From the UHGV virus genome UHGV-0095853: 35,246 bases of DNA. One strand, given 5' to 3'. Positions within the stretch are counted from its first letter, which is position 1; each line of letters begins with the position of its first letter. Source of the DNA: a virus. Below are positions 1 through 35,246 of the stretch, piece by piece. The position numbers were made by a program, and so were the translations under genes. The notes under the pieces are model-generated. The model was not told the DNA's origin and did not search any database. It worked only from the letters and a program-made list of their open reading frames with translations.

Positions 1-90
1 CGGCGGAAAAACCGGTATTTAACCGCACCGTTGGGCTGCGTGATACCTGGGCGAAGTTAGGTTAATAGGTATTTCGCCACATGAAAAAGT

Positions 91-116
91 AAACGCCGCT
101 ACTGCGGCGTTTTTTA
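91..116. terminator. Bidirectional intrinsic terminator at the 3' end of dam
   Basis: GC-rich hairpin (acgccgc / gcggcgt, loop tact) flanked by an A-run on one side and TTTTT on the other; overlaps the dam stop codon. Confidence 0.5.
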
Positions 117-1019
117 CTTCATTATTGCAATTATATCGTTAGCAACTACACGTGTTGACGCCTTGCAGGAAACCGACCGTCTGGCTGCCATATGATGTAC
201 TTTAAACCCGTTTCCTTCATATAGTTCACGGATGTTTGGAGCACCACTATTTGTTATCACTACCTTAGCGCCGCGCTGGTGGGCATCCACCAACAGTGAT
301 ACAAGCCGTTTTTGTTCATCGAAACGGAAGCTATTTCCTGAATAGCTGGTAAATCCCTCTGTATCCGGAAGCGGTTCATACGGCGGATCACAAAAAATCA
401 CATCGTCTTCACCAGCCGCCTCGATGACGCTAGCAAAGTCTCCTGATACAAAGGAAGTGTTTTTGAGTACGTCATCAGCCAAAAATGCCTCCATCTCTGC
501 ATGTGGGAAGTAGGGCGCTTTGTATTTGCCATACCCCACGTTGAACTCGCCATTTTGGTTGTACCGCGTTACGCCATTAAAACAGTGACGATTAAGGTAC
601 AAAAATGCGGCAGCATGATGTAGCTGGTCATATTTTCCTCTGTTAAATGCCTCACGCACTTCGAGGTAAGCGTCAGCGTTGTTGTAATTTTTGAAAAAAC
701 TATATGACAGCGTGACGAGCGAATGTCCTTCTCGCTGCAATGTCTGATAGAAGTTAATCAGGTCACCGTTAATATCATTAAGCAGGTTGTGGCGAAATCC
801 TGCATTCGTAAATACGGAACCGCCACCAACGAATGGTTCTATTAACCGCTTACCGTGTGGTAGATGCTCAAGCACTGTAGGCAATTCTGAGAATTTACCA
901 CCTACCCATTTGAATATCGGACGCTCATATTCATCCGGAGTCCGAATGGTGCGCATATAGCTAATTTCAGCCATCGTATCCTGTTTTTCTATGGCTATGC
1001 TTGCTATAGATTTACTCAT
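114..1019 (-). CDS. dam: DNA adenine methyltransferase, Dam family (N6-A, probable GATC specificity)
   Basis: Motif I FVGGGSV and motif IV DPPY; collinear with E. coli Dam along its length; start taken at ATG 1019 (MSKS...), overlapping the upstream stop. Confidence 0.85.
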   Translation of the reverse strand: MSKSIASIAIEKQDTMAEISYMRTIRTPDEYERPIFKWVGGKFSELPTVLEHLPHGKRLIEPFVGGGSVFTNAGFRHNLLNDINGDLINFYQTLQREGHSLVTLSYSFFKNYNNADAYLEVREAFNRGKYDQLHHAAAFLYLNRHCFNGVTRYNQNGEFNVGYGKYKAPYFPHAEMEAFLADDVLKNTSFVSGDFASVIEAAGEDDVIFCDPPYEPLPDTEGFTSYSGNSFRFDEQKRLVSLLVDAHQRGAKVVITNSGAPNIRELYEGNGFKVHHMAARRSVSCKASTRVVANDIIAIMK

Positions 1020-1692
1020 AGAGCACCCCCTTATTCGCTTCGAAAACTGCCTTTGCGAATCCATGTGGAGTAGCACTTCGGAAATTAGCCCTGTCAGGCC
1101 CTGGTGGCGCGGCATGGATTCTGTTATCTGGCTTGCCTAATGATTCGTCCATTAGGGCATCAGGCATGACAAAGCCCTGGCCGCTCCAGAGGCATGTTTT
1201 TTTGGTGTAGTTATCTTCCTGACAATATGCAGTGAAGAAGTAAGGGTGAAAGATGTGATCTGGCTTACGCCAGAATGTCGATATTTTGCTGACCGGATTT
1301 TCAATCATGTACGGACAACCGATCATCTTTGCAATGTCATAACACTGCCAGACAACCTGCATTGCTTTGAACTGGAAAACCGGATCTTTATTAGCCTTGT
1401 CCGAAAACCAGCGCGCGCCGGAAACAGCCAGGTCAGTACACGGTGGGAACCCGGCCAGAAACACGATGCGCTGCAAATTCTTACGGAGAAAAGCGTATAC
1501 TTCATCGCTATCGATGATCGCACTAATACGCGTCAGAACGGCACCTGATTGCATCCGCTCGTCACTGGTCGATAAGTGCTGTGGATCGACGATAGCGGCA
1601 TCGACACCGTATTCCAGCCAGGGGGCAACCATTGCCCCCGTAAAATCACAAAGACTCACAACAAGCGGTCGGTTATTATCGTTCTGCTTCAC
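1012..1692 (-). CDS. Short DNA (cytosine-5)-methyltransferase-like protein (226 aa), tentative
   Basis: GFPPC (motif IV-like PC dipeptide) and ENPV (motif VI-like); GTG start at 1692 with GGAGG 10 nt upstream; translationally coupled to dam; no obvious target-recognition domain. Confidence 0.5.
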
Positions 1693-2581
1693 CGCCAATG
1701 GCCTCCACCAGCGCGTTAAACAGTGCAGATAATTCGCCCGTAAAGAGCACGAAATCAGCATCAAATCGTTGTGCTACATCCTCCCGGTCGATATCGTCGT
1801 TCTGGTCATAGAGATCATCACAGAATGTCAGGGCTTTGATACTCATATCATCGTTGACTCTGAACGACGCACGGTCCATCCAGTTAATTGCAACGGTCGT
1901 AGCTACTTTCCCCGCCTCAATGTGAGACATAATCTCGTCGGACTGTAGATCAACTTTGTTGCAGCGAACGGCACCACCATTATCGAGCAGACCCTTTAAT
2001 GTGGCGTCTTCACCTGCTGTAAATCCGGCAGGGAAGCCGCTTTTAAACCACTCGGTCATTGTAATTTCCAGCGGTTCGCGTGGTGTGAATGGAATGACAG
2101 GCAGGCTGCCGAGCGACTTTCGCAATAAAGCCAGCTGGTCCTCTGCCTTTTTGGCGCTGCTTGCCTCAACGAATACCAGATGGTTGCTGCGGTCGATCAG
2201 GATTTTGGCGAGTGATTTTCTCGTGAACGCGCGAGGCAAAAGTGAATGCAGGACTTCATCTTTAAGACTGTCTCTTTCCGTTTTCTTCAGCTTGCGGGCT
2301 TGCTCTTCTTCGAGTTTCAGGACTTTTTTCTGCAACTCTTCCTTGAGCACCTGCGAGGGGAGAATTTTTTCTTCTCGCTTATGCTGTATTAGCAGAAAAC
2401 CCTGGTATTCATGGGTGAGGTTGTCACCAAGAACAGGTGTCCAACCGACTTTAGCTGTGTCCTGAGAACCGCAAGGAGTAAACACGAATTTGCTAAGAGC
2501 ATCGGATACTTCTGCGGCACTCCAGTTAACTTCACGTGAAAGACGATAGATGAAGATGTTTTTGAAAGCGACTGATCTCAT
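1676..2581 (-). CDS. rdgC: Recombination-associated protein RdgC homologue (P1 HrdC-like)
   Basis: Full-length collinearity with E. coli RdgC ([58 protein letters not shown]). Confidence 0.85.
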
Positions 2582-2587
2582 GTTTCA

Positions 2588-2631
2588 CCAATTGTGTTAG
2601 AAAATTCTATTCAATTATCTAACACAATTGG
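2588..2631. promoter_or_regulatory. Perfect 14-bp inverted repeat (CCAATTGTGTTAGA / TCTAACACAATTGG, 16-bp spacer) ending 7 nt before the rdgC start codon
   Basis: Read directly; arms carry the recurrent TGTGTTAGA operator core; not followed by a U-run so not a terminator. Confidence 0.5.
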
Positions 2632-2640
2632 ATGTGTTTT

Positions 2641-3294
2641 CTATCCCTTCTTGAAATCAAAGTTGCTTGCGATAGCCTGGAAGGTGCCTCCAGCCTTGAA
2701 ATCAATATTTTCGTCGGCTGTCACAGTAATGTTTTTGCCATTAACGCTGATGTTATCGGCTGATTTGACGTTAACACTCCCTCCCGCATTCACTACTACA
2801 TCAGCCGGACCAATGATGTATATCTGCCCTGATTCATTCATTCCAATCCTTGAGCCTGCTGCCGTATTCGCTATTTCATATCCACCGCCAGCCGTTCGCA
2901 CTTCGAGCACATTGTTGCGGTGAATCACGAAATCTTTTGTCGCCGAAAATTGCGGGCGGGGAGGCGCTCCGTCTACTTCTGGTGGCGTCCAGCCGCTACC
3001 ATTGCCTGACGCCTCCGGCGCGACGTTTGGTACTCCGCCAGGCGCATCCTGAGCTGCGCCAACTATCATTGGGCGTCTGGTATCAATTCGACCATTAACA
3101 TCCAGATAAGGAAACTCTACCCATACCAGGTCGCCTTTTACTGTAGGTACAAACGCGTTACCTATGGGTAACAGGTATTCTGCCCAGGGTAGATCGTCAT
3201 CAGGAACGCCATTCCAGTCTGGTAAAACACGGACCTGAGCACGCATAAGCCCTGCCGGGTGCACAGTTCCAACAATTTGCGCTCTACGCTTCAT
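2641..3294 (-). CDS. Phage protein of unknown function; N-terminal OB-fold-like region and C-terminal Gly/Asn-rich beta-repeat resembling gpV/gp45-type baseplate spikes (tentative)
   Basis: VRVLPDWNG..LPWAE..VKGDLVWVEF pattern then VNAGGSVNVKSADNISVNGKNITV repeats; ATG overlaps upstream stop (ATGA). Confidence 0.55.
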   Translation of the reverse strand: MKRRAQIVGTVHPAGLMRAQVRVLPDWNGVPDDDLPWAEYLLPIGNAFVPTVKGDLVWVEFPYLDVNGRIDTRRPMIVGAAQDAPGGVPNVAPEASGNGSGWTPPEVDGAPPRPQFSATKDFVIHRNNVLEVRTAGGGYEIANTAAGSRIGMNESGQIYIIGPADVVVNAGGSVNVKSADNISVNGKNITVTADENIDFKAGGTFQAIASNFDFKKG

Positions 3295-4271
3295 TTGTTC
3301 GGCACTCCCAATATCATTCGTGTTGTGTAGCCTACGCGGTCTTCAAAGTGCGCAACATTTTTTACTATCAGCTTACGGGGCATTGATTCATCAATGCGGT
3401 TTTCCTGGTCATAGCGGTATACGATAATCTCTATCACCATCCCCGGTTTTATATCAGGATTGCCTGCGACTTCTATATCCATTTTGGGGACGAGAGACAG
3501 CTGCATATTGCGAAGAGTTTCCATATCAGAGTCGGATATATAACGCACTGGGAGTGAGCTATCGCCATATTCGACGTAGCCATCGGTCATGGAATACCCA
3601 ACAAAACGATATTGATTCTTTGCTGTTGTCGCATGTTCCTGTTGGAGTAGGCGCATTTTGGACAAAGTGTATTCTGCTTTAGGGTTATTCCCCTCGTAGG
3701 TAAATGATGGCGTTTGCTTCATCAGATCAGCCAGGGTGTAAAAGTTAAATTCCCCCCGGCATACCCAACATAATGCACCTTTGTCTCGCGCTATCTCCGA
3801 AAGCATTTTTGACGGTTTGTCACCGGCATTCAGATGATATGTAACTGCGCGTTTTAGCACGCTGCTGGTAATTTTAAGCTTGCCGGAATATGCCTTGAAT
3901 ATAGCGTCTGGTGTTTTGTTGGTATGTAAATTTGTGCGCGGGGAGGGGATCTTAAACCTGCGCACGTCTTCACTGACAGCAATAACGGTAACAACATCAC
4001 CAGCCAGCATTGCAGACGTAACAAAGAAATCTGTTTTAAAAGTGCCTGCATTACCGTTTGGATCGCCCATTTCAGCCACCAGCGATGCACCGTATTTGGC
4101 TTTCCAGTCATCAATTACGGTGCCGGTAGCGTCATGAATTTCCAGTTTTAGCAAAGGGGCTTTGAGGCTGGTTTTTTCTACATATACTGCGGTAAAAATC
4201 CAGTCTCGTGGCACTTTGTTATCGTTAATGAGCACTGACTGTAGAAAATATTGTTGTAACTCCTGGGCCAC
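3291..4271 (-). CDS. Hypothetical protein (326 aa)
   Basis: Long ORF, GTG start 4 nt after upstream stop, co-oriented in a 4-gene operon. Confidence 0.6.
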   Translation of the reverse strand: MAQELQQYFLQSVLINDNKVPRDWIFTAVYVEKTSLKAPLLKLEIHDATGTVIDDWKAKYGASLVAEMGDPNGNAGTFKTDFFVTSAMLAGDVVTVIAVSEDVRRFKIPSPRTNLHTNKTPDAIFKAYSGKLKITSSVLKRAVTYHLNAGDKPSKMLSEIARDKGALCWVCRGEFNFYTLADLMKQTPSFTYEGNNPKAEYTLSKMRLLQQEHATTAKNQYRFVGYSMTDGYVEYGDSSLPVRYISDSDMETLRNMQLSLVPKMDIEVAGNPDIKPGMVIEIIVYRYDQENRIDESMPRKLIVKNVAHFEDRVGYTTRMILGVPNK

Positions 4272-4274
4272 TTA

Positions 4275-5042
4275 TCACCCCATAGATATCGAGGTTTCGG
4301 TAATAATACGTTTTGCGTCCAACTCCCATGCTGTGATCACGTCTGCAATCACACTTATCGGCGCTTGTGTGGCATAAATACGCTCTTCTCCAATTGGTGC
4401 TGAAACATCCGTAAAGCCGACTTCTTTGGCATCCTGTATCGAGCAAATCAGCGGGACCGGGACACGAACAAGGTGAGTGGTTGCTTCAAATTGTGTACCT
4501 GTCATCAGGCGAAGCCGTGCGCCCAGCGAATTACACATCAGACTCATGGTCGCTTTATCAGTTGCCATTAACGTAACGTCATACGTCAGAATGGCCTGGG
4601 TGTATTCCAGTTCTGCTAAAGGCATTCCGGTATCCGGTTCGCAAAAACTGGCTACTTTTTTGCGGTCAATCTGCTGATCATCGTTGATATAATTGATATC
4701 CATATTGCGTGAGATATTGACCAGGGGGAGAGCATCCCGGTTAATGTTCTGGTTTTCAGGTTTTCTCCCTTGCCCGGTATTTGCGCGACGAACTGCTTTA
4801 AGAAACTCGATCGCATTGTCGAAACGGGCCACATAGACACGCTCTGCTGGTGGACGATTCAGGAATGACGCAAAGCGTTTTTCTTCCGGCGCGGGGGCCA
4901 CCAGTAAGATATCAGAAAAAATGTTGCTGATTAGCGTCGCAAACGCGTTATCCACGTTTTCAAAGCCCGTGGTCTGGAATTTTCCTGTGCGTGAGGTTTG
5001 CCATTCACCTGTTCGTGCCAGGAGGGTTTTATTTGAAGTCAT
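4275..5042 (-). CDS. Hypothetical protein (255 aa)
   Basis: Long ORF with ATG overlapping upstream stop (ATGA). Confidence 0.6.
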   Translation of the reverse strand: MTSNKTLLARTGEWQTSRTGKFQTTGFENVDNAFATLISNIFSDILLVAPAPEEKRFASFLNRPPAERVYVARFDNAIEFLKAVRRANTGQGRKPENQNINRDALPLVNISRNMDINYINDDQQIDRKKVASFCEPDTGMPLAELEYTQAILTYDVTLMATDKATMSLMCNSLGARLRLMTGTQFEATTHLVRVPVPLICSIQDAKEVGFTDVSAPIGEERIYATQAPISVIADVITAWELDAKRIITETSISMG

Positions 5043-5830
5043 TCGATCACTCCGTTTTGAGTCGTATCAAAATTTCTGGCAGGTATGCAGTAGTAAAGCG
5101 AACCAACATGCTGTGTGCCGTAGCTAAAAATACGGTGCACGTACCACCAGCGGCGGGCTACGCCGTTTACCATCTCTTCATTCCATTCAAGAATTGAGCC
5201 GACGGGGACGTTATTTGCTGCAATACGCAGAATCAGAACATCATCGGTTAAGCCATCCTGCTCACCGTCTGCGTCAATCGCATGGAAAGAGTCACGCCCG
5301 TCAGGGTTATCCAGCACATAAACGATTTCAGGTTCCTGGTAAGTCAGTTCGCGTTGGTTGTTATCCAGTTCAGTGAATGACTCTTCTCCTGTTTCGTCGC
5401 TGACTACCCCATATGTGCCAACATCTGGTCGATATAAGAGAGCCTGAAACGCGTCTGGGCTGGATTCAATAATCAGCATCCAGTCTGCGCGGATTTGGTC
5501 ATTAAAGGCTTTATGCCCGTTATAGCGTGCTTTTAACTGTGGAGTCGGTTCTCTGCCAGCCAGGGAAGGTGGAAGTATGGCTATATCTGATTCGCCAGCG
5601 TCCGGAGTAAGGCCACCGTTGCTATCAGCAAAATTATCATGGCTATCAGCTTCGGCGGTGGATTGCTCTTCCAGAATGCTGAATGAATCCGGTCCGGCAT
5701 TGCCATGTTCCGGCGCGCTTCCTGCATCCGCTTCAACCGTCGCTGGCGTTTCTCTCTGCGTGCTGTCATGTTCTGACTCCTTACTTGCCAGGTTTGCATC
5801 GTCAGCAAACCATTCGTCAAAACGGCCCAT
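5039..5830 (-). CDS. Hypothetical protein with acidic low-complexity N-terminal half
   Basis: ORF 5039..5872; preferred start ATG 5830 (MGRFDEW) with GAGG 6 nt upstream. Confidence 0.55.
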   Translation of the reverse strand: MGRFDEWFADDANLASKESEHDSTQRETPATVEADAGSAPEHGNAGPDSFSILEEQSTAEADSHDNFADSNGGLTPDAGESDIAILPPSLAGREPTPQLKARYNGHKAFNDQIRADWMLIIESSPDAFQALLYRPDVGTYGVVSDETGEESFTELDNNQRELTYQEPEIVYVLDNPDGRDSFHAIDADGEQDGLTDDVLILRIAANNVPVGSILEWNEEMVNGVARRWWYVHRIFSYGTQHVGSLYYCIPARNFDTTQNGVIE

Positions 5831-5906
5831 AAGCATCCTCAAAGGTCGATTTATCAGGTATCGAGGGTGCATTGTCTGGAGATTGTGATTTCAATTCATA
5901 TCCCAG

Positions 5907-5951
5907 CATGGGACTAAAGTGCTTTACATTGTCCCATATCGGGACTACTAT
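5907..5951 (+). promoter_or_regulatory. higBA promoter with overlapping inverted repeat (ATGGGAC ... GTCCCAT), probable HigA operator
   Basis: TTTACA (5922-5927) / TACTAT (5946-5951) hexamers; inverted repeat 5907-5913 / 5930-5936 brackets the -35. Confidence 0.45.
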
Positions 5952-5975
5952 ACTTTCAGCGAGAAGGAATCTGTG

Positions 5976-6278
5976 ATGAAAATAATTTCGGTAAAAACAC
6001 TAAGGGATTTCTGGGCGAAGAATCCCGATGCAGAACAGCCATTAAAGGCATGGGTTGATGAAGCAACAAAGGCTGACTGGAAAAATCCGGCTGAGATCAA
6101 AGAACAGTACCGGACAGCCAGCATCCTTAAAAACAGGCGCGTGGTGTTCAATATTAAGGGAAATGATTACAGGTTAATTGTCGCAATTGCTTATCAGCGA
6201 GGATGGATGTTCGTTAAGTTTATTGGAACACATAAGGAATACGATGCCATTGAAGCGGATACAATAGAACTGGAGTAA
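5976..6278 (+). CDS. higB: Type II toxin HigB-family (RelE-fold mRNA interferase)
   Basis: About 100 aa; FNIKGNDYRLI and FIGTHKEYD signatures; directly followed by an HTH antitoxin. Confidence 0.75.
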   Translation: MKIISVKTLRDFWAKNPDAEQPLKAWVDEATKADWKNPAEIKEQYRTASILKNRRVVFNIKGNDYRLIVAIAYQRGWMFVKFIGTHKEYDAIEADTIELE

Positions 6279-6281
6279 ATC

Positions 6282-6641
6282 ATGAACATTAAACCTATCC
6301 GTACAGAACAAGATTATGAGGCCGCACTGCGTGCGGTCGAACCGATGTTCGATAACGAACCGGAAATGAACACACCGGAAGGCGATTTCTTTGAAGTAAT
6401 GTGCCTGCTCATTGAAGAGTACGAGAAAAAGCATTACCCAATTGAGCCACCATCACCTATTGAAGCCATTAAATTCCGTATGGAACAGCAAGGGCTGACC
6501 GTGAAGGATCTGGAACCGGCGATTGGTAAGTCAAATCGTGTTTACGAAGTGCTAAATGGGACACGAAATTTAACGTTACCTATGATTCGTCGTTTACATT
6601 CCCAGTTTGGCATTCCTCTTGAAAGCCTGGTTGGTGTATGA
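6282..6641 (+). CDS. higA: HigA-family antitoxin (XRE-type HTH)
   Basis: C-terminal HTH (LTVKDLEPAIGKSNRVYEVLNGTRNLTLPMIRRL); 3-nt gap after higB. Confidence 0.75.
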   Translation: MNIKPIRTEQDYEAALRAVEPMFDNEPEMNTPEGDFFEVMCLLIEEYEKKHYPIEPPSPIEAIKFRMEQQGLTVKDLEPAIGKSNRVYEVLNGTRNLTLPMIRRLHSQFGIPLESLVGV

Positions 6642-6645
6642 GTTT

Positions 6646-6672
6646 GGCGGTCTGTATGACCGCCTTTGTTGT
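6646..6672 (+). terminator. Intrinsic terminator after higA
   Basis: Hairpin ggcggtc-tgtat-gaccgcc followed by TTTGTTGT. Confidence 0.6.
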
Positions 6673-6675
6673 CAA

Positions 6676-7872
6676 TCAAGAACCTTTCTTCACGTACTCC
6701 ATAAACATTTTTTCAGCTTGCTCAGGTGACGTTCCTGCCATGACCAGTGCATCAATGAACGCTTGCTTCTTCAGTGCGAATTGATCGGCAAGGCGTTGCT
6801 GAAGCTCCTTGTTTTTCTGTTTCTCACGTTGCAAGGCTGCTTCTTTTGCTGCTGCCCGTTTTTTCTGTGCATCGGACAACTTTCTGGCCCTGGTCAGCTG
6901 GTCACGTAGCTTGTCAATCTTCCCGTTGTCCTTTGCCAGTTTTGTGCTTAAAGCGGCCTGGCGTTTCTGATAGAGCCTCCATTCGCGCTTGGCGGCTTCA
7001 ACGTTCGTTTTACTGCTACGATTGCGATTAAACTCCTTCTCGTCTTCTTTTGAGAAGTGTTTAGTTGTACGGCGGCGATCGTCACCAAATGCAATTTGCG
7101 TTGCGGCCTTTTGTAACGCACGAGCAATACTCATTTGCCAACTGGCGGACTGTAACCGCGTCATTGAGTGGATCACGTGTTTACAGGCGACGCCTTGTAG
7201 CTTAGGGTTACGAACTTTTGGATAGGCGTATTCTTTTGGCGGGGCCAGGGCAAAGTTACCCGCAGTAGCGATGTAACGATACCAGTATTGATGACGACCA
7301 CAGTCACAATCGAAAGACACCCGCCCGGCGCACAGTGATTTAGTGATTTTCAGAGCTGATTTATCGTCTTCTGCGATGTCATCGACCATCTGATCCCATT
7401 CTTCAAAGCGTATCCGGACGATATGGTGCTGGTGGACGGATATATCCGATGCTTCTACGCGGATATTAATCACGTTGTGGCGAAGAGATACAGGTGTAGC
7501 TCTTTTGATACCAGATCCGTCATCCACGGCGTTATTTGCACGCTTAATATCGATTGCCTGGCTGGATGCCACCAGCTGGGCGTATGTGATGCCAGCCGTC
7601 TTGCTGTCATATTTTTCGCGTGTTTTACTCCGTAGCTTTTCGAAACCTTTCAGGTCGTCTCGCGTGAAGAACGTGCCGCCTTTTTTCTTCCCTAACTTGA
7701 GAATATCTTCGGCGGATTTGTTCCTCAGTCTACCTGGCGTCAGCGTCCGGTGAGCTTGTCGGCGCTTACGGGTTTGTTCTTTCCTGATAAGGTCGAATAA
7801 ACGCGTGAAGTCCTTAGAGGACAGGCCGTCAGTGATATAGCGCCCGTCCTGGTTTTTCAGGAAATCAGGCAT
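6676..7872 (-). CDS. SWIM-type zinc-finger protein with Lys/Glu-rich C-terminal coiled coil; function unknown
   Basis: CxC...CxH motif (FDCDCGRHQYWYRY...GVACKHV); C-terminal 130 aa heptad-like K/E/Q-rich; GGAG 8 nt before ATG; overlaps upstream gene by 8 nt. Confidence 0.55.
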   Translation of the reverse strand: MPDFLKNQDGRYITDGLSSKDFTRLFDLIRKEQTRKRRQAHRTLTPGRLRNKSAEDILKLGKKKGGTFFTRDDLKGFEKLRSKTREKYDSKTAGITYAQLVASSQAIDIKRANNAVDDGSGIKRATPVSLRHNVINIRVEASDISVHQHHIVRIRFEEWDQMVDDIAEDDKSALKITKSLCAGRVSFDCDCGRHQYWYRYIATAGNFALAPPKEYAYPKVRNPKLQGVACKHVIHSMTRLQSASWQMSIARALQKAATQIAFGDDRRRTTKHFSKEDEKEFNRNRSSKTNVEAAKREWRLYQKRQAALSTKLAKDNGKIDKLRDQLTRARKLSDAQKKRAAAKEAALQREKQKNKELQQRLADQFALKKQAFIDALVMAGTSPEQAEKMFMEYVKKGS

Positions 7873-8194
7873 TTTCTATCTCCGGTTCCGCGCTTGCGTA
7901 ATCACGGATCTTGTTCCTCAGCCATGCCACATCAGGAAGAGTTAACGTGGTCCCTGCGGGCATTTCTTCCATTTCTGACTCATGGCCCACCAGCACCCGG
8001 AATACCCAGCGCAAATCTGCATTGCCATACGCCCTGTAGGCTGCAAGGTCTGAACGATATACTTCATCAATCTTTATCGTGTACTGGAAATTATCAGAGT
8101 GATACTCCGATACCCGCTTAATCATTTCCTGGTGAAACAGCGCACGAAAAATATCGTCTTCAATGTACCTATCGTCGAGTCTGCTATAGCCCAT
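7865..8194 (-). CDS. Hypothetical protein (109 aa)
   Basis: ATG with GAGAGG 8 nt upstream; translationally coupled to the SWIM protein gene. Confidence 0.55.
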   Translation of the reverse strand: MGYSRLDDRYIEDDIFRALFHQEMIKRVSEYHSDNFQYTIKIDEVYRSDLAAYRAYGNADLRWVFRVLVGHESEMEEMPAGTTLTLPDVAWLRNKIRDYASAEPEIENA

Positions 8195-8387
8195 AACAAA
8201 GCCTCTCAGTCATAACCTGGGGGAAACTGTATGCAGGGTGTGAAATGCGAGAAACAGACAGGCCACCAGTTCAGGGGGATGTGGTTCATAAATCCCCTCA
8301 CTGGTGACAAGTGACTTTCATTAATCTTTATGCGGGGGCCAGCTTCATTTGCTGGCATTAGATTAAAAATTAAACGGAGTGAATGAC

Positions 8388-8522
8388 ATGGATGTTATTC
8401 TAGAATTGTTAAAGCTTATTGATCTGTTTATGAACGCCTCATTGACCACTCAAATACTGGCGTCAATATTTTTGTTACTCTTCTACCTGGTATTGAGGGA
8501 GTTAACAAAGCTACTAATGTGA
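8388..8522 (+). CDS. Possible small hydrophobic peptide (44 aa, one predicted TM helix)
   Basis: ATG 8 nt after GGAG; MDVILELLKLIDLFMNASLTTQILASIFLLLFYLVLRELTKLLM; convergent with and abutting gene 8523..9176. Confidence 0.25.
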   Translation: MDVILELLKLIDLFMNASLTTQILASIFLLLFYLVLRELTKLLM

Positions 8523-9176
8523 TCAAAGTATCACGGTATCTTCATCAACTTCTTTCCCAGTCAGTGACTTTGGCTGGGAGGTGCCTGCTTTAACTTTTTC
8601 ATGCCCAATAATGGACAGGAACGAAGCGAGTATGCCTGTTTTTTGCTCTTTCTCGACTGTACCGGTCATCTGCTCTACGTAATCCGCACTGGCAACATTG
8701 TGGTATACGGTCGCGTAGCAACACAGGATCATCAAAATATGCTCCGGCCTGATATCCTGCCAGTTCACCCGGTAGACTTCTTCTCCGTTACCGTTGTATT
8801 CGGTGTCAACGATGGAGTCAGGGATTTCGAAAGCACCTTTGTTATTTTGCGGCAGGGATAATAGCTTCTGGAGTTTTAACTCTCTGTATCTTTCCATCCC
8901 GACGATGATTGCTGCTCTGCCATCGGCATGACGGGTCTTGAGAGTCACCTGGCTTGCTCCGGTGCCAGCGGAGATCGTTGGCGTAATTTCGTCTACCAGT
9001 ACCTTAAATTTGCTTTTCCGCAGGGCTGCTATAGCTGGAGGAATTTTTTGCTTTTGCTCCAATGCTGACGCGGGAAGGGGTTTTACTTCGTTAATAATGA
9101 GAGCACCGTCTTTCAGTATTGCAGTGAGCATTTGAGGCTTGCTGGTGGTCAGGCTGAATATTGCGATCTTTTCCAT
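8523..9176 (-). CDS. Hypothetical protein (217 aa)
   Basis: ATG 9176 (MEKIAIF) with GGAGGAAGG 7 nt upstream; the longer ORF-track start (9218) is a GTG inside a terminator hairpin. Confidence 0.6.
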   Translation of the reverse strand: MEKIAIFSLTTSKPQMLTAILKDGALIINEVKPLPASALEQKQKIPPAIAALRKSKFKVLVDEITPTISAGTGASQVTLKTRHADGRAAIIVGMERYRELKLQKLLSLPQNNKGAFEIPDSIVDTEYNGNGEEVYRVNWQDIRPEHILMILCCYATVYHNVASADYVEQMTGTVEKEQKTGILASFLSIIGHEKVKAGTSQPKSLTGKEVDEDTVIL

Positions 9177-9203
9177 TGTCCTTCCTCCACGGATGACGGA
9201 TAC

Positions 9204-9227
9204 AAAAAAAGGCCGCACATGGCGGCC
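9204..9227 (-). terminator. Intrinsic-terminator-like hairpin plus U7 tract in the leader of the 8523..9176 operon
   Basis: On the minus strand: GGCCGC-catgt-GCGGCC then TTTTTTT, 27 nt upstream of the ATG. Confidence 0.5.
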
Positions 9228-9444
9228 TGCTTTGGCGTTATGACTCCCTACCGCGCTTCGGCTGAAAGTTAATCGTCAAAAGAACCTTCAACGGGAGCCG
9301 TTAGCGCGATGGATTATGTGCAGTTTGTGATTTCCAAAATAGTGTCAACCACTTTTTGTGGATTTTATTTTTTGACCGAAATTTGGCCTAAATCATGTTG
9401 ATGTAGTTAATTGTTTTTATAACATAAAACTTCATTTTGTTTAC

Positions 9445-10068
9445 ATGAAGGATGGTGTAGTGAAGTTAAGGGTTTTAGGGGCCGCGCTCGCGGCTATGTT
9501 GGGATGCGTATCTGCTAATACTGCCAATGCAACTGCGTTACCTGCACAATTCAGGGCAGGGCAGCAGGTTATGAATAACGCTGGTGGGGATCATTCACAA
9601 GCGGCCATTATGGACTTTTGCAAGAGGGAGGGCATTCCATTACGGCCTGTTGGAACTCAGTTTATTGGTAAAACTGACTTTTGCGTTTTTGCATATACAG
9701 CATATCTGACGGACAAAGCTATAACAAAAACAGGTTATTCAACCAAAGATACTCTTTCCAGATTAAGTCAGGGATGGCAGCAATTCGAAGTGTATCGCCA
9801 GCAAGGATTAGGTGAGTTATTGCAACCACTTTTTATGCTTGCGTTGGTGCCAGAGGGGCAGCAATTTTTGGTTAAAAAGGGAATGCTTCGCCAAAGTGAT
9901 ATTGCCGGGTTCGATAGCATGATGGCTTATGAGCGCAAACTAACCGAGCAGCGAAATAAAAAACCATCTGCTTCATGTGTGCAAAGTAAAACAGCAGAAT
10001 ACAGTGCAGTAGCCGGGCCTTTAGCCAAACAAATGGCAGAGCAATGGTGTAAAAAATACGGGCAATAA
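9445..10068 (+). CDS. Exported protein of unknown function
   Basis: N-terminal signal-peptide-like segment (LRVLGAALAAMLGCVSANTANA). Confidence 0.6.
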   Translation: MKDGVVKLRVLGAALAAMLGCVSANTANATALPAQFRAGQQVMNNAGGDHSQAAIMDFCKREGIPLRPVGTQFIGKTDFCVFAYTAYLTDKAITKTGYSTKDTLSRLSQGWQQFEVYRQQGLGELLQPLFMLALVPEGQQFLVKKGMLRQSDIAGFDSMMAYERKLTEQRNKKPSASCVQSKTAEYSAVAGPLAKQMAEQWCKKYGQ

Positions 10069-10088
10069 GTTACGCAGCGGAGGCAGAA

Positions 10089-10481
10089 TTGAAAAGATTG
10101 GCTATTGCTTTACTGGCGTCTTTCCCTTTGATCGCGAGCGCCGGAAATTTACAAGTTAAGTGCGGTCGGTTTGATATAAAAATCTATCCGGATGCCATAT
10201 TTCTGAATGGGAATAAGGTTGATAACGCACACCGAAAAACTGAATCTGACGTAATGAGCTATGTGTTCCAGGAGTATGCGGAGATGGGGGGAACTTACAC
10301 GCTGTACTCGCTGGATGTTCCTTCTCGCGGTGATATGACATTATCCCATCAATGGCAGAACGCCGATGGCGAAGCTCTGCGCGAGGTTAAAACAGAAAAA
10401 TGTGGCACTTTCCATTCTTTTAAAGGGAAAGCGCCAAATGTTAAATCTGTGCTTGAAAAACAGCGCGCAGGTGAGCTTTAA
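10089..10481 (+). CDS. Exported protein of unknown function
   Basis: Signal peptide MKRLAIALLASFPLIASA; two Cys in the mature part. Confidence 0.6.
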   Translation: MKRLAIALLASFPLIASAGNLQVKCGRFDIKIYPDAIFLNGNKVDNAHRKTESDVMSYVFQEYAEMGGTYTLYSLDVPSRGDMTLSHQWQNADGEALREVKTEKCGTFHSFKGKAPNVKSVLEKQRAGEL

Positions 10482-10868
10482 ACACCTTTAACCACGGAGA
10501 TGCCGTTCCCTGCACGATAGCGGCGGGGAACGGAATTCTCCATCAGGTCACGAATTACTCCCGCCTCATGTAGTCCCACTGTTTCCCAGTATCTGTTTGT
10601 CACCAATTACGCCCCGTTCCGCCAGGGGAAGGTATGAACGAGCTTCTGCTTCGGTTGCAGCCATGACGCAGATATACAGGTGTTTTTGGCAGGAATAGAA
10701 ACGCCAGATAAATTCAGAATGAGTTGGGGTGGGGATAGTAGCGATATTGGCAGCCTCCTTTGACTAAGTTAAGGAGCTACCGCGTGAGGTTCCAATCCCG
10801 GCACCCGTTTTTCTAAGGTGCCGTAGAAATATACCCCACGATAATGCCAGGGCGCAACAGTCAGTATT

Positions 10869-11036
10869 TTATGCTTTGGCGGATTTCTTCCTGGCTTGCT
10901 TGCAGGCGTAGGCCATTGCTTTAGCTTTCACTTCATCCAGCTTCCCGGTGATCACTTCTTTTCCGAGAGTGACAAACCAGTCATAGCAACCGCCAGTGAT
11001 GTTCTGGATTTGAAAGTTGAGGTAGCGAACGGTCAT
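10869..11036 (-). CDS. Possible small protein (55 aa)
   Basis: ATG with GGGGGTG 7 nt upstream; protein-like composition (MTVRYLNFQIQNITGGCYDWFVTLGKEVITGKLDEVKAKAMAYACKQARKKSAKA). Confidence 0.3.
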   Translation of the reverse strand: MTVRYLNFQIQNITGGCYDWFVTLGKEVITGKLDEVKAKAMAYACKQARKKSAKA

Positions 11037-11354
11037 TTTGACACCCCCAGCGCGAGTAAAGAATGCAGATTATCGCGTGAGTGGCGGACAACGAGTGATG
11101 GGAAAAGACAGTAGCTGTTCATAGTGTAGTGACTCCTTGCTTTCGGAGCCGCCATCGACTGTTCCACGGTCTGGTGGCGGCGCAATAAAGGCTGGAACAC
11201 CGTGAGTCAACGGGGGCTTTTCAGCCACCTATATTGCACCGCCATTGGTATGGCGGCGGCAATCATACGAAAAACTAAATAGTTTGTCTCAAAAAGTTGA
11301 CCGGTGTGCCAATCGGTAGTGAATGTACATCGGAGCATTTTTCAATTCAACTTA

Positions 11355-11371
11355 AAATGTTAGAAAACTAA
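11355..11371 (+). promoter_or_regulatory. Single operator-like site AAATGTTAGAAAACTAA at the 3' end of ref
   Basis: Near-identical to the site 25 nt upstream of gene 28613..29650. Confidence 0.35.
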
Positions 11372-11946
11372 TTTATCAATTCAATCGCCATCTGATACAA
11401 CGCCATTTCATCGGCATTGTGCCGCATGAAATCTGCTTTTCCGCCTATTTTTCCGTCAGCATGAACAGGGACCAGCCAGGGATATTGTTCTCGGACCTCG
11501 GCTGGCGCTGCGTACTGGTGGTGCCATTTACACAAAGGGAGGACATATTTATGCGCGTTCTCTGCCGTTCTCCCGAAGATATGGTGCAGGGATACCACTG
11601 GGCTATGTTGCCCGTGAATATGGCAGGCAATGCAGGGGAGAGTACCGATAGCGGTCTGTATCCGGCGTTCATCGGCTGTGAGTGATCTTCCTTTCAGGCC
11701 GCGTGACGTGCGTGTTTTTTTGGACGGAGCTGATACAGCTTTATCTTTTCTCCGCTGTTCATATTGCTTTGCTTTTTCAATTTTCTTTTGCCGATATTCA
11801 GGCGATGCGGCTTTTTCTCTCGCTCGCTGCTGCTGGCGTTGAGCTTGTTGAAGGCGCTTTGCCCTTTGTTCCTCTCGCCAGGCCGGGTCAGCCAATTTTT
11901 GCATGGCTTTTTGTCTCTGTTTCTCCCAATAACTCTGTTTCTGCAT
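11368..11946 (-). CDS. ref: Ref-like HNH endonuclease (P1 recombination enhancement function family)
   Basis: About 80-aa highly charged, probably disordered N-terminus then Cys/His-rich core (CIACHIHG...HHIFGR...CKWHH); divergent promoter carries operator pair. Confidence 0.6.
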   Translation of the reverse strand: MQKQSYWEKQRQKAMQKLADPAWREEQRAKRLQQAQRQQQRAREKAASPEYRQKKIEKAKQYEQRRKDKAVSAPSKKTRTSRGLKGRSLTADERRIQTAIGTLPCIACHIHGQHSPVVSLHHIFGRTAENAHKYVLPLCKWHHQYAAPAEVREQYPWLVPVHADGKIGGKADFMRHNADEMALYQMAIELIN

Positions 11947-11990
11947 GATGGCAGTCTCTTACTTTTCAACGATTTTTCTATGATTGATCA

Positions 11991-12031
11991 AAATGGTTAG
12001 ATATTCAAAATTGATTTTCTAACACAAAACA
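11991..12031. promoter_or_regulatory. Inverted operator pair (GTTAGA-N17-TCTAAC) in the divergent ref / DUF4406 promoter region
   Basis: GGTTAGATA at 11995-12003 and TTTTCTAACAC at 12015-12025, followed by a TAATAT -10-like hexamer. Confidence 0.45.
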
Positions 12032-12063
12032 TTAATATCATTCCTGATAACTGTTTGGAGGAC

Positions 12064-12219
12064 ATGATGCTTATAGCTTTAAGTGCGATCCACCAGCCAT
12101 CTGTGAATGAAATTGGCCTGTTCTATGTGTTGTTTTTCGGGGCGTTGGCGCTACTTGAGCTTGGTATTGAGCTTTTCGCAGTGCTTATGTTTTGCGTCAC
12201 GATTTTGGGGAAATTTTGA
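12064..12219 (+). CDS. Small hydrophobic membrane peptide (51 aa)
   Basis: GGAGG immediately upstream of tandem ATGs; stop overlaps the next gene's ATG (TGATG). Confidence 0.4.
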   Translation: MMLIALSAIHQPSVNEIGLFYVLFFGALALLELGIELFAVLMFCVTILGKF

Positions 12220-12842
12220 TGGTGAAACGTGTTTTGAAAATTTACATCGCGGGGCCGATGACTGGTTATCCAGATTACAACCGTGCTGCGTTTAATGCGA
12301 AAGCGAGCGAGTTGATGGCTGAAGGGCATATCGTTCTGAATCCAGCTGTGTTACCTGGTGGCCTTTGTCAGAGTGAATACATGGATATTTGCCTGGCAAT
12401 GGTGCGTTCTGCTGATGCGATCTATCTGCTTAAGGGATGGGATGTGTCCGCAGGAGCACGTGCAGAACACGCTCTGGCTGAAAAACTTGGGTTGACGGTA
12501 ATTTATGAAGCACCATCTGACACAGATTGCAGAATGGCAGCGCATCTTTACCGTGAACTGGTCGATGCGTTACGTGATGTTGCTATTGAATGTCACGGCA
12601 CGGATCAGCTTCGCGCCCGCTTAAGCAATACCCTTTCCAGTTACCTGTCTTTAGCTGAAGGATACAACCTCCGGCAGCGGAGAATGGTCAAATTAATCAC
12701 GCGTTTATCTCAATCCCTGGCAAATGCCGAACCAACTAATCCGCTAGCTAATGACGCAATGAATTATCTGAAGTCATGCGGCGTTGTTTCTGAAGATGCA
12801 GTTCGTTTTGTGGAGTTTATGTCTCAGAGGATGTCGGCGTGA
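12219..12842 (+). CDS. DUF4406-like protein (nucleoside 2-deoxyribosyltransferase-like fold) with about 100-aa C-terminal extension
   Basis: N-terminal KIYIAGPMTG...VLNP...ADAIYLLKGWDVSAGARAEH pattern; ATG at 12219 preferred over the TTG at 12192. Confidence 0.55.
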   Translation: MVKRVLKIYIAGPMTGYPDYNRAAFNAKASELMAEGHIVLNPAVLPGGLCQSEYMDICLAMVRSADAIYLLKGWDVSAGARAEHALAEKLGLTVIYEAPSDTDCRMAAHLYRELVDALRDVAIECHGTDQLRARLSNTLSSYLSLAEGYNLRQRRMVKLITRLSQSLANAEPTNPLANDAMNYLKSCGVVSEDAVRFVEFMSQRMSA

Positions 12843-13156
12843 GCTGGCGGGGATGGGGAAGGGCGGAAATCATGATACTCCGCCAGTGCGCCGGGACTAT
12901 GACAGTCGAGACTATTGGGAGACTGATCGGACGTACCGGTGGCGCAGTCAGGACTAAAGCGCGGCAACTGCGGATCAGCATGATTCTGAAAGGAGACTTT
13001 CACCAGTCAGCCAAATACCGGCAGAGCGATATAGAACTGGCGCGGCAGCTTCATCAGTGTGGTGTTCCCCGCCGTGAGATCGCGGAAAAACTCGAAATGC
13101 CCCTGGGCATGATTAATCAGTACGTTTATTTCGAAAGGAGAGTGTATGAAGTCTGA
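12839..13156 (+). CDS. Hypothetical protein (105 aa), possible HTH
   Basis: GTG start overlapping upstream stop; GVPRREIAEKLEM helix-turn-helix-like segment. Confidence 0.45.
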   Translation: MSWRGWGRAEIMILRQCAGTMTVETIGRLIGRTGGAVRTKARQLRISMILKGDFHQSAKYRQSDIELARQLHQCGVPRREIAEKLEMPLGMINQYVYFERRVYEV

Positions 13157-13628
13157 AGGTTTAACGCCCGCACAACTGGCAGAGCGTAACGCTGAGTATG
13201 TAACGGAAATTTCCCGACTTGAGCAAGAACGCTCGGCGCTGGCGGCGGAGAATGTTGGGCTGAAACATGCAATGGCTGTAACTCTTGAGCATGTGTCGGT
13301 CACGGATGCAGGGCAGGCCGGAGTTGCTGCAATGATTATCAACGATGCTCTGCACCACAGCGAAACCCCAGCCACCGATGCTTTTATGGCTGAAGGGAAG
13401 ACTGAAGCACGCAAGGAAGGCGCTTATTTTGTGGCGAACAGAATGCTGGCTGCCTGGAAAGCTGGTTTTATTGATGATACTGCGAAGAACGCCGCGGATA
13501 TTGCCCGGATGATTCTTACCTCTACTGAGTTTATGGCTAATGCGCCGGAAGGCGATTTTGATCGCTCATTCTCTGATGGCGTTCTCGAAGATATCGCCGA
13601 ACAGCTTCGTAAAGGAGTCATCCAGTGA
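13146..13628 (+). CDS. Ea22-like family protein (C-terminal module paralogue)
   Basis: Shares PATDAF(M/L)AE and C-terminal AEQLRKG with 17394..18026; AGGAG before ATG. Confidence 0.55.
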   Translation: MKSEGLTPAQLAERNAEYVTEISRLEQERSALAAENVGLKHAMAVTLEHVSVTDAGQAGVAAMIINDALHHSETPATDAFMAEGKTEARKEGAYFVANRMLAAWKAGFIDDTAKNAADIARMILTSTEFMANAPEGDFDRSFSDGVLEDIAEQLRKGVIQ

Positions 13629-14266
13629 GCGAGCTTTATTATCAGACGTTACGTGAACGTTTTTCACCGAAACCAGCGCCTAAATGCTCTGTTTGTGGCG
13701 AGGAAATGTCAATGCAGCGCATATCTGGATCACATGTTGTTTATGCCTGTTCCGGCATGGAGGACGACGGATGCTTCAAAACTGGACGAACTTATGCTGA
13801 CGAGCATTACAAAAAATCGCGCATAACAGTAGTTGATGATAGCGATCCTGATGTGATTGAACTGCTGGACGAGAACATGGAGATGGCTCTAACGCTTGAG
13901 AAGCTGCGTGTTGAGCTGGAGGCTGCTAAACAGCGTATTGCCGAATATGAAAGCAATTGCGGGGCGATGGTGGCGGAATGCCAAAGCAAAAAAGCAGCTC
14001 TTGAGGCAATTCTTAGCCATTGCCCAATTAATCATCCAGATATAGACATCGCATGTATAGCGAACATCGCTCATAACGAATTAGGCGGGGCGAAAAGCAC
14101 TACATCTAAGGCATACCTTGTAGAAATACAGGCACAAGGGGTGGAGGCATTCGCTTTGACGATGCGCGATACCGGAGATGATCCATTTTTTGATTCCGTT
14201 GCTTCTGCTTGCGCGGATGCAGCTGATAGGTTCGCTGCCCAGCTTCGAAAAGGAGGCAAACGGTGA
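13625..14266 (+). CDS. Ea22-like family protein
   Basis: N-terminus MSELYYQTLRER and central LTLEKLRVELEAAKQR as in lambda Ea22-type proteins; GTG start overlapping upstream stop. Confidence 0.6.
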   Translation: MSELYYQTLRERFSPKPAPKCSVCGEEMSMQRISGSHVVYACSGMEDDGCFKTGRTYADEHYKKSRITVVDDSDPDVIELLDENMEMALTLEKLRVELEAAKQRIAEYESNCGAMVAECQSKKAALEAILSHCPINHPDIDIACIANIAHNELGGAKSTTSKAYLVEIQAQGVEAFALTMRDTGDDPFFDSVASACADAADRFAAQLRKGGKR

Positions 14267-14511
14267 GTAATACCGCACGACTACAGCTTGGTTTTTCACC
14301 GCTATCAAAAACCATCGTGTTGGCAAAAATGCGTGACTTAGGGGATGGAACAAAACGTCGTGTCGGCAATGATCGCGGTCGTGATGTTACCAACGAGGCC
14401 GCACAACTCGTTTGGCATCTAGTCATGGCTGAAGGCGGTGAAATTAATTGGGAGCTGGATGATGGTTCTCGCATGGTATTAAAGGCAGAAAAGCAGGAGC
14501 CACCACAGTGA
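14263..14511 (+). CDS. Hypothetical protein (82 aa)
   Basis: GTG start coupled to upstream stop (GTGA); conserved AAAGGAGGCAAAC junction. Confidence 0.45.
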   Translation: MSNTARLQLGFSPLSKTIVLAKMRDLGDGTKRRVGNDRGRDVTNEAAQLVWHLVMAEGGEINWELDDGSRMVLKAEKQEPPQ

Positions 14512-14783
14512 ATATCGACACCACGATAACGATCGATACGGCTCTAAATACCGGTCTGGCACTTCTCGGTTGGTTTTACATCATGTTCAGTGCGGGGAAG
14601 TGGGCGGCTTCTGTTTTTCTAAAACAGTGGGGAAAGCGCCGCAAACAGGAAAAACGCCAGAAAGCGTTGGAGGCGTTCTATGACGCATTTGAACTTAGCC
14701 GCATTGAGCCAGGCACAACAGCCAAGATAGCGACAAAAGGCGACCTGATGATAGTGATGTTCAGACAGGAGAAAACCAAATGA
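14508..14783 (+). CDS. Hypothetical small membrane protein (91 aa)
   Basis: One hydrophobic helix (LALLGWFYIMFSAG) followed by basic stretch. Confidence 0.45.
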   Translation: MNIDTTITIDTALNTGLALLGWFYIMFSAGKWAASVFLKQWGKRRKQEKRQKALEAFYDAFELSRIEPGTTAKIATKGDLMIVMFRQEKTK

Positions 14784-15004
14784 CAGAACAGACGATGACA
14801 AATCGCGAACTTGTTGATGCCGCGATTGAACTTGCTGGCGATTTTTATTCCATGATGGGTTACGAGCATCGACCTGGTTTTAAGTATTGGGAGTCACCGC
14901 ATCCGCAAGAACAACAGGTGTTTGAAATGGCCTGCCGTGCTTTTGAGGTTATACGCGGTTCTGATGTGATGGATGCCGTTGCCGACTTGGAGGATGAAGA
15001 GTGA
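14780..15004 (+). CDS. Hypothetical protein (74 aa)
   Basis: ATG overlapping upstream stop. Confidence 0.5.
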   Translation: MTEQTMTNRELVDAAIELAGDFYSMMGYEHRPGFKYWESPHPQEQQVFEMACRAFEVIRGSDVMDAVADLEDEE

Positions 15005-15312
15005 GCACAATTAAAGAAATGCCGGTAGAACGTGATGAATATGGCTGCTGGACACATCCGGAGTATGAAAAGTTTTGCGCAGGTCGTGAATATATTTCCA
15101 CTGAGGAATTTGACGCCTGGATGAAGGAAAATAATCTTCAGTGGACTATTCGCAGTATGGATGAAGATGATTTTGATCTGGACGCATCTGGTCCCGATAT
15201 TGCCGCCTGGGAACCGGAGCGACCAGAGGGTGAAGGCTGGTTTGTTGGCTCTATTCATGACACTGAAGATGGTCCAGTTTGTATCTGGCTGCGGGAGAAG
15301 GTTGCCGCATGA
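15001..15312 (+). CDS. Hypothetical protein (103 aa)
   Basis: GTG start overlapping upstream stop; acidic protein. Confidence 0.5.
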
Positions 15313-16001
15313 TCCAGGCTCTGCATGAAGTGAATTTATATAGCCGTATCGACGGTACCAAATACAGGAATGTCTGGGTTGTTGGTGATCTGCATGGTTG
15401 CTACACCAGACTGATGTCCGAACTCCATCGTGTGGATTTTGACCCGGCGCAGGATTTACTGATATCGGTCGGCGACCTTATCGATCGCGGTACTGAAAAT
15501 GTTGAATGTCTGGAACTATTGCAGATGCCCTGGTTCAGGGCAGTGATGGGGAACCATGAGCGGCTGATGATTGATGCGTTAAGTCCAGATGGCAACGTGA
15601 ATAACTGGCTAATGAATGGCGGTCAATGGTTCTTCATGCTGGACACTGATCAGGAAATATTAGCCAGGGCGCTGGTGGAGCTGGTAAGACGTCTGCCCTA
15701 TATCATTGAGCTGAACACCGGGCATGAAACTATCGTTATAGCCCATGCCGACTATCCAGGTGGAGAGTACCAGTTCGGTAAGGATGTGTCGCTTTTTGAT
15801 GTTGTCTGGTCGCGCAGTCGCGTCGGTGATTCGATAGATGGCATTGGTGGAGAAATCACAGGCGCAGATCGCTTTATCTTTGGGCACACACCGGTACGAA
15901 GACCAAAAGCATACTGGAATCAGCACTACATAGACACGGGCGCGGTTTTTTGCGGAAATCTGACGCTAATGCAGGTGAAGGGAGGGCAGCTTAAAGTCTG
16001 A
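15308..16001 (+). CDS. Serine/threonine protein phosphatase (lambda PPase / PrpA family metallophosphatase)
   Basis: GDLHG, GDLIDRG and GNHE metallophosphatase motifs; near-collinear with lambda PPase. Confidence 0.85.
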
Positions 16002-16021
16002 TCAAATCATTTACGCACTCA

Positions 16022-16063
16022 AAATGTGTTAGAACATTGATTTTAGTTTTCTAACATATTATT
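16022..16063. promoter_or_regulatory. Inverted operator pair (GTTAGA-N15-TCTAAC) upstream of gene 16099
   Basis: TGTGTTAGAAC at 16025-16035 and TTTTCTAACATA at 16047-16058, then TATTAT. Confidence 0.45.
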
Positions 16064-16098
16064 TTACCGCTCGGAACAAAACAGAGTCGGTATACATT

Positions 16099-17094
16099 AT
16101 GAGTGCAATAATCACACCTCATTTCGTAAACGGAGCTGGTGTGGCTGTCTTTCCGGTAGACAAGCCCACCAGTAACTACATTGGCGTAGGTCGCCGTTTC
16201 ATTATCTCCCCACTTCCGCGTGAACAGGCTGAAAACACGCCAGATGGCGTAGTGGATCTGAATTATTCGCTGGTTGCCAACCAGTCTCTGAAATCGTTTT
16301 TTCAAAGCGAGCGCGTATTTAACGCGTTGGGCGGTGAAGATTCGCTTGTTCATTGGGTAAGTTCCAATATCCACGATTGCCAGGCGCACGATAAGCGCGA
16401 TTGCAGCCACCAGCTAACCACTCATTTCTATAACGGCTCTGCCGTTCGCCTGTGCTGGAAGCATGATGCGGAATACATGATGAAGGGGTACAGCAAGCTG
16501 GACGACCAGTTATCCCTGAATCGTGCCAACTGGGTTATGAACTGGGCTGCGAGCGAGTTAAAACTACCGCCAGAACGCGATCTGAGCATGGTTGAACTCA
16601 CTTTTTGGGCCATTCGCCGGAATCTGAAAGATGAGCTGCCAGATGAAGCCGGTCGCATTGCATTTTGTCAGCCAAAAACTGAAATCCCTACCGGTACGCT
16701 GAAAGAATCAGATATCACCTGGGAGCACAGTACCCGCGAGCTGGTGGACATAACCGCAGAGCAGATCGTCAACCTGTCTGTAGATGAGGATTCCGGCCTG
16801 CTTTATATGCGCCGACCAAAAGCGGTCCTCGGTAAAAGCCCGGCTTATCTCCGGTTTGTGGTTTCTCGTCCGTGCATCGGATGCGGTGGCAAAGTTAACC
16901 ACCCGTTCATGTACCGCGCCCGCTCGTTAAACGAACACGACCGCTGGGCTGTTCCTCTTTGCGATGACTGCGCCAGAAGCGCAGAACACGATGTCCGGGC
17001 ATGGGAAAAAGCACATGGCATACGCCTTTATGTAGTCGCTAACCAGCTTTTCGACTTCGCCATCGAGCGCGGAGTGATCACGTTTAATAACTGA
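16099..17094 (+). CDS. Phage protein of unknown function with C-terminal Cys/His-rich zinc-binding-like motif (possibly DUF968-like)
   Basis: PCIGCGG...HD...CDDCARSAEHD motif at C-terminus. Confidence 0.55.
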   Translation: MSAIITPHFVNGAGVAVFPVDKPTSNYIGVGRRFIISPLPREQAENTPDGVVDLNYSLVANQSLKSFFQSERVFNALGGEDSLVHWVSSNIHDCQAHDKRDCSHQLTTHFYNGSAVRLCWKHDAEYMMKGYSKLDDQLSLNRANWVMNWAASELKLPPERDLSMVELTFWAIRRNLKDELPDEAGRIAFCQPKTEIPTGTLKESDITWEHSTRELVDITAEQIVNLSVDEDSGLLYMRRPKAVLGKSPAYLRFVVSRPCIGCGGKVNHPFMYRARSLNEHDRWAVPLCDDCARSAEHDVRAWEKAHGIRLYVVANQLFDFAIERGVITFNN

Positions 17095-17107
17095 TGGGAA
17101 CAACGCA

Positions 17108-17407
17108 ATGAGTCAAGGTAACGGTGACGGAGCTGCAAAGTGCAGAATCTCCACTTGTTTGATTAATGGCAGAAAAATAGAACCGTGCGCGGCGCTGGCA
17201 CAATCTCTGGAGCAGGATGCTGAATACACGACGCGAAAAGGCCTGCTGAAATACAAAGTCTATAACCATGAATTAATTCATTCACAGGACCTGATCATGC
17301 TGCGGTCTGGTGAATTTTCTAAATCGCCTATTCGAGTTTCATTTTGCCCATTCTGTGGTGAAAGTCTGAAAACGTGGGAAGCGGAGGCAACCAGTGAGCA
17401 AAATTAA
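17108..17407 (+). CDS. Hypothetical protein (99 aa), zinc-ribbon-like Cys pairs
   Basis: CxxC-type pairs (CRISTC, CPFCGE). Confidence 0.5.
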   Translation: MSQGNGDGAAKCRISTCLINGRKIEPCAALAQSLEQDAEYTTRKGLLKYKVYNHELIHSQDLIMLRSGEFSKSPIRVSFCPFCGESLKTWEAEATSEQN

Positions 17408-18026
17408 CTATCAAGAACTGCGCGAGGCGGCGGAACAGGCAACGCAAGATGAATGGGTAGCATATATTTTGCCGGGTCATAACGGCATTTATCCTGCGCG
17501 CACGTCTGAGGGTAGGCATTGCGGATACTTTATTGACTGGCCTGGCGTCTGTCAGGGGCGGGAGAGCATCAGCATCAGAACCTACGCAGTGAATTGCAAT
17601 GACGCATGGCTAAACACCGAAGGTGATGACATCTCCGGCTCATACGTTAAGTACAAAGACCATCAGGAAGTGGTTGCCGCTCTTGAGGCCAAGTGCGCGG
17701 CGCTGGCAGTGGAGAATGAGCTGGCTCGTAAGGCAGTTCAGGCATTCTGCGATGTTGTTGGCGACAACACTGAGGTTATCGCTGAGGTGGTTGGGCGAGA
17801 TGGCGTTCTGGTTATTTTGGAGGCCATGAAGGCAACAGGAAATATGCCAGCCACCGATGCTTTCCTGGCTGAAGTACGGGCGCAGGGCGTGGATATGGCT
17901 CGTAACGCGATGATTGATTTTGTTGATGGTGAAGTTGGGCCAAACAAGAACGTTCCGGGGCTGATTAGAGGCGCAGAGATATGCGTAAGTATTGCTGAAC
18001 TGCTTCGCAAAGGAGGCAACCAGTGA
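17394..18026 (+). CDS. Ea22-like family protein
   Basis: N-terminus MSKINYQELREAAEQATQDEW; C-terminal module shared with 13146..13628. Confidence 0.6.
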   Translation: MSKINYQELREAAEQATQDEWVAYILPGHNGIYPARTSEGRHCGYFIDWPGVCQGRESISIRTYAVNCNDAWLNTEGDDISGSYVKYKDHQEVVAALEAKCAALAVENELARKAVQAFCDVVGDNTEVIAEVVGRDGVLVILEAMKATGNMPATDAFLAEVRAQGVDMARNAMIDFVDGEVGPNKNVPGLIRGAEICVSIAELLRKGGNQ

Positions 18027-18511
18027 GCGAAATTAATTACCAGTCACTGCGCGAGGTGGCGGAACGTGCAATTCCAGCAATGGAACGCCTGTTAATGTTG
18101 CCAGCTGATGATGATTTGTTAAGTGAACAGGAACTTAAAGATTACGGTGTGGATATTGATGCGCTCAACGCCTTCAAATTTCTGGCCGGACCAGAAACCG
18201 TGCTGGCACTACTGGATGAACGGGAAAGGAACCAGCAATACATCAAATCCCGCGACCAGGAGAACGAGGATATTGCGCTAACGGTAGGGAAGTTGCGCGT
18301 TGAGCTTGAGGCAGAAAAACAGCGGGCAAAGGATCTGTTTATGGAAAATGCTCGGCTTAAGTCAGGTATAGCCGGTCTGATACACCTCGGTATTCGATAT
18401 GCAGATGTTGATGTCATGAAAATTGCTGGAGATGCCCAGCTTTCTACTCCATGCACTGACAGCATCATAAACAGCATTGCAACAGGCATTCGCATCAACG
18501 GAGGTGAGTAG
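18023..18511 (+). CDS. Ea22-like family protein
   Basis: MSEINYQSLREVAE ... LLDERERNQQYIKSRDQENEDIALTVGKLRVELEAEKQ, matching lambda Ea22 as recalled. Confidence 0.7.
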   Translation: MSEINYQSLREVAERAIPAMERLLMLPADDDLLSEQELKDYGVDIDALNAFKFLAGPETVLALLDERERNQQYIKSRDQENEDIALTVGKLRVELEAEKQRAKDLFMENARLKSGIAGLIHLGIRYADVDVMKIAGDAQLSTPCTDSIINSIATGIRINGGE

Positions 18512-18683
18512 TGCGTGTGGCATGTATCGGCTTGTTACCGTACCCGACTCGTTTTTGGGCTTCTGCGCTAATTGCAAAGCCACATGTCCTGATGGCTGAC
18601 AACATCATCCCGGCACCAAAGCGCCGCCATACCGGTATTGCAGCGGCACGACGAGCAGCAAAGAGACGCAGGAGAGCAAAGCG

Positions 18684-18860
18684 ATGAAAAACCGTAAGGC
18701 AAAACGACTTTTTTTACAGCGACCTGTGCGTGTGGTGGAGCTGGTTATTAGCAACCATAAGATAGCGGTACTCCATCCATTTGGTCAGGTGGCTTTTGCC
18801 GCAAAGCGTAAGCCTACTGCGTCACAGAACAGGCGGAAGAAAGGGTACGCAGTAAGATGA
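18684..18860 (+). CDS. Small basic protein (58 aa)
   Basis: Begins MKNRKAK; stop overlaps next ATG (ATGA); GGAGAG upstream. Confidence 0.35.
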   Translation: MKNRKAKRLFLQRPVRVVELVISNHKIAVLHPFGQVAFAAKRKPTASQNRRKKGYAVR

Positions 18861-19045
18861 AAAACCGTAAAGCAAAGATTCTGTTAGTTCGTAGAAACGC
18901 TCCTGGCGTCTGGCAGTGGGTGAGACTCAGCAACCGACGGATGGGGTTGATGAAATATTACGGGATGATGGATTGTGGTTTTTGCAAAAAGCCCAGCGCG
19001 GCGCAAAACCGCTGGAAAAACCATTTGCGCACTAAAGGAGAGTGA
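18857..19045 (+). CDS. Small basic protein (62 aa), partial paralogue of 18684..18860
   Basis: Begins MKNRKAK; first 20 nt nearly identical to the preceding ORF. Confidence 0.4.
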   Translation: MKNRKAKILLVRRNAPGVWQWVRLSNRRMGLMKYYGMMDCGFCKKPSAAQNRWKNHLRTKGE

Positions 19046-19046
19046 T

Positions 19047-19256
19047 ATGGCTATTGCCGCAAGTTACACCATGCATCTCTATTGTGACTGCCGCCAGTGT
19101 ACGGAAGGTGTATATCCAGTGCCAGACTTCGGTGAATATATCGGTACGTCATGGGCTGGCTGTGCAAAAGAGGCACGTAAGGATGGCTGGCGAATAAGCA
19201 AAGACAAAACACGTGCTTTTGCGCCCGGGCATAAAGTTTTGAGGATTAACAAATGA
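19047..19256 (+). CDS. Small Cys-rich protein (69 aa)
   Basis: ATG preceded by AAAGGAG; CDCRQC motif. Confidence 0.45.
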   Translation: MAIAASYTMHLYCDCRQCTEGVYPVPDFGEYIGTSWAGCAKEARKDGWRISKDKTRAFAPGHKVLRINK

Positions 19257-19924
19257 CCACTTTAACCGACAAAGAACTGATTAAAGAAATCAAAGAGCGT
19301 ATCAGCAGCCTGGACGTTCGAGACAATATTGAACGCCGGGCTTATGAAATTGCACTGGCATCGCTGGAAGCAGATCCAGTTGCTTATATTTTCAAACATC
19401 CGGCCGGGAAATTATTCTGGGCTTTAACGGATGAAAGCAATAAAGAGCAACCGGACGTTATTCCTGTTTATGCTGCCGCGCCTGCGTCGGTTGTGCCGGA
19501 TAATGCATCAGAGCCTCTTGCTTATGCTTACAAAGAGCTTACGCCTGAGATTATGCGCAACCAGGCTGCCGAATCCAATCGCGGTAATGAGTGGACCGGC
19601 AATCCTGATATTGATAACGCCATCATCATGCTCGACCGCATAGATACGCTGGAAAATTGCGATGATGACCGTATTGAGGCTGTTAAGGCTGTTTTGCGTA
19701 GACTGGCTGGCAACTCTCCGGTAACTCCGGCTGGTTGGATAAGCTGTAGTGAGCGGACGCCGAACGACGCGCAGTGGTGCGTAGTGAACACAAAATACGG
19801 GTATTACGTGCAATGCTGGTCTGAAGGTCAAGGGTGGCTTGGTGATGATATCAGCATCCCTGAATGCGATGTAATCAATTGGATGCCGCTACCGGAACCG
19901 CCGCAGGAGGTTAACCGTGGATAA
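19253..19924 (+). CDS. DUF551 domain protein
   Basis: C-terminal Trp-rich module ending INWMPLPEPP, typical of lambdoid DUF551 proteins. Confidence 0.6.
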   Translation: MTTLTDKELIKEIKERISSLDVRDNIERRAYEIALASLEADPVAYIFKHPAGKLFWALTDESNKEQPDVIPVYAAAPASVVPDNASEPLAYAYKELTPEIMRNQAAESNRGNEWTGNPDIDNAIIMLDRIDTLENCDDDRIEAVKAVLRRLAGNSPVTPAGWISCSERTPNDAQWCVVNTKYGYYVQCWSEGQGWLGDDISIPECDVINWMPLPEPPQEVNRG

Positions 19925-20198
19925 CCTGCAACTAGCCGTTAAAGGTGAATACTTCGATGCCATAATTCGTGGAGAGAAAACGGAAGAGTATCGCCTGTGT
20001 AATGACTACTGGAATAAGCGAATTATGTTCCGGGAGTATGACCGCCTGATTATCACAAAGGGATATCCGAAGCGCGACGATTCCAGCCGCAGAATTGACG
20101 TTCCGTATGAAGGATATGAAATCAAGACAATCACACATCCCCAATTCGGCGATAAACCGGTAAAGGTGTACGCGATAAAGGTGAATATCAATGGCTAA
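19917..20198 (+). CDS. ASCH/DUF3850-like small protein (tentative)
   Basis: EYFDAIIRGEKTEEYR...REYD pattern; GTG start with GCAGGAGG 8 nt upstream. Confidence 0.4.
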   Translation: MDNLQLAVKGEYFDAIIRGEKTEEYRLCNDYWNKRIMFREYDRLIITKGYPKRDDSSRRIDVPYEGYEIKTITHPQFGDKPVKVYAIKVNING

Positions 20199-20631
20199 AT
20201 TTCAAAGAGCTATTATTTTTCTGGCTATGTTATCAGCCAGTCATTTATCCCACGCGTCAGTTATTGCCGCTGGAGCGGCGGCAACAGCGACGGCAACAGC
20301 GGCGGCAACAGCAGCGACCACGGCGGCAGTAAATGCTTCTATCGCCAGCGAGCAAGCGCGGCGTGCTGCAACCAATGCTTCCGCAAACACCACCACGGTA
20401 TCAGTAACACAATCAAAACCGAATATAGGCTTTGTTACTTGCGGAAAGAGGAATAGCGAAATGGTTGGTTCTCTTGGTTGTGTAATGTGGCAAGAGGACG
20501 ATAGGCCTGAAATCCCGTGGAACTCATGGCCTGGTTACATTCTTGGTAAGAAGATACCCACCAGCTATGAAGTAAATGCTATTTCATTCGACCAATATAA
20601 CGGTGTTGCAACGGTGTATTTTCTGTATTAA
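20191..20631 (+). CDS. Exported protein with Ala/Thr-rich linker
   Basis: Signal peptide (IIFLAMLSASHLSHA) then AAATATATAAATAATTAA low-complexity tract. Confidence 0.55.
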   Translation: MAKFQRAIIFLAMLSASHLSHASVIAAGAAATATATAAATAATTAAVNASIASEQARRAATNASANTTTVSVTQSKPNIGFVTCGKRNSEMVGSLGCVMWQEDDRPEIPWNSWPGYILGKKIPTSYEVNAISFDQYNGVATVYFLY

Positions 20632-20643
20632 CACGGAGTAATT

Positions 20644-20937
20644 ATGTGGCGTGGTAATAATCATGGCAAAAGCCAGATGATACTTACCGAATATAAGCTA
20701 GACCACAAAACCAATAAATCACGCTCAGTATATTTGCTCCGGCACAATAGCCGCGTAAGAAATACCGTGCTGGAACAAAATCTGACAGTTGAAATGGATA
20801 ATTACGGGGGATTCAAGCCAGCAATTTCGCTTGATGATTTTCCTCGTGGTTTAAGCGAAAGAGAAGCCATGCTGAAATTAGCAGAATGGCTTCAGAGGTT
20901 AAGTATTGCTATTGAAGATAACTGGAGTCAACCATAA
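20644..20937 (+). CDS. Hypothetical protein (97 aa)
   Basis: ATG preceded by GGAG. Confidence 0.5.
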   Translation: MWRGNNHGKSQMILTEYKLDHKTNKSRSVYLLRHNSRVRNTVLEQNLTVEMDNYGGFKPAISLDDFPRGLSEREAMLKLAEWLQRLSIAIEDNWSQP

Positions 20938-21113
20938 TGAAAAACAGAAAGAAATTTTGGATTACTTTTTTGTTTGTATGCCTTTGCGGTTTATTTATTT
21001 TATTAGCTGGTGGTGTTAAATGGGGTACGGTGGAGTGTGGTTTTTGGAGCGGGGTTACTCTTTTCGCAGCCTGGCTTATCGCCAACTTTGAGTCAGGCGG
21101 AGGATATTGGTAA
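20937..21113 (+). CDS. Possible small membrane protein (58 aa)
   Basis: ATG overlapping upstream stop (TAATG); two hydrophobic segments; begins MKNRKK. Confidence 0.35.
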   Translation: MKNRKKFWITFLFVCLCGLFILLAGGVKWGTVECGFWSGVTLFAAWLIANFESGGGYW

Positions 21114-21192
21114 GTGGTCTTATTCCCCACTTCATAACGGATATCACGCTCGTGATAACGGATATTCCAATTTTGATAACGGATAAGGCCAA

Positions 21193-21402
21193 ATGAAGCA
21201 TTTTTTAAGGTTGGCATTTGTTCTGGCGCTATTTGCTCCTCCGGCTGCAATGGCTGGAGAACAGCAACATTGCACAAAAGAGAATGAACACCCTTTCATC
21301 GTTATTCAATGCGATGACGGAACGGTGACTGTGGTTAATGTAAGAAATGACCGTGTAGCTGTTTGCCGTAAAGGCGAACCATGCAAGGAAATAAAACTAT
21401 GA
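21193..21402 (+). CDS. Small exported Cys-containing protein (69 aa)
   Basis: Signal peptide LAFVLALFAPPAAMA; four Cys in mature part. Confidence 0.5.
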   Translation: MKHFLRLAFVLALFAPPAAMAGEQQHCTKENEHPFIVIQCDDGTVTVVNVRNDRVAVCRKGEPCKEIKL

Positions 21403-22157
21403 CAAGAATCACTAAAGAGCGTATTTCAGATATTATTTCCCGTATCGAAATGTATGGTCACGGTGCTGGATATACGGCAGATGAAGTATTGGCACTTGCC
21501 CAAATGGCTTTGGCGGCTTGCAAAGATGATAAAAAAATGAAGCTTATCGACTTGTTAGTGAAAGAGCTGCCTAAGTGCGGCGGGTGGCCTGATGGTATGA
21601 TCGATTGTCGCCTGCTCAGTGCCAATTTAATGGCGCCATGCGCGACTTTTGCTTTTGGCTCAGACCACAAAAAAGACACGTTCTTTGGGCGCAATTTTTG
21701 TTGTGAGATTGAGCTTCCAATTGGTGACCTTGATAGCGATGAATACCTGTCAGTTGTCACTCGCGAACAATACGAATCAGCTCTCATAGCGTCGCAGAAA
21801 GTCGAGTTCAATGGTGATGAACTTGAAAGTAAGACTTACAGGTTGGATTTTGGGCAATGGCTGGAACAGCAACGCGGGAAAATCGATGTGGACTGTGGTT
21901 GTGTGTCCACTGAAACATTCATGCACTGGCTGCGGGTAGCTTACGAGGCTGGCAACCATCCGGATTTTCCGGATAGTTCCCAACAATCGCCCAAGAAAAG
22001 CGTAAAAACCACTCTGGAAAGAGGCTATCTTGAGGCCGCATTAAAGATTAAGCCGGGCCATACGCTAGGCGTCATTGATGCCATGTTGGTTCATGAAATG
22101 GCGAAGGCTTTATTGCCGCTGGTGGCTGATAAAATTCCGAATAAAGCCGATATCTGA
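21399..22157 (+). CDS. Hypothetical protein (about 252 aa)
   Basis: ATG 21399 overlaps upstream stop; Cys-rich. Confidence 0.55.
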   Translation: MTRITKERISDIISRIEMYGHGAGYTADEVLALAQMALAACKDDKKMKLIDLLVKELPKCGGWPDGMIDCRLLSANLMAPCATFAFGSDHKKDTFFGRNFCCEIELPIGDLDSDEYLSVVTREQYESALIASQKVEFNGDELESKTYRLDFGQWLEQQRGKIDVDCGCVSTETFMHWLRVAYEAGNHPDFPDSSQQSPKKSVKTTLERGYLEAALKIKPGHTLGVIDAMLVHEMAKALLPLVADKIPNKADI

Positions 22158-22170
22158 TCACCATGCTAAA

Positions 22171-22199
22171 ATCCCCTCAATTCACAGAGGGGATTTTTG
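22171..22199 (+). terminator. Intrinsic terminator after gene 21399..22157
   Basis: Hairpin atcccctc-aattcaca-gaggggat followed by TTTTT. Confidence 0.55.
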
Positions 22200-22202
22200 T
22201 AT

Positions 22203-22469
22203 ATGTTGCATAGAGTTTTATGGAAAAGCGTTATTGTCGGCGCGATACTGGCTATATCTGGGTGTGCAATGGTGCAATACAACGACGGTGAAAAGGTAAG
22301 CATACAGTCAGATGGTTGGTATGGCCTGGATAGCCTGCAAAAAACCGCAGATAAAGCCTGTCAGCAATATGGGAAGTCTAAAGCAGTATATCAGCATAGC
22401 GCGAACGCTAACCCTCATCTAGCGCCCGGTTCTGGTGTTCAGAATACCATCTGGAAATGTGAGCCTTAA
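22203..22469 (+). CDS. Putative lipoprotein
   Basis: Signal peptide ending in lipobox-like ISGC; ATG at 22203. Confidence 0.5.
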
Positions 22470-22471
22470 AT

Positions 22472-22723
22472 ATGAGCGACTGGAATATTGCAGCTAAAAG
22501 TCAGGAAGAACGGGATAAGGTTAACGTTGATCTGGCTGCCAGCGGTGTGGCGTACAAAGAGCGATTGAACATACCTGTCATAGCTGAACAGGTAGCCCGC
22601 GAGCAACCAGAGAATCTGCGCACCTATTTCATGGAACGGCTACGGCACTACCGGCAGTTAAGCCTCCAGTTGCCAAAAGGGAGCGATCCGGTGTATCAGA
22701 ACGAGGATGCACCAAAAAAATAA
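22472..22723 (+). CDS. Hypothetical protein (83 aa)
   Basis: ATG 2 nt after upstream stop. Confidence 0.5.
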
Positions 22724-22808
22724 CGGCAAGATGGGGGAGAAATGTGATTAGCCCCCAGCGTGGCGCGCCTACAAACCCCGCTTTCACAAACTATGCCTTT
22801 TCAATGTA

Positions 22809-22828
22809 TACTGTATGAATAAACAGTA
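22809..22828 (+). promoter_or_regulatory. LexA (SOS) box upstream of the UmuD'-like gene
   Basis: TACTGTATGAATAAACAGTA: CTGT-N8-ACAG with AT-rich centre, 19 nt upstream of the ATG. Confidence 0.7.
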
Positions 22829-22846
22829 TCATTGAGGTAAAACGCT

Positions 22847-23236
22847 ATGGGCTTCCCTTCTCCTGCGGCGGATTATGCAGAGAGCCGCATTTCTCTTGAT
22901 CAGCAACTAATCAGACATCCTTCCGCGACCTACTTCATGCGGGCGGCAGACAGCCATCACCGTGAGGGAATATTGCAAGGTGCTTTGCTGGTGGTTGATT
23001 CCTCACTTACTCCGGTTGATGGTTCACTGCTTATATGCGCCATGGAGGGTGAATATCGCATAAAGAGATACAGGAAGTATCCGCGCCAGCACCTGGAGGA
23101 TTTAAGCACCGGGAAGAAAGAGGCGTTACCAGTGGATGACGATGGATGCACGGGCAGTAATGCTGTGTTTGGTGTGATCACTCATGTCATTAATGATGCC
23201 CGAAGTGGGGAGTTTGATTATAGACCTGTGATTTAA
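22847..23236 (+). CDS. humD: UmuD'-like protein (P1 HumD-type, begins at the position of the UmuD autocleavage site)
   Basis: MGFPSPAADYAESRISLDQQLIRHPSATYF matches UmuD residues 25 onward; Ser and Lys of the S24 dyad retained; lacks the N-terminal 24 residues. Confidence 0.8.
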   Translation: MGFPSPAADYAESRISLDQQLIRHPSATYFMRAADSHHREGILQGALLVVDSSLTPVDGSLLICAMEGEYRIKRYRKYPRQHLEDLSTGKKEALPVDDDGCTGSNAVFGVITHVINDARSGEFDYRPVI

Positions 23237-23249
23237 GGCGCATAAAGAA

Positions 23250-23277
23250 GCCCGCCAGACCTGGCGGGCTTTTTGTT
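23250..23277. terminator. Bidirectional intrinsic terminator between convergent humD and the terminase-paralogue operon
   Basis: Stem gcccgccag / ctggcgggc followed by TTTTTGTT. Confidence 0.65.
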
Positions 23278-23281
23278 GATA

Positions 23282-24376
23282 TCATTCAATGATTTTTTCG
23301 GCTGTCAGCCAGCTAATTTCGTGCCTGTCTTTCGGCGGTTTTAGCATGTGAGCATATTCAGCGACATGCTCCCACGGAATTGTTTTTGCCCACTCAACGA
23401 TAGCATTGTGATCTGCAGTGAAGAGTGGAATAGTGTGCGATTTCAACCATTCTAATGTCGTGACGCCATGTTTTTTGGCGTGGTGCTGCGCATGATGCCG
23501 GGCTATCACTCGTAATGGCATTGTCCATTCACTACCATCAGGCATCGAAAAGCGCATTGTCTTCGGCATATCTGATTCAAGAACAGCCTCCCTAATACCA
23601 GGGAACTCACCAAGAATCATACGACGATAGTCATCACTATTTCGCCCGCCATACCTTTCGGCAAAATGATCAAGATATTCTTGGGTAATAAATGGTGAAT
23701 CCTCCGCACTCAGCTTAATGGCTTTATATACACCACTCGGATTATCTTCAGCTAAAGCACGTCCATGATGTGAATCATAAAAAAAGCCTATTTCCTCTGG
23801 TGACGGAATTGAAGTGAGCAATATGCGTGAATCACCACTAGTCATGCTTGCCCACACAATGCTGTATGCCCGATCGCTGATATGTGCGGAATCCACAATA
23901 ATGAATAAAAGATGGTCGGCGTAGTGACCTGCAATGCTATCTTCATAGTTAAGGCGGTAGTTACAAAAGCACATTCCCCAAAATTCATTGAACATCAGAC
24001 CGCTATCACCGACCTTAAAATACTCAATGATAAAAGGTTGTTTTTTCAGCAATGCCTCCCAACATTGCCACACATATGCAACAATTCCTCTTTTGCAAAC
24101 ATTTGATTTTGGATAAACAATTACTGTCCGGGAATCAGGATACATAATCGTATAAAGGGTACTAATAACAGCAAGCACTTGCGGTCGTCCGATCCCATAC
24201 GGAGTGGTGACAGTAGCTTTTGCATTATTGGGCTGTATAGCTTCAACAATTTGTTGTTGCTGGTGGCTTAAATCAATATCAAACAATTCTTTTGCTGCCA
24301 GTACCCAATTGTCTTTATATTTCTCCACCAGCGACAGCCAGCGCGGATCTTTATAAATATTGCTCTTAGTCGCCAT
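23282..24376 (-). CDS. Terminase large-subunit (PacB) paralogue with degenerate Walker A and B motifs, lacking the C-terminal nuclease region
   Basis: Collinear with the N-terminal two-thirds of PacB at 29676..31184 (DPRW, SHQQQ, FYDSHH, DNP.G, SPF.T, YGGR); Walker A TSGHGTGKSS replaced by TTPYGIGRPQ; Walker B LILDEA replaced by IIVDSA; ATG 24376. Confidence 0.65.
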   Translation of the reverse strand: MATKSNIYKDPRWLSLVEKYKDNWVLAAKELFDIDLSHQQQQIVEAIQPNNAKATVTTPYGIGRPQVLAVISTLYTIMYPDSRTVIVYPKSNVCKRGIVAYVWQCWEALLKKQPFIIEYFKVGDSGLMFNEFWGMCFCNYRLNYEDSIAGHYADHLLFIIVDSAHISDRAYSIVWASMTSGDSRILLTSIPSPEEIGFFYDSHHGRALAEDNPSGVYKAIKLSAEDSPFITQEYLDHFAERYGGRNSDDYRRMILGEFPGIREAVLESDMPKTMRFSMPDGSEWTMPLRVIARHHAQHHAKKHGVTTLEWLKSHTIPLFTADHNAIVEWAKTIPWEHVAEYAHMLKPPKDRHEISWLTAEKIIE

Positions 24377-25133
24377 CTGCCACTTCCTTAACTTCTTCTT
24401 TGGCCTGTTCTGCAATCGCCGCACGGCATTTCGCCCTGGCTGTAGCGATTGCTTCAGCTCGCACATCGTCTGGAATCGTTGACGTGATATACATATCCAG
24501 TTCTTCGGCACGGAATACTGTTTGGTCCAGATATTCGCGTAGCATCCAGGTAAATTCGAAATCACACGCGATAATCTCTGCGCTACCTTCTGCACCATTT
24601 GGGAAATGAATAAATGCCTGTTTAGCCAAACCGATAACACGACATGCGGTTGCCAAAACAGCGACAACCAGGTTTACATTTTCACACGCTACGGGCTGAT
24701 TAACGCCGGAGATTACTCCATTTAACTGTCGGTTATATGGAAGGTAGTTTGAGATGCGTTCTACGCGCCATGTGCCAGTCAGGCTGCCATTTTTAAAGAT
24801 AATTGGTGTAACGGATAGCCCAAGCTCGCGTATAAGTCGTTGCGCTATAGCAGGATCATTAAACAGGTCTAATGCTACACATTCGAAAGACTGCGCAAGG
24901 GCAAACAGTTCTTCCAGAGAGTAGTCTTTGCCCCTGGCGGTGATGTAACGACGAACGCCGCTGTCTGCATCACTCCATATAGCTACGCCATGCTCTTCAT
25001 TCAGCTCTTCATTAAAGCCGAGATACGTCATGATAGTGCGTTCAATCGTGTCAAACGGCAGTGACATGTCGGCGTTAACAGCCACCAGCAGGCCATTACG
25101 CAAGCGGTATTGAATTGTTTTAGTGCTTTCCAT
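24366..25133 (-). CDS. Hypothetical protein (255 aa)
   Basis: ATG with GGAG upstream; overlaps downstream gene by 11 nt. Confidence 0.55.
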   Translation of the reverse strand: MESTKTIQYRLRNGLLVAVNADMSLPFDTIERTIMTYLGFNEELNEEHGVAIWSDADSGVRRYITARGKDYSLEELFALAQSFECVALDLFNDPAIAQRLIRELGLSVTPIIFKNGSLTGTWRVERISNYLPYNRQLNGVISGVNQPVACENVNLVVAVLATACRVIGLAKQAFIHFPNGAEGSAEIIACDFEFTWMLREYLDQTVFRAEELDMYITSTIPDDVRAEAIATARAKCRAAIAEQAKEEVKEVADGD

Positions 25134-25139
25134 GTCAAA

Positions 25140-25802
25140 TCACTCCACAACAAACCAGTCACAGGCCAGCAGGTCGCCAACTGAAGGCACCCACGGAACA
25201 ACTACACCTTGTGCATTTTTTAAGGCGAAATAAGCACCATACGGAACGAGGTCGCCGGGGAAATATCCCTTAATGGCTTCCATTCGTGCCGGGTACTGTC
25301 CTTCAGGAACCAGCCAGCAGAATTGGTTTTCGCCGTTCCACCCGCGTCGGGCAACTTTCTTGCCATCCTTCAGCCACATCAGCGCGTCAGAAAAGTCGGC
25401 TGCTTCAAGGTCGATTTCTTCTTGTAGAGTAGCGATACCGCCAGCAGAAATAGTTACGTCCCTGGCTGTAATGAATGTCACCCCATTGTGACCTTCAATG
25501 CTGAGCGATACCCCATTTTCGGAGGCGTCGTTAACCCGGCTATAGCATTTTTCAAATGCTTTCTCTGGCACATAGACCAGATAACCATTTTCAGCAGTGA
25601 CGAGATATCCTCCTATTTGCGGTCGGAACTTTTCCAAGAACACACCATCAACACGAAGCGTCATTCCTTTTGGCTCCACGACTTCGATGCTGCCAAAAAT
25701 GGGCGCATAAGCTTTGCCGACAATAACAATATCTTTGATTTTCGATGCCCGAATGATGCTGTGGCATTTGTATTTGGGGAACACCTGAAAAGTGCTGGCC
25801 AT
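25140..25802 (-). CDS. Protein with C-terminal DUF2829-like (Tad2-like) domain and an unknown N-terminal domain
   Basis: C-terminus ALMWLKDGKKVARRGWNG ... VVPWVPSVGDLLACDW matches the DUF2829 pattern; GAGGAAGG before ATG. Confidence 0.55.
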   Translation of the reverse strand: MASTFQVFPKYKCHSIIRASKIKDIVIVGKAYAPIFGSIEVVEPKGMTLRVDGVFLEKFRPQIGGYLVTAENGYLVYVPEKAFEKCYSRVNDASENGVSLSIEGHNGVTFITARDVTISAGGIATLQEEIDLEAADFSDALMWLKDGKKVARRGWNGENQFCWLVPEGQYPARMEAIKGYFPGDLVPYGAYFALKNAQGVVVPWVPSVGDLLACDWFVVE

Positions 25803-25816
25803 AATCCTTCCTCTAC

Positions 25817-26311
25817 TTAAAACTTTGCGTACTGAAGCGGTGTACGCTTGATTTCAACGCGGCCTTCCGATGTGCTACCAAAGCCACCAGCACCACGCTC
25901 CGTTTCGTTGAGTTCCTCAACCTCGACTAGTGAGACTTGTTCAACACGCTCAAAAATTCCTTGCATGACAGCCATTCCAGGCTTGAGACAAACGCCTTCC
26001 CCGCCGGGATCAGTAATCAGTTTTGCCATGATTTCGCCGCGATAATCGGAGTCGATAATTCCTACGCAGTTAGCCAGGCGAGTATGTTTTTTGCAGCCCA
26101 ATCCTGATCGCGGATAGAGTTTCAGACACCAGCCTGGCGGGATCTCCATAGCCAGTCCGGTATACACCCACCAGCTTGAGGAAATTGCACCATTGCTATC
26201 GACGCATGGTTTTATTTCAACAGCCTCAAAATCCATCGCCGCCGATCCGGAGGTGGCATAAGCTGGAAGTTTTGCTGCCGGATGTAGGCGTTTCACTTTT
26301 ACGTAAATCAT
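25817..26311 (-). CDS. dut: dUTP diphosphatase (dUTPase)
   Basis: AYATSGSAAMD, PRSGLG, GIIDSDYRGEI, ERGAGGFGSTS motifs. Confidence 0.85.
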   Translation of the reverse strand: MIYVKVKRLHPAAKLPAYATSGSAAMDFEAVEIKPCVDSNGAISSSWWVYTGLAMEIPPGWCLKLYPRSGLGCKKHTRLANCVGIIDSDYRGEIMAKLITDPGGEGVCLKPGMAVMQGIFERVEQVSLVEVEELNETERGAGGFGSTSEGRVEIKRTPLQYAKF

Positions 26312-26784
26312 TGTTTTTTAGCTCTCTGCGTGAAGGTGTAAACCCGACGTTTGATATGTGGAACGGTAGGAACAGGAAGACAGGAACTTTCAATAACTCC
26401 TTGCTCCTCCAGCGATCGCACCGCCCGCAAGAACTGCGACGTGTCGCCGCCAAACTGGCGGGCATAGGTGCTGCCGTTATGAAGTATTTGAGCTATTACC
26501 CGAGCTTTTGTCTGGCTGTCACGATATGCGAATAGCCGCACGGCCTCTTCTGGCGCAATCGCTAACTGATAGCCTTTCCCGGCACGGTGTCGAATGAATC
26601 CATGCGCCAGTAGGTTTTTGAGTTCGTTACGAGTGCGAACAGATCCGTAATCCAGGAAGTGTGGATTGATAACGACTGGCTTAAACCATTCCGTAGGTGC
26701 TTTAGCTAATAGAGCTAACAGCTTCCCGGATAATTCTGGATAGGAAGACGGGTAACAATTCAGAGATGGGTAATAAGTTTTCAC
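26308..26784 (-). CDS. Hypothetical protein, possible winged-helix DNA-binding protein
   Basis: GTG start overlapping upstream stop; two wHTH-like segments. Confidence 0.45.
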   Translation of the reverse strand: MKTYYPSLNCYPSSYPELSGKLLALLAKAPTEWFKPVVINPHFLDYGSVRTRNELKNLLAHGFIRHRAGKGYQLAIAPEEAVRLFAYRDSQTKARVIAQILHNGSTYARQFGGDTSQFLRAVRSLEEQGVIESSCLPVPTVPHIKRRVYTFTQRAKKQ

Positions 26785-27125
26785 CGACGCCCCCTTGCAG
26801 GATATCGACCGGCATTAGTATCCGGTGCAATAAAGCCGGTAGTGGGGCGAGTGAAAGCGAGATTAATCTTCTCGACCATAGTGCGATAATTTTCCTGATA
26901 GTGGGCCAGGAGTTTTTCGGCGGCAATGATGGTTACTTTCCGGACGTAGCTTTCTGCTTCCTCCAGATTTCGCCAGTTTTTTTCGAGGGTAAACACAGGG
27001 ACGGCCTCAAGCCCGGTCATGATGCCGAACACAACGACAGCATGACTGTTCTTAACACCAGCGGCGAAGGTTACGGTGTAACCATCCACCTTGAAGCGTC
27101 TTGATTCCGTGATTTGACTCTGCAA
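26781..27125 (-). CDS. Hypothetical protein (114 aa)
   Basis: TTG start with AGGAGG 6 nt upstream; first gene after the operator at 27180-27196. Confidence 0.45.
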   Translation of the reverse strand: MQSQITESRRFKVDGYTVTFAAGVKNSHAVVVFGIMTGLEAVPVFTLEKNWRNLEEAESYVRKVTIIAAEKLLAHYQENYRTMVEKINLAFTRPTTGFIAPDTNAGRYPARGRR

Positions 27126-27179
27126 AGCACCCTCCTAAATAGGCGAGGGTACTTTACAGCAAAGGCGTTAATCTAAAAA

Positions 27180-27196
27180 GATGTGTTAGAAATTTA
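27180..27196. promoter_or_regulatory. Single operator-like site GATGTGTTAGAAATTTA between the recombinase stop and the dut operon
   Basis: Matches the recurrent TGTGTTAGAAA core. Confidence 0.4.
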
Positions 27197-27198
27197 AT

Positions 27199-28227
27199 TT
27201 ACGAATCCATCAGGCGGCTATTAGCCCCCACAGACACGCCGCCACGGCGAAGATACCGCATAAGTGTTTCCGGTTTCTTCCAGGTTCCTTCCTGCATGAT
27301 CTCCACCATAGACACCTGCTTTTCAGCCATATCGATAGCGGCCCCGACACGAGCACTATGCCCGGTCCACGTCCGGTATCTCCCTTTGTTTGGCGTGGCA
27401 TCTCTTTTATTCAGCAACACCCAGGCGTCGCTGAATATTTTCTCCATTGCAGGTGCAGTAAGGGGAGTTGTCGTAATCCTGGCCTTATTGCTACGGTGTA
27501 TCGGCGGGAACAGCACCGCGTCAGGATGTTCACGAAGCCCGGAAACATCCAGCCAGTCATTCAGCACTGCGGTAGTGCGACGGGAAAGCACCTTATCAAG
27601 CCCGGCGGCGGTCGTTATTGTCTTCGTGTGTGAAATATGTAGCGTGACAGTGTCACCTGTTTGGTCCAGATCTCCTACACGAATACGCGAGATTTCAGAC
27701 ATTCGCATCAGCGTATTGTATGCAACGAAGAGGAAAGCCCGGTTACGCAGGTCCACCAGCCGTTCTGACCTGGACAACAGGACGTCGAGCAGTTTCAGAT
27801 CGTCCCACCGCAGCGGTATAGCCTGGCCTGTTCGTTCGCCTTTTTCCGTTGCCGCTTCGCGCCGAATGCGCCGCATAGCCAGAGAAATACTTTTATCATC
27901 CGAAAGTGGCGGAAGGCCACAATGCGAAAGCAGCATGTTAAGCATGGCGTAGTGCTTATCAATGGTGGTCGAAGCCAGATCAGCATCATGCAGCTGAAGA
28001 AAATACTCGCGGGCCATCTCTGGTGAGATCGGGAACCAGGCGAGCTGGCGAGCGTGGCACCATCGCGCCCAGGAGTGAAACACTAACCGGAGATCGCGCA
28101 AAGTATTCGGCGCGTAAGCCCCCTGGTCATTCATGAACCGCATAAAGTTTTCTGCGGCCTCCTGGTACTCTTTGCCAATGTTGCGCAGAAAACCACCGGA
28201 GCTGCCAGAGATAATTAATTCACTCAT
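27199..28227 (-). CDS. dre: Cre/Dre-family tyrosine site-specific recombinase
   Basis: Collinear with P1 Cre (about 40 percent identity by eye); catalytic R (YNTLMRMSEISRIRV), H-x-x-R (GHSARVG), W and Y (TWKKPETLMRY) conserved; adjacent rox-like site. Confidence 0.85.
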   Translation of the reverse strand: MSELIISGSSGGFLRNIGKEYQEAAENFMRFMNDQGAYAPNTLRDLRLVFHSWARWCHARQLAWFPISPEMAREYFLQLHDADLASTTIDKHYAMLNMLLSHCGLPPLSDDKSISLAMRRIRREAATEKGERTGQAIPLRWDDLKLLDVLLSRSERLVDLRNRAFLFVAYNTLMRMSEISRIRVGDLDQTGDTVTLHISHTKTITTAAGLDKVLSRRTTAVLNDWLDVSGLREHPDAVLFPPIHRSNKARITTTPLTAPAMEKIFSDAWVLLNKRDATPNKGRYRTWTGHSARVGAAIDMAEKQVSMVEIMQEGTWKKPETLMRYLRRGGVSVGANSRLMDS

Positions 28228-28379
28228 GAAACTATTTAACCTCTATATACAGATGACGCTACGCGAAAAATATAAAAATGACAGGGTAGCTATAAGTTAA
28301 TTTTCAAAATTCAAGCCTTTGATTCGAGGCACGTATTTTTAGTGATGTCAACACTGATCATCTACCCATGATTATAGTC

Positions 28380-28411
28380 TAACTTTAAATAATACTAATT
28401 ATCTAAAGTTA
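28380..28411. other. rox/lox-like recombination site: 14-bp inverted repeats around a 4-bp spacer
   Basis: TAACTTTAAATAAT-ACTA-ATTATCTAAAGTTA; arms differ at one position; about 150 bp upstream of the recombinase start; resembles published rox as recalled and shares the TAACTT core of loxP arms. Confidence 0.6.
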
Positions 28412-28581
28412 GAAACTTAGGAATTTTTTTCCTTTCCGCGTAGATGGGCAATGCATTGCTGGCGTGGGCTTTAAGTTATGCCTGGCAGTTTTTAAGCAGA
28501 ATTTTCTAAATTGGATGATAAAAAAATGCATCTTGATCCTTTACTCACCCTGTTATTCGGCATAGATTTGTCATAGTAATT

Positions 28582-28598
28582 TTATGTTAGAAAACTAA
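28582..28598 (+). promoter_or_regulatory. Operator-like site TTATGTTAGAAAACTAA about 25 nt upstream of gene 28613
   Basis: Near-identical to the site at 11355-11371. Confidence 0.4.
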
Positions 28599-28612
28599 AT
28601 CGAGTAGGAATA

Positions 28613-29650
28613 ATGAGTAAGAAGTCGATCGAGAAAGAGTACAAACGGTTCCTGCAAACCGCTGAACGGTGGAAAGAGCTGGTGGTCGCAAACTCTGTTT
28701 TCCATGATACCAGTTATGCCGGCGAGGAATTCCGCCATGTTGCACTAACACATGATCAGAATGTGCTAGAAGAAGCTGAAAAGTGCCTCACAGAATGGAA
28801 AGCCTTTGTTGACTTGTGCCGTAACGCTGACGGCAAAGCGTCTAACATTGTTGAGTCTGTATATTCTCCGATCCCATTCATTATCGAGGACACAAATCAA
28901 AGCACGCATATTGTTGTGCAAAGCGCGACCACCACCCGCTCATTTACGCGCGAAAATCTGCTCAAAAAATATGATGCAATTATAAAGAAAAGCCTGAAAA
29001 ACAAGATATTTTCGCAGATTGTTGGTGCGCTTGAAGAAGAGCGCCGTTTTTTCGCATCAGAACCTGAAGGGGAAGTTTACCGGGCGCGCAAAGATGGATA
29101 CACAGATGTAGTGCTTACAACAAACATTGAAGGCAGCAATGCTCTGTCACGATTCAGGGTAGGCGCACACGGAGCCTTAGTGTTCGCAAAACTTCCTAAC
29201 ACCACAGTGCCCGTTGTTAATAATGTCGGCGAACGTCGCAGCATTACTATTTATTCTGGGGTTGAGTCGATACCTTGCGGCCTGCTTGGTGACTTTAGTC
29301 TCTATCGCGTTCGCGATCTGGAGAAACACCAACCAAGCTATGTTGCGAAGTCATACATCTTGCGAAACATCGACATCCGCAATGAGAGCTTAAAGAACAA
29401 ATCAGCCAAAATGCTTGAGGAAGCCGATCCGGCTATTCGCCATATCATTGAGCGTAAAATACAGACAGCACGCGAAGCGATGGCGCGACTGAATAAAATG
29501 GATCTGGAGTTGTTAGACGTAATGATGACATCCGGAGATGACCTGACAGGCATAAAACTGACAGACGCGCGGAAAAGATACGGTAAAACCATAGAAGAAC
29601 GTTACGGGTTCACTTTCTCCCAAACACAGCACGCCGCTAAACTCTGGTAA
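28613..29650 (+). CDS. Hypothetical protein (345 aa) at the c1-equivalent position; positional candidate for the immunity repressor
   Basis: Convergent with pacB and divergent from the recombinase, as c1 is in P1; operator-like site directly upstream; no sequence-level confirmation. Confidence 0.5.
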   Translation: MSKKSIEKEYKRFLQTAERWKELVVANSVFHDTSYAGEEFRHVALTHDQNVLEEAEKCLTEWKAFVDLCRNADGKASNIVESVYSPIPFIIEDTNQSTHIVVQSATTTRSFTRENLLKKYDAIIKKSLKNKIFSQIVGALEEERRFFASEPEGEVYRARKDGYTDVVLTTNIEGSNALSRFRVGAHGALVFAKLPNTTVPVVNNVGERRSITIYSGVESIPCGLLGDFSLYRVRDLEKHQPSYVAKSYILRNIDIRNESLKNKSAKMLEEADPAIRHIIERKIQTAREAMARLNKMDLELLDVMMTSGDDLTGIKLTDARKRYGKTIEERYGFTFSQTQHAAKLW

Positions 29651-29654
29651 TCAC

Positions 29655-29683
29655 AAGCCCCGCATTGCCGGGGCTTTATATAT
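29655..29683 (+). terminator. Terminator-like hairpin after gene 28613..29650
   Basis: Stem aagccccg / cggggctt with loop cattgc, then TATATAT. Confidence 0.45.
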
Positions 29684-31184
29684 CCAGATCTGGCATTTCC
29701 ACATCTGCAAGAACCTGATCGCGGAAGGTAGCCATTTCAGCGCCGATATCTTCATTAGCAGGAACATAGTCCACCAGCATTGTAAAGCAGTAGGTATCCC
29801 ATCGGTCAGGTGATTTGATGTTCAGCTTTTGCCGCATGTGCTCCTTGCGCATCATCGCCATCTTCCCTTCTTCATTAAGTAAAAAGGGGATTTTTGACGC
29901 TTGCTCTGCCGTTTTAGGGTCACTGTCTATTCGCATACGACCTGACTTTATGGCATCACGAGCCATAATATTTGCGTAGGCACGCTGGTTAACAAAACGC
30001 TCCTTGTCTTTGTTCGAAAACATGGGTTTCCCCCACCGAATCCGTACCGGATTAGCCCCACGGCGCACCAGCTGCGCACAGGTATCTGAACCAAAACCGT
30101 CTGCGTCAACCGCGATTGTAATATTCGGGTATTTATCCGGCGTGCATTCGTTGTATATAAAGTCAGCAAAAGCCAGCGGGTCCATAGTCCCTGGCATTTC
30201 CATTACCTTAAAGTTAACAACACGCCGCTTTTCCCGGTGACCAGACACTTTACAGATATTAAGAACTGACTTGTCTCGCCCGTTACCAACGTCAGCAGTA
30301 GCCACCCATCCCCAGTTTTTCTCCAACAACACCTTGCGCCGCGCAGCGCGATCGCATTCATCACGACCAAGCAAATAGCCGTTAATCTCCCGAGGAAACT
30401 GACCAAGAACCTTGACCATGTACTCAATAGAATCGCGCCCGCCATATTCCAGGAGTTTCTGCCTGATGAATTGTGGTGTGACGAACGGTGATTCTTCTGA
30501 GTTAAGAACAATTGCTGTCCAGATCCCTTTCGGGTTGTCTGGGGTTTTAGCTTGAGAATGGTGCGAATCGTAGAAATAACCACTTGGCCTTGTTGGCTGG
30601 GATAGCATCAACATTCGGTTATCTTCTTCAGTCAGAGCGCCAGTCATTACGCCGATCGCTTTATCAGATATACCTGATGCTTCATCCAGAATTAGAAGCA
30701 AATGTGCCGCGTGCTCCCCCGCCAGAGCTTCTTCGTTACCGAGTCGATAGCCTTTGCAGAGAACTTCCCAGATCCCCTTTCGAGAGCGTTCATAAAACAT
30801 GGTGTCAGACAGGACAAAATAGGTCTGTAACCACCCATGACGCTTAACGGCATTCGCCCAATACTGTTTAACGTATTTGAATACACCTGTCTTAACCTGA
30901 CCTATTTTGTTAGCAACAATGATGACACGGGCATCGGGGAACAGAATCAAATAAATCAGCAACAACATAGCCGTTAGCGACGATTTCCCTGTACCGTGAC
31001 CAGAGGTAACAGTGGTTCTGCTCCCTTTTTGCTGTACGGACTGGATAATCTCCTGCTGCTGGTGGGAGGGAAACATCCCGAATATATCAACAACAGCCTG
31101 GGTAAAGTTGTAGCGGTATTTGATTACCATATCGCGCCAGCGTGGATCGCTGGTGACGCATTTAATCTTGCGCCCACCAGCCAT
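29676..31184 (-). CDS. pacB: Terminase large subunit (PacB-like)
   Basis: Walker A TSGHGTGKSS, Walker B LLLILDEA; 502 aa; directly downstream of the small-subunit gene with 1-nt overlap. Confidence 0.8.
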   Translation of the reverse strand: MAGGRKIKCVTSDPRWRDMVIKYRYNFTQAVVDIFGMFPSHQQQEIIQSVQQKGSRTTVTSGHGTGKSSLTAMLLLIYLILFPDARVIIVANKIGQVKTGVFKYVKQYWANAVKRHGWLQTYFVLSDTMFYERSRKGIWEVLCKGYRLGNEEALAGEHAAHLLLILDEASGISDKAIGVMTGALTEEDNRMLMLSQPTRPSGYFYDSHHSQAKTPDNPKGIWTAIVLNSEESPFVTPQFIRQKLLEYGGRDSIEYMVKVLGQFPREINGYLLGRDECDRAARRKVLLEKNWGWVATADVGNGRDKSVLNICKVSGHREKRRVVNFKVMEMPGTMDPLAFADFIYNECTPDKYPNITIAVDADGFGSDTCAQLVRRGANPVRIRWGKPMFSNKDKERFVNQRAYANIMARDAIKSGRMRIDSDPKTAEQASKIPFLLNEEGKMAMMRKEHMRQKLNIKSPDRWDTYCFTMLVDYVPANEDIGAEMATFRDQVLADVEMPDLDI

Positions 31185-32548
31185 TAGTCATCCTCCGGCG
31201 GTTCTATCGCAATATCATCATCTCCGGCGTCATACCCTGCATCTGATGCATCATAATCACCGTAAATTTCAGCCGTTGCCGAAGGGTCAATGTCCAACTC
31301 TTCATCGTTGGCCTCGAATTCCCCAGCCTTACGCTCGCCATTGTGGTCGTAATCTCCGCACCCCAGATCTTCAACAATGGTTGCCACATCCGCCCGGCGC
31401 TCTGCCAGCCATTGCGGATGGTTAGCCTGAAGCGATGCAAACTCCTTCGCTTCTTTGTCCAGCTGTTCATCATCAACATCATTGATGTCAGAAACTGGAG
31501 GTTCGAGAAGAGTGATAGCTTTCGCCGCGCGCGCCGCGAGGATAGCCGGGACACTGACACCCTGACGCTCGATGTATTCAGCAACACCGATATCGTCCAG
31601 CTCCTCGCGCTCACGCATACGTATAGCGGCGGCGATAACTCTGGCTGCGCGTGCGTCAGCGCCAATGCGATATTCAATCTCTTTGCCACGCTGTTCGGCC
31701 TGTAGGCGTGCTAATTCGAGTTTTTCTCTGGCCTCGGCCTCTCTGAATGCTTGCTGGCGAGCACCCTGACGAAGTTTTTCATCACCCTGTCGCAGCTTTT
31801 GTTCGGACTGATATATCGCTGCCAACCTACTGATAAAATCGTTCATGTAGTAGGCCGCGTCACTGATTAGACCGAGAAGTCGCTGCCCAGGGTGCATTCC
31901 TTCTGGCTGTTCATCACCCAGGGCGTCTATCTCCGCCTGTAGGCGTTCGGCCTCCTGATCAACAATGCTTTGGTACTGAAGTGCGCGTTCTTGCGCCATT
32001 TGAATTGCTAACCGCAGGTGCTCTTCTGCGCCGTTCTTCATCATGTCGCGAGCCACACTCGTAGTGGGCAACGTGGCACGCTGCACAGCACCGCCAGGGA
32101 TCATTGCTGAAGATCCCTCGATTTTTGAGGCGCATTTATCTTCGGTGGGGATCATTTTCGCCATTTTTTCGCGCAATGATCTCCTGACAGATTCTTTTAT
32201 CTCATTGTTATTATTGTCGTTATTTTTATGATCCGAAGTTTTCTTTCTCGGCATGCTCCGGAAAGAACTTCCGCTCTGTGAATTGTCAGTTTCTGTAAAT
32301 TTTGTTGTTTCTGTACCCTCTTCTGGCCTTTTTTTTGCTCTTCCTGCCCGTTTTTTTTCAGGTGATTTGGTGCTTTTTTTTGTAGTCTTCACCTGCGACC
32401 GCACCTCATTTTTTTTCATATTGAGATGCTTTCTGGCGGTATTGAAGCTAAGGTCGTGTTGCTCGCAGTATTCCTTTACGGTGATCCCTTTTTCTTCACG
32501 CAACGCTATAAATTTGGCGCGGTGCTCTTCCCAATTAACAAGGCTCAT
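31184..32548 (-). CDS. pacA: Terminase small subunit (PacA-like)
   Basis: N-terminal HTH-like segment (ITVKEYCEQHDLSFNTARKHL); position upstream of pacB; contains GATC-hexamer cluster; long acidic C-terminus. Confidence 0.7.
   Translation of the reverse strand: MSLVNWEEHRAKFIALREEKGITVKEYCEQHDLSFNTARKHLNMKKNEVRSQVKTTKKSTKSPEKKRAGRAKKRPEEGTETTKFTETDNSQSGSSFRSMPRKKTSDHKNNDNNNNEIKESVRRSLREKMAKMIPTEDKCASKIEGSSAMIPGGAVQRATLPTTSVARDMMKNGAEEHLRLAIQMAQERALQYQSIVDQEAERLQAEIDALGDEQPEGMHPGQRLLGLISDAAYYMNDFISRLAAIYQSEQKLRQGDEKLRQGARQQAFREAEAREKLELARLQAEQRGKEIEYRIGADARAARVIAAAIRMREREELDDIGVAEYIERQGVSVPAILAARAAKAITLLEPPVSDINDVDDEQLDKEAKEFASLQANHPQWLAERRADVATIVEDLGCGDYDHNGERKAGEFEANDEELDIDPSATAEIYGDYDASDAGYDAGDDDIAIEPPEDD
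32099..32233. other. Candidate pac (packaging initiation) site: five GATC-containing hexamers within 135 bp inside pacA
   Basis: GATC at 32099, 32112, 32150, 32178, 32230 with AT-rich tracts between; about 0.5 expected by chance. Confidence 0.4.
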
Positions 32549-32937
32549 AAAGCAACACCACGCTTTTTAACTGCGGCATTCCACAGCTTATTAGTCATGT
32601 CCACCAGCTTGCGCTGCTCTTGTCGCGCCAGTTCTGCAGACTTCCGGCTACAGTTTTTAACCAGCAAACTGCCGTATTCAGGGGTGCGCCCGCGCACCTT
32701 GAACTGATATCCGTTCAGGCCATGCAACCAGTATTTCCGTGGGTAAACACGATCATCAAGCTCACAAATAGCTCGGCTTGACCGCACAAAATGCCGAATG
32801 ATGTTGGTTACACTTACGCGTGAAACATGAAGGTGAGGATATTTTTCTTTAGCTAGAGTGGTAATTTCGGTGACTGTCAGATAGCAGTCAGCCCTAATCA
32901 TGATATCCGCAATTTCTGCGCTGCTGATATGCTCCAT
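32545..32937 (-). CDS. lpa: Lpa-like late promoter activator (positional call)
   Basis: 130-aa protein immediately upstream of pacA with ATGA overlap, as lpa is in P1; operator pair upstream; GGGGGA before ATG. Confidence 0.4.
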   Translation of the reverse strand: MEHISSAEIADIMIRADCYLTVTEITTLAKEKYPHLHVSRVSVTNIIRHFVRSSRAICELDDRVYPRKYWLHGLNGYQFKVRGRTPEYGSLLVKNCSRKSAELARQEQRKLVDMTNKLWNAAVKKRGVAL

Positions 32938-33010
32938 TAATCCCCCGGGCAGGAAATGACCGAGGGGATGATAATGAGAATGTTATTTCTGTATAGACTG
33001 GCAAAAAGTT

Positions 33011-33055
33011 TGTTATATTAGAAAATTAATTCCATTCATCTAACACTACCAGCGA
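33011..33055. promoter_or_regulatory. Inverted operator pair (TTAGA-N16-TCTAAC) upstream of the lpa-like gene
   Basis: ATTAGAAAATTAA at 33015-33028 and TCTAACAC at 33039-33046. Confidence 0.4.
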
Positions 33056-33438
33056 GATAAGCGAACGACGTGTTTTACCTTAGCGATCCACTTACCACGT
33101 GAGTTATTAATTACGGCCTGCGCCACCTTTAAGCTGACTTCAAAATCAGCCTTACGACCATCAGAATCCACCAGCGTTGCACCGTCTATTTCCGGCAGGC
33201 TTAAATAATCCTGTTCTACCTCTAATGGCATTGACGGCTCTCTGAATGGTGTCAATTGCCGAGCTTTCCAGATAAAGCGAACTCTCAATCCCCTATAAGC
33301 CATTACCATGTAGCCTGTTATCGTGCTCTTATGGCCTGCATCAGTACGCGCAGCATTACACGATACAATCTTACAGGTGACGATATTCCACTCCACATTG
33401 GAGACTTCGTGAATGCTTAATTTTGTTGTCTCGTACAT
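33046..33438 (-). CDS. Hypothetical protein (130 aa)
   Basis: ATG overlapping upstream stop. Confidence 0.5.
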   Translation of the reverse strand: MYETTKLSIHEVSNVEWNIVTCKIVSCNAARTDAGHKSTITGYMVMAYRGLRVRFIWKARQLTPFREPSMPLEVEQDYLSLPEIDGATLVDSDGRKADFEVSLKVAQAVINNSRGKWIAKVKHVVRLSRW

Positions 33439-34013
33439 CAGAATGCCTCCCAGTCAGTTGCGATAATATCCACGCCAGTTGCGAACCAGTCTGTCTGCGC
33501 CTGTAAATCCCCATTCATCATTACCAGGCGAGGCATAACCATCACATCGCACCCTTCCACAATATCGAATGCCTCTTCCGGCAAGAATTCGAAGAGCTTT
33601 TCTTTGCTGCCAATGCTGCCACGGAACATCGATAAATAGCTCCCTTTAGGCCATGATGCCCGGCGGGCATCCAGCCCCTTCATCATCCAGAACATGGCGG
33701 CAGAAAAATTGATGTTCTTTTTGGCGATGAAAACATTATTGGCTTCTGTTTGCTTCAGAAACTTAATTAGCCTTGCCATCGACTCGGATAACGCTACGTA
33801 TGGCTCATGATTGGCTGCGGACACGCTCACACCATGTAATCCAACACTGACTACCGTCATATCGCCGCTTTGAGCGGTTTCAATGTTGACACCTTTGCGA
33901 ACTAACGAGGCATAAAGTTCCTCTCGCTTTTGTGTCCAGCGTTCCCGCTGACCGATGAAGTCACTCAATATGAGATCTGCTTCTGCATACGCGTTATCGT
34001 TCGCCGTTAACAT
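33438..34013 (-). CDS. Hypothetical protein (191 aa), possibly with a divergent DUF2829-like C-terminal region
   Basis: FSAAMFWMMKGLDARRASWPKGSY ... DWFATGVDIIATDW loosely follows the DUF2829 Trp pattern. Confidence 0.45.
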   Translation of the reverse strand: MLTANDNAYAEADLILSDFIGQRERWTQKREELYASLVRKGVNIETAQSGDMTVVSVGLHGVSVSAANHEPYVALSESMARLIKFLKQTEANNVFIAKKNINFSAAMFWMMKGLDARRASWPKGSYLSMFRGSIGSKEKLFEFLPEEAFDIVEGCDVMVMPRLVMMNGDLQAQTDWFATGVDIIATDWEAF

Positions 34014-34466
34014 AACGTCTCCTTTTTACACGCGCGACCATCCCTCGGTTAAACCGATAGAGATGTCGAAACTTCGTATTAATTAAGGGTTACAGCCTGA
34101 GCGGCTATATGATGAATTGAAAGGAGTTGTGGCGGTGGTGCCTCCACCTGCCAGGTTAGCCACTCCTGGCGACGTCACTTATCAGAACGTAGTGAATGAA
34201 AATGGCTTCGTCACGAGCGCATAGCCGCAATTACCACAACGGAAACGGCGCTCACGCTAATTAAACGCCTTTTCCTGTTGTGCGCCGTACTCTTCCGGCT
34301 GTCACACCGAATCGCCAGGATGGTGAGTCCTCGGTCCGACGATATGAACGGGGCTTGCACATTCCGGCTACCTGGTTTGTTGCCTGAGCTAGGGGAAAAG
34401 GTAACCCCTTTAACGTCACCAGACCGCTAACGACGCATGTGCCTTACGCCGTGTTACAACCAAATA

Positions 34467-34542
34467 TGGTGGCCCCTACCGGACTTGAACCGGTGACCGT
34501 GCGATTATGAGTCGCCAGCTCTAACCACTGAGCTAAAGGGCC
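34467..34542 (-). tRNA. tRNA with CAU anticodon, closest to tRNA-Ile2 (ileX/ileY type, lysidine-modified)
   Basis: GGCCCTTTAGCTCAGTGGTTAGAGCTGGCGACTCATAATCGCACGGTCACCGGTTCAAGTCCGGTAGGGGCCACCA; about 10 differences from E. coli ileX as recalled. Confidence 0.8.
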
Positions 34543-34551
34543 AGATTACTG

Positions 34552-34680
34552 TTAATTCCGCTTACGCTTTTTGCCAGAACCGCGTAAGGCTTTTGCCGCT
34601 TGCTCGACCCCATATGCAACCACCAGCAGAAATAAAAATGTCCAACCAGGGTTCTTATCGGCAAAGGCCCAAAAATCCAT
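34552..34680 (-). CDS. Possible small membrane protein (42 aa)
   Basis: MDFWAFADKNPGWTFLFLLVVAYGVEQAAKALRGSGKKRKRN; one hydrophobic helix then basic tail; weak RBS. Confidence 0.3.
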   Translation of the reverse strand: MDFWAFADKNPGWTFLFLLVVAYGVEQAAKALRGSGKKRKRN

Positions 34681-34954
34681 CACTTGCAGCTACCTTTTAA
34701 GACAAAACGCCATTGCTGTTAGATTGCGGTGCCGGGTGCCTCCCGGTGACGTTAACCAGTTAACAATTAACGCCGGGATGTTTGACTTAACTATTGAGGA
34801 AAATTGTTTTAACTGTTCCGCGTGCGCTTAGCCGCATTCACCGCAATGGTAAGAGCACTTGGCTGGCTGGGCGGCGATGACGCCTGTACGCATTTGGTGA
34901 TCCGGTTCTGCTTCCGGCATTCGCTTAATTAGCCAAATACTCTTAACGTTGCGC

Positions 34955-35041
34955 TGGCGGAGAGTAATGGAATCGAACCATCATCGCTTGCGCAATGGGA
35001 CGGTTTTCAAGACCGCTTGAGCACCATGCTCCCTACTCTCC
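34955..35041 (-). tRNA. tRNA-like gene, class II (long variable arm), apparent anticodon UGA (Ser), atypical D-arm
   Basis: 7-bp acceptor stem GGAGAGT/ACTCTCC, T-loop TTCGATT, anticodon loop CTTGAAA, 3' GCCA. Confidence 0.45.
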
Positions 35042-35246
35042 GGCCGTTGTGGTGGCCGGTACTGAATCTCCGGCATACGGTGCAGCCAATTAGGACTACG
35101 GACGATCACCGCTCGCGAAAGGGAAGGTTTGCGGCCGCATTTCCCTAACATCCAAGAAAGCTATCGCATCAGTCTGCGAATCCACCACAACGTTGAGAAC
35201 ACTGGTTGTCACGCTGCAACGCAACATTTATTCGTAGATTGGGATA

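Follow-up and report, generated by a model that had tools for sequence, protein, structure and literature searches.

The stretch of viral DNA analysed here (UHGV virus genome UHGV-0095853; 35,246 nucleotides, hereafter the window) very probably carries the Dre/rox recombination module of a D6-like phage-plasmid, that is, a P1-type plasmid prophage of Escherichia coli and its relatives, in the form of natural alleles: a Dre recombinase with a single substitution (V114I) and a rox site with the spacer ACTA for GCCA and a T>C change in the right arm. The Dre/rox system of phage D6, reportedly introduced by Sauer and McDermott in 2004, has been a standard genome-engineering system since that year. 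The window thus holds an already known system, an ordinary allele of an established tool and not a new recombinase/site pair.

The recombinase and its genomic setting

The features of the locus, in order along the window, are as follows.

25817-26311, minus strand: dut; dUTPase Pfam match, gene order as in AY753669 and MF356679
26308-26784, minus strand: orf3 homologue; order as in the same two records
26781-27125, minus strand: orf2 homologue; order as in the same two records
27199-28227, minus strand: dre, encoding a Cre-type tyrosine recombinase (Dre with V114I); 341/342 match to AAV84949
28228-28379, minus strand: dre upstream region, the presumed dre promoter region; ~94% identical to D6
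28380-28411, no strand assigned: rox allele (left arm 28380-28393, spacer ACTA 28394-28397, right arm 28398-28411); three differences from D6 rox
28412-28612, plus strand: intergenic region between rox and c1; strong divergence from D6 immediately right of the site
28613-29650, plus strand: homologue of the c1 prophage repressor gene, named after the D6 annotation; product 310/345 (90%) identical to D6 C1
29676-31184, minus strand: homologue of pacB, terminase large subunit; synteny and about 89% DNA identity to D6 pacB
31184-32548, minus strand: homologue of pacA, terminase subunit; collinear with D6 orf3/pacA

The original prediction, made from the letters of the sequence, was of a Cre-family recombinase that keeps the catalytic residues at roughly 40 percent identity, with alignment to Dre and Cre proposed as the check. 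Both alignments bear it out. The dre open reading frame starts with ATG and encodes 342 amino acids, and BLASTP against Dre of phage D6 (AAV84949, from record AY753669) gives 99.7% identity, V114I being the only residue change; against Cre, 131/317 aligned residues are identical (41.3%). All seven members of the catalytic set (R175, E178, K202, H290, R293, W316 and Y325) are present, at the positions that Chuang et al. give for Dre (PMC4777119). The product also matches the Pfam family Phage_integrase (PF00589; 62.6 bits against a cutoff of 27.1 bits), so that it has both the catalytic residues and the domain of a Cre-type tyrosine recombinase. All matches to solved structures are to Cre or Cre-derived proteins (best E ~7e-69, residues 22-341), and no Dre structure was found among these PDB sequence matches. 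Placed from the alignment alone, V114 of Dre corresponds to Cre V113; the residues credited with telling loxP and rox apart are others (K43, R259 and G263; PMC10250229), and the change from V to I is conservative. Judged by its sequence, the window recombinase is phage D6 Dre itself with this one conservative change.

The genes follow one another as in D6 (dut-orf3-orf2-dre-rox-c1-pacB-pacA; AY753669, MF356679), where dre and rox are annotated at matching places. The locus DNA is 95.5-96% identical to phage D6, and collinearity with D6 extends over the whole window and across the rox origin, interrupted by several blocks that are inserted or replaced. In this phage-plasmid of the D6/P1 type, rox separates c1 from dre and lies a short way upstream of the latter, and the block downstream of dre (25817-27125; dut, orf3 and orf2) has about 97% DNA identity to D6. 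A search of the local Pfam copy with the c1 product returned no match, and the identity of c1 therefore rests on the 90% match to D6 C1 together with the precomputed family PF27008 (Phage_P7_repressor_C1) recorded for the identical c1 gene of a metagenome scaffold (L060). For the pacB product, Terminase_6N scores 21.9 bits, just under the 22-bit Pfam cutoff.

The module is carried by 144 PLSDB plasmids (Escherichia, Salmonella and Shigella) and by 126/5426 complete E. coli genomes, in which it sits almost always on a plasmid of ~90 kb; D6-like plasmid prophages have already been described (PMC6799933). A human-gut metagenome scaffold of 35.6 kb (ERZ28599465, L060) matches the window at 100% over 7 kb and is probably its source; contig ERZ917816 (L067) likewise matches at 100% but may share a sample with the scaffold (same-project labels).

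Cre/loxP of phage P1 belongs to the same fold family, with aligned catalytic residues, and its site likewise has the recombinase gene on one side and the c1/pac region on the other in a P1-type plasmid prophage; loxP differs in having a 13-8-13 layout and another sequence. Dre and Cre do not cross-react (PMC4777119; PMC12331466).

Several observations were made elsewhere in the window. The gene at 25140-25802 (minus strand) encodes a 220-aa protein, the C-terminal part of which matches the Pfam family Tad2-like (Thoeris anti-defence 2-like domain; 80 bits); as the D6 orf114 at this place is shorter (~146 aa), the window protein has an extra N-terminal part. At 34955-35041 (minus strand), ARAGORN calls a tRNA with a long variable arm and anticodon UGA (Ser), for which Rfam tRNA-Sec scores 46.6 bits, just under its cutoff of 47; the homologous tRNA-Ser is annotated on the opposite strand in the D6 GenBank record. 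A tRNA-Met (CAU) lies in a block without counterpart in the compared D6 region, with a match nearby to the STnc100 small RNA of Rfam (47 bits, exactly the gathering score); this tRNA-Met and STnc100 pair occupies 34467-34542 and 34725-34845, both on the minus strand. In blastn against the compared D6 region, no match was found for 9503-10625, 17426-18993, 19737-22750 and 23229-24392. Among the proteins of the blocks unmatched in D6 are two Ead/Ea22-like proteins (17394-18026 and 18023-18511), a DUF551 protein (19253-19924) and the products of several open reading frames without a Pfam match, including a possible one of 461 aa (23282-24667, minus strand).

The rox allele and exchange at the site

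The site reads TAACTTTAAATAAT-ACTA-ATTATCTAAAGTTA, that is, 32 bp in a 14-4-14 arrangement, and lies 152 bp upstream of the dre start, in agreement with the prediction of such a site some 150 bp upstream; the distance is the same in D6 and in about 60 relatives. The prediction had counted about three differences from D6 rox, and there are exactly three with respect to the rox annotated in GenBank record AY753669 (TAACTTTAAATAATGCCAATTATTTAAAGTTA, that is, TAACTTTAAATAAT-GCCA-ATTATTTAAAGTTA), which served as our reference: 28394 G>A, 28396 C>T and 28403 T>C (29/32 identical). The left arm equals that of D6 rox and the right arm matches it at 13/14 positions. The two arms are complementary to each other at 13/14, with C at 28403 in the right arm, and a repeat finder stretches them to 16 nt at 94%. 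The spacer changes fall at positions 3 and 5 of the 8-bp central region, positions 2 and 7 being wild type, and the arm change falls at position 6 of the right arm counted from the spacer (position 8 from the dyad). When the whole 35 kb window was searched for rox arms with a free spacer and ≤3 mismatches, one place only was found, against 0 in 100 shuffles; the site is therefore real and not a chance match. The ACTA spacer is asymmetric (its reverse complement is TAGT), and so the directionality of the site is kept. Taken together, the window shares with D6 Dre/rox the site layout, the spacing and the gene context, and differs from it at V114, the GCCA spacer, the right-arm T and a c1 side of ~89-90% identity.

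Aligned from the start of dre to the far end of rox, the window and D6 differ at 13 of 184 columns. A simple consensus scan of the 152-bp dre upstream region detected no sigma-70-like promoter, and the dre promoter is therefore placed by position only. A GATC Dam site (28356-28359, within CACTGATCATC) lies in this region, ~20 bp left of rox. The P1 cre promoter is methylation-sensitive, and dre might, by analogy, be regulated by methylation much as P1 cre is. A 21-nt inverted repeat surrounds rox (28259-28279 and 28423-28443, 81% complementary); as its right arm lies in a region not conserved with D6, we treat it as probably due to chance.

On the basis of homology with Cre/loxP and published work on Dre, two Dre monomers would bind the two 14-bp arms of a site, two rox sites would synapse as a tetramer, Tyr325 would cut at the borders between arm and spacer, and strands would exchange across the central crossover region via a Holliday intermediate. 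In phage P1, Cre/lox circularises infecting DNA and resolves plasmid dimers. By analogy with P1 biology, Dre/rox would circularise incoming terminally redundant phage DNA and would resolve dimers of the plasmid prophage, allowing the copies to segregate.

Resemblance to D6 changes abruptly at the site. At 97% identity, the blastn alignment to D6 reaches 28393, where the left arm ends, breaks off and restarts at 28502 at 89%; the ~100 bp to the right of rox are unalignable with D6, and the alignment includes a 9-bp indel. Identity to D6 is about 97% on the dre side (25800-28393) but about 89-90% on the c1/pac side (28502-34682), and the protein products differ likewise (Dre 99.7% versus C1 90% identical to their D6 counterparts). 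Across 60 loci, the main type of left flank is paired about equally with two unrelated types of right flank, the window belonging to right-flank cluster 1 and D6 to cluster 2. The drop in identity at rox and the pairing of one left type with two right types therefore mark rox as a boundary between modules. In the same 60 loci, the T/C polymorphism of the arm goes with the right flank (that is, with the c1-side module). The C arm moves with the c1-side module, and ACTA is an alternative spacer allele that is also found beside Dre homologues of ~90% identity.

The spacer itself varies more than its surroundings. For pairs of loci with ≤12/1181 differences on the dre side, the spacer has 0.047 differences per site versus 0.005 outside the site (about nine times as many). 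The two-base swap between GCCA and ACTA occurs on at least three near-identical backgrounds: between the window and L062, L063 and L068 (0 differences in 1181 nt), between L045 and L053 (2 differences) and between L038 and L029 (5 differences). In the comparison of L062 with the window, 5/7029 bases differ, and two of these are the spacer changes. Recurrence of an identical double mutation is unlikely. Dre-mediated fusion and resolution of co-resident plasmids would leave heteroduplex in the crossover region only, and would thereby give the pattern that is seen. From these comparisons, natural exchange by Dre seems to lie behind the recurrent spacer swap and the mosaic boundary at rox; the swap could also stem from a very short tract of homologous conversion, because the arms are identical in candidate donor and recipient. 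More tentatively, and at rather less than even chance, the two natural spacer alleles, swapped as a unit between near-identical D6-like plasmids, may be the trace left when Dre fuses and resolves co-resident elements, or when strand exchange between them is reversed, with ACTA perhaps a ready-made, naturally validated rox variant that behaves, in part or in full, as heterotypic to the canonical site (roxP). What remains of value in the locus is descriptive: the dimorphic spacer and the sharp boundary at rox would be natural evidence that Dre-mediated exchange shapes D6-like genomes.

Activity and compatibility with roxP

All rox spacer mutants tested so far recombine with themselves (PMC4777119; PMC12331466). 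[quoted passage not shown] Given this published tolerance of spacer and half-site changes, and the persistence of the allele in intact plasmids, we predict that Dre recombines the window site.

Compatibility with roxP is harder to predict, as the published rules conflict. It is conceivable, if somewhat doubtful, that ACTA is a natural heterotypic rox, which would recombine with itself but not, or poorly, with GCCA rox, would keep co-resident D6-like plasmids unfused and could be used as an orthogonal rox. In Bacillus subtilis, two unlike rox sites recombined only if one side of their 8-bp spacer region had a continuous stretch of 4 or more identical bp (PMC12331466), and rox (ATGCCAAT) and the window site (ATACTAAT) have neither half in common; both spacer changes lie inside the presumed 6-bp crossover region, and exchange by Cre is blocked or stalled by spacer mismatches in the crossover region (summarized in PMC4777119). 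By contrast, a library randomised at these same central 4 bp recombined at ~0.9 with wild-type roxP in E. coli, and sites became incompatible only when positions 2 and 7, each of them the first base of an arm, were altered (both findings from PMC4777119); the window site is wild type at these two positions. The rule drawn from the central-4-bp library and that drawn from 4-bp flank homology thus point in opposite directions, and the recurrence of the swap on near-identical backgrounds is most easily explained if the two alleles meet and exchange, which speaks against incompatibility.

The direct genome-engineering value that had been claimed for the locus therefore shrinks to little: the protein is Dre, and heterotypic rox sites have already been engineered. 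These sites (rox7, rox8, rox12, rox61 and rox85; Chuang et al. 2016, PMC4777119) retain arm recognition and have an altered central region that works with unmodified Dre; they are changed at positions 2 and 7 and are incompatible with roxP, whereas the window site is natural and changed in its central region at positions 3 and 5 only. Even if it proved incompatible with roxP, ACTA would be a rox spacer variant that adds one more member to an existing heterotypic set, not a new system.

Natural alleles of the site and their relation to Dre

We surveyed IMG/VR and a metagenome collection with a pattern in which the arms were fixed except for one free base and the spacer was left free. This yielded 53 new loci, or 54 sites when the D6 reference is counted, distributed over the alleles GCCA with T arm (33), GCCA with C arm (14), ACTA with T arm (3), GCTA (3) and CCCC (1). 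The arms were constant beside Dre homologues of 70% to 100% identity, a constancy that is partly ascertained, because the search pattern itself allowed only one arm position to vary. Three unrelated metagenome contigs (L038, L046 and L053) have the ACTA spacer, beside Dre homologues of ~90% identity, and so do L071-L073; GCTA adjoins a Dre homologue of 70% identity. The spacer of rox is therefore dimorphic in nature (GCCA and ACTA), with GCTA and CCCC as rare forms.

Related systems with Dre homologues of ~90% identity are found on plasmids of E. coli, Salmonella and Shigella (for example, NZ_CP101916.1 and NZ_CP026808.1). The exact 32-bp site of the window is present in the complete E. coli plasmids NZ_CP101916.1 and NZ_CP137706.1, 152 bp upstream of a Dre homologue of 89.5% identity and within unrelated flanks; in NZ_CP101916.1, the recombinase is identical to Dre at 306/342 positions and the flanks are unrelated on both sides. 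Plasmids of Shigella dysenteriae combine the ACTA spacer and C right arm of the window with one left-arm change (A>G at left-arm position 3). As the changes recur in other plasmids and contigs, we consider the spacer and arm changes to be standing polymorphisms. Neither component is unique to the window: NCBI already lists the exact protein as WP_343475931.1 (one of the 845 members of a cluster at 90% identity), and the exact site is in the two E. coli plasmids.

These occurrences bear on the reading that the window site is a decaying, non-functional rox, or that its spacer changes stem from assembly or sequencing error. In its favour, the spacer changes are private with respect to the nearest plasmids (99.1-99.6% identical), and both contigs that match the window at 100% may stem from a single sample. 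However, the same 32 bp in two independent complete plasmids lead us to reject an artefact in the spacer, the ACTA spacer recurs in the three unrelated contigs, and both arms and an intact dre open reading frame are kept along with an asymmetric spacer that preserves directionality; we therefore regard decay or error as very improbable.

Even less can be said for co-evolution of V114I Dre and the variant site into a new heterospecific recombinase/site pair (as in Vika/vox, Nigri/nox, Panto/pox and the YR series), which draws on the fact that protein and site both differ from the D6 reference and is effectively refuted by the alleles found beside one and the same protein. We compared the sites of contigs that encode exactly V114I Dre: two have the ACTA/C-arm site (L060 and L067), six have GCCA with the C arm (L062-L066 and L068) and one has canonical rox with GCCA and the T arm (L061). 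Conversely, unchanged D6 Dre adjoins the C-arm variant in L057, L058, L044, L055, L011 and L033, the 32-bp site is the same beside the 89.5%-identical Dre homologues, which carry V114, and the nearest complete plasmids all have the GCCA spacer. One protein with three site alleles means that protein and site do not co-vary; in addition, V114 lies outside the discriminating residues. Of the two possibilities left standing by the original prediction, Dre itself (341/342) or a new heterospecific pair, only the former holds, and the three base changes are standing rox polymorphisms, not adaptations to an altered enzyme.

One of the sites surveyed adjoins a damaged gene: in the Shigella dysenteriae plasmid CP026821.1 (L072), the Dre homologue seems frameshifted, its ungapped translation fitting Dre over only about half of the length, and the intact site here may accompany a pseudogene.

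Follow-up and report, generated by a model that had tools for sequence, protein, structure and literature searches.

Experiments have established the C1 protein of phage P1 as a repressor of transcription (PMC8546580, PMC4713147). Its operators, 22 in number, are asymmetric and 17 bp long; the genes under its control include repL and lpa (PMC8546580) and also ref, ban, ssb, dmt and kilA (PMC4713147). The P1 annotation places operators before lpa (Olpa) and before c1 itself (Oc1). The c1 gene of phage D6 has been labelled as coding for a repressor in GenBank since 2004: the immC record AY753669 describes it as 'phage repressor protein; similar to the C1 repressor of phage P1', and in the complete D6 genome the orthologue is called 'prophage repressor'. 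In our literature search, which left out Sauer & McDermott 2004 and Gilcrease & Casjens 2018, we found no experiment on a D6-type C1.

Here we analysed a stretch of viral DNA of 35,246 nucleotides (UHGV virus genome UHGV-0095853), referred to below as the window. Positions 27000-31500 were 90.3% identical to AY753669 over the full length, and the window is a D6-like phage-plasmid. We put at roughly 0.88 the probability that its c1 gene encodes a C1-type master repressor of the lytic functions of this phage-plasmid, acting through dispersed asymmetric operators.

The c1 gene and its place in the P1/P7 C1 family

A sequence-only reading of the window had proposed that a single 345-aa gene, lying in the slot that c1 occupies in P1, may encode the immunity repressor. 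It had described an operator-like site before the gene and no coi-like ORF, and it had expected the product, if it were the repressor, to be larger than P1 C1 and to recognise a different operator. Each of these points agreed with what we found. The ORF is located between the Dre-like recombinase gene and the rox-like site on one side and the convergent pacB on the other (Table 1), it starts with an ATG preceded by AGGA, and the operator-like site TATGTTAGAAAA stands shortly before this codon. The span that had been flagged (28413-29650), with 28413 as the first base past the rox-like site, takes in both the regulatory region and the gene. The gene order dre-rox-c1-pacB-pacA-lpa is the same as in D6, with c1 on the plus strand and dre, pacB and pacA on the minus strand, as expected for an immC location. 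In the interval between rox and c1, the plus strand contained only ORFs of 21-33 aa. P1 has the antirepressor Coi, whose gene directly precedes c1, as well as ImcA and ImcB, whereas tblastn searches with these three proteins against the window and the complete D6 genome gave no homologue better than E about 0.5. The GC-rich hairpin between c1 and pacB is a probable bidirectional terminator; a simple terminator scan did not flag it.

Table 1. Positions in the window of the c1 gene, its neighbours, the candidate operators and other features.
Feature	Position	Strand	Basis or remarks
c1 gene, predicted 345-aa D6-type C1 repressor, P1/P7 C1 family	28613..29650	+	ORF, homology, dN/dS
Dre-like tyrosine recombinase gene, divergent from c1	27199..28227	-	context gene, left
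rox-like 32-bp palindromic recombination site, variant of D6 rox	28380..28411	.	left border of c1 regulatory region
pacB, terminase subunit gene, convergent with c1	29676..31184	-	context gene, right
pacA	31184..32548	-	beyond pacB
GC-rich hairpin between c1 and pacB	29655..29676	.	-21.2 kcal/mol, z = -3.2
Proximal operator-like site TATGTTAGAAAA, 25-mer context AATTTTATGTTAGAAAACTAAATCG	28583..28594	+	28.0 bits; 19 nt before c1 ATG
Distal degenerate inverted half-site CAATTTAGAAAA	28500..28511	-	read from sequence; 83 bp upstream of proximal site
Candidate bivalent operator directly upstream of hrdC-dmt-like operon (1676..2581, -)	2593..2626	2593+/2615-	D6 equivalent 64114/64136
Operator-like site just downstream of ref	11356..11367	+	25.0 bits; D6 equivalent 75978
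Candidate bivalent operator upstream of ref (11368..11946, -)	11993..12026	weak 11993+, strong 12015-	D6 counterpart 76637, upstream of annotated ref
Candidate bivalent operator upstream of pdcB-like gene (16099..17094, +)	16025..16058	16025+/16047-	D6 equivalent 80707/80729
Operator-like site between dre 3' end and next gene (26781..27125, -)	27182..27193	+	D6 equivalent 89946
Candidate operator pair upstream of lpa (32545..32937, -)	33014..33047	33014+ (21.7 bits), weak 33036-	D6 equivalent 4630
tRNA gene	34470-34542	-	Rfam
Match to sRNA family STnc100	34725-34845	-	Rfam, exactly at gathering score (47 bits)

The window protein is an orthologue of D6 C1 (AAV84948.1 / ASR76322.1; AY753669, MF356679), with which it shares 90% identity, 97% similarity and the length of 345 aa. 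At the DNA level the gene is a diverged allele of D6 c1, 83.7% identical. The comparison of the two gave dN/dS of 0.056 at dS of 0.98, and the ORF is thus a real gene under strong purifying selection. Among plasmids of E. coli, Salmonella and Shigella, 118 records matched the c1 segment, and the identity reached at least 99% in 15; the gene was intact and of full length in 110 of the 118, and many of the matching records call it 'phage repressor protein'. The gene is therefore the already-annotated C1 of the D6 group, and its identification as such is correct but ordinary, since it repeats what is written in the D6 and plasmid records. The only parts that may be new are the operator motif, the 22-bp pairing of sites, the conserved C-terminal module and the possible Tus-like fold, all described below.

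The similarity to C1 on which the sequence-only reading hinged was found by BLASTP, in which the window protein and P1 C1 were 20% identical over 239 aa (E = 8e-8). Both proteins matched phrog_1678 over the full length, with values of 4.7e-159 for the window protein and 2.6e-140 for P1 C1. A profile built from ten D6-type sequences and run against 1.84 billion representatives retrieved only 108 clusters at E <=0.001, and among them was P0065, the representative of the P1 C1 cluster, 53% identical to P1 C1 (E = 3.2e-13). The label PF27008 (Phage_P7_repressor_C1) is carried by relatives that are 45-96% identical to the window protein, and the assignment to this Pfam family rests on these precomputed annotations of relatives. 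A scan of the window protein against our local copy of Pfam-A gave no match even at E <=10, because this copy lacks the PF27008 model, which is evidently newer.

Two length classes make up the family: proteins of about 250-290 aa (P1 C1-like) and proteins of about 345-380 aa (D6 C1-like). The homologous core covers about residues 1-240 of the window protein. The surplus of the window protein over P1 C1, which has 283 aa, is a C-terminal extension of ~65 aa at about residues 275-345; it is well conserved among proteins of the long class, whereas P1 C1 and the 273-aa relative P0012 lack it. The residues R41, W62, P88, R159 and G187, invariant or nearly invariant across the family, are all present in the window protein. 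Repressors of the lambda CI type (HTH and S24 peptidase) share with C1 the role of a master repressor maintaining lysogeny, but no HTH or Peptidase_S24 domain was detected in the window protein. The fold predicted for it is of the alpha/beta type and has long beta-hairpins as well as a helical hairpin at the C-terminus, and its putative operators are asymmetric, whereas those of lambda CI are palindromic.

Candidate operators and the predicted regulon

The sites that we regard as candidate operators have the core TGTGTTAGAAAA, which is embedded in an A/T-rich consensus of about 25 bp. With at most one mismatch, this core was present at eight sites in the window against 0.25 expected, a number reached in none of 100 shuffles, and a weight-matrix scan added the sites at 11356 and 33014 together with the weak partners at 11993 and 33036. 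The placement of the motif is non-random: all nine sites of at least 21 bits fall between genes, in a window that is about 89% coding. The motif occurs in both orientations, and four head-to-head pairs (upstream of the hrdC-dmt-like operon, ref, the pdcB-like gene and lpa) have an identical offset of 22 bp, about two helical turns. A site at 14615 (TGTTTTAGAAAA), located inside a coding GC-rich stretch and below the weight-matrix threshold, was discarded as a chance match. A full-text literature search for the operator core returned unrelated papers only.

The expectation of an operator different from that of P1 was borne out. The P1 consensus ATTGCTCTAATAAATTT had no match in the window at up to three mismatches, and the local sites are aTTGTGTTAGAAAAtta-like, with the core given above; the window protein is thus a member of the P1/P7 C1 family with a different specificity. 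Yet the D6-type 17-mer, when written as ttTGTGTTAGAAAAtta, agreed with the P1 consensus at about 10 of 17 positions in a hand count, and the asymmetric design is the same. As in P1, the sites are dispersed, lie before lpa, ref, dmt, repL and c1 and include bivalent pairs, and autoregulation is likely. The pair before lpa stands in the same place as Olpa of P1. The paired sites are head-to-head in both systems, but the offset is 22 bp in the window and 11 bp in the bivalent Oc1ab of P1. This difference points to another geometry of binding at paired sites, to which the C-terminal extension may be related.

The site proximal to c1 was identical in the window, in D6 and in pKFS-D08_2, although the c1 DNA is only 84% identical to that of D6, and we presume it to be autoregulatory. 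Farther upstream, the core TTTTCTAAA of the distal half-site was conserved within an otherwise variable stretch. A strict scan for sigma-70 promoters between rox and c1 found none with 9/12 or more matching positions. In the absence of a stronger match, it is uncertain where the operator lies with respect to the c1 promoter; if the best candidate, TTTACT-N17-TAGATT with 8/12, is the promoter, transcription would start shortly upstream of the operator. We also noticed by eye a LexA-box-like stretch upstream of c1 (CTGT-N8-ATAG, 28551-28566), one mismatch from the consensus; it is less conserved in D6, where it reads CTGT-N8-ATAA, and it was rejected as unsupported.

The weight matrix built from window sites only was then run on the D6 genome, where it found 17 sites above 14 bits, compared with 0-3 (usually 1) in shuffled sequences. 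They were located before c1, lpa, repL (22465), the icd-antirepressor operon (21267), hrdC-dmt, ref and pdcB, and some adjoined structural genes, namely pmgS (10322) and the major capsid gene or orf52 (54208). Asymmetric sites are thus found before early or lytic genes and before c1, where C1 would be expected to sit. Three metagenomic or SRA contigs (L006, L007 and L010), whose C1 proteins are 53%, 50% and 45% identical to the window protein, keep the order dre-rox-c1-pacB-pacA-lpa. All three have the core GTTAGAAAA just before the c1 ATG and a full inverted copy 82-94 bp farther upstream, and L006 and L010 have the core also upstream of lpa. The motif is therefore conserved at the same gene fronts in relatives with C1 only 45-53% identical, and since it persists in these contigs, the operator specificity seems to be common to the D6 branch while C1 itself diverges. 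The specificity at the level of C1 differs from that of P1 and appears common to D6-type elements with C1 45-100% identical, which suggests that heteroimmunity among such elements, if any, lies elsewhere. For the annotation of D6-like phage-plasmids, the operator core is now explicit, and the predicted regulon resembles that of P1.

A more distant relative was noticed in L011, a 4-kb SRA contig, which encodes a 273-aa C1 relative (30% identical) in a recombinase-c1-terminase arrangement. It has a single CGTCTTAGAAAA-like site 93 bp upstream, and the contig holds too little sequence to define its operator.

The same motif could be a promoter element or the site of another factor such as Lpa or a host protein, with the gene still encoding a C1 homologue, one that would bind a different sequence. 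It contains -10-like hexamers (TAGAAA, GAAAAT) and overlaps weak promoter predictions, so that its conservation could partly reflect promoter function, and the D6 sites next to structural genes would also fit such a role. We consider this explanation improbable: the motif precedes c1 and lpa exactly where P1 has Oc1 and Olpa, it shares with the P1 operator both the asymmetry and about 10 of 17 positions, and the occurrence in both orientations and in head-to-head pairs at a fixed offset is unlike a promoter element. Moreover, 9-mer counts revealed no other prominent repeated motif except Chi. In these counts, Chi (GCTGGTGG) and its complement topped the lists in the window, L006 and L010, with, for example, 11 copies of GCTGGTGGA in the window.

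If the motif is the operator of C1, as we favour, we infer by analogy with P1 C1 that the protein binds the TGTGTTAGAAAA sites, singly or in pairs scattered over the genome, and that this binding represses transcription. The targets would be early or lytic promoter regions, those of lpa, ref, hrdC-dmt and the pdcB-like gene in the window and those of repL and icd-antirepressor in D6, and the site closest to the c1 ATG would serve autoregulation. Induction cannot run through Coi, because Coi is absent; the two icd-antirepressor modules annotated in D6 would be the obvious candidates for this step. Subunit pairing or partner binding are our guesses for the role of the C-terminal module.

The absence of Coi, ImcA and ImcB and the presence of an extra C-terminal module could also be read as signs of a decayed or repurposed C1, with immunity coming mainly from ImmI-type c4/icd/antirepressor modules or from another gene. 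The report on a D6-like plasmid, in which the corepressor Lxc was undetected and major differences in lysogeny control were suggested (PMC6799933), points in the same direction. However, the strong purifying selection on c1, its full length in nearly all matching plasmid records, the retention of all five family-wide residues and the conserved operator regulon argue for a working repressor, and decay or repurposing appears very improbable. The proposal that the gene may encode the immunity repressor is thus supported by homology to P1 C1 and orthology to D6 c1, from which repression and DNA binding would follow by analogy.

Predicted structure and possible resemblance to Tus

To our knowledge, no structure of a C1 family protein has been solved. 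We obtained two AlphaFold2 models of C1, one from 10 sequences (pLDDT 84.8) and one from 89 sequences (pLDDT 94.9, pTM 0.81), and both gave the same architecture. The modelled N-terminus begins with a long helix, followed by beta-hairpins that include the long strands 99-112 and 155-171. In both models residues 113-148 form paired helices and residues 233-307 a long helical hairpin, and three short helices lie at 316-342. This predicted fold may resemble that of E. coli Tus, the replication terminus site-binding protein (PDB 4xr0; PF05472), which we treat as a lead and not as a result. The fold of Tus consists of two alpha/beta domains joined by DNA-binding beta-strands, and Tus binds an asymmetric site as a monomer through these interdomain strands. 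In a 1988 characterisation, P1 C1 was reportedly also a monomer binding asymmetric operators, and the resemblance is functionally coherent because both proteins would act as monomers on asymmetric sites. The two differ in role, replication-fork barrier against repressor, and the C-terminal helical hairpin has no equivalent in Tus.

At the level of sequence, the evidence for a link to Tus was weak. The family HMM gave 1.9 bits on Tus, and hhalign aligned C1 86-195 with Tus 146-267 at 8% probability (P = 0.004), a comparison made with a shallow Tus profile, since the search for Tus homologues gave only close relatives (at least 81% identity) among the matches listed. The Pfam Ter family (PF05472) was touched by two of the 89 family members, with a best E of 0.012, and the window protein had no match to it. 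A sequence relationship between C1 and Tus does not seem credible, and the window protein does not belong to the Tus/Ter family by sequence. Neither the single protein nor the 89-sequence profile found a related entry among PDB sequences, Foldseek against viral predicted structures (BFVD) gave no match at E <=0.001, and our literature searches found no link of Tus with C1 or phage repressors.

We tentatively propose, at somewhat less than even odds, that the C1 family (P1, P7, D6 and about 100 sequence clusters) is Tus-like, and that a monomer clamps the asymmetric operator via interdomain beta-strands with R41 and R159, while the C-terminal module of the D6 branch replaces Coi/Lxc or pairs monomers at 22 bp. 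As far as we know, non-palindromic operators are unlike those of almost all other phage repressors; a clamp of this kind, if true, would explain their use by C1, and a Tus-like fold, if confirmed, would be the first structural rationale for the reading of asymmetric operators by C1.

The resemblance also raises the reading that a Tus-like C1 on oriented sites serves mainly as a polar barrier to replication forks or helicases and not as a transcriptional repressor. This is hardly conceivable: experiments established its homologue P1 C1 as a repressor of transcription (PMC8546580, PMC4713147), the sites are found in promoter regions instead of flanking an origin or terminus, and head-to-head pairs 22 bp apart would be senseless as a fork trap. 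Transcriptional repression thus stays the preferred role of the window protein.

The rox-like site, the mosaic boundary and other features of the window

The rox-like site of the window (TAACTTTAAATAATACTAATTATCTAAAGTTA) differs from D6 rox (TAACTTTAAATAATGCCAATTATTTAAAGTTA) in its central spacer, which is ACTA and not GCCA, and in one arm, where T is replaced by C. The D6 sequence was found unchanged in L006 and L007, and L010 has a third variant. Despite this variation of the site, the window recombinase is identical to D6 Dre at 341 of 342 residues.

When window positions 26000-33300 were compared with the D6 immC region (L001), the rox-like site stood out as a sharp mosaic boundary. To its left (dre side) the identity to D6 was 93-99.5%, and just to its right it was 69%; most of c1 was 78-86% identical, with 93% in its first 200 bp, and in pacB and pacA the identity returned to 87-96%. 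In this region c1 has diverged from D6 more than any other gene, with dS about 1. Such a boundary is consistent with recombination at rox, site-specific or homologous, in which flanks were exchanged. Near the end of the window, Rfam identified a tRNA gene and, in addition, a sequence matching the sRNA family STnc100 (Table 1), and this region corresponds to the tRNA cluster of D6.

Follow-up and report, generated by a model that had tools for sequence, protein, structure and literature searches.

A cluster of GATC motifs inside pacA as the probable packaging site of a D6-like phage-plasmid

Introduction

The headful phages P22 and SPP1 carry their packaging initiation site (pac) within the very gene, gene 3 and gene 1 respectively, that encodes the small terminase recognising it. 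Both proteins have no relation, or only a distant one, to PacA, and neither pac site is known to contain GATC repeats or to depend on Dam. The closest described system is that of phage P1, on whose pac site P1 phagemids, PAC vectors and engineered transduction are built. Work by Sternberg and Coulby (1987, 1990) and by Skorupski et al. (1992, 1994) reportedly dealt with this site and with its methylation-regulated cleavage. The P1 site spans ~161–162 bp inside pacA and comprises seven TGATCA/G hexamers, arranged as 4 + 3, which flank an IHF site and the cuts; it is cleaved by PacA/PacB, and this cleavage is regulated by Dam methylation (PMC10028697).

Phage-plasmids of the D6 type are frequent in E. 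coli, Salmonella and Shigella. The GenBank records of D6 annotate the recombination site rox and carry no annotation of a pac site, and a full-text literature search found no mention of a D6 pac site, an earlier mention in print being possible. With a defined D6-type pac, the starting point of packaging and thus of transduction could be predicted for these elements, while the D6-type pacase/pac pair, which is probably orthogonal to that of P1, would serve DNA-delivery tools. The D6 and P1 sites would also offer a natural comparison for how a terminase reads methylation state, because the GATC core alone is common to both clades. A site in this gene is expected from homology and should thus be a modest surprise for the specialist.

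Here we analysed one such element over a stretch of 35,246 bp (hereafter the window), in which a cluster of GATC sites within pacA had been put forward as a candidate pac site. Our analysis makes it likely that packaging of a D6-like phage-plasmid is initiated at this cluster, the core of a pac site built on the P1 plan with different parts.

Results

The window carries a D6-like pacA in the P1 gene order

At the DNA level the pacA gene of the window shares 93.6% identity with its counterpart in phage D6 and 100% with pacA of several E. coli plasmids, which makes the element a D6-like phage-plasmid of E. coli, distantly related to P1. In PLSDB we found 121 plasmids with a relative of this pacA, whose hosts belong to Escherichia, Salmonella, Shigella and Enterobacter. 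The genes and the recombination site follow the order lpa-pacA-pacB-c1-rox-dre, which is that of P1; their coordinates, together with those of the elements described below, are given in Table 1.

Table 1. Coordinates of genes, sites and motif copies in the window.
Feature	Positions	Strand	Remarks
Dam-family N6-adenine DNA methyltransferase, 333 aa	114–1115	-	PF02086 (7e-57); TIGR00571 'dam'; DPPY motif
dre	27199–28227		
rox-like recombination site	28380–28411	not assigned	~3.7 kb from the GATC cluster, on the pacB/c1 side
c1	28613–29650		
pacB, large terminase / pacase B subunit, 502 aa	29676–31184	-	phrog_2 'terminase large subunit' (2e-40); annotated pacB in D6
pacA, PacA / small-terminase-like pacase subunit, 454 aa	31184–32548	-	open reading frame; houses the candidate pac site
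Candidate pac region, 139 bp, M1–M5 and IHF-like element	32097–32235	-	codons 105–151, predicted disordered linker of PacA
M5 GGGATCATT	32097–32105	+	inverted relative to pacA (AATGATCCC); direct repeat of M3
M4 GGGATCTTC	32109–32117	-	pacA orientation
M3 GGGATCATT	32148–32156	+	inverted relative to pacA; reads AATGATCCC in the pacA direction
M2 GAGATCATT	32175–32183	-	pacA orientation; GATCA invariant
TGTCAG, speculative cut position	32184–32189	-	8 nt past the IHF-like element
IHF-like conserved element TAACAATGAGATA	32198–32210	-	between M1 and M2; 7/13 columns invariant in a hypervariable stretch
M1 CGGATCATA	32227–32235	-	pacA orientation; only left-arm copy in this lineage
M0 GGGATCACC, possible outlying copy	32480–32488	-	HTH-coding part of pacA; membership uncertain
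lpa	32545–32937		pacA is translationally coupled to it

The product of pacA falls into phrog_1711 (4e-177) together with P1 PacA (4e-202), and the two proteins align over their full length with 20% amino-acid identity (E = 6e-9); on these matches the gene is a true PacA homologue. Searches for a Pfam or NCBIfam family and for a solved relative of PacA found none, and a species-wide search of genome contigs with a PacA profile returned two P1-like loci only. An AlphaFold2 model, built from an alignment of 18 sequences, predicts a three-helix N-terminal helix-turn-helix (HTH) at residues 6–42, a long helical C-terminal domain and, in between, a linker at residues 47–158 where pLDDT stays under 50 and secondary structure is nearly absent. 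Codons 105–151, over which the GATC cluster extends, fall in this linker, the least conserved portion of PacA. Since the linker is both predicted to be disordered and poorly conserved, protein constraint on it should be weak, and bases that are nevertheless conserved there are best read as DNA elements.

Five GATC sites are clustered in pacA

Congruently with the original prediction of five GATCs within 135 bp of pacA, the cluster comprises GATCs at positions 32099, 32112, 32150, 32178 and 32230 (span 32099–32233, pacA nucleotides 316–450), all of them inside the minus-strand open reading frame at 31184–32548. The comparison of GATC density with the surrounding sequence, which had been proposed along with the prediction, also came out in its favour: the cluster holds 37 GATC per kb versus 3.2 per kb window-wide. 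Overall, the window has somewhat fewer GATCs than expected (114 in 35,246 bp versus ~135), and a scan over its full length showed that this is its densest GATC cluster, at least four GATCs in 135 bp occurring nowhere else. Likewise, in the 91-kb genome of D6 the homologous cluster is the sole place with at least four GATCs in 135 bp.

With GATCs placed uniformly, at least five per 135 bp arise anywhere in the window with P = 0.08, and inside pacA with P = 0.0036. When synonymous codons were resampled for an unchanged protein, at least five GATCs arose with P = 0.008, the mean expectation in the region being 1.8. The cluster is genuine, and its significance from this single sequence alone is moderate, not overwhelming.

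The sites are copies of one asymmetric, oriented motif

The sites had been described as GATC hexamers; in the P1 sense they are not, as none of the five reads TGATCA or TGATCG on either strand. Instead, the five sites are copies of one asymmetric 9-mer, rGGGATC(A/T)TT, which we name M1 to M5; M1, M2 and M4 run forward and M3 and M5 in reverse, with GATC-to-GATC spacings of 52, 28, 38 and 13 bp. Of the three perfect matches to GGGATCATT in 35 kb, two lie in the cluster. Between them, the GATCs of the copies use codon positions 1, 2 and 3 and both orientations.

These observations bear on a reading in which the cluster is a by-product of coding, that is, in which repeated peptides of a low-complexity linker (MIP, GS and DH) spell GATC and the DNA has no function of its own. 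The amino-acid sequence alone indeed lifts the expected number of GATCs in the region to 1.8, compared with 0.44 from base composition, and both 'KMIP' and 'xMIP' recur in the protein. However, at least five sites remain rare in the protein-fixed resampling described above, and one and the same 9-mer is written in three reading frames and in both orientations. Conservation among relatives, presented in the next section, weighs further against this reading.

A possible sixth copy, M0, whose GATC is at 32483, was not counted: it resembles the motif but lies in conserved coding sequence and is absent from more distant relatives. Its conservation says little, because M0 sits in a conserved coding stretch.

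The motif copies are conserved at the DNA level in the D6 clade

We aligned pacA of the window with that of D6 and of six plasmids of 67–84% nucleotide identity. One sequence, pSa1423, is riddled with indels and was left out of the conservation statistics, which cover seven sequences with 67–100% nucleotide identity; the alignment was extended by five metagenomic or genomic relatives with PacA identity down to 34%. The motif-bearing stretch is the least conserved part of pacA, with only 27% of its columns invariant among the seven D6-group sequences. Within it, the M3 run AAATGATCCC (10 nt) is invariant in 7/7 sequences and is the joint-longest invariant run of the gene, and the M5 run AATGATCCC (9 nt), also invariant in 7/7, is the next-longest; by comparison, background 9-mers of the variable stretch have a mean of 2.2 invariant positions and none reaches 8. 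The GATC of M1 is retained in six of the seven good-quality D6-group sequences, M4 is found at its alignment column in six of the seven as well, and an Enterobacter relative has two additional copies further upstream in place of M1.

The same pattern extends to more distant relatives. Among 10 D6-clade lineages (PacA identity down to 34%), 57 of the 83 GATCs of pacA lie within nucleotides 150–480 and give the logo rGGGATC(A/T)TT, while the remaining 26 have flanking bases without preference. The strict 8-mer GGGATCWT is nearly limited to this stretch (45 loci), with five matches in 49 kb of the remaining D6. Moreover, nine lineages with PacA identity as low as 42% all have the spacing AACA-N24-GATCW-N23-GATCC, the intervening sequence being variable; the AACA belongs to the IHF-like element described below and lies 24 nt from M2 in these nine lineages, the distance between M2 and M3 being likewise fixed. 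Relatives down to 34% protein identity have 5–8 motif copies, always clustered in this part of the gene, and in the distant ones copy number and position shift (2–5 upstream and 1–4 downstream). With the IHF-like element as the assumed centre, the copies stand as 1 + 4 in this lineage and 2–5 + 1–4 in relatives, which would be a plausible two-group layout.

As a positive control we aligned P1 pacA with those of five P1-clade relatives (~80% identity), in which the known pac hexamers and the IHF site appear as invariant islands. Since the P1-clade alignment gives the same signature as that of the D6 clade, invariant islands in a variable stretch match an experimentally defined pac. The alignments thus indicate that selection acts on the GATC elements as DNA throughout the D6 clade.

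In concordance with this, the codon choices of the linker are hard to reconcile with GATCs that merely follow from the protein. The Ile of both MIP repeats is encoded by ATC in all aligned D6-group sequences, although ATC makes up 37% of the Ile codons in these genes; the Met codon ahead of M3 is replaced by Lys (AAAAGATCC) in more distant relatives while the GATC stays; and the copies relocate in distant relatives yet remain clustered. As the protein segment is, in addition, predicted to be disordered and is the least conserved of PacA, we regard an origin of the cluster as a mere coding by-product as extremely unlikely.

The cluster could also be the disused remnant of an ancestral P1-like pac, D6-type phages now relying on another site or on sequence-nonspecific initiation. 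The left arm, down to one copy here versus 2–5 left-arm copies in distant relatives, would agree with such a loss. An unused remnant would nevertheless decay, and the strong conservation of M3 and M5, which are among the best-conserved DNA of the gene, contradicts it, as does a spacing fixed down to 42% PacA identity; we consider a remnant very unlikely.

An IHF-like element lies between M1 and M2

Between M1 and M2 we identified a conserved element, TAACAATGAGATA, that is identical at 10 of 13 positions to the annotated IHF site of P1, AAACAAAGAGTTA, in spite of a different reading frame. Against the IHF consensus WATCAANNNNTTR it agrees at seven of the nine specified positions, while P1 and some relatives reach 8/9. 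Because the element of the window falls below 8/9 of the strict consensus, we call it 'IHF-like' only.

In P1 the hexamer TGTCAG lies 7 nt past the IHF site and holds the first pair of annotated pac cuts, and the same hexamer follows the IHF-like element of the window at nearly the same distance (Table 1). On this analogy a candidate cut may be placed near 32180–32195. The coincidence is limited to the window and the D6 lineage and is not kept in other members of the D6 clade, and for that reason we assign the position of the cut low confidence.

The conserved GATCs could alternatively form a regulatory element, either Dam/SeqA-sensitive or bound by PacA, that serves the autoregulation or timing of pacA-pacB expression or keeps hemimethylated DNA sequestered; pac would then be cut at some other place. 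Conservation shows selection at the DNA level and is silent on its purpose, and GATC clusters have roles in regulation and replication elsewhere, for example at P1 oriR and in cre promoters. At oriC, at P1 oriR and among the pap regulatory GATCs, closely spaced GATCs have their methylation state read by DNA-binding proteins. Such clusters, however, are located at origins or promoters, whereas that of the window lies inside a terminase gene and each of its GATCs belongs to a longer specific motif. SeqA binds best to pairs of GATCs on one helix face, and the spacings of 13, 28 and 38 bp do not correspond to whole helical turns. A weak antisense promoter-like match, TTGTTA-16-TATGAT, at 32205–32232 does overlap the GATC of M1, but promoter-like matches are no more frequent than chance predicts (2 versus 1.5) and the −10 hexamer of this one is altered in D6. 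Moreover, the cluster occupies a position homologous to that of the mapped pac of P1, the IHF-like element being in the equivalent relative place, and the D6 genome has no other candidate cluster. We therefore judge a purely regulatory role with pac elsewhere to be rather unlikely.

A hairpin with a T-run over M3 on the plus strand, considered as a terminator, was set aside together with this promoter-like match over M1; both occur at chance frequency and are not conserved. The use of contig ends as a proxy for packaged ends was likewise dropped: the IMG/VR contig L036 begins exactly after the GATC of M1, which is a single isolate-assembly case, and 11 metagenome contigs with the region have no ends at the cluster.

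The window encodes a Dam-family methylase

The element had also been predicted to encode its own Dam, and a D12-class gene of the Dam family is indeed present within the window (114–1115; PF02086, TIGR00571, and structure 2g1p as closest solved relative). Its product scores 250 bits against TIGR00571 (cut-off 115), and its solved relatives are E. coli Dam (2g1p), the best match with 1e-58, and DpnM with 1e-44. Against the E. coli Dam equivalog NF008152 it scores 240 bits, below the cut-off of 441, and is thus a member of the Dam family and not an orthologue of the host Dam. The nearest characterised enzymes are E. coli Dam, DpnM and T4 Dam, and on this homology the enzyme would be expected to methylate GATC. 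The gene adjoins rdgC, as does the methylase gene of D6, whose annotation notes a similarity to the C-terminal half of P1 dmt.

Discussion

The proposal that the cluster is a pac site after the model of P1 is supported, though not in every detail. PacA homology, gene order, the position in the linker, selection at the DNA level and the Dam-family gene all speak for it, while the P1 hexamer and the 4 + 3 layout are not found. The likeness to P1 is extensive: in both, the site occupies the variable, linker-coding region after the HTH in homologous genes (P1 pac hexamers at nucleotides 195–351 of P1 pacA versus 316–450 for the cluster of the window), consists of multiple GATC-containing repeats over ~140–160 bp with a conserved IHF-like element between the presumed repeat groups (10/13 identical in the window), and has repeats that stand out in both clades as invariant islands in a variable stretch. 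Both phages encode a Dam-family methylase, and both have the order pacA-pacB-c1-recombination site, with the recombination site ~4 kb off.

The differences are equally definite. The repeat of the window is asymmetric and oriented, rGGGATC(A/T)TT, unlike the palindromic TGATCA/G; there are five copies (1 + 4) versus seven (4 + 3) in P1; and the copies are spaced by 13–52 bp, compared with 7–14 bp within each P1 group. The pacA of the window is translationally coupled to lpa and lacks an intergenic region like the one that in P1 carries the LPpac promoter, and its methylase is a stand-alone Dam of 333 aa whereas that of P1 is a Dmt fusion. The P1 site has, in addition, been defined by experiment, whereas that of the window is a candidate read from sequence.

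On the evidence available, the site would be a variant of the P1-type pac in which the gene, the plan and the GATC core are common and the oriented motif and the layout of the copies are new. The best explanation of the different motif is that the recognition motif has diverged along with PacA, which is 20% identical to that of P1. Cleavage is probably gated by adenine methylation as in P1, because all copies have GATC as their invariant core and a Dam-family methylase gene is present on the element. Methylation-gated cleavage would also be the most economical reading given that GATC is the only part shared with the P1 hexamer and is at the same time invariant.

More tentatively, this picture may extend to the whole PacA family, although we do not lean towards it with any firmness. 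Its members might all possess Dam-gated pac sites that retain just the GATC core and whose flanking recognition bases change together with PacA, TGATCA/G being the form of the P1 clade and rGGGATC(A/T)TT that of the D6 clade. D6 would then represent a second, orthogonal pacase/pac pair with oriented half-sites and a rigid AACA-N24-GATC-N24-GATC arrangement, and methylation sensing, not the recognition sequence, would be what has been anciently selected.

By analogy with P1, packaging could proceed as follows. PacA, through its N-terminal helix-turn-helix, would bind the motif copies together with PacB, and a host bending protein (IHF or HU) would fold the region of ~140 bp. The pacase might then cut to the right of M1 and ahead of the group M2–M5, perhaps near 32180–32195, and headful packaging would proceed toward pacB, c1 and rox. 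With rox inside the terminal redundancy, Dre could circularise the incoming DNA. Recombinase sites have such a role within terminal redundancies. The rox-like site lies ~3.7 kb from the cluster, and in P1, according to the annotation of NC_005856, lox lies ~4.0 kb from the pac cuts in the corresponding gene order; the placement of the rox-like site thus fits the role of a recombinase site within the terminal redundancy.

Sequence features in and around pacA

The linker of PacA, a predicted disordered segment of the small-terminase-like protein, is encoded by a region containing a second conserved island, AATTTACAGAAACTGACAAT, that is retained in relatives with PacA identity as low as 42%. The island lies upstream of M1, the sole left-arm copy of the GATC motif in the window lineage; in distant relatives it has the left-arm motif copies on one side and the IHF-like element on the other. 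What is conserved may be a DNA site, or else the encoded peptide K-L/F-T-K-x-D. The Salmonella plasmid pSa1423-90k (NZ_MK356557.1) was left out of the conservation statistics. Its pacA region is annotated only with short hypothetical ORFs and differs from all relatives by many small indels, which look like the product of an uncorrected long-read assembly and not like biology.

Outside the pacA cluster, the 35-kb window holds a single perfect copy of GGGATCATT, which is isolated. One of the sequence records compared, L036 (IMGVR_UViG_2537562191_000021), a 23.6-kb contig of an isolate genome, has its first base exactly one base past the GATC of M1 (…GGATC/ATGAAAAT…, L036 1-10, the slash marking the contig start). 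For this one contig (n = 1) the start at M1 may be due to chance, but a packaged end could lie at this position, as could a break in the assembly.

The stretch of pacA that codes for the Lys-rich linker contains four runs of eight A, only the first of which is kept in the relatives. Such runs in pacA are slippage-prone, and several database PacA entries (P0004, P0005, P0013 and P0022) carry a frameshift or an internal-start call.

Organization of the neighbouring genes

The pacA start overlaps the lpa stop, and the pacB start overlaps the pacA stop. While in P1 an intergenic region with the late promoter LPpac parts lpa from pacA, in the window these two genes overlap.

Where D6 rox has the central 4-nt spacer TGGC, the rox-like site reads TAGT; a single arm base differs as well. 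Despite these changes, the adjoining Dre recombinase is nearly identical to that of D6 (341/342 residues). As a consequence of the altered spacer, the site would be expected to be incompatible with canonical rox. The two ORFs that carry a Tad2-like domain probably serve the phage-plasmid in anti-defence.

Coordinates of the features in the window
Feature	Position	Strand	Remarks
Isolated GGGATCATT copy	9587-9595		
Tad2-like ORF	25140-25802	-	PF11195 (Thoeris anti-defence 2), E = 1.6e-22
Dre recombinase	27199-28227	-	
rox-like site	28380-28411		Compared with D6 rox (L001 4909-4940)
pacA stop/pacB start overlap	31184		ATGA
Second conserved island	32282-32301	-	PacA linker; TTACA and TGACAA invariant
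A8 runs	32328-32418	-	pacA codons ~44-74
lpa stop/pacA start overlap	32545-32548		ATGA
Tad2-like ORF	33438-34013	-	PF11195 (Thoeris anti-defence 2), E = 1.5e-9

Follow-up and report, generated by a model that had tools for sequence, protein, structure and literature searches.

We found that the 453-nt stretch between a tRNA-Ile gene and a Tad2-like gene in a P1-type phage-plasmid, which had been described earlier as a structured noncoding spacer, is modular and consists of a structured RNA of ~230 nt, an STnc100-like domain, and the leader of the tad2 mRNA. The first of these is a conserved structured RNA with four covarying helices and belongs to a large, previously unannotated family. The best overall explanation, in our view, joins this description with a mechanism in which the RNA acts in cis as a leader of early operons, and we give the two jointly a probability of roughly 0.55. 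The descriptive part, i.e., that the associated tRNAs are real, that one of them has an 8/4 fold, and that the conserved RNA family is real, is by itself very probable, and the cis-acting role, to which the position of the element points, is put forward more tentatively.

The window, i.e., the whole 35,246-nt stretch of DNA that was analyzed (virus genome UHGV-0095853), is by sequence comparison a P1/P7/D6-type phage-plasmid and, more specifically, a D6/P7-like member of the P1 family, with 94% identity to D6 and 98 to 99.9% identity to about 95 Escherichia coli plasmids. The operon layout, as read off the annotations of P1, P7, D6, and pEP91B-2, shows the region to be the distal part of an early minus-strand operon that is the counterpart of the P1 ban operon. 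The latter is transcribed from the C1-repressed promoter Pban, with the C1 operator itself lying outside the window; a literature search on the P1 ban operon gave no match. In relatives, dicF-like, tRNA-Arg/Asn, and tRNA-Thr genes stand ahead of the part seen in the window, within which the order is tRNA-Ser(UGA), an STnc100-like RNA, a tciC-like open reading frame (ORF), tRNA-Ile(CAU), the structured RNA, tad2, orf5, lpa, pacA, and pacB. The features, in the order of their coordinates, are as follows.

33438..34013, minus strand: Thoeris anti-defense Tad2-like gene, 191 aa (Pfam PF11195, E = 1.5e-9)
34014..34125, minus strand: 5' leader of the Tad2-like gene (Shine-Dalgarno AAGGAG at 34024-34019, read from the sequence)
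34126..34233, minus strand: module 2, resembling a second STnc100-like domain (architecture by eye; phage homology)
34234..34462, minus strand: core of the conserved structured RNA, without annotation (homologues, covariation)
34467..34542, minus strand: tRNA-Ile2-type tRNA, anticodon CAU (ARAGORN; Rfam tRNA, 64.7 bits)
34552..34683, minus strand: ORF of a TciC-like small membrane peptide, 43 aa (N terminus and position)
34725..34845, minus strand: STnc100-like RNA domain (Rfam RF02076, 47.0 bits, exactly at the gathering score, over model positions 31 to 147 of 206 only)
34955..35041, minus strand: tRNA-Ser(UGA), 8/4 cloverleaf (ARAGORN; Rfam tRNA-Sec, 46.6 bits; covariation)

The preliminary description, which is confirmed in its observations and partly borne out in its interpretation, had the positions right but overlooked the orientation: ARAGORN places both tRNAs on the minus strand, and the features of 34014-34466 lie on that strand as well. 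It also lacked the STnc100-like RNA at 34725-34845, the 43-aa ORF at 34552-34683, and the modular makeup of the stretch. Its call for tRNA sequencing from induced lysogens was apt, as the counterpart operon of P1 is under the control of the C1 repressor.

Folding of 34014-34466 against shuffled sequences gave z = -2.86 in the minus sense and z = -1.43 in the plus sense. The structured RNA opens with helix H1 (34451-34447/34435-34431, loop UAAGGCACAUG), followed by H2 (34427-34419/34375-34367), H4 (34331-34317), and H5 (34299-34284, loop GAAGAG), with two variable hairpins at 34411-34391 and 34353-34329. Its 3' domain is closed by the pairing of CACAAC (34282-34277) with GUUGUGG (34240-34234) and is swappable. 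There are two candidate pseudoknots, PK1, which would pair GCACAU (34442-34437) with AUGUGC (34362-34357), and PK2, which would pair CACC (34325-34322) with GGUG (34308-34305). Among homologues, 95.1% of the helix cells are paired, compared with 27 to 42% in slid controls, and the covariation of the helices is 0.174 versus 0.091 (0/500 shuffles). The covarying pairs include AU66/GC26 in H1 (pair 12:24), CG84/UA8 in H2, CG78/GC11 and AU53/UG31/CG5 in H4, and UA80/CG10 and CG76/GC7 in H5. The helices contain many G-U pairs, which establishes that the sense strand is that of the tRNAs. Blocks of at least 20 nt are invariant across phages of enterobacteria and Stenotrophomonas and those from soil metagenomes. 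The segments forming PK1 and PK2 are themselves invariant, so that covariation speaks neither for nor against them. RNAalifold, run on a 17-sequence alignment, drew GCACAU-AUGUGC as a nested long-range helix and left the local H1 unformed; because pair 12:24 of H1 covaries, we kept H1 and took the long-range pairing as a putative pseudoknot beside it, which is a modeling choice rather than a proven feature.

Structure conservation, which the preliminary description had named in advance as the point on which its reading of the spacer should stand or fall, is clear for 34462..34234. Its mention of several stems holds but understates the case, as the stretch holds a discrete structured RNA that is widely conserved and then an STnc100-like domain and the leader of an mRNA. 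Likewise, its statement that the stretch has no ORF is inexact in that mechanical ORFs of 31 to 52 aa occur on both strands, but none of these is conserved as coding. A hidden protein gene can be dismissed, as the ORFs reach at most 52 aa, the variable hairpins differ by indels whose lengths are not multiples of three, and the conserved 20-nt blocks show no wobble pattern; where "hypothetical proteins" are annotated over the element, as in mEp460 among others, they are encoded by the opposite strand. Nor is the spacer a tRNA trailer specific to P1 and D6, since it recurs in unrelated phages with unrelated flanks.

Homologues of the RNA were found in P1, P7, D6, Stx2 lambdoid phages, mEp460, phiV10, SPN1S, Tyrion, and phages of Klebsiella and Stenotrophomonas, and more than 350 loci were retrieved from IMG/VR and metagenomes. 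It is present in 1,562 of 5,426 complete E. coli genomes (~29%), with nothing annotated there. Its boundaries are sharp, and the flanks are unrelated between phages. Searches of Rfam 15, including its T-box, riboswitch, ribozyme, GOLLD, ROOL, C4, and IsrK models, gave no match to the window version at E ≤ 5 or to the phiV10, Stx2c, and mEp460 versions at E ≤ 1, and a literature search with the signature sequence strings of the RNA gave no paper. The element is typically located just 3' of early promoters under repressor control or directly beside tRNA-Arg(UCU) or tRNA-Ile(CAU) genes. Of 77 representatives, 24 have a gene for a CI/LexA-type repressor as their nearest upstream gene, and 57 have the upstream ORF on the same strand as the RNA. 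Promoter-like sites whose -10 hexamer ends 60 to 70 nt before the GGCACAUG motif occur in 64 of 215 cases, compared with 22 in shuffled sequences. In an Stx2c phage, a repressor ORF is followed by a terminator, a TTGACA-16-CATAAT promoter with a palindrome, and the element, after which there is no sizable ATG ORF for ~1 kb. This promoter-proximal position is seen in lambdoid copies but not in P1-like elements or phiV10. The genes downstream of the RNA are always on the same strand, namely, ban in P1, tad2 in the window, and gp66-like genes elsewhere.

Module 2 is closed by GUUGUGG (34240-34234) with CCACAAC (34132-34126) and contains the hairpins GCCAGG/CCUGGC (34170-34150) and GGUGG-AGGCA-CCACC (34148-34134); in the window, either of the two flanking CACAAC segments could serve as the pairing partner of the central GUUGUGG. 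The GCCAGG/CCTGGC stem that had been singled out earlier is indeed present, at 34150-34155/34165-34170, as part of this module, and it becomes GCCGG/CCGGC in phages SJM3 and SopranoGao. In Klebsiella phage SJM3, the stretch directly abutting tRNA-Arg(UCU) has 79% identity to the module, and a stretch of SopranoGao has 73%. By eye, the module resembles an STnc100-like domain, including the hairpin with the AGGCA loop; this is a likeness of architecture, and the STnc100 model of Rfam gave it no score at E ≤ 5. It is not a regular partner of the core but lineage specific, the AGGCACC hairpin being found downstream in only 6 of 246 variants. The leader at 34014..34125 is kept only in D6-like elements and precedes tad2, the first protein-coding gene downstream of the RNA elements, which PGAP names "Thoeris anti-defense Tad2 family protein"; of the genes that come after it, lpa was recognized by Pfam (PF25716, E = 1.9e-54).

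Upstream of the tRNA-Ile gene, the RNA domain at 34725..34845 is closed by UGCGGUG/CACCGCA and ends in the hairpin CCGGG-AGGCA-CCCGG. It is 98% identical to the P7/D6 sequence ending 32 nt upstream of terB and sits where P7 and D6 have the terB/tciA leader. It has the phage or prophage setting in common with the STnc100 (RF02076)/PasD prophage sRNA family but matches only part of the model. Zhu, Shabalina & Storz (2026 preprint) report that TerB genes are common near PasA and PasC and that the same flanks are rich in STnc100 matches. The 43-aa ORF gave no Pfam match, but its N terminus (MDFWAFADKNP) resembles that of P1 TciC (MGFWDFADKHP), and both lie directly upstream of trnI. The window lacks the tciA and tciB genes that P1, P7, and D6 carry; the ORF is not a remnant of TciB, to which it shows no similarity.

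The second tRNA-like gene had been noted for its long variable arm, apparent UGA anticodon, and atypical D arm. ARAGORN and the covarying stems bear out all three features, but the 8/4 architecture behind them had gone unrecognized. This tRNA has an acceptor stem of 8 bp, a T stem of 4 bp, a D stem of 4 to 5 bp with a loop of 3 to 5 nt, a 6-bp variable arm with a GCAA loop, a discriminator G, and an encoded CCA. In 43 homologues, the eighth acceptor pair covaries (AU38/UA2/UG2/GC1, with 0 unpaired), whereas the rival fifth T pair (GU38/GC1, broken in 4 of 43) never does, which favors the 8/4 fold and rules out the canonical 7/5 fold; the D stem likewise covaries strongly. The best Rfam model is that of tRNA-Sec (RF01852), with 46.6 bits against a gathering score of 47, a score that we attribute to the atypical D arm and the long variable arm. 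The gene has an extended acceptor stem, a long D stem, and a long variable arm in common with bacterial selC. However, the anticodon in the window is UGA, reading UCA, whereas that of tRNA-Sec is UCA, reading UGA, and the acceptor branch is 8/4 (12 bp) rather than 8/5 (13 bp) as in tRNA-Sec; with the score also below 47 bits, we reject an assignment to tRNA-Sec.

Instead, the gene is a genuine tRNA of the (8/4) tRNA-Ser/allo-tRNA class, found in bacteriophages and proteobacteria (Mukai et al., Nucleic Acids Res 2017, PMC5389517). With that class it has in common the serine anticodon, the phage origin, the 12-bp acceptor branch split 8/4, discriminator G73, a long variable arm, and a D arm that, as in tRNA-Sec, combines a long stem with a small loop (PMC5389517). 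Its anticodon is the normal serine one, so no recoding is implied; the tRNA is predicted to be charged by SerRS and used in translation. Rejection by tRNAscan-SE, which the preliminary description had put forward as counting against the gene, is not what the records show: PGAP, whose gene calling uses tRNAscan-SE, labels it tRNA-Ser in nearly all plasmids among the matches listed. P7 holds an identical copy without annotation, the D6 record reads "AA not called by tRNAscan-SE," and some records label the gene "pseudogene" or "tRNA-OTHER." The enterobacterial phage lineage that carries the gene spans P7, D6, and SSU5-like and rV5-like phages as well as T4-like and T5-like Klebsiella phages.

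The CAU tRNA is already known as the annotated trnI of P1, to which it is identical in alignment and with which it shares its place downstream of a tciC-type ORF; nothing material differs. The P1 record describes it as "tRNA-ile2 (CAT) gene; 89 pct identical to ileX," and its PGAP annotation in the ~95 near-identical plasmids is tRNA-Ile, so the earlier reading of it as a phage copy of tRNA-Ile2 stands. On the 3' side, the window has the structured RNA and then tad2, whereas P1 has a shorter version of the RNA and then ban. Other known tRNAs close to it are E. coli ileX and ileY and ileZ of Stx phages. The cloverleaf is canonical, the anticodon is CAU, and the sequence is closer to ileX than to Met tRNAs. 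It differs from E. coli ileX at 8 positions rather than about 10 as given earlier, and these include two compensatory pairs of the T stem, 49:65 and 51:63. The acceptor pairs C4-G69 and C5-G68, which are TilS determinants, can be read in its sequence, and C34 is presumably modified to lysidine so that AUA is read. The idea that this tRNA supplies AUA decoding accords with codon usage: AUA makes up 12.5 per thousand codons and 21% of the Ile codons in the window ORFs, which also use UCA, AGA, and ACA at 12.8, 6.9, and 13.4 per thousand, respectively. This counts as overuse relative to E. coli reference frequencies and on an uncurated ORF set. Once the operon is derepressed, the tRNAs would thus supply AUA and UCA decoding, and in relatives ACA and AGA decoding, for codons overused by genes of the element.

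As for the ~230-nt RNA, we tentatively suggest from its position that it is a cis-acting leader of early operons. It would work while being transcribed, controlling elongation or termination or otherwise gating downstream expression, with its invariant loops presented to a conserved host machine, e.g., RNA polymerase, and would thus be analogous in function to the put RNAs of HK022, without homology to them. As the structured RNAs are flanked by tRNA genes and have tRNA-like closing helices, they are probably cut from the polycistronic transcript by tRNA-processing enzymes (RNase P, RNase E, and 3' exonucleases). Several observations run against a cis-acting leader: there is no homologue in HK022, the element is antisense to the neighboring structural genes in phiV10, and the abutment of tRNA genes fits a stable trans-acting RNA at least equally well.

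That latter role is possible though doubtful: the element would be a noncoding RNA freed by RNase P and the 3' tRNA-processing enzymes that binds a host or phage factor, e.g., as a decoy or sponge with an anti-defense or translation-related role, and the STnc100-like domains would be freed likewise. A tRNA-Arg(UCU) gene directly adjoins the 3' end of the element in 38 of 246 variants, being the only tRNA type there and always on the same strand, and P1-like elements have tRNA-Ile(CAU) at its 5' end; however, 208 of the 246 variants have no adjacent tRNA within the scanned region. In phiV10 and L109, the 3' closing helix (CAAC..GUUG) extends into the first nucleotides of the tRNA, and the inserts of SPN1S and L180 contain the T-arm-like hairpins GGUUCAAUUCC and GUUCGAUUC. 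Terminator-like hairpins are enriched 300 to 450 nt downstream (102 of 214, compared with 39), which fits the leader role and equally a free-standing noncoding RNA gene and suggests a discrete transcription unit, but neither the window nor the Stx2c example has a terminator directly after the element. P1 itself provides a precedent in its C4 RNA, which is matured by RNase P. The neighbor in the window is an anti-defense gene, but this link comes from a single neighboring gene and from only 2 of 73 representatives.

A riboswitch-like leader that senses a ligand or a tRNA is an improbable alternative. In its narrowest form, the element would sense tRNA-Arg(UCU): the invariant H5 loop GAAGAG would expose an AGA codon, the invariant UGGC motifs could pair with a GCCA 3' end, and, by analogy with the T-box, expression of early genes or tRNA-Arg would be tuned to AGA-decoding capacity. 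The invariant loop and junction nucleotides, covarying helices, and candidate pseudoknots are typical of riboswitches and ribozymes; the association with tRNA-Arg(UCU) genes is specific, the conserved loop of H5 contains AGA, the H1 loop and the segment following H4 contain UGGC, AGA is overused in the window genes (relative to E. coli reference frequencies), and the element is promoter proximal in leaders. However, matches of 3 and 4 nt could easily arise by chance, the Rfam searches gave no T-box or riboswitch match (window version, E ≤ 5; phiV10, Stx2c, and mEp460 versions, E ≤ 1), and the H5 loop is unchanged in P1-like elements even though the neighbor there is tRNA-Ile. Moreover, we identified no expression platform in the form of alternative terminator and antiterminator structures, although GUUGUGG could pair with either flanking CACAAC. 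Least probable is a stretch without a function of its own, whether a hitchhiking flank of mobile rare-codon tRNA cassettes or a DNA-level recombination or protein-binding site, with tRNAs that mainly replace host tRNAs destroyed by anticodon nuclease defenses instead of supplying codons: the linkage to tRNA-Ile(CAU) and tRNA-Arg(UCU) genes, the mosaic flanks, the operon shared by the tRNAs and an anti-defense gene, and the ability of phage tRNAs to counter tRNA-cleaving defenses would fit, but compensatory changes in four helices with strand-specific G-U pairs point to selection on RNA structure rather than on DNA or a neutral flank, invariant blocks of at least 20 nt persist across distant phages, and most copies have no adjacent tRNA.

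Both tRNAs are ordinary in function, and their value lies in the correction of annotations: with an 8/4 tRNA-Ser unannotated in P7 and unassigned in D6, this architecture proves common in well-known coliphage groups. More important is the spacer, which has passed for empty in P1, although this is among the most studied of all phages, as well as in Stx-converting phages and ~29% of complete E. coli genomes: it codes for an RNA whose conservation is like that of riboswitches or ribozymes and which belongs to no assigned family. Should the RNA control early transcription, this would account for the readthrough of long structured leaders in N-less lambdoid prophages and in the P1 ban-type operon; if it is processed and acts in trans, it would be a new player in phage-host interaction beside anti-defense genes. 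More speculatively, and on balance unlikely, it might found a new class of (candidate) double-pseudoknotted RNAs in temperate and virulent phages of many proteobacteria that, placed within the first ~250 nt of early transcripts, reprogram the RNA polymerase of the host in cis, as an RNA-only antitermination unrelated to put, or else sense or bind tRNA-Arg(UCU) via the AGA loop. The RNA occurs in genetically tractable systems, namely, P1, P7, D6, phiV10, and mEp460.

Among known phage RNAs, the Pas sRNAs (PasA to PasD) of enteropathogenic E. coli prophages are set apart by descriptions of their genomic context: PasB is found inside a structural-gene operon, PasA and PasC beside the genes for esterase, holin, and lysozyme, and PasD next to Q, and all four are confined to Escherichia and Shigella (Zhu, Shabalina & Storz 2026 preprint). 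In contrast, the element described here follows repressor genes or lies beside tRNAs and extends beyond Escherichia. GOLLD, ROOL, and the stable RNAs of the T4 tRNA cluster (species 1 and 2) are phage or prophage RNAs of elaborate structure and unassigned function that are often located by tRNA genes. With these, the element shares the phage location, tRNA adjacency, and elaborate conserved structure, but it has no Rfam match, is much smaller than GOLLD and ROOL, and is found in proteobacterial hosts. HK022 is, to our knowledge, the only phage with a proven RNA antiterminator. Homology to its putL and putR can be rejected: the family profile gave no nhmmer match at E ≤ 10 in the whole HK022 genome, from which the signature motifs are also absent. 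A put RNA is ~70 nt long with two stem-loops, so that the element, with ~230 nt and at least six helices, is about three times longer, and it also occurs beside tRNA genes and in nonlambdoid phages. Nevertheless, the element resembles put in being a structured RNA without a nearby gene for a protein partner, and the lambdoid copies of the element likewise lie directly 3' of an operator-controlled early promoter beside the repressor gene.

The noncoding region proposed from the sequence in the preliminary description, two tRNA genes with a structured stretch beside them, was confirmed, and the interpretation of the tRNAs was right. Both are of known kinds, one being P1 trnI and the other belonging to the 8/4 tRNA-Ser class. 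The valuable part of the finding is the structured RNA, a member of a large and apparently undescribed phage RNA family. All of the features lie on the minus strand:

35041..34955, minus: tRNA-Ser(UGA) (ARAGORN)
34845..34725, minus: STnc100-like RNA (Rfam, 47.0 bits, equal to the gathering score, over positions 31-147 of the 206 in the model)
34552-34683, minus: TciC-like ORF of 43 aa, its N terminus resembling P1 TciC
34542..34467, minus: tRNA-Ile(CAU) (ARAGORN and Rfam, 64.7 bits)
34462..34234, minus: core of the structured RNA ("the element"; structural model in window coordinates)
34233..34126, minus: module 2, 3' of the core, matching stretches of phages SJM3 and SopranoGao
34125..34014, minus: tad2 leader, with a Shine-Dalgarno sequence AAGGAG at 34024-34019
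33438-34013, minus: Tad2-like (anti-Thoeris) gene (Pfam PF11195, E = 1.5e-9)

A megablast search with 33400-35246 retrieved Escherichia phage D6, at 94% identity across 90% of the query, together with about 95 E. coli plasmids (88 to 120 kb) that cover at least 80% of it (94.6 to 99.9% identity among the matches listed). P7 and P1 gave partial matches. The source of the window is therefore a phage-plasmid of the P1 family, of D6/P7 type. Gene order was taken from annotated relatives. The P1 counterpart is the ban operon, transcribed from P1ban, a promoter governed by the C1 operator Op72, and running from a dicF-like region through tRNA-Asn, tRNA-Thr, tciA, tciB, tciC and tRNA-Ile to ban, with plp and upl on the opposite strand between tRNA-Thr and tciA. 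Plasmid pEP91B-2, near-identical to the window, has the order tRNA-Arg, tRNA-Thr, tRNA-Ser, small ORF, tRNA-Ile and Tad2-family gene, followed by two hypothetical ORFs, pacA and terminase; the window edge falls just short of the Thr and Arg tRNAs. The Tad2-like gene is the first protein gene past the RNA elements. P1 has ban, a DnaB analogue, in this slot, and in D6-like elements an anti-defense gene adjoins the tRNA and RNA cluster. The D6 record places tRNA-Ser, tRNA-Thr and tRNA-Asn on the strand opposite to their pEP91B-2 equivalents (tRNA-Ser, tRNA-Thr and tRNA-Arg), which suggests a strand error.

The CAU tRNA, read earlier as a phage copy of tRNA-Ile2, is identical in alignment to P1 trnI, which the P1 record describes as "tRNA-ile2 (CAT), 89 pct identical to ileX," and PGAP labels the gene tRNA-Ile; it is thus already known. 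Its divergence from the host tRNA stands, with the count of about 10 differences becoming 8 against ileX. Among these 8 are two compensatory T-stem pairs (49:65 G-C to A-U and 51:63 U-A to C-G) and an acceptor change from C6-G67 to U6-G67, a pattern that would be expected of a functional gene.

In the UGA tRNA, the D arm is short, the variable arm long and the discriminator base G. Homologs occur in P7, SSU5-like Klebsiella phage-plasmids, rV5-like phages, T5-like and T4-like Klebsiella and Salmonella phages, and phages of Acinetobacter, Pseudomonas, Xanthomonas and Streptomyces; a scan of IMG/VR added 41 further distinct sequences. Its fold was tested on an alignment of 43 distinct sequences, in which position 8 pairs with the base that the canonical fold gives to the T stem. 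This eighth acceptor pair is unbroken in 43/43 (AU 38, UA 2, UG 2, GC 1), whereas the rival fifth T-stem pair, with its invariant G, is broken in 4/43. The cloverleaf is 98.1% paired, with covariation of 0.622 versus 0.154 in shuffled alignments, and the tRNA is therefore of 8/4 architecture. Mukai et al. (PMC5389517) reported (8/4) tRNA-Ser from bacteriophages and proteobacteria and placed it in the allo-tRNA group; the window tRNA matches it in the 8/4 fold, D arm, variable arm and discriminator G. The top Rfam model is tRNA-Sec (46.6 bits versus a gathering score of 47), an identity that we reject: neither the anticodon nor the 12-bp branch fits that family. ARAGORN, PGAP and the covariation of the cloverleaf thus bear out the earlier reading of a UGA anticodon, long variable arm and atypical D arm. 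Annotation of this family is uneven: PGAP calls tRNA-Ser in nearly all plasmids among the matches listed and "tRNA-OTHER" in one, and in the D6 record tRNAscan-SE assigned no amino acid. The identical (100%) gene of P7 (NC_050152, locus 4239-4325, minus strand) is not annotated, family members in Klebsiella phage Boggle (locus 151-232) and phage LL12 (locus 340-391) are labeled "pseudogene," and the adjoining tRNA-Lys of LL12 is flagged "isotype prediction inconsistent." Noncanonical phage tRNAs seem to be systematically misannotated.

Across 33 long ORFs of the window, AUA reaches 12.5 per thousand and accounts for 21% of Ile codons, and UCA, AGA and ACA make up 12.8, 6.9 and 13.4 per thousand; in E. 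coli K-12, AUA, UCA, AGA and ACA stand at about 4, 7, 2 and 7 per thousand. The overused codons are those of the operon tRNAs Ile-CAU, Ser-UGA and Thr-UGU, and AGA may also fit the tRNA-Arg of relatives, given its presumed anticodon. This coincidence supports a supply of decoding capacity by the operon tRNAs, including the AUA decoding earlier suggested for the CAU tRNA; alternatively, they might replace host tRNAs cut by defense nucleases.

The RNA between the tRNAs resembles STnc100, a family of prophage sRNAs to which PasD is related (10.64898/2026.05.13.724894). P7 and D6 carry a 98% identical sequence ending 32 nt upstream of terB/tciA. Unlike D6, P7 and P1, the window lacks tciA (terB-like) and tciB, and the 43-aa ORF comes next; this deletion leaves the STnc100-like leader fused to the TciC-like ORF. 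Other plasmids of the group, such as NZ_CP047663, retain TerB and DUF3927 genes here, and the tci locus is therefore a variable spot.

Distant-mode searches with the 453-nt stretch 3' of tRNA-Ile recovered its first ~180 nt at 78 to 95% identity in P1, RCS47, Stx2a- and Stx2c-converting phages, mEp460 and phiV10-type podophages, and a shorter part at 75 to 80% in SPN1S, Enterobacter phage Tyrion, and Klebsiella and Stenotrophomonas phages; annotation is nearly always absent from these places. The surroundings are unrelated: in phiV10 the copy separates the terminase and portal genes, in mEp460 it adjoins the repressor, and in SopranoGao it lies close to one end of the genome. The aligned copies have sharp boundaries and compensatory changes. 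Scans with an invariant 22-mer and, separately, with a degenerate 5' motif each found at least 120 loci, in IMG/VR (twice) and in metagenomes, soil and gut samples included; in a species-representative genome set, the element occurs in Kluyvera and Escherichia only. By megablast, the lambdoid version (from the Stx2c phage) is present in 1,562 of 5,426 complete E. coli genomes, at 1,391 chromosomal and 550 plasmid places, with no annotation among the matches listed save one 32-nt CRISPR overlap. That overlap (database match H205; NZ_CP027440.1, 1868888-1868919, E. coli 2012C-4502; 100% match) covers positions 36-67 of the Stx2c-phage query, in the H1/H2 helix region at about window 34445..34414, and is presumably a spacer with which the host would target a conserved phage element. 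In Rfam 15, neither the window version (E ≤ 5) nor those of phiV10, Stx2c and mEp460 (E ≤ 1) had a match, and four signature strings of the element occur in no paper of the literature searched. The Stx2c phage and mEp460 also encode RNAs of the C4 antisense (Rfam, 80-84 bits) and IsrK (60-67 bits) types in the antirepressor region, ~2 kb from the element and unrelated to it (locus L091, 288-489, and locus L092, 219-420, minus strand of the locus). They show P1-type C4/Ant immunity modules at work in these phages.

An explicit fold model was tested on an alignment of 94 representatives sharing <86% identity. H1 forms a hairpin whose loop, UAUGGCACAUG, is invariant (pair 12:24, AU 66, GC 26); H2 closes a variable hairpin (38:100, CG 84, UA 8); H4 has one pair CG78/GC11 and another AU53/UG31/CG5; and H5 bears the conserved loop GAAGAG (UA80/CG10 and CG76/GC7). 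The model pairs 95.1% of cells, versus 27 to 42% with partners slid by 1 to 3 columns, and its covariation (0.174 versus 0.091 shuffled) was reached by 0 of 500 shuffles. The proposal of a structured noncoding stretch at 34014-34466 is thus upheld by covarying helices in its 34462..34234 part. The frequent G-U pairs fix the tRNA strand as the functional one. Two pairs of complementary segments, GCACAU (H1 loop) with AUGUGC and CACC (H4 loop) with GGUG, are only candidate pseudoknots because they never vary; RNAalifold alone favors the former as a nested long-range helix. Two pairings, CAAC(G)/(C)GUUG and GAGAGCA/UGCUCUC, close the 3' domain, the second being replaced by GAGCGCA/UGCGCUC in the Stenotrophomonas phage. 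The domain carries lineage-specific inserts, some with T-arm-like hairpins. In SPN1S (locus L216, ~700-830) and locus L180, the insert has two, CUGGUUCAAUUCCAG and GGUCAGUUCGAUUCGGAC, which may derive from tRNAs or represent T-loop motifs.

A GUUGUGG/CCACAAC pairing closes module 2, which holds a GGUGG-AGGCA-CCACC hairpin and the previously noted GCCAGG/CCUGGC stem (GCCGG/CCGGC in the Klebsiella phages). Judged by eye, this layout mirrors the STnc100-like domain, with its closing helix UGCGGUG/CACCGCA, first hairpin AAUGCGGCUAAGCGC and then CCGGG-AGGCA-CCCGG; we infer the likeness at that level since Rfam gives module 2 no score. An AGGCA-type hairpin follows the element in only 6 of 246 family variants. 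In Klebsiella phage SJM3, the module-2 match directly abuts tRNA-Arg(UCU), and SopranoGao supplies the second matching stretch. The SopranoGao locus (L093, ~2600-3200) has tandem repeat domains closed by CACAAC...GUUGUGG, in the order core 3' domain, STnc100-like domain, a second such pair and a short hairpin domain. A tRNA-like sequence (GUGUAGCUCAGGGUAGUAGAGCG...), not called by ARAGORN, comes after the last of these. The arrangement suggests that closed-helix modules multiply and shuffle along with tRNA genes.

In 24 of 77 representatives, the nearest ORF upstream encodes a repressor of the CI/LexA type (Peptidase_S24/HTH), and in 57 of 77 the upstream ORF shares the strand of the element; downstream ORFs vary (Sf6 gp66-like in 10 of 73, Tad2-like in 2, DnaB in 2). 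Promoter-like sites, with the -10 hexamer ending 60 to 70 nt before the GGCACAUG motif, occur in 64 of 215 upstream regions versus 22 when shuffled, and terminator-like hairpins are concentrated 300 to 450 nt downstream (102 of 214 versus 39). The Stx2c phage has a repressor ORF, a terminator, a palindrome-bearing promoter (TTGACA-16-CATAAT) and then the element, with ~1 kb to the next sizeable ATG ORF. On these data, the element lies at the head of predicted early transcripts under repressor control in lambdoid prophages, and inside the C1-controlled early operon in P1-like elements. This position leads us to favor a cis-acting role as an early leader, which would control elongation or termination or gate downstream expression. 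The main rival is a stable RNA freed by tRNA-processing enzymes and acting in trans, which the tRNA junctions suit better than a cis leader: tRNA-Arg(UCU) is the sole tRNA type immediately 3' of the element (38 of 246 distinct variants, e.g., phiV10, SPN1S, Kp711 and SJM3), where it shares the strand of the element and keeps a fixed distance, and in P1-like elements tRNA-Ile(CAU) lies immediately 5'. A T-box-like sensor of tRNA-Arg(UCU), hinted at by AGA in the H5 loop and by UGGC motifs, is intriguing as a lead but weak. Membership in the put family of phage HK022 is rejected because no homolog of the element was found in HK022. For the favored early leader, we propose HK022 put as a functional analog.
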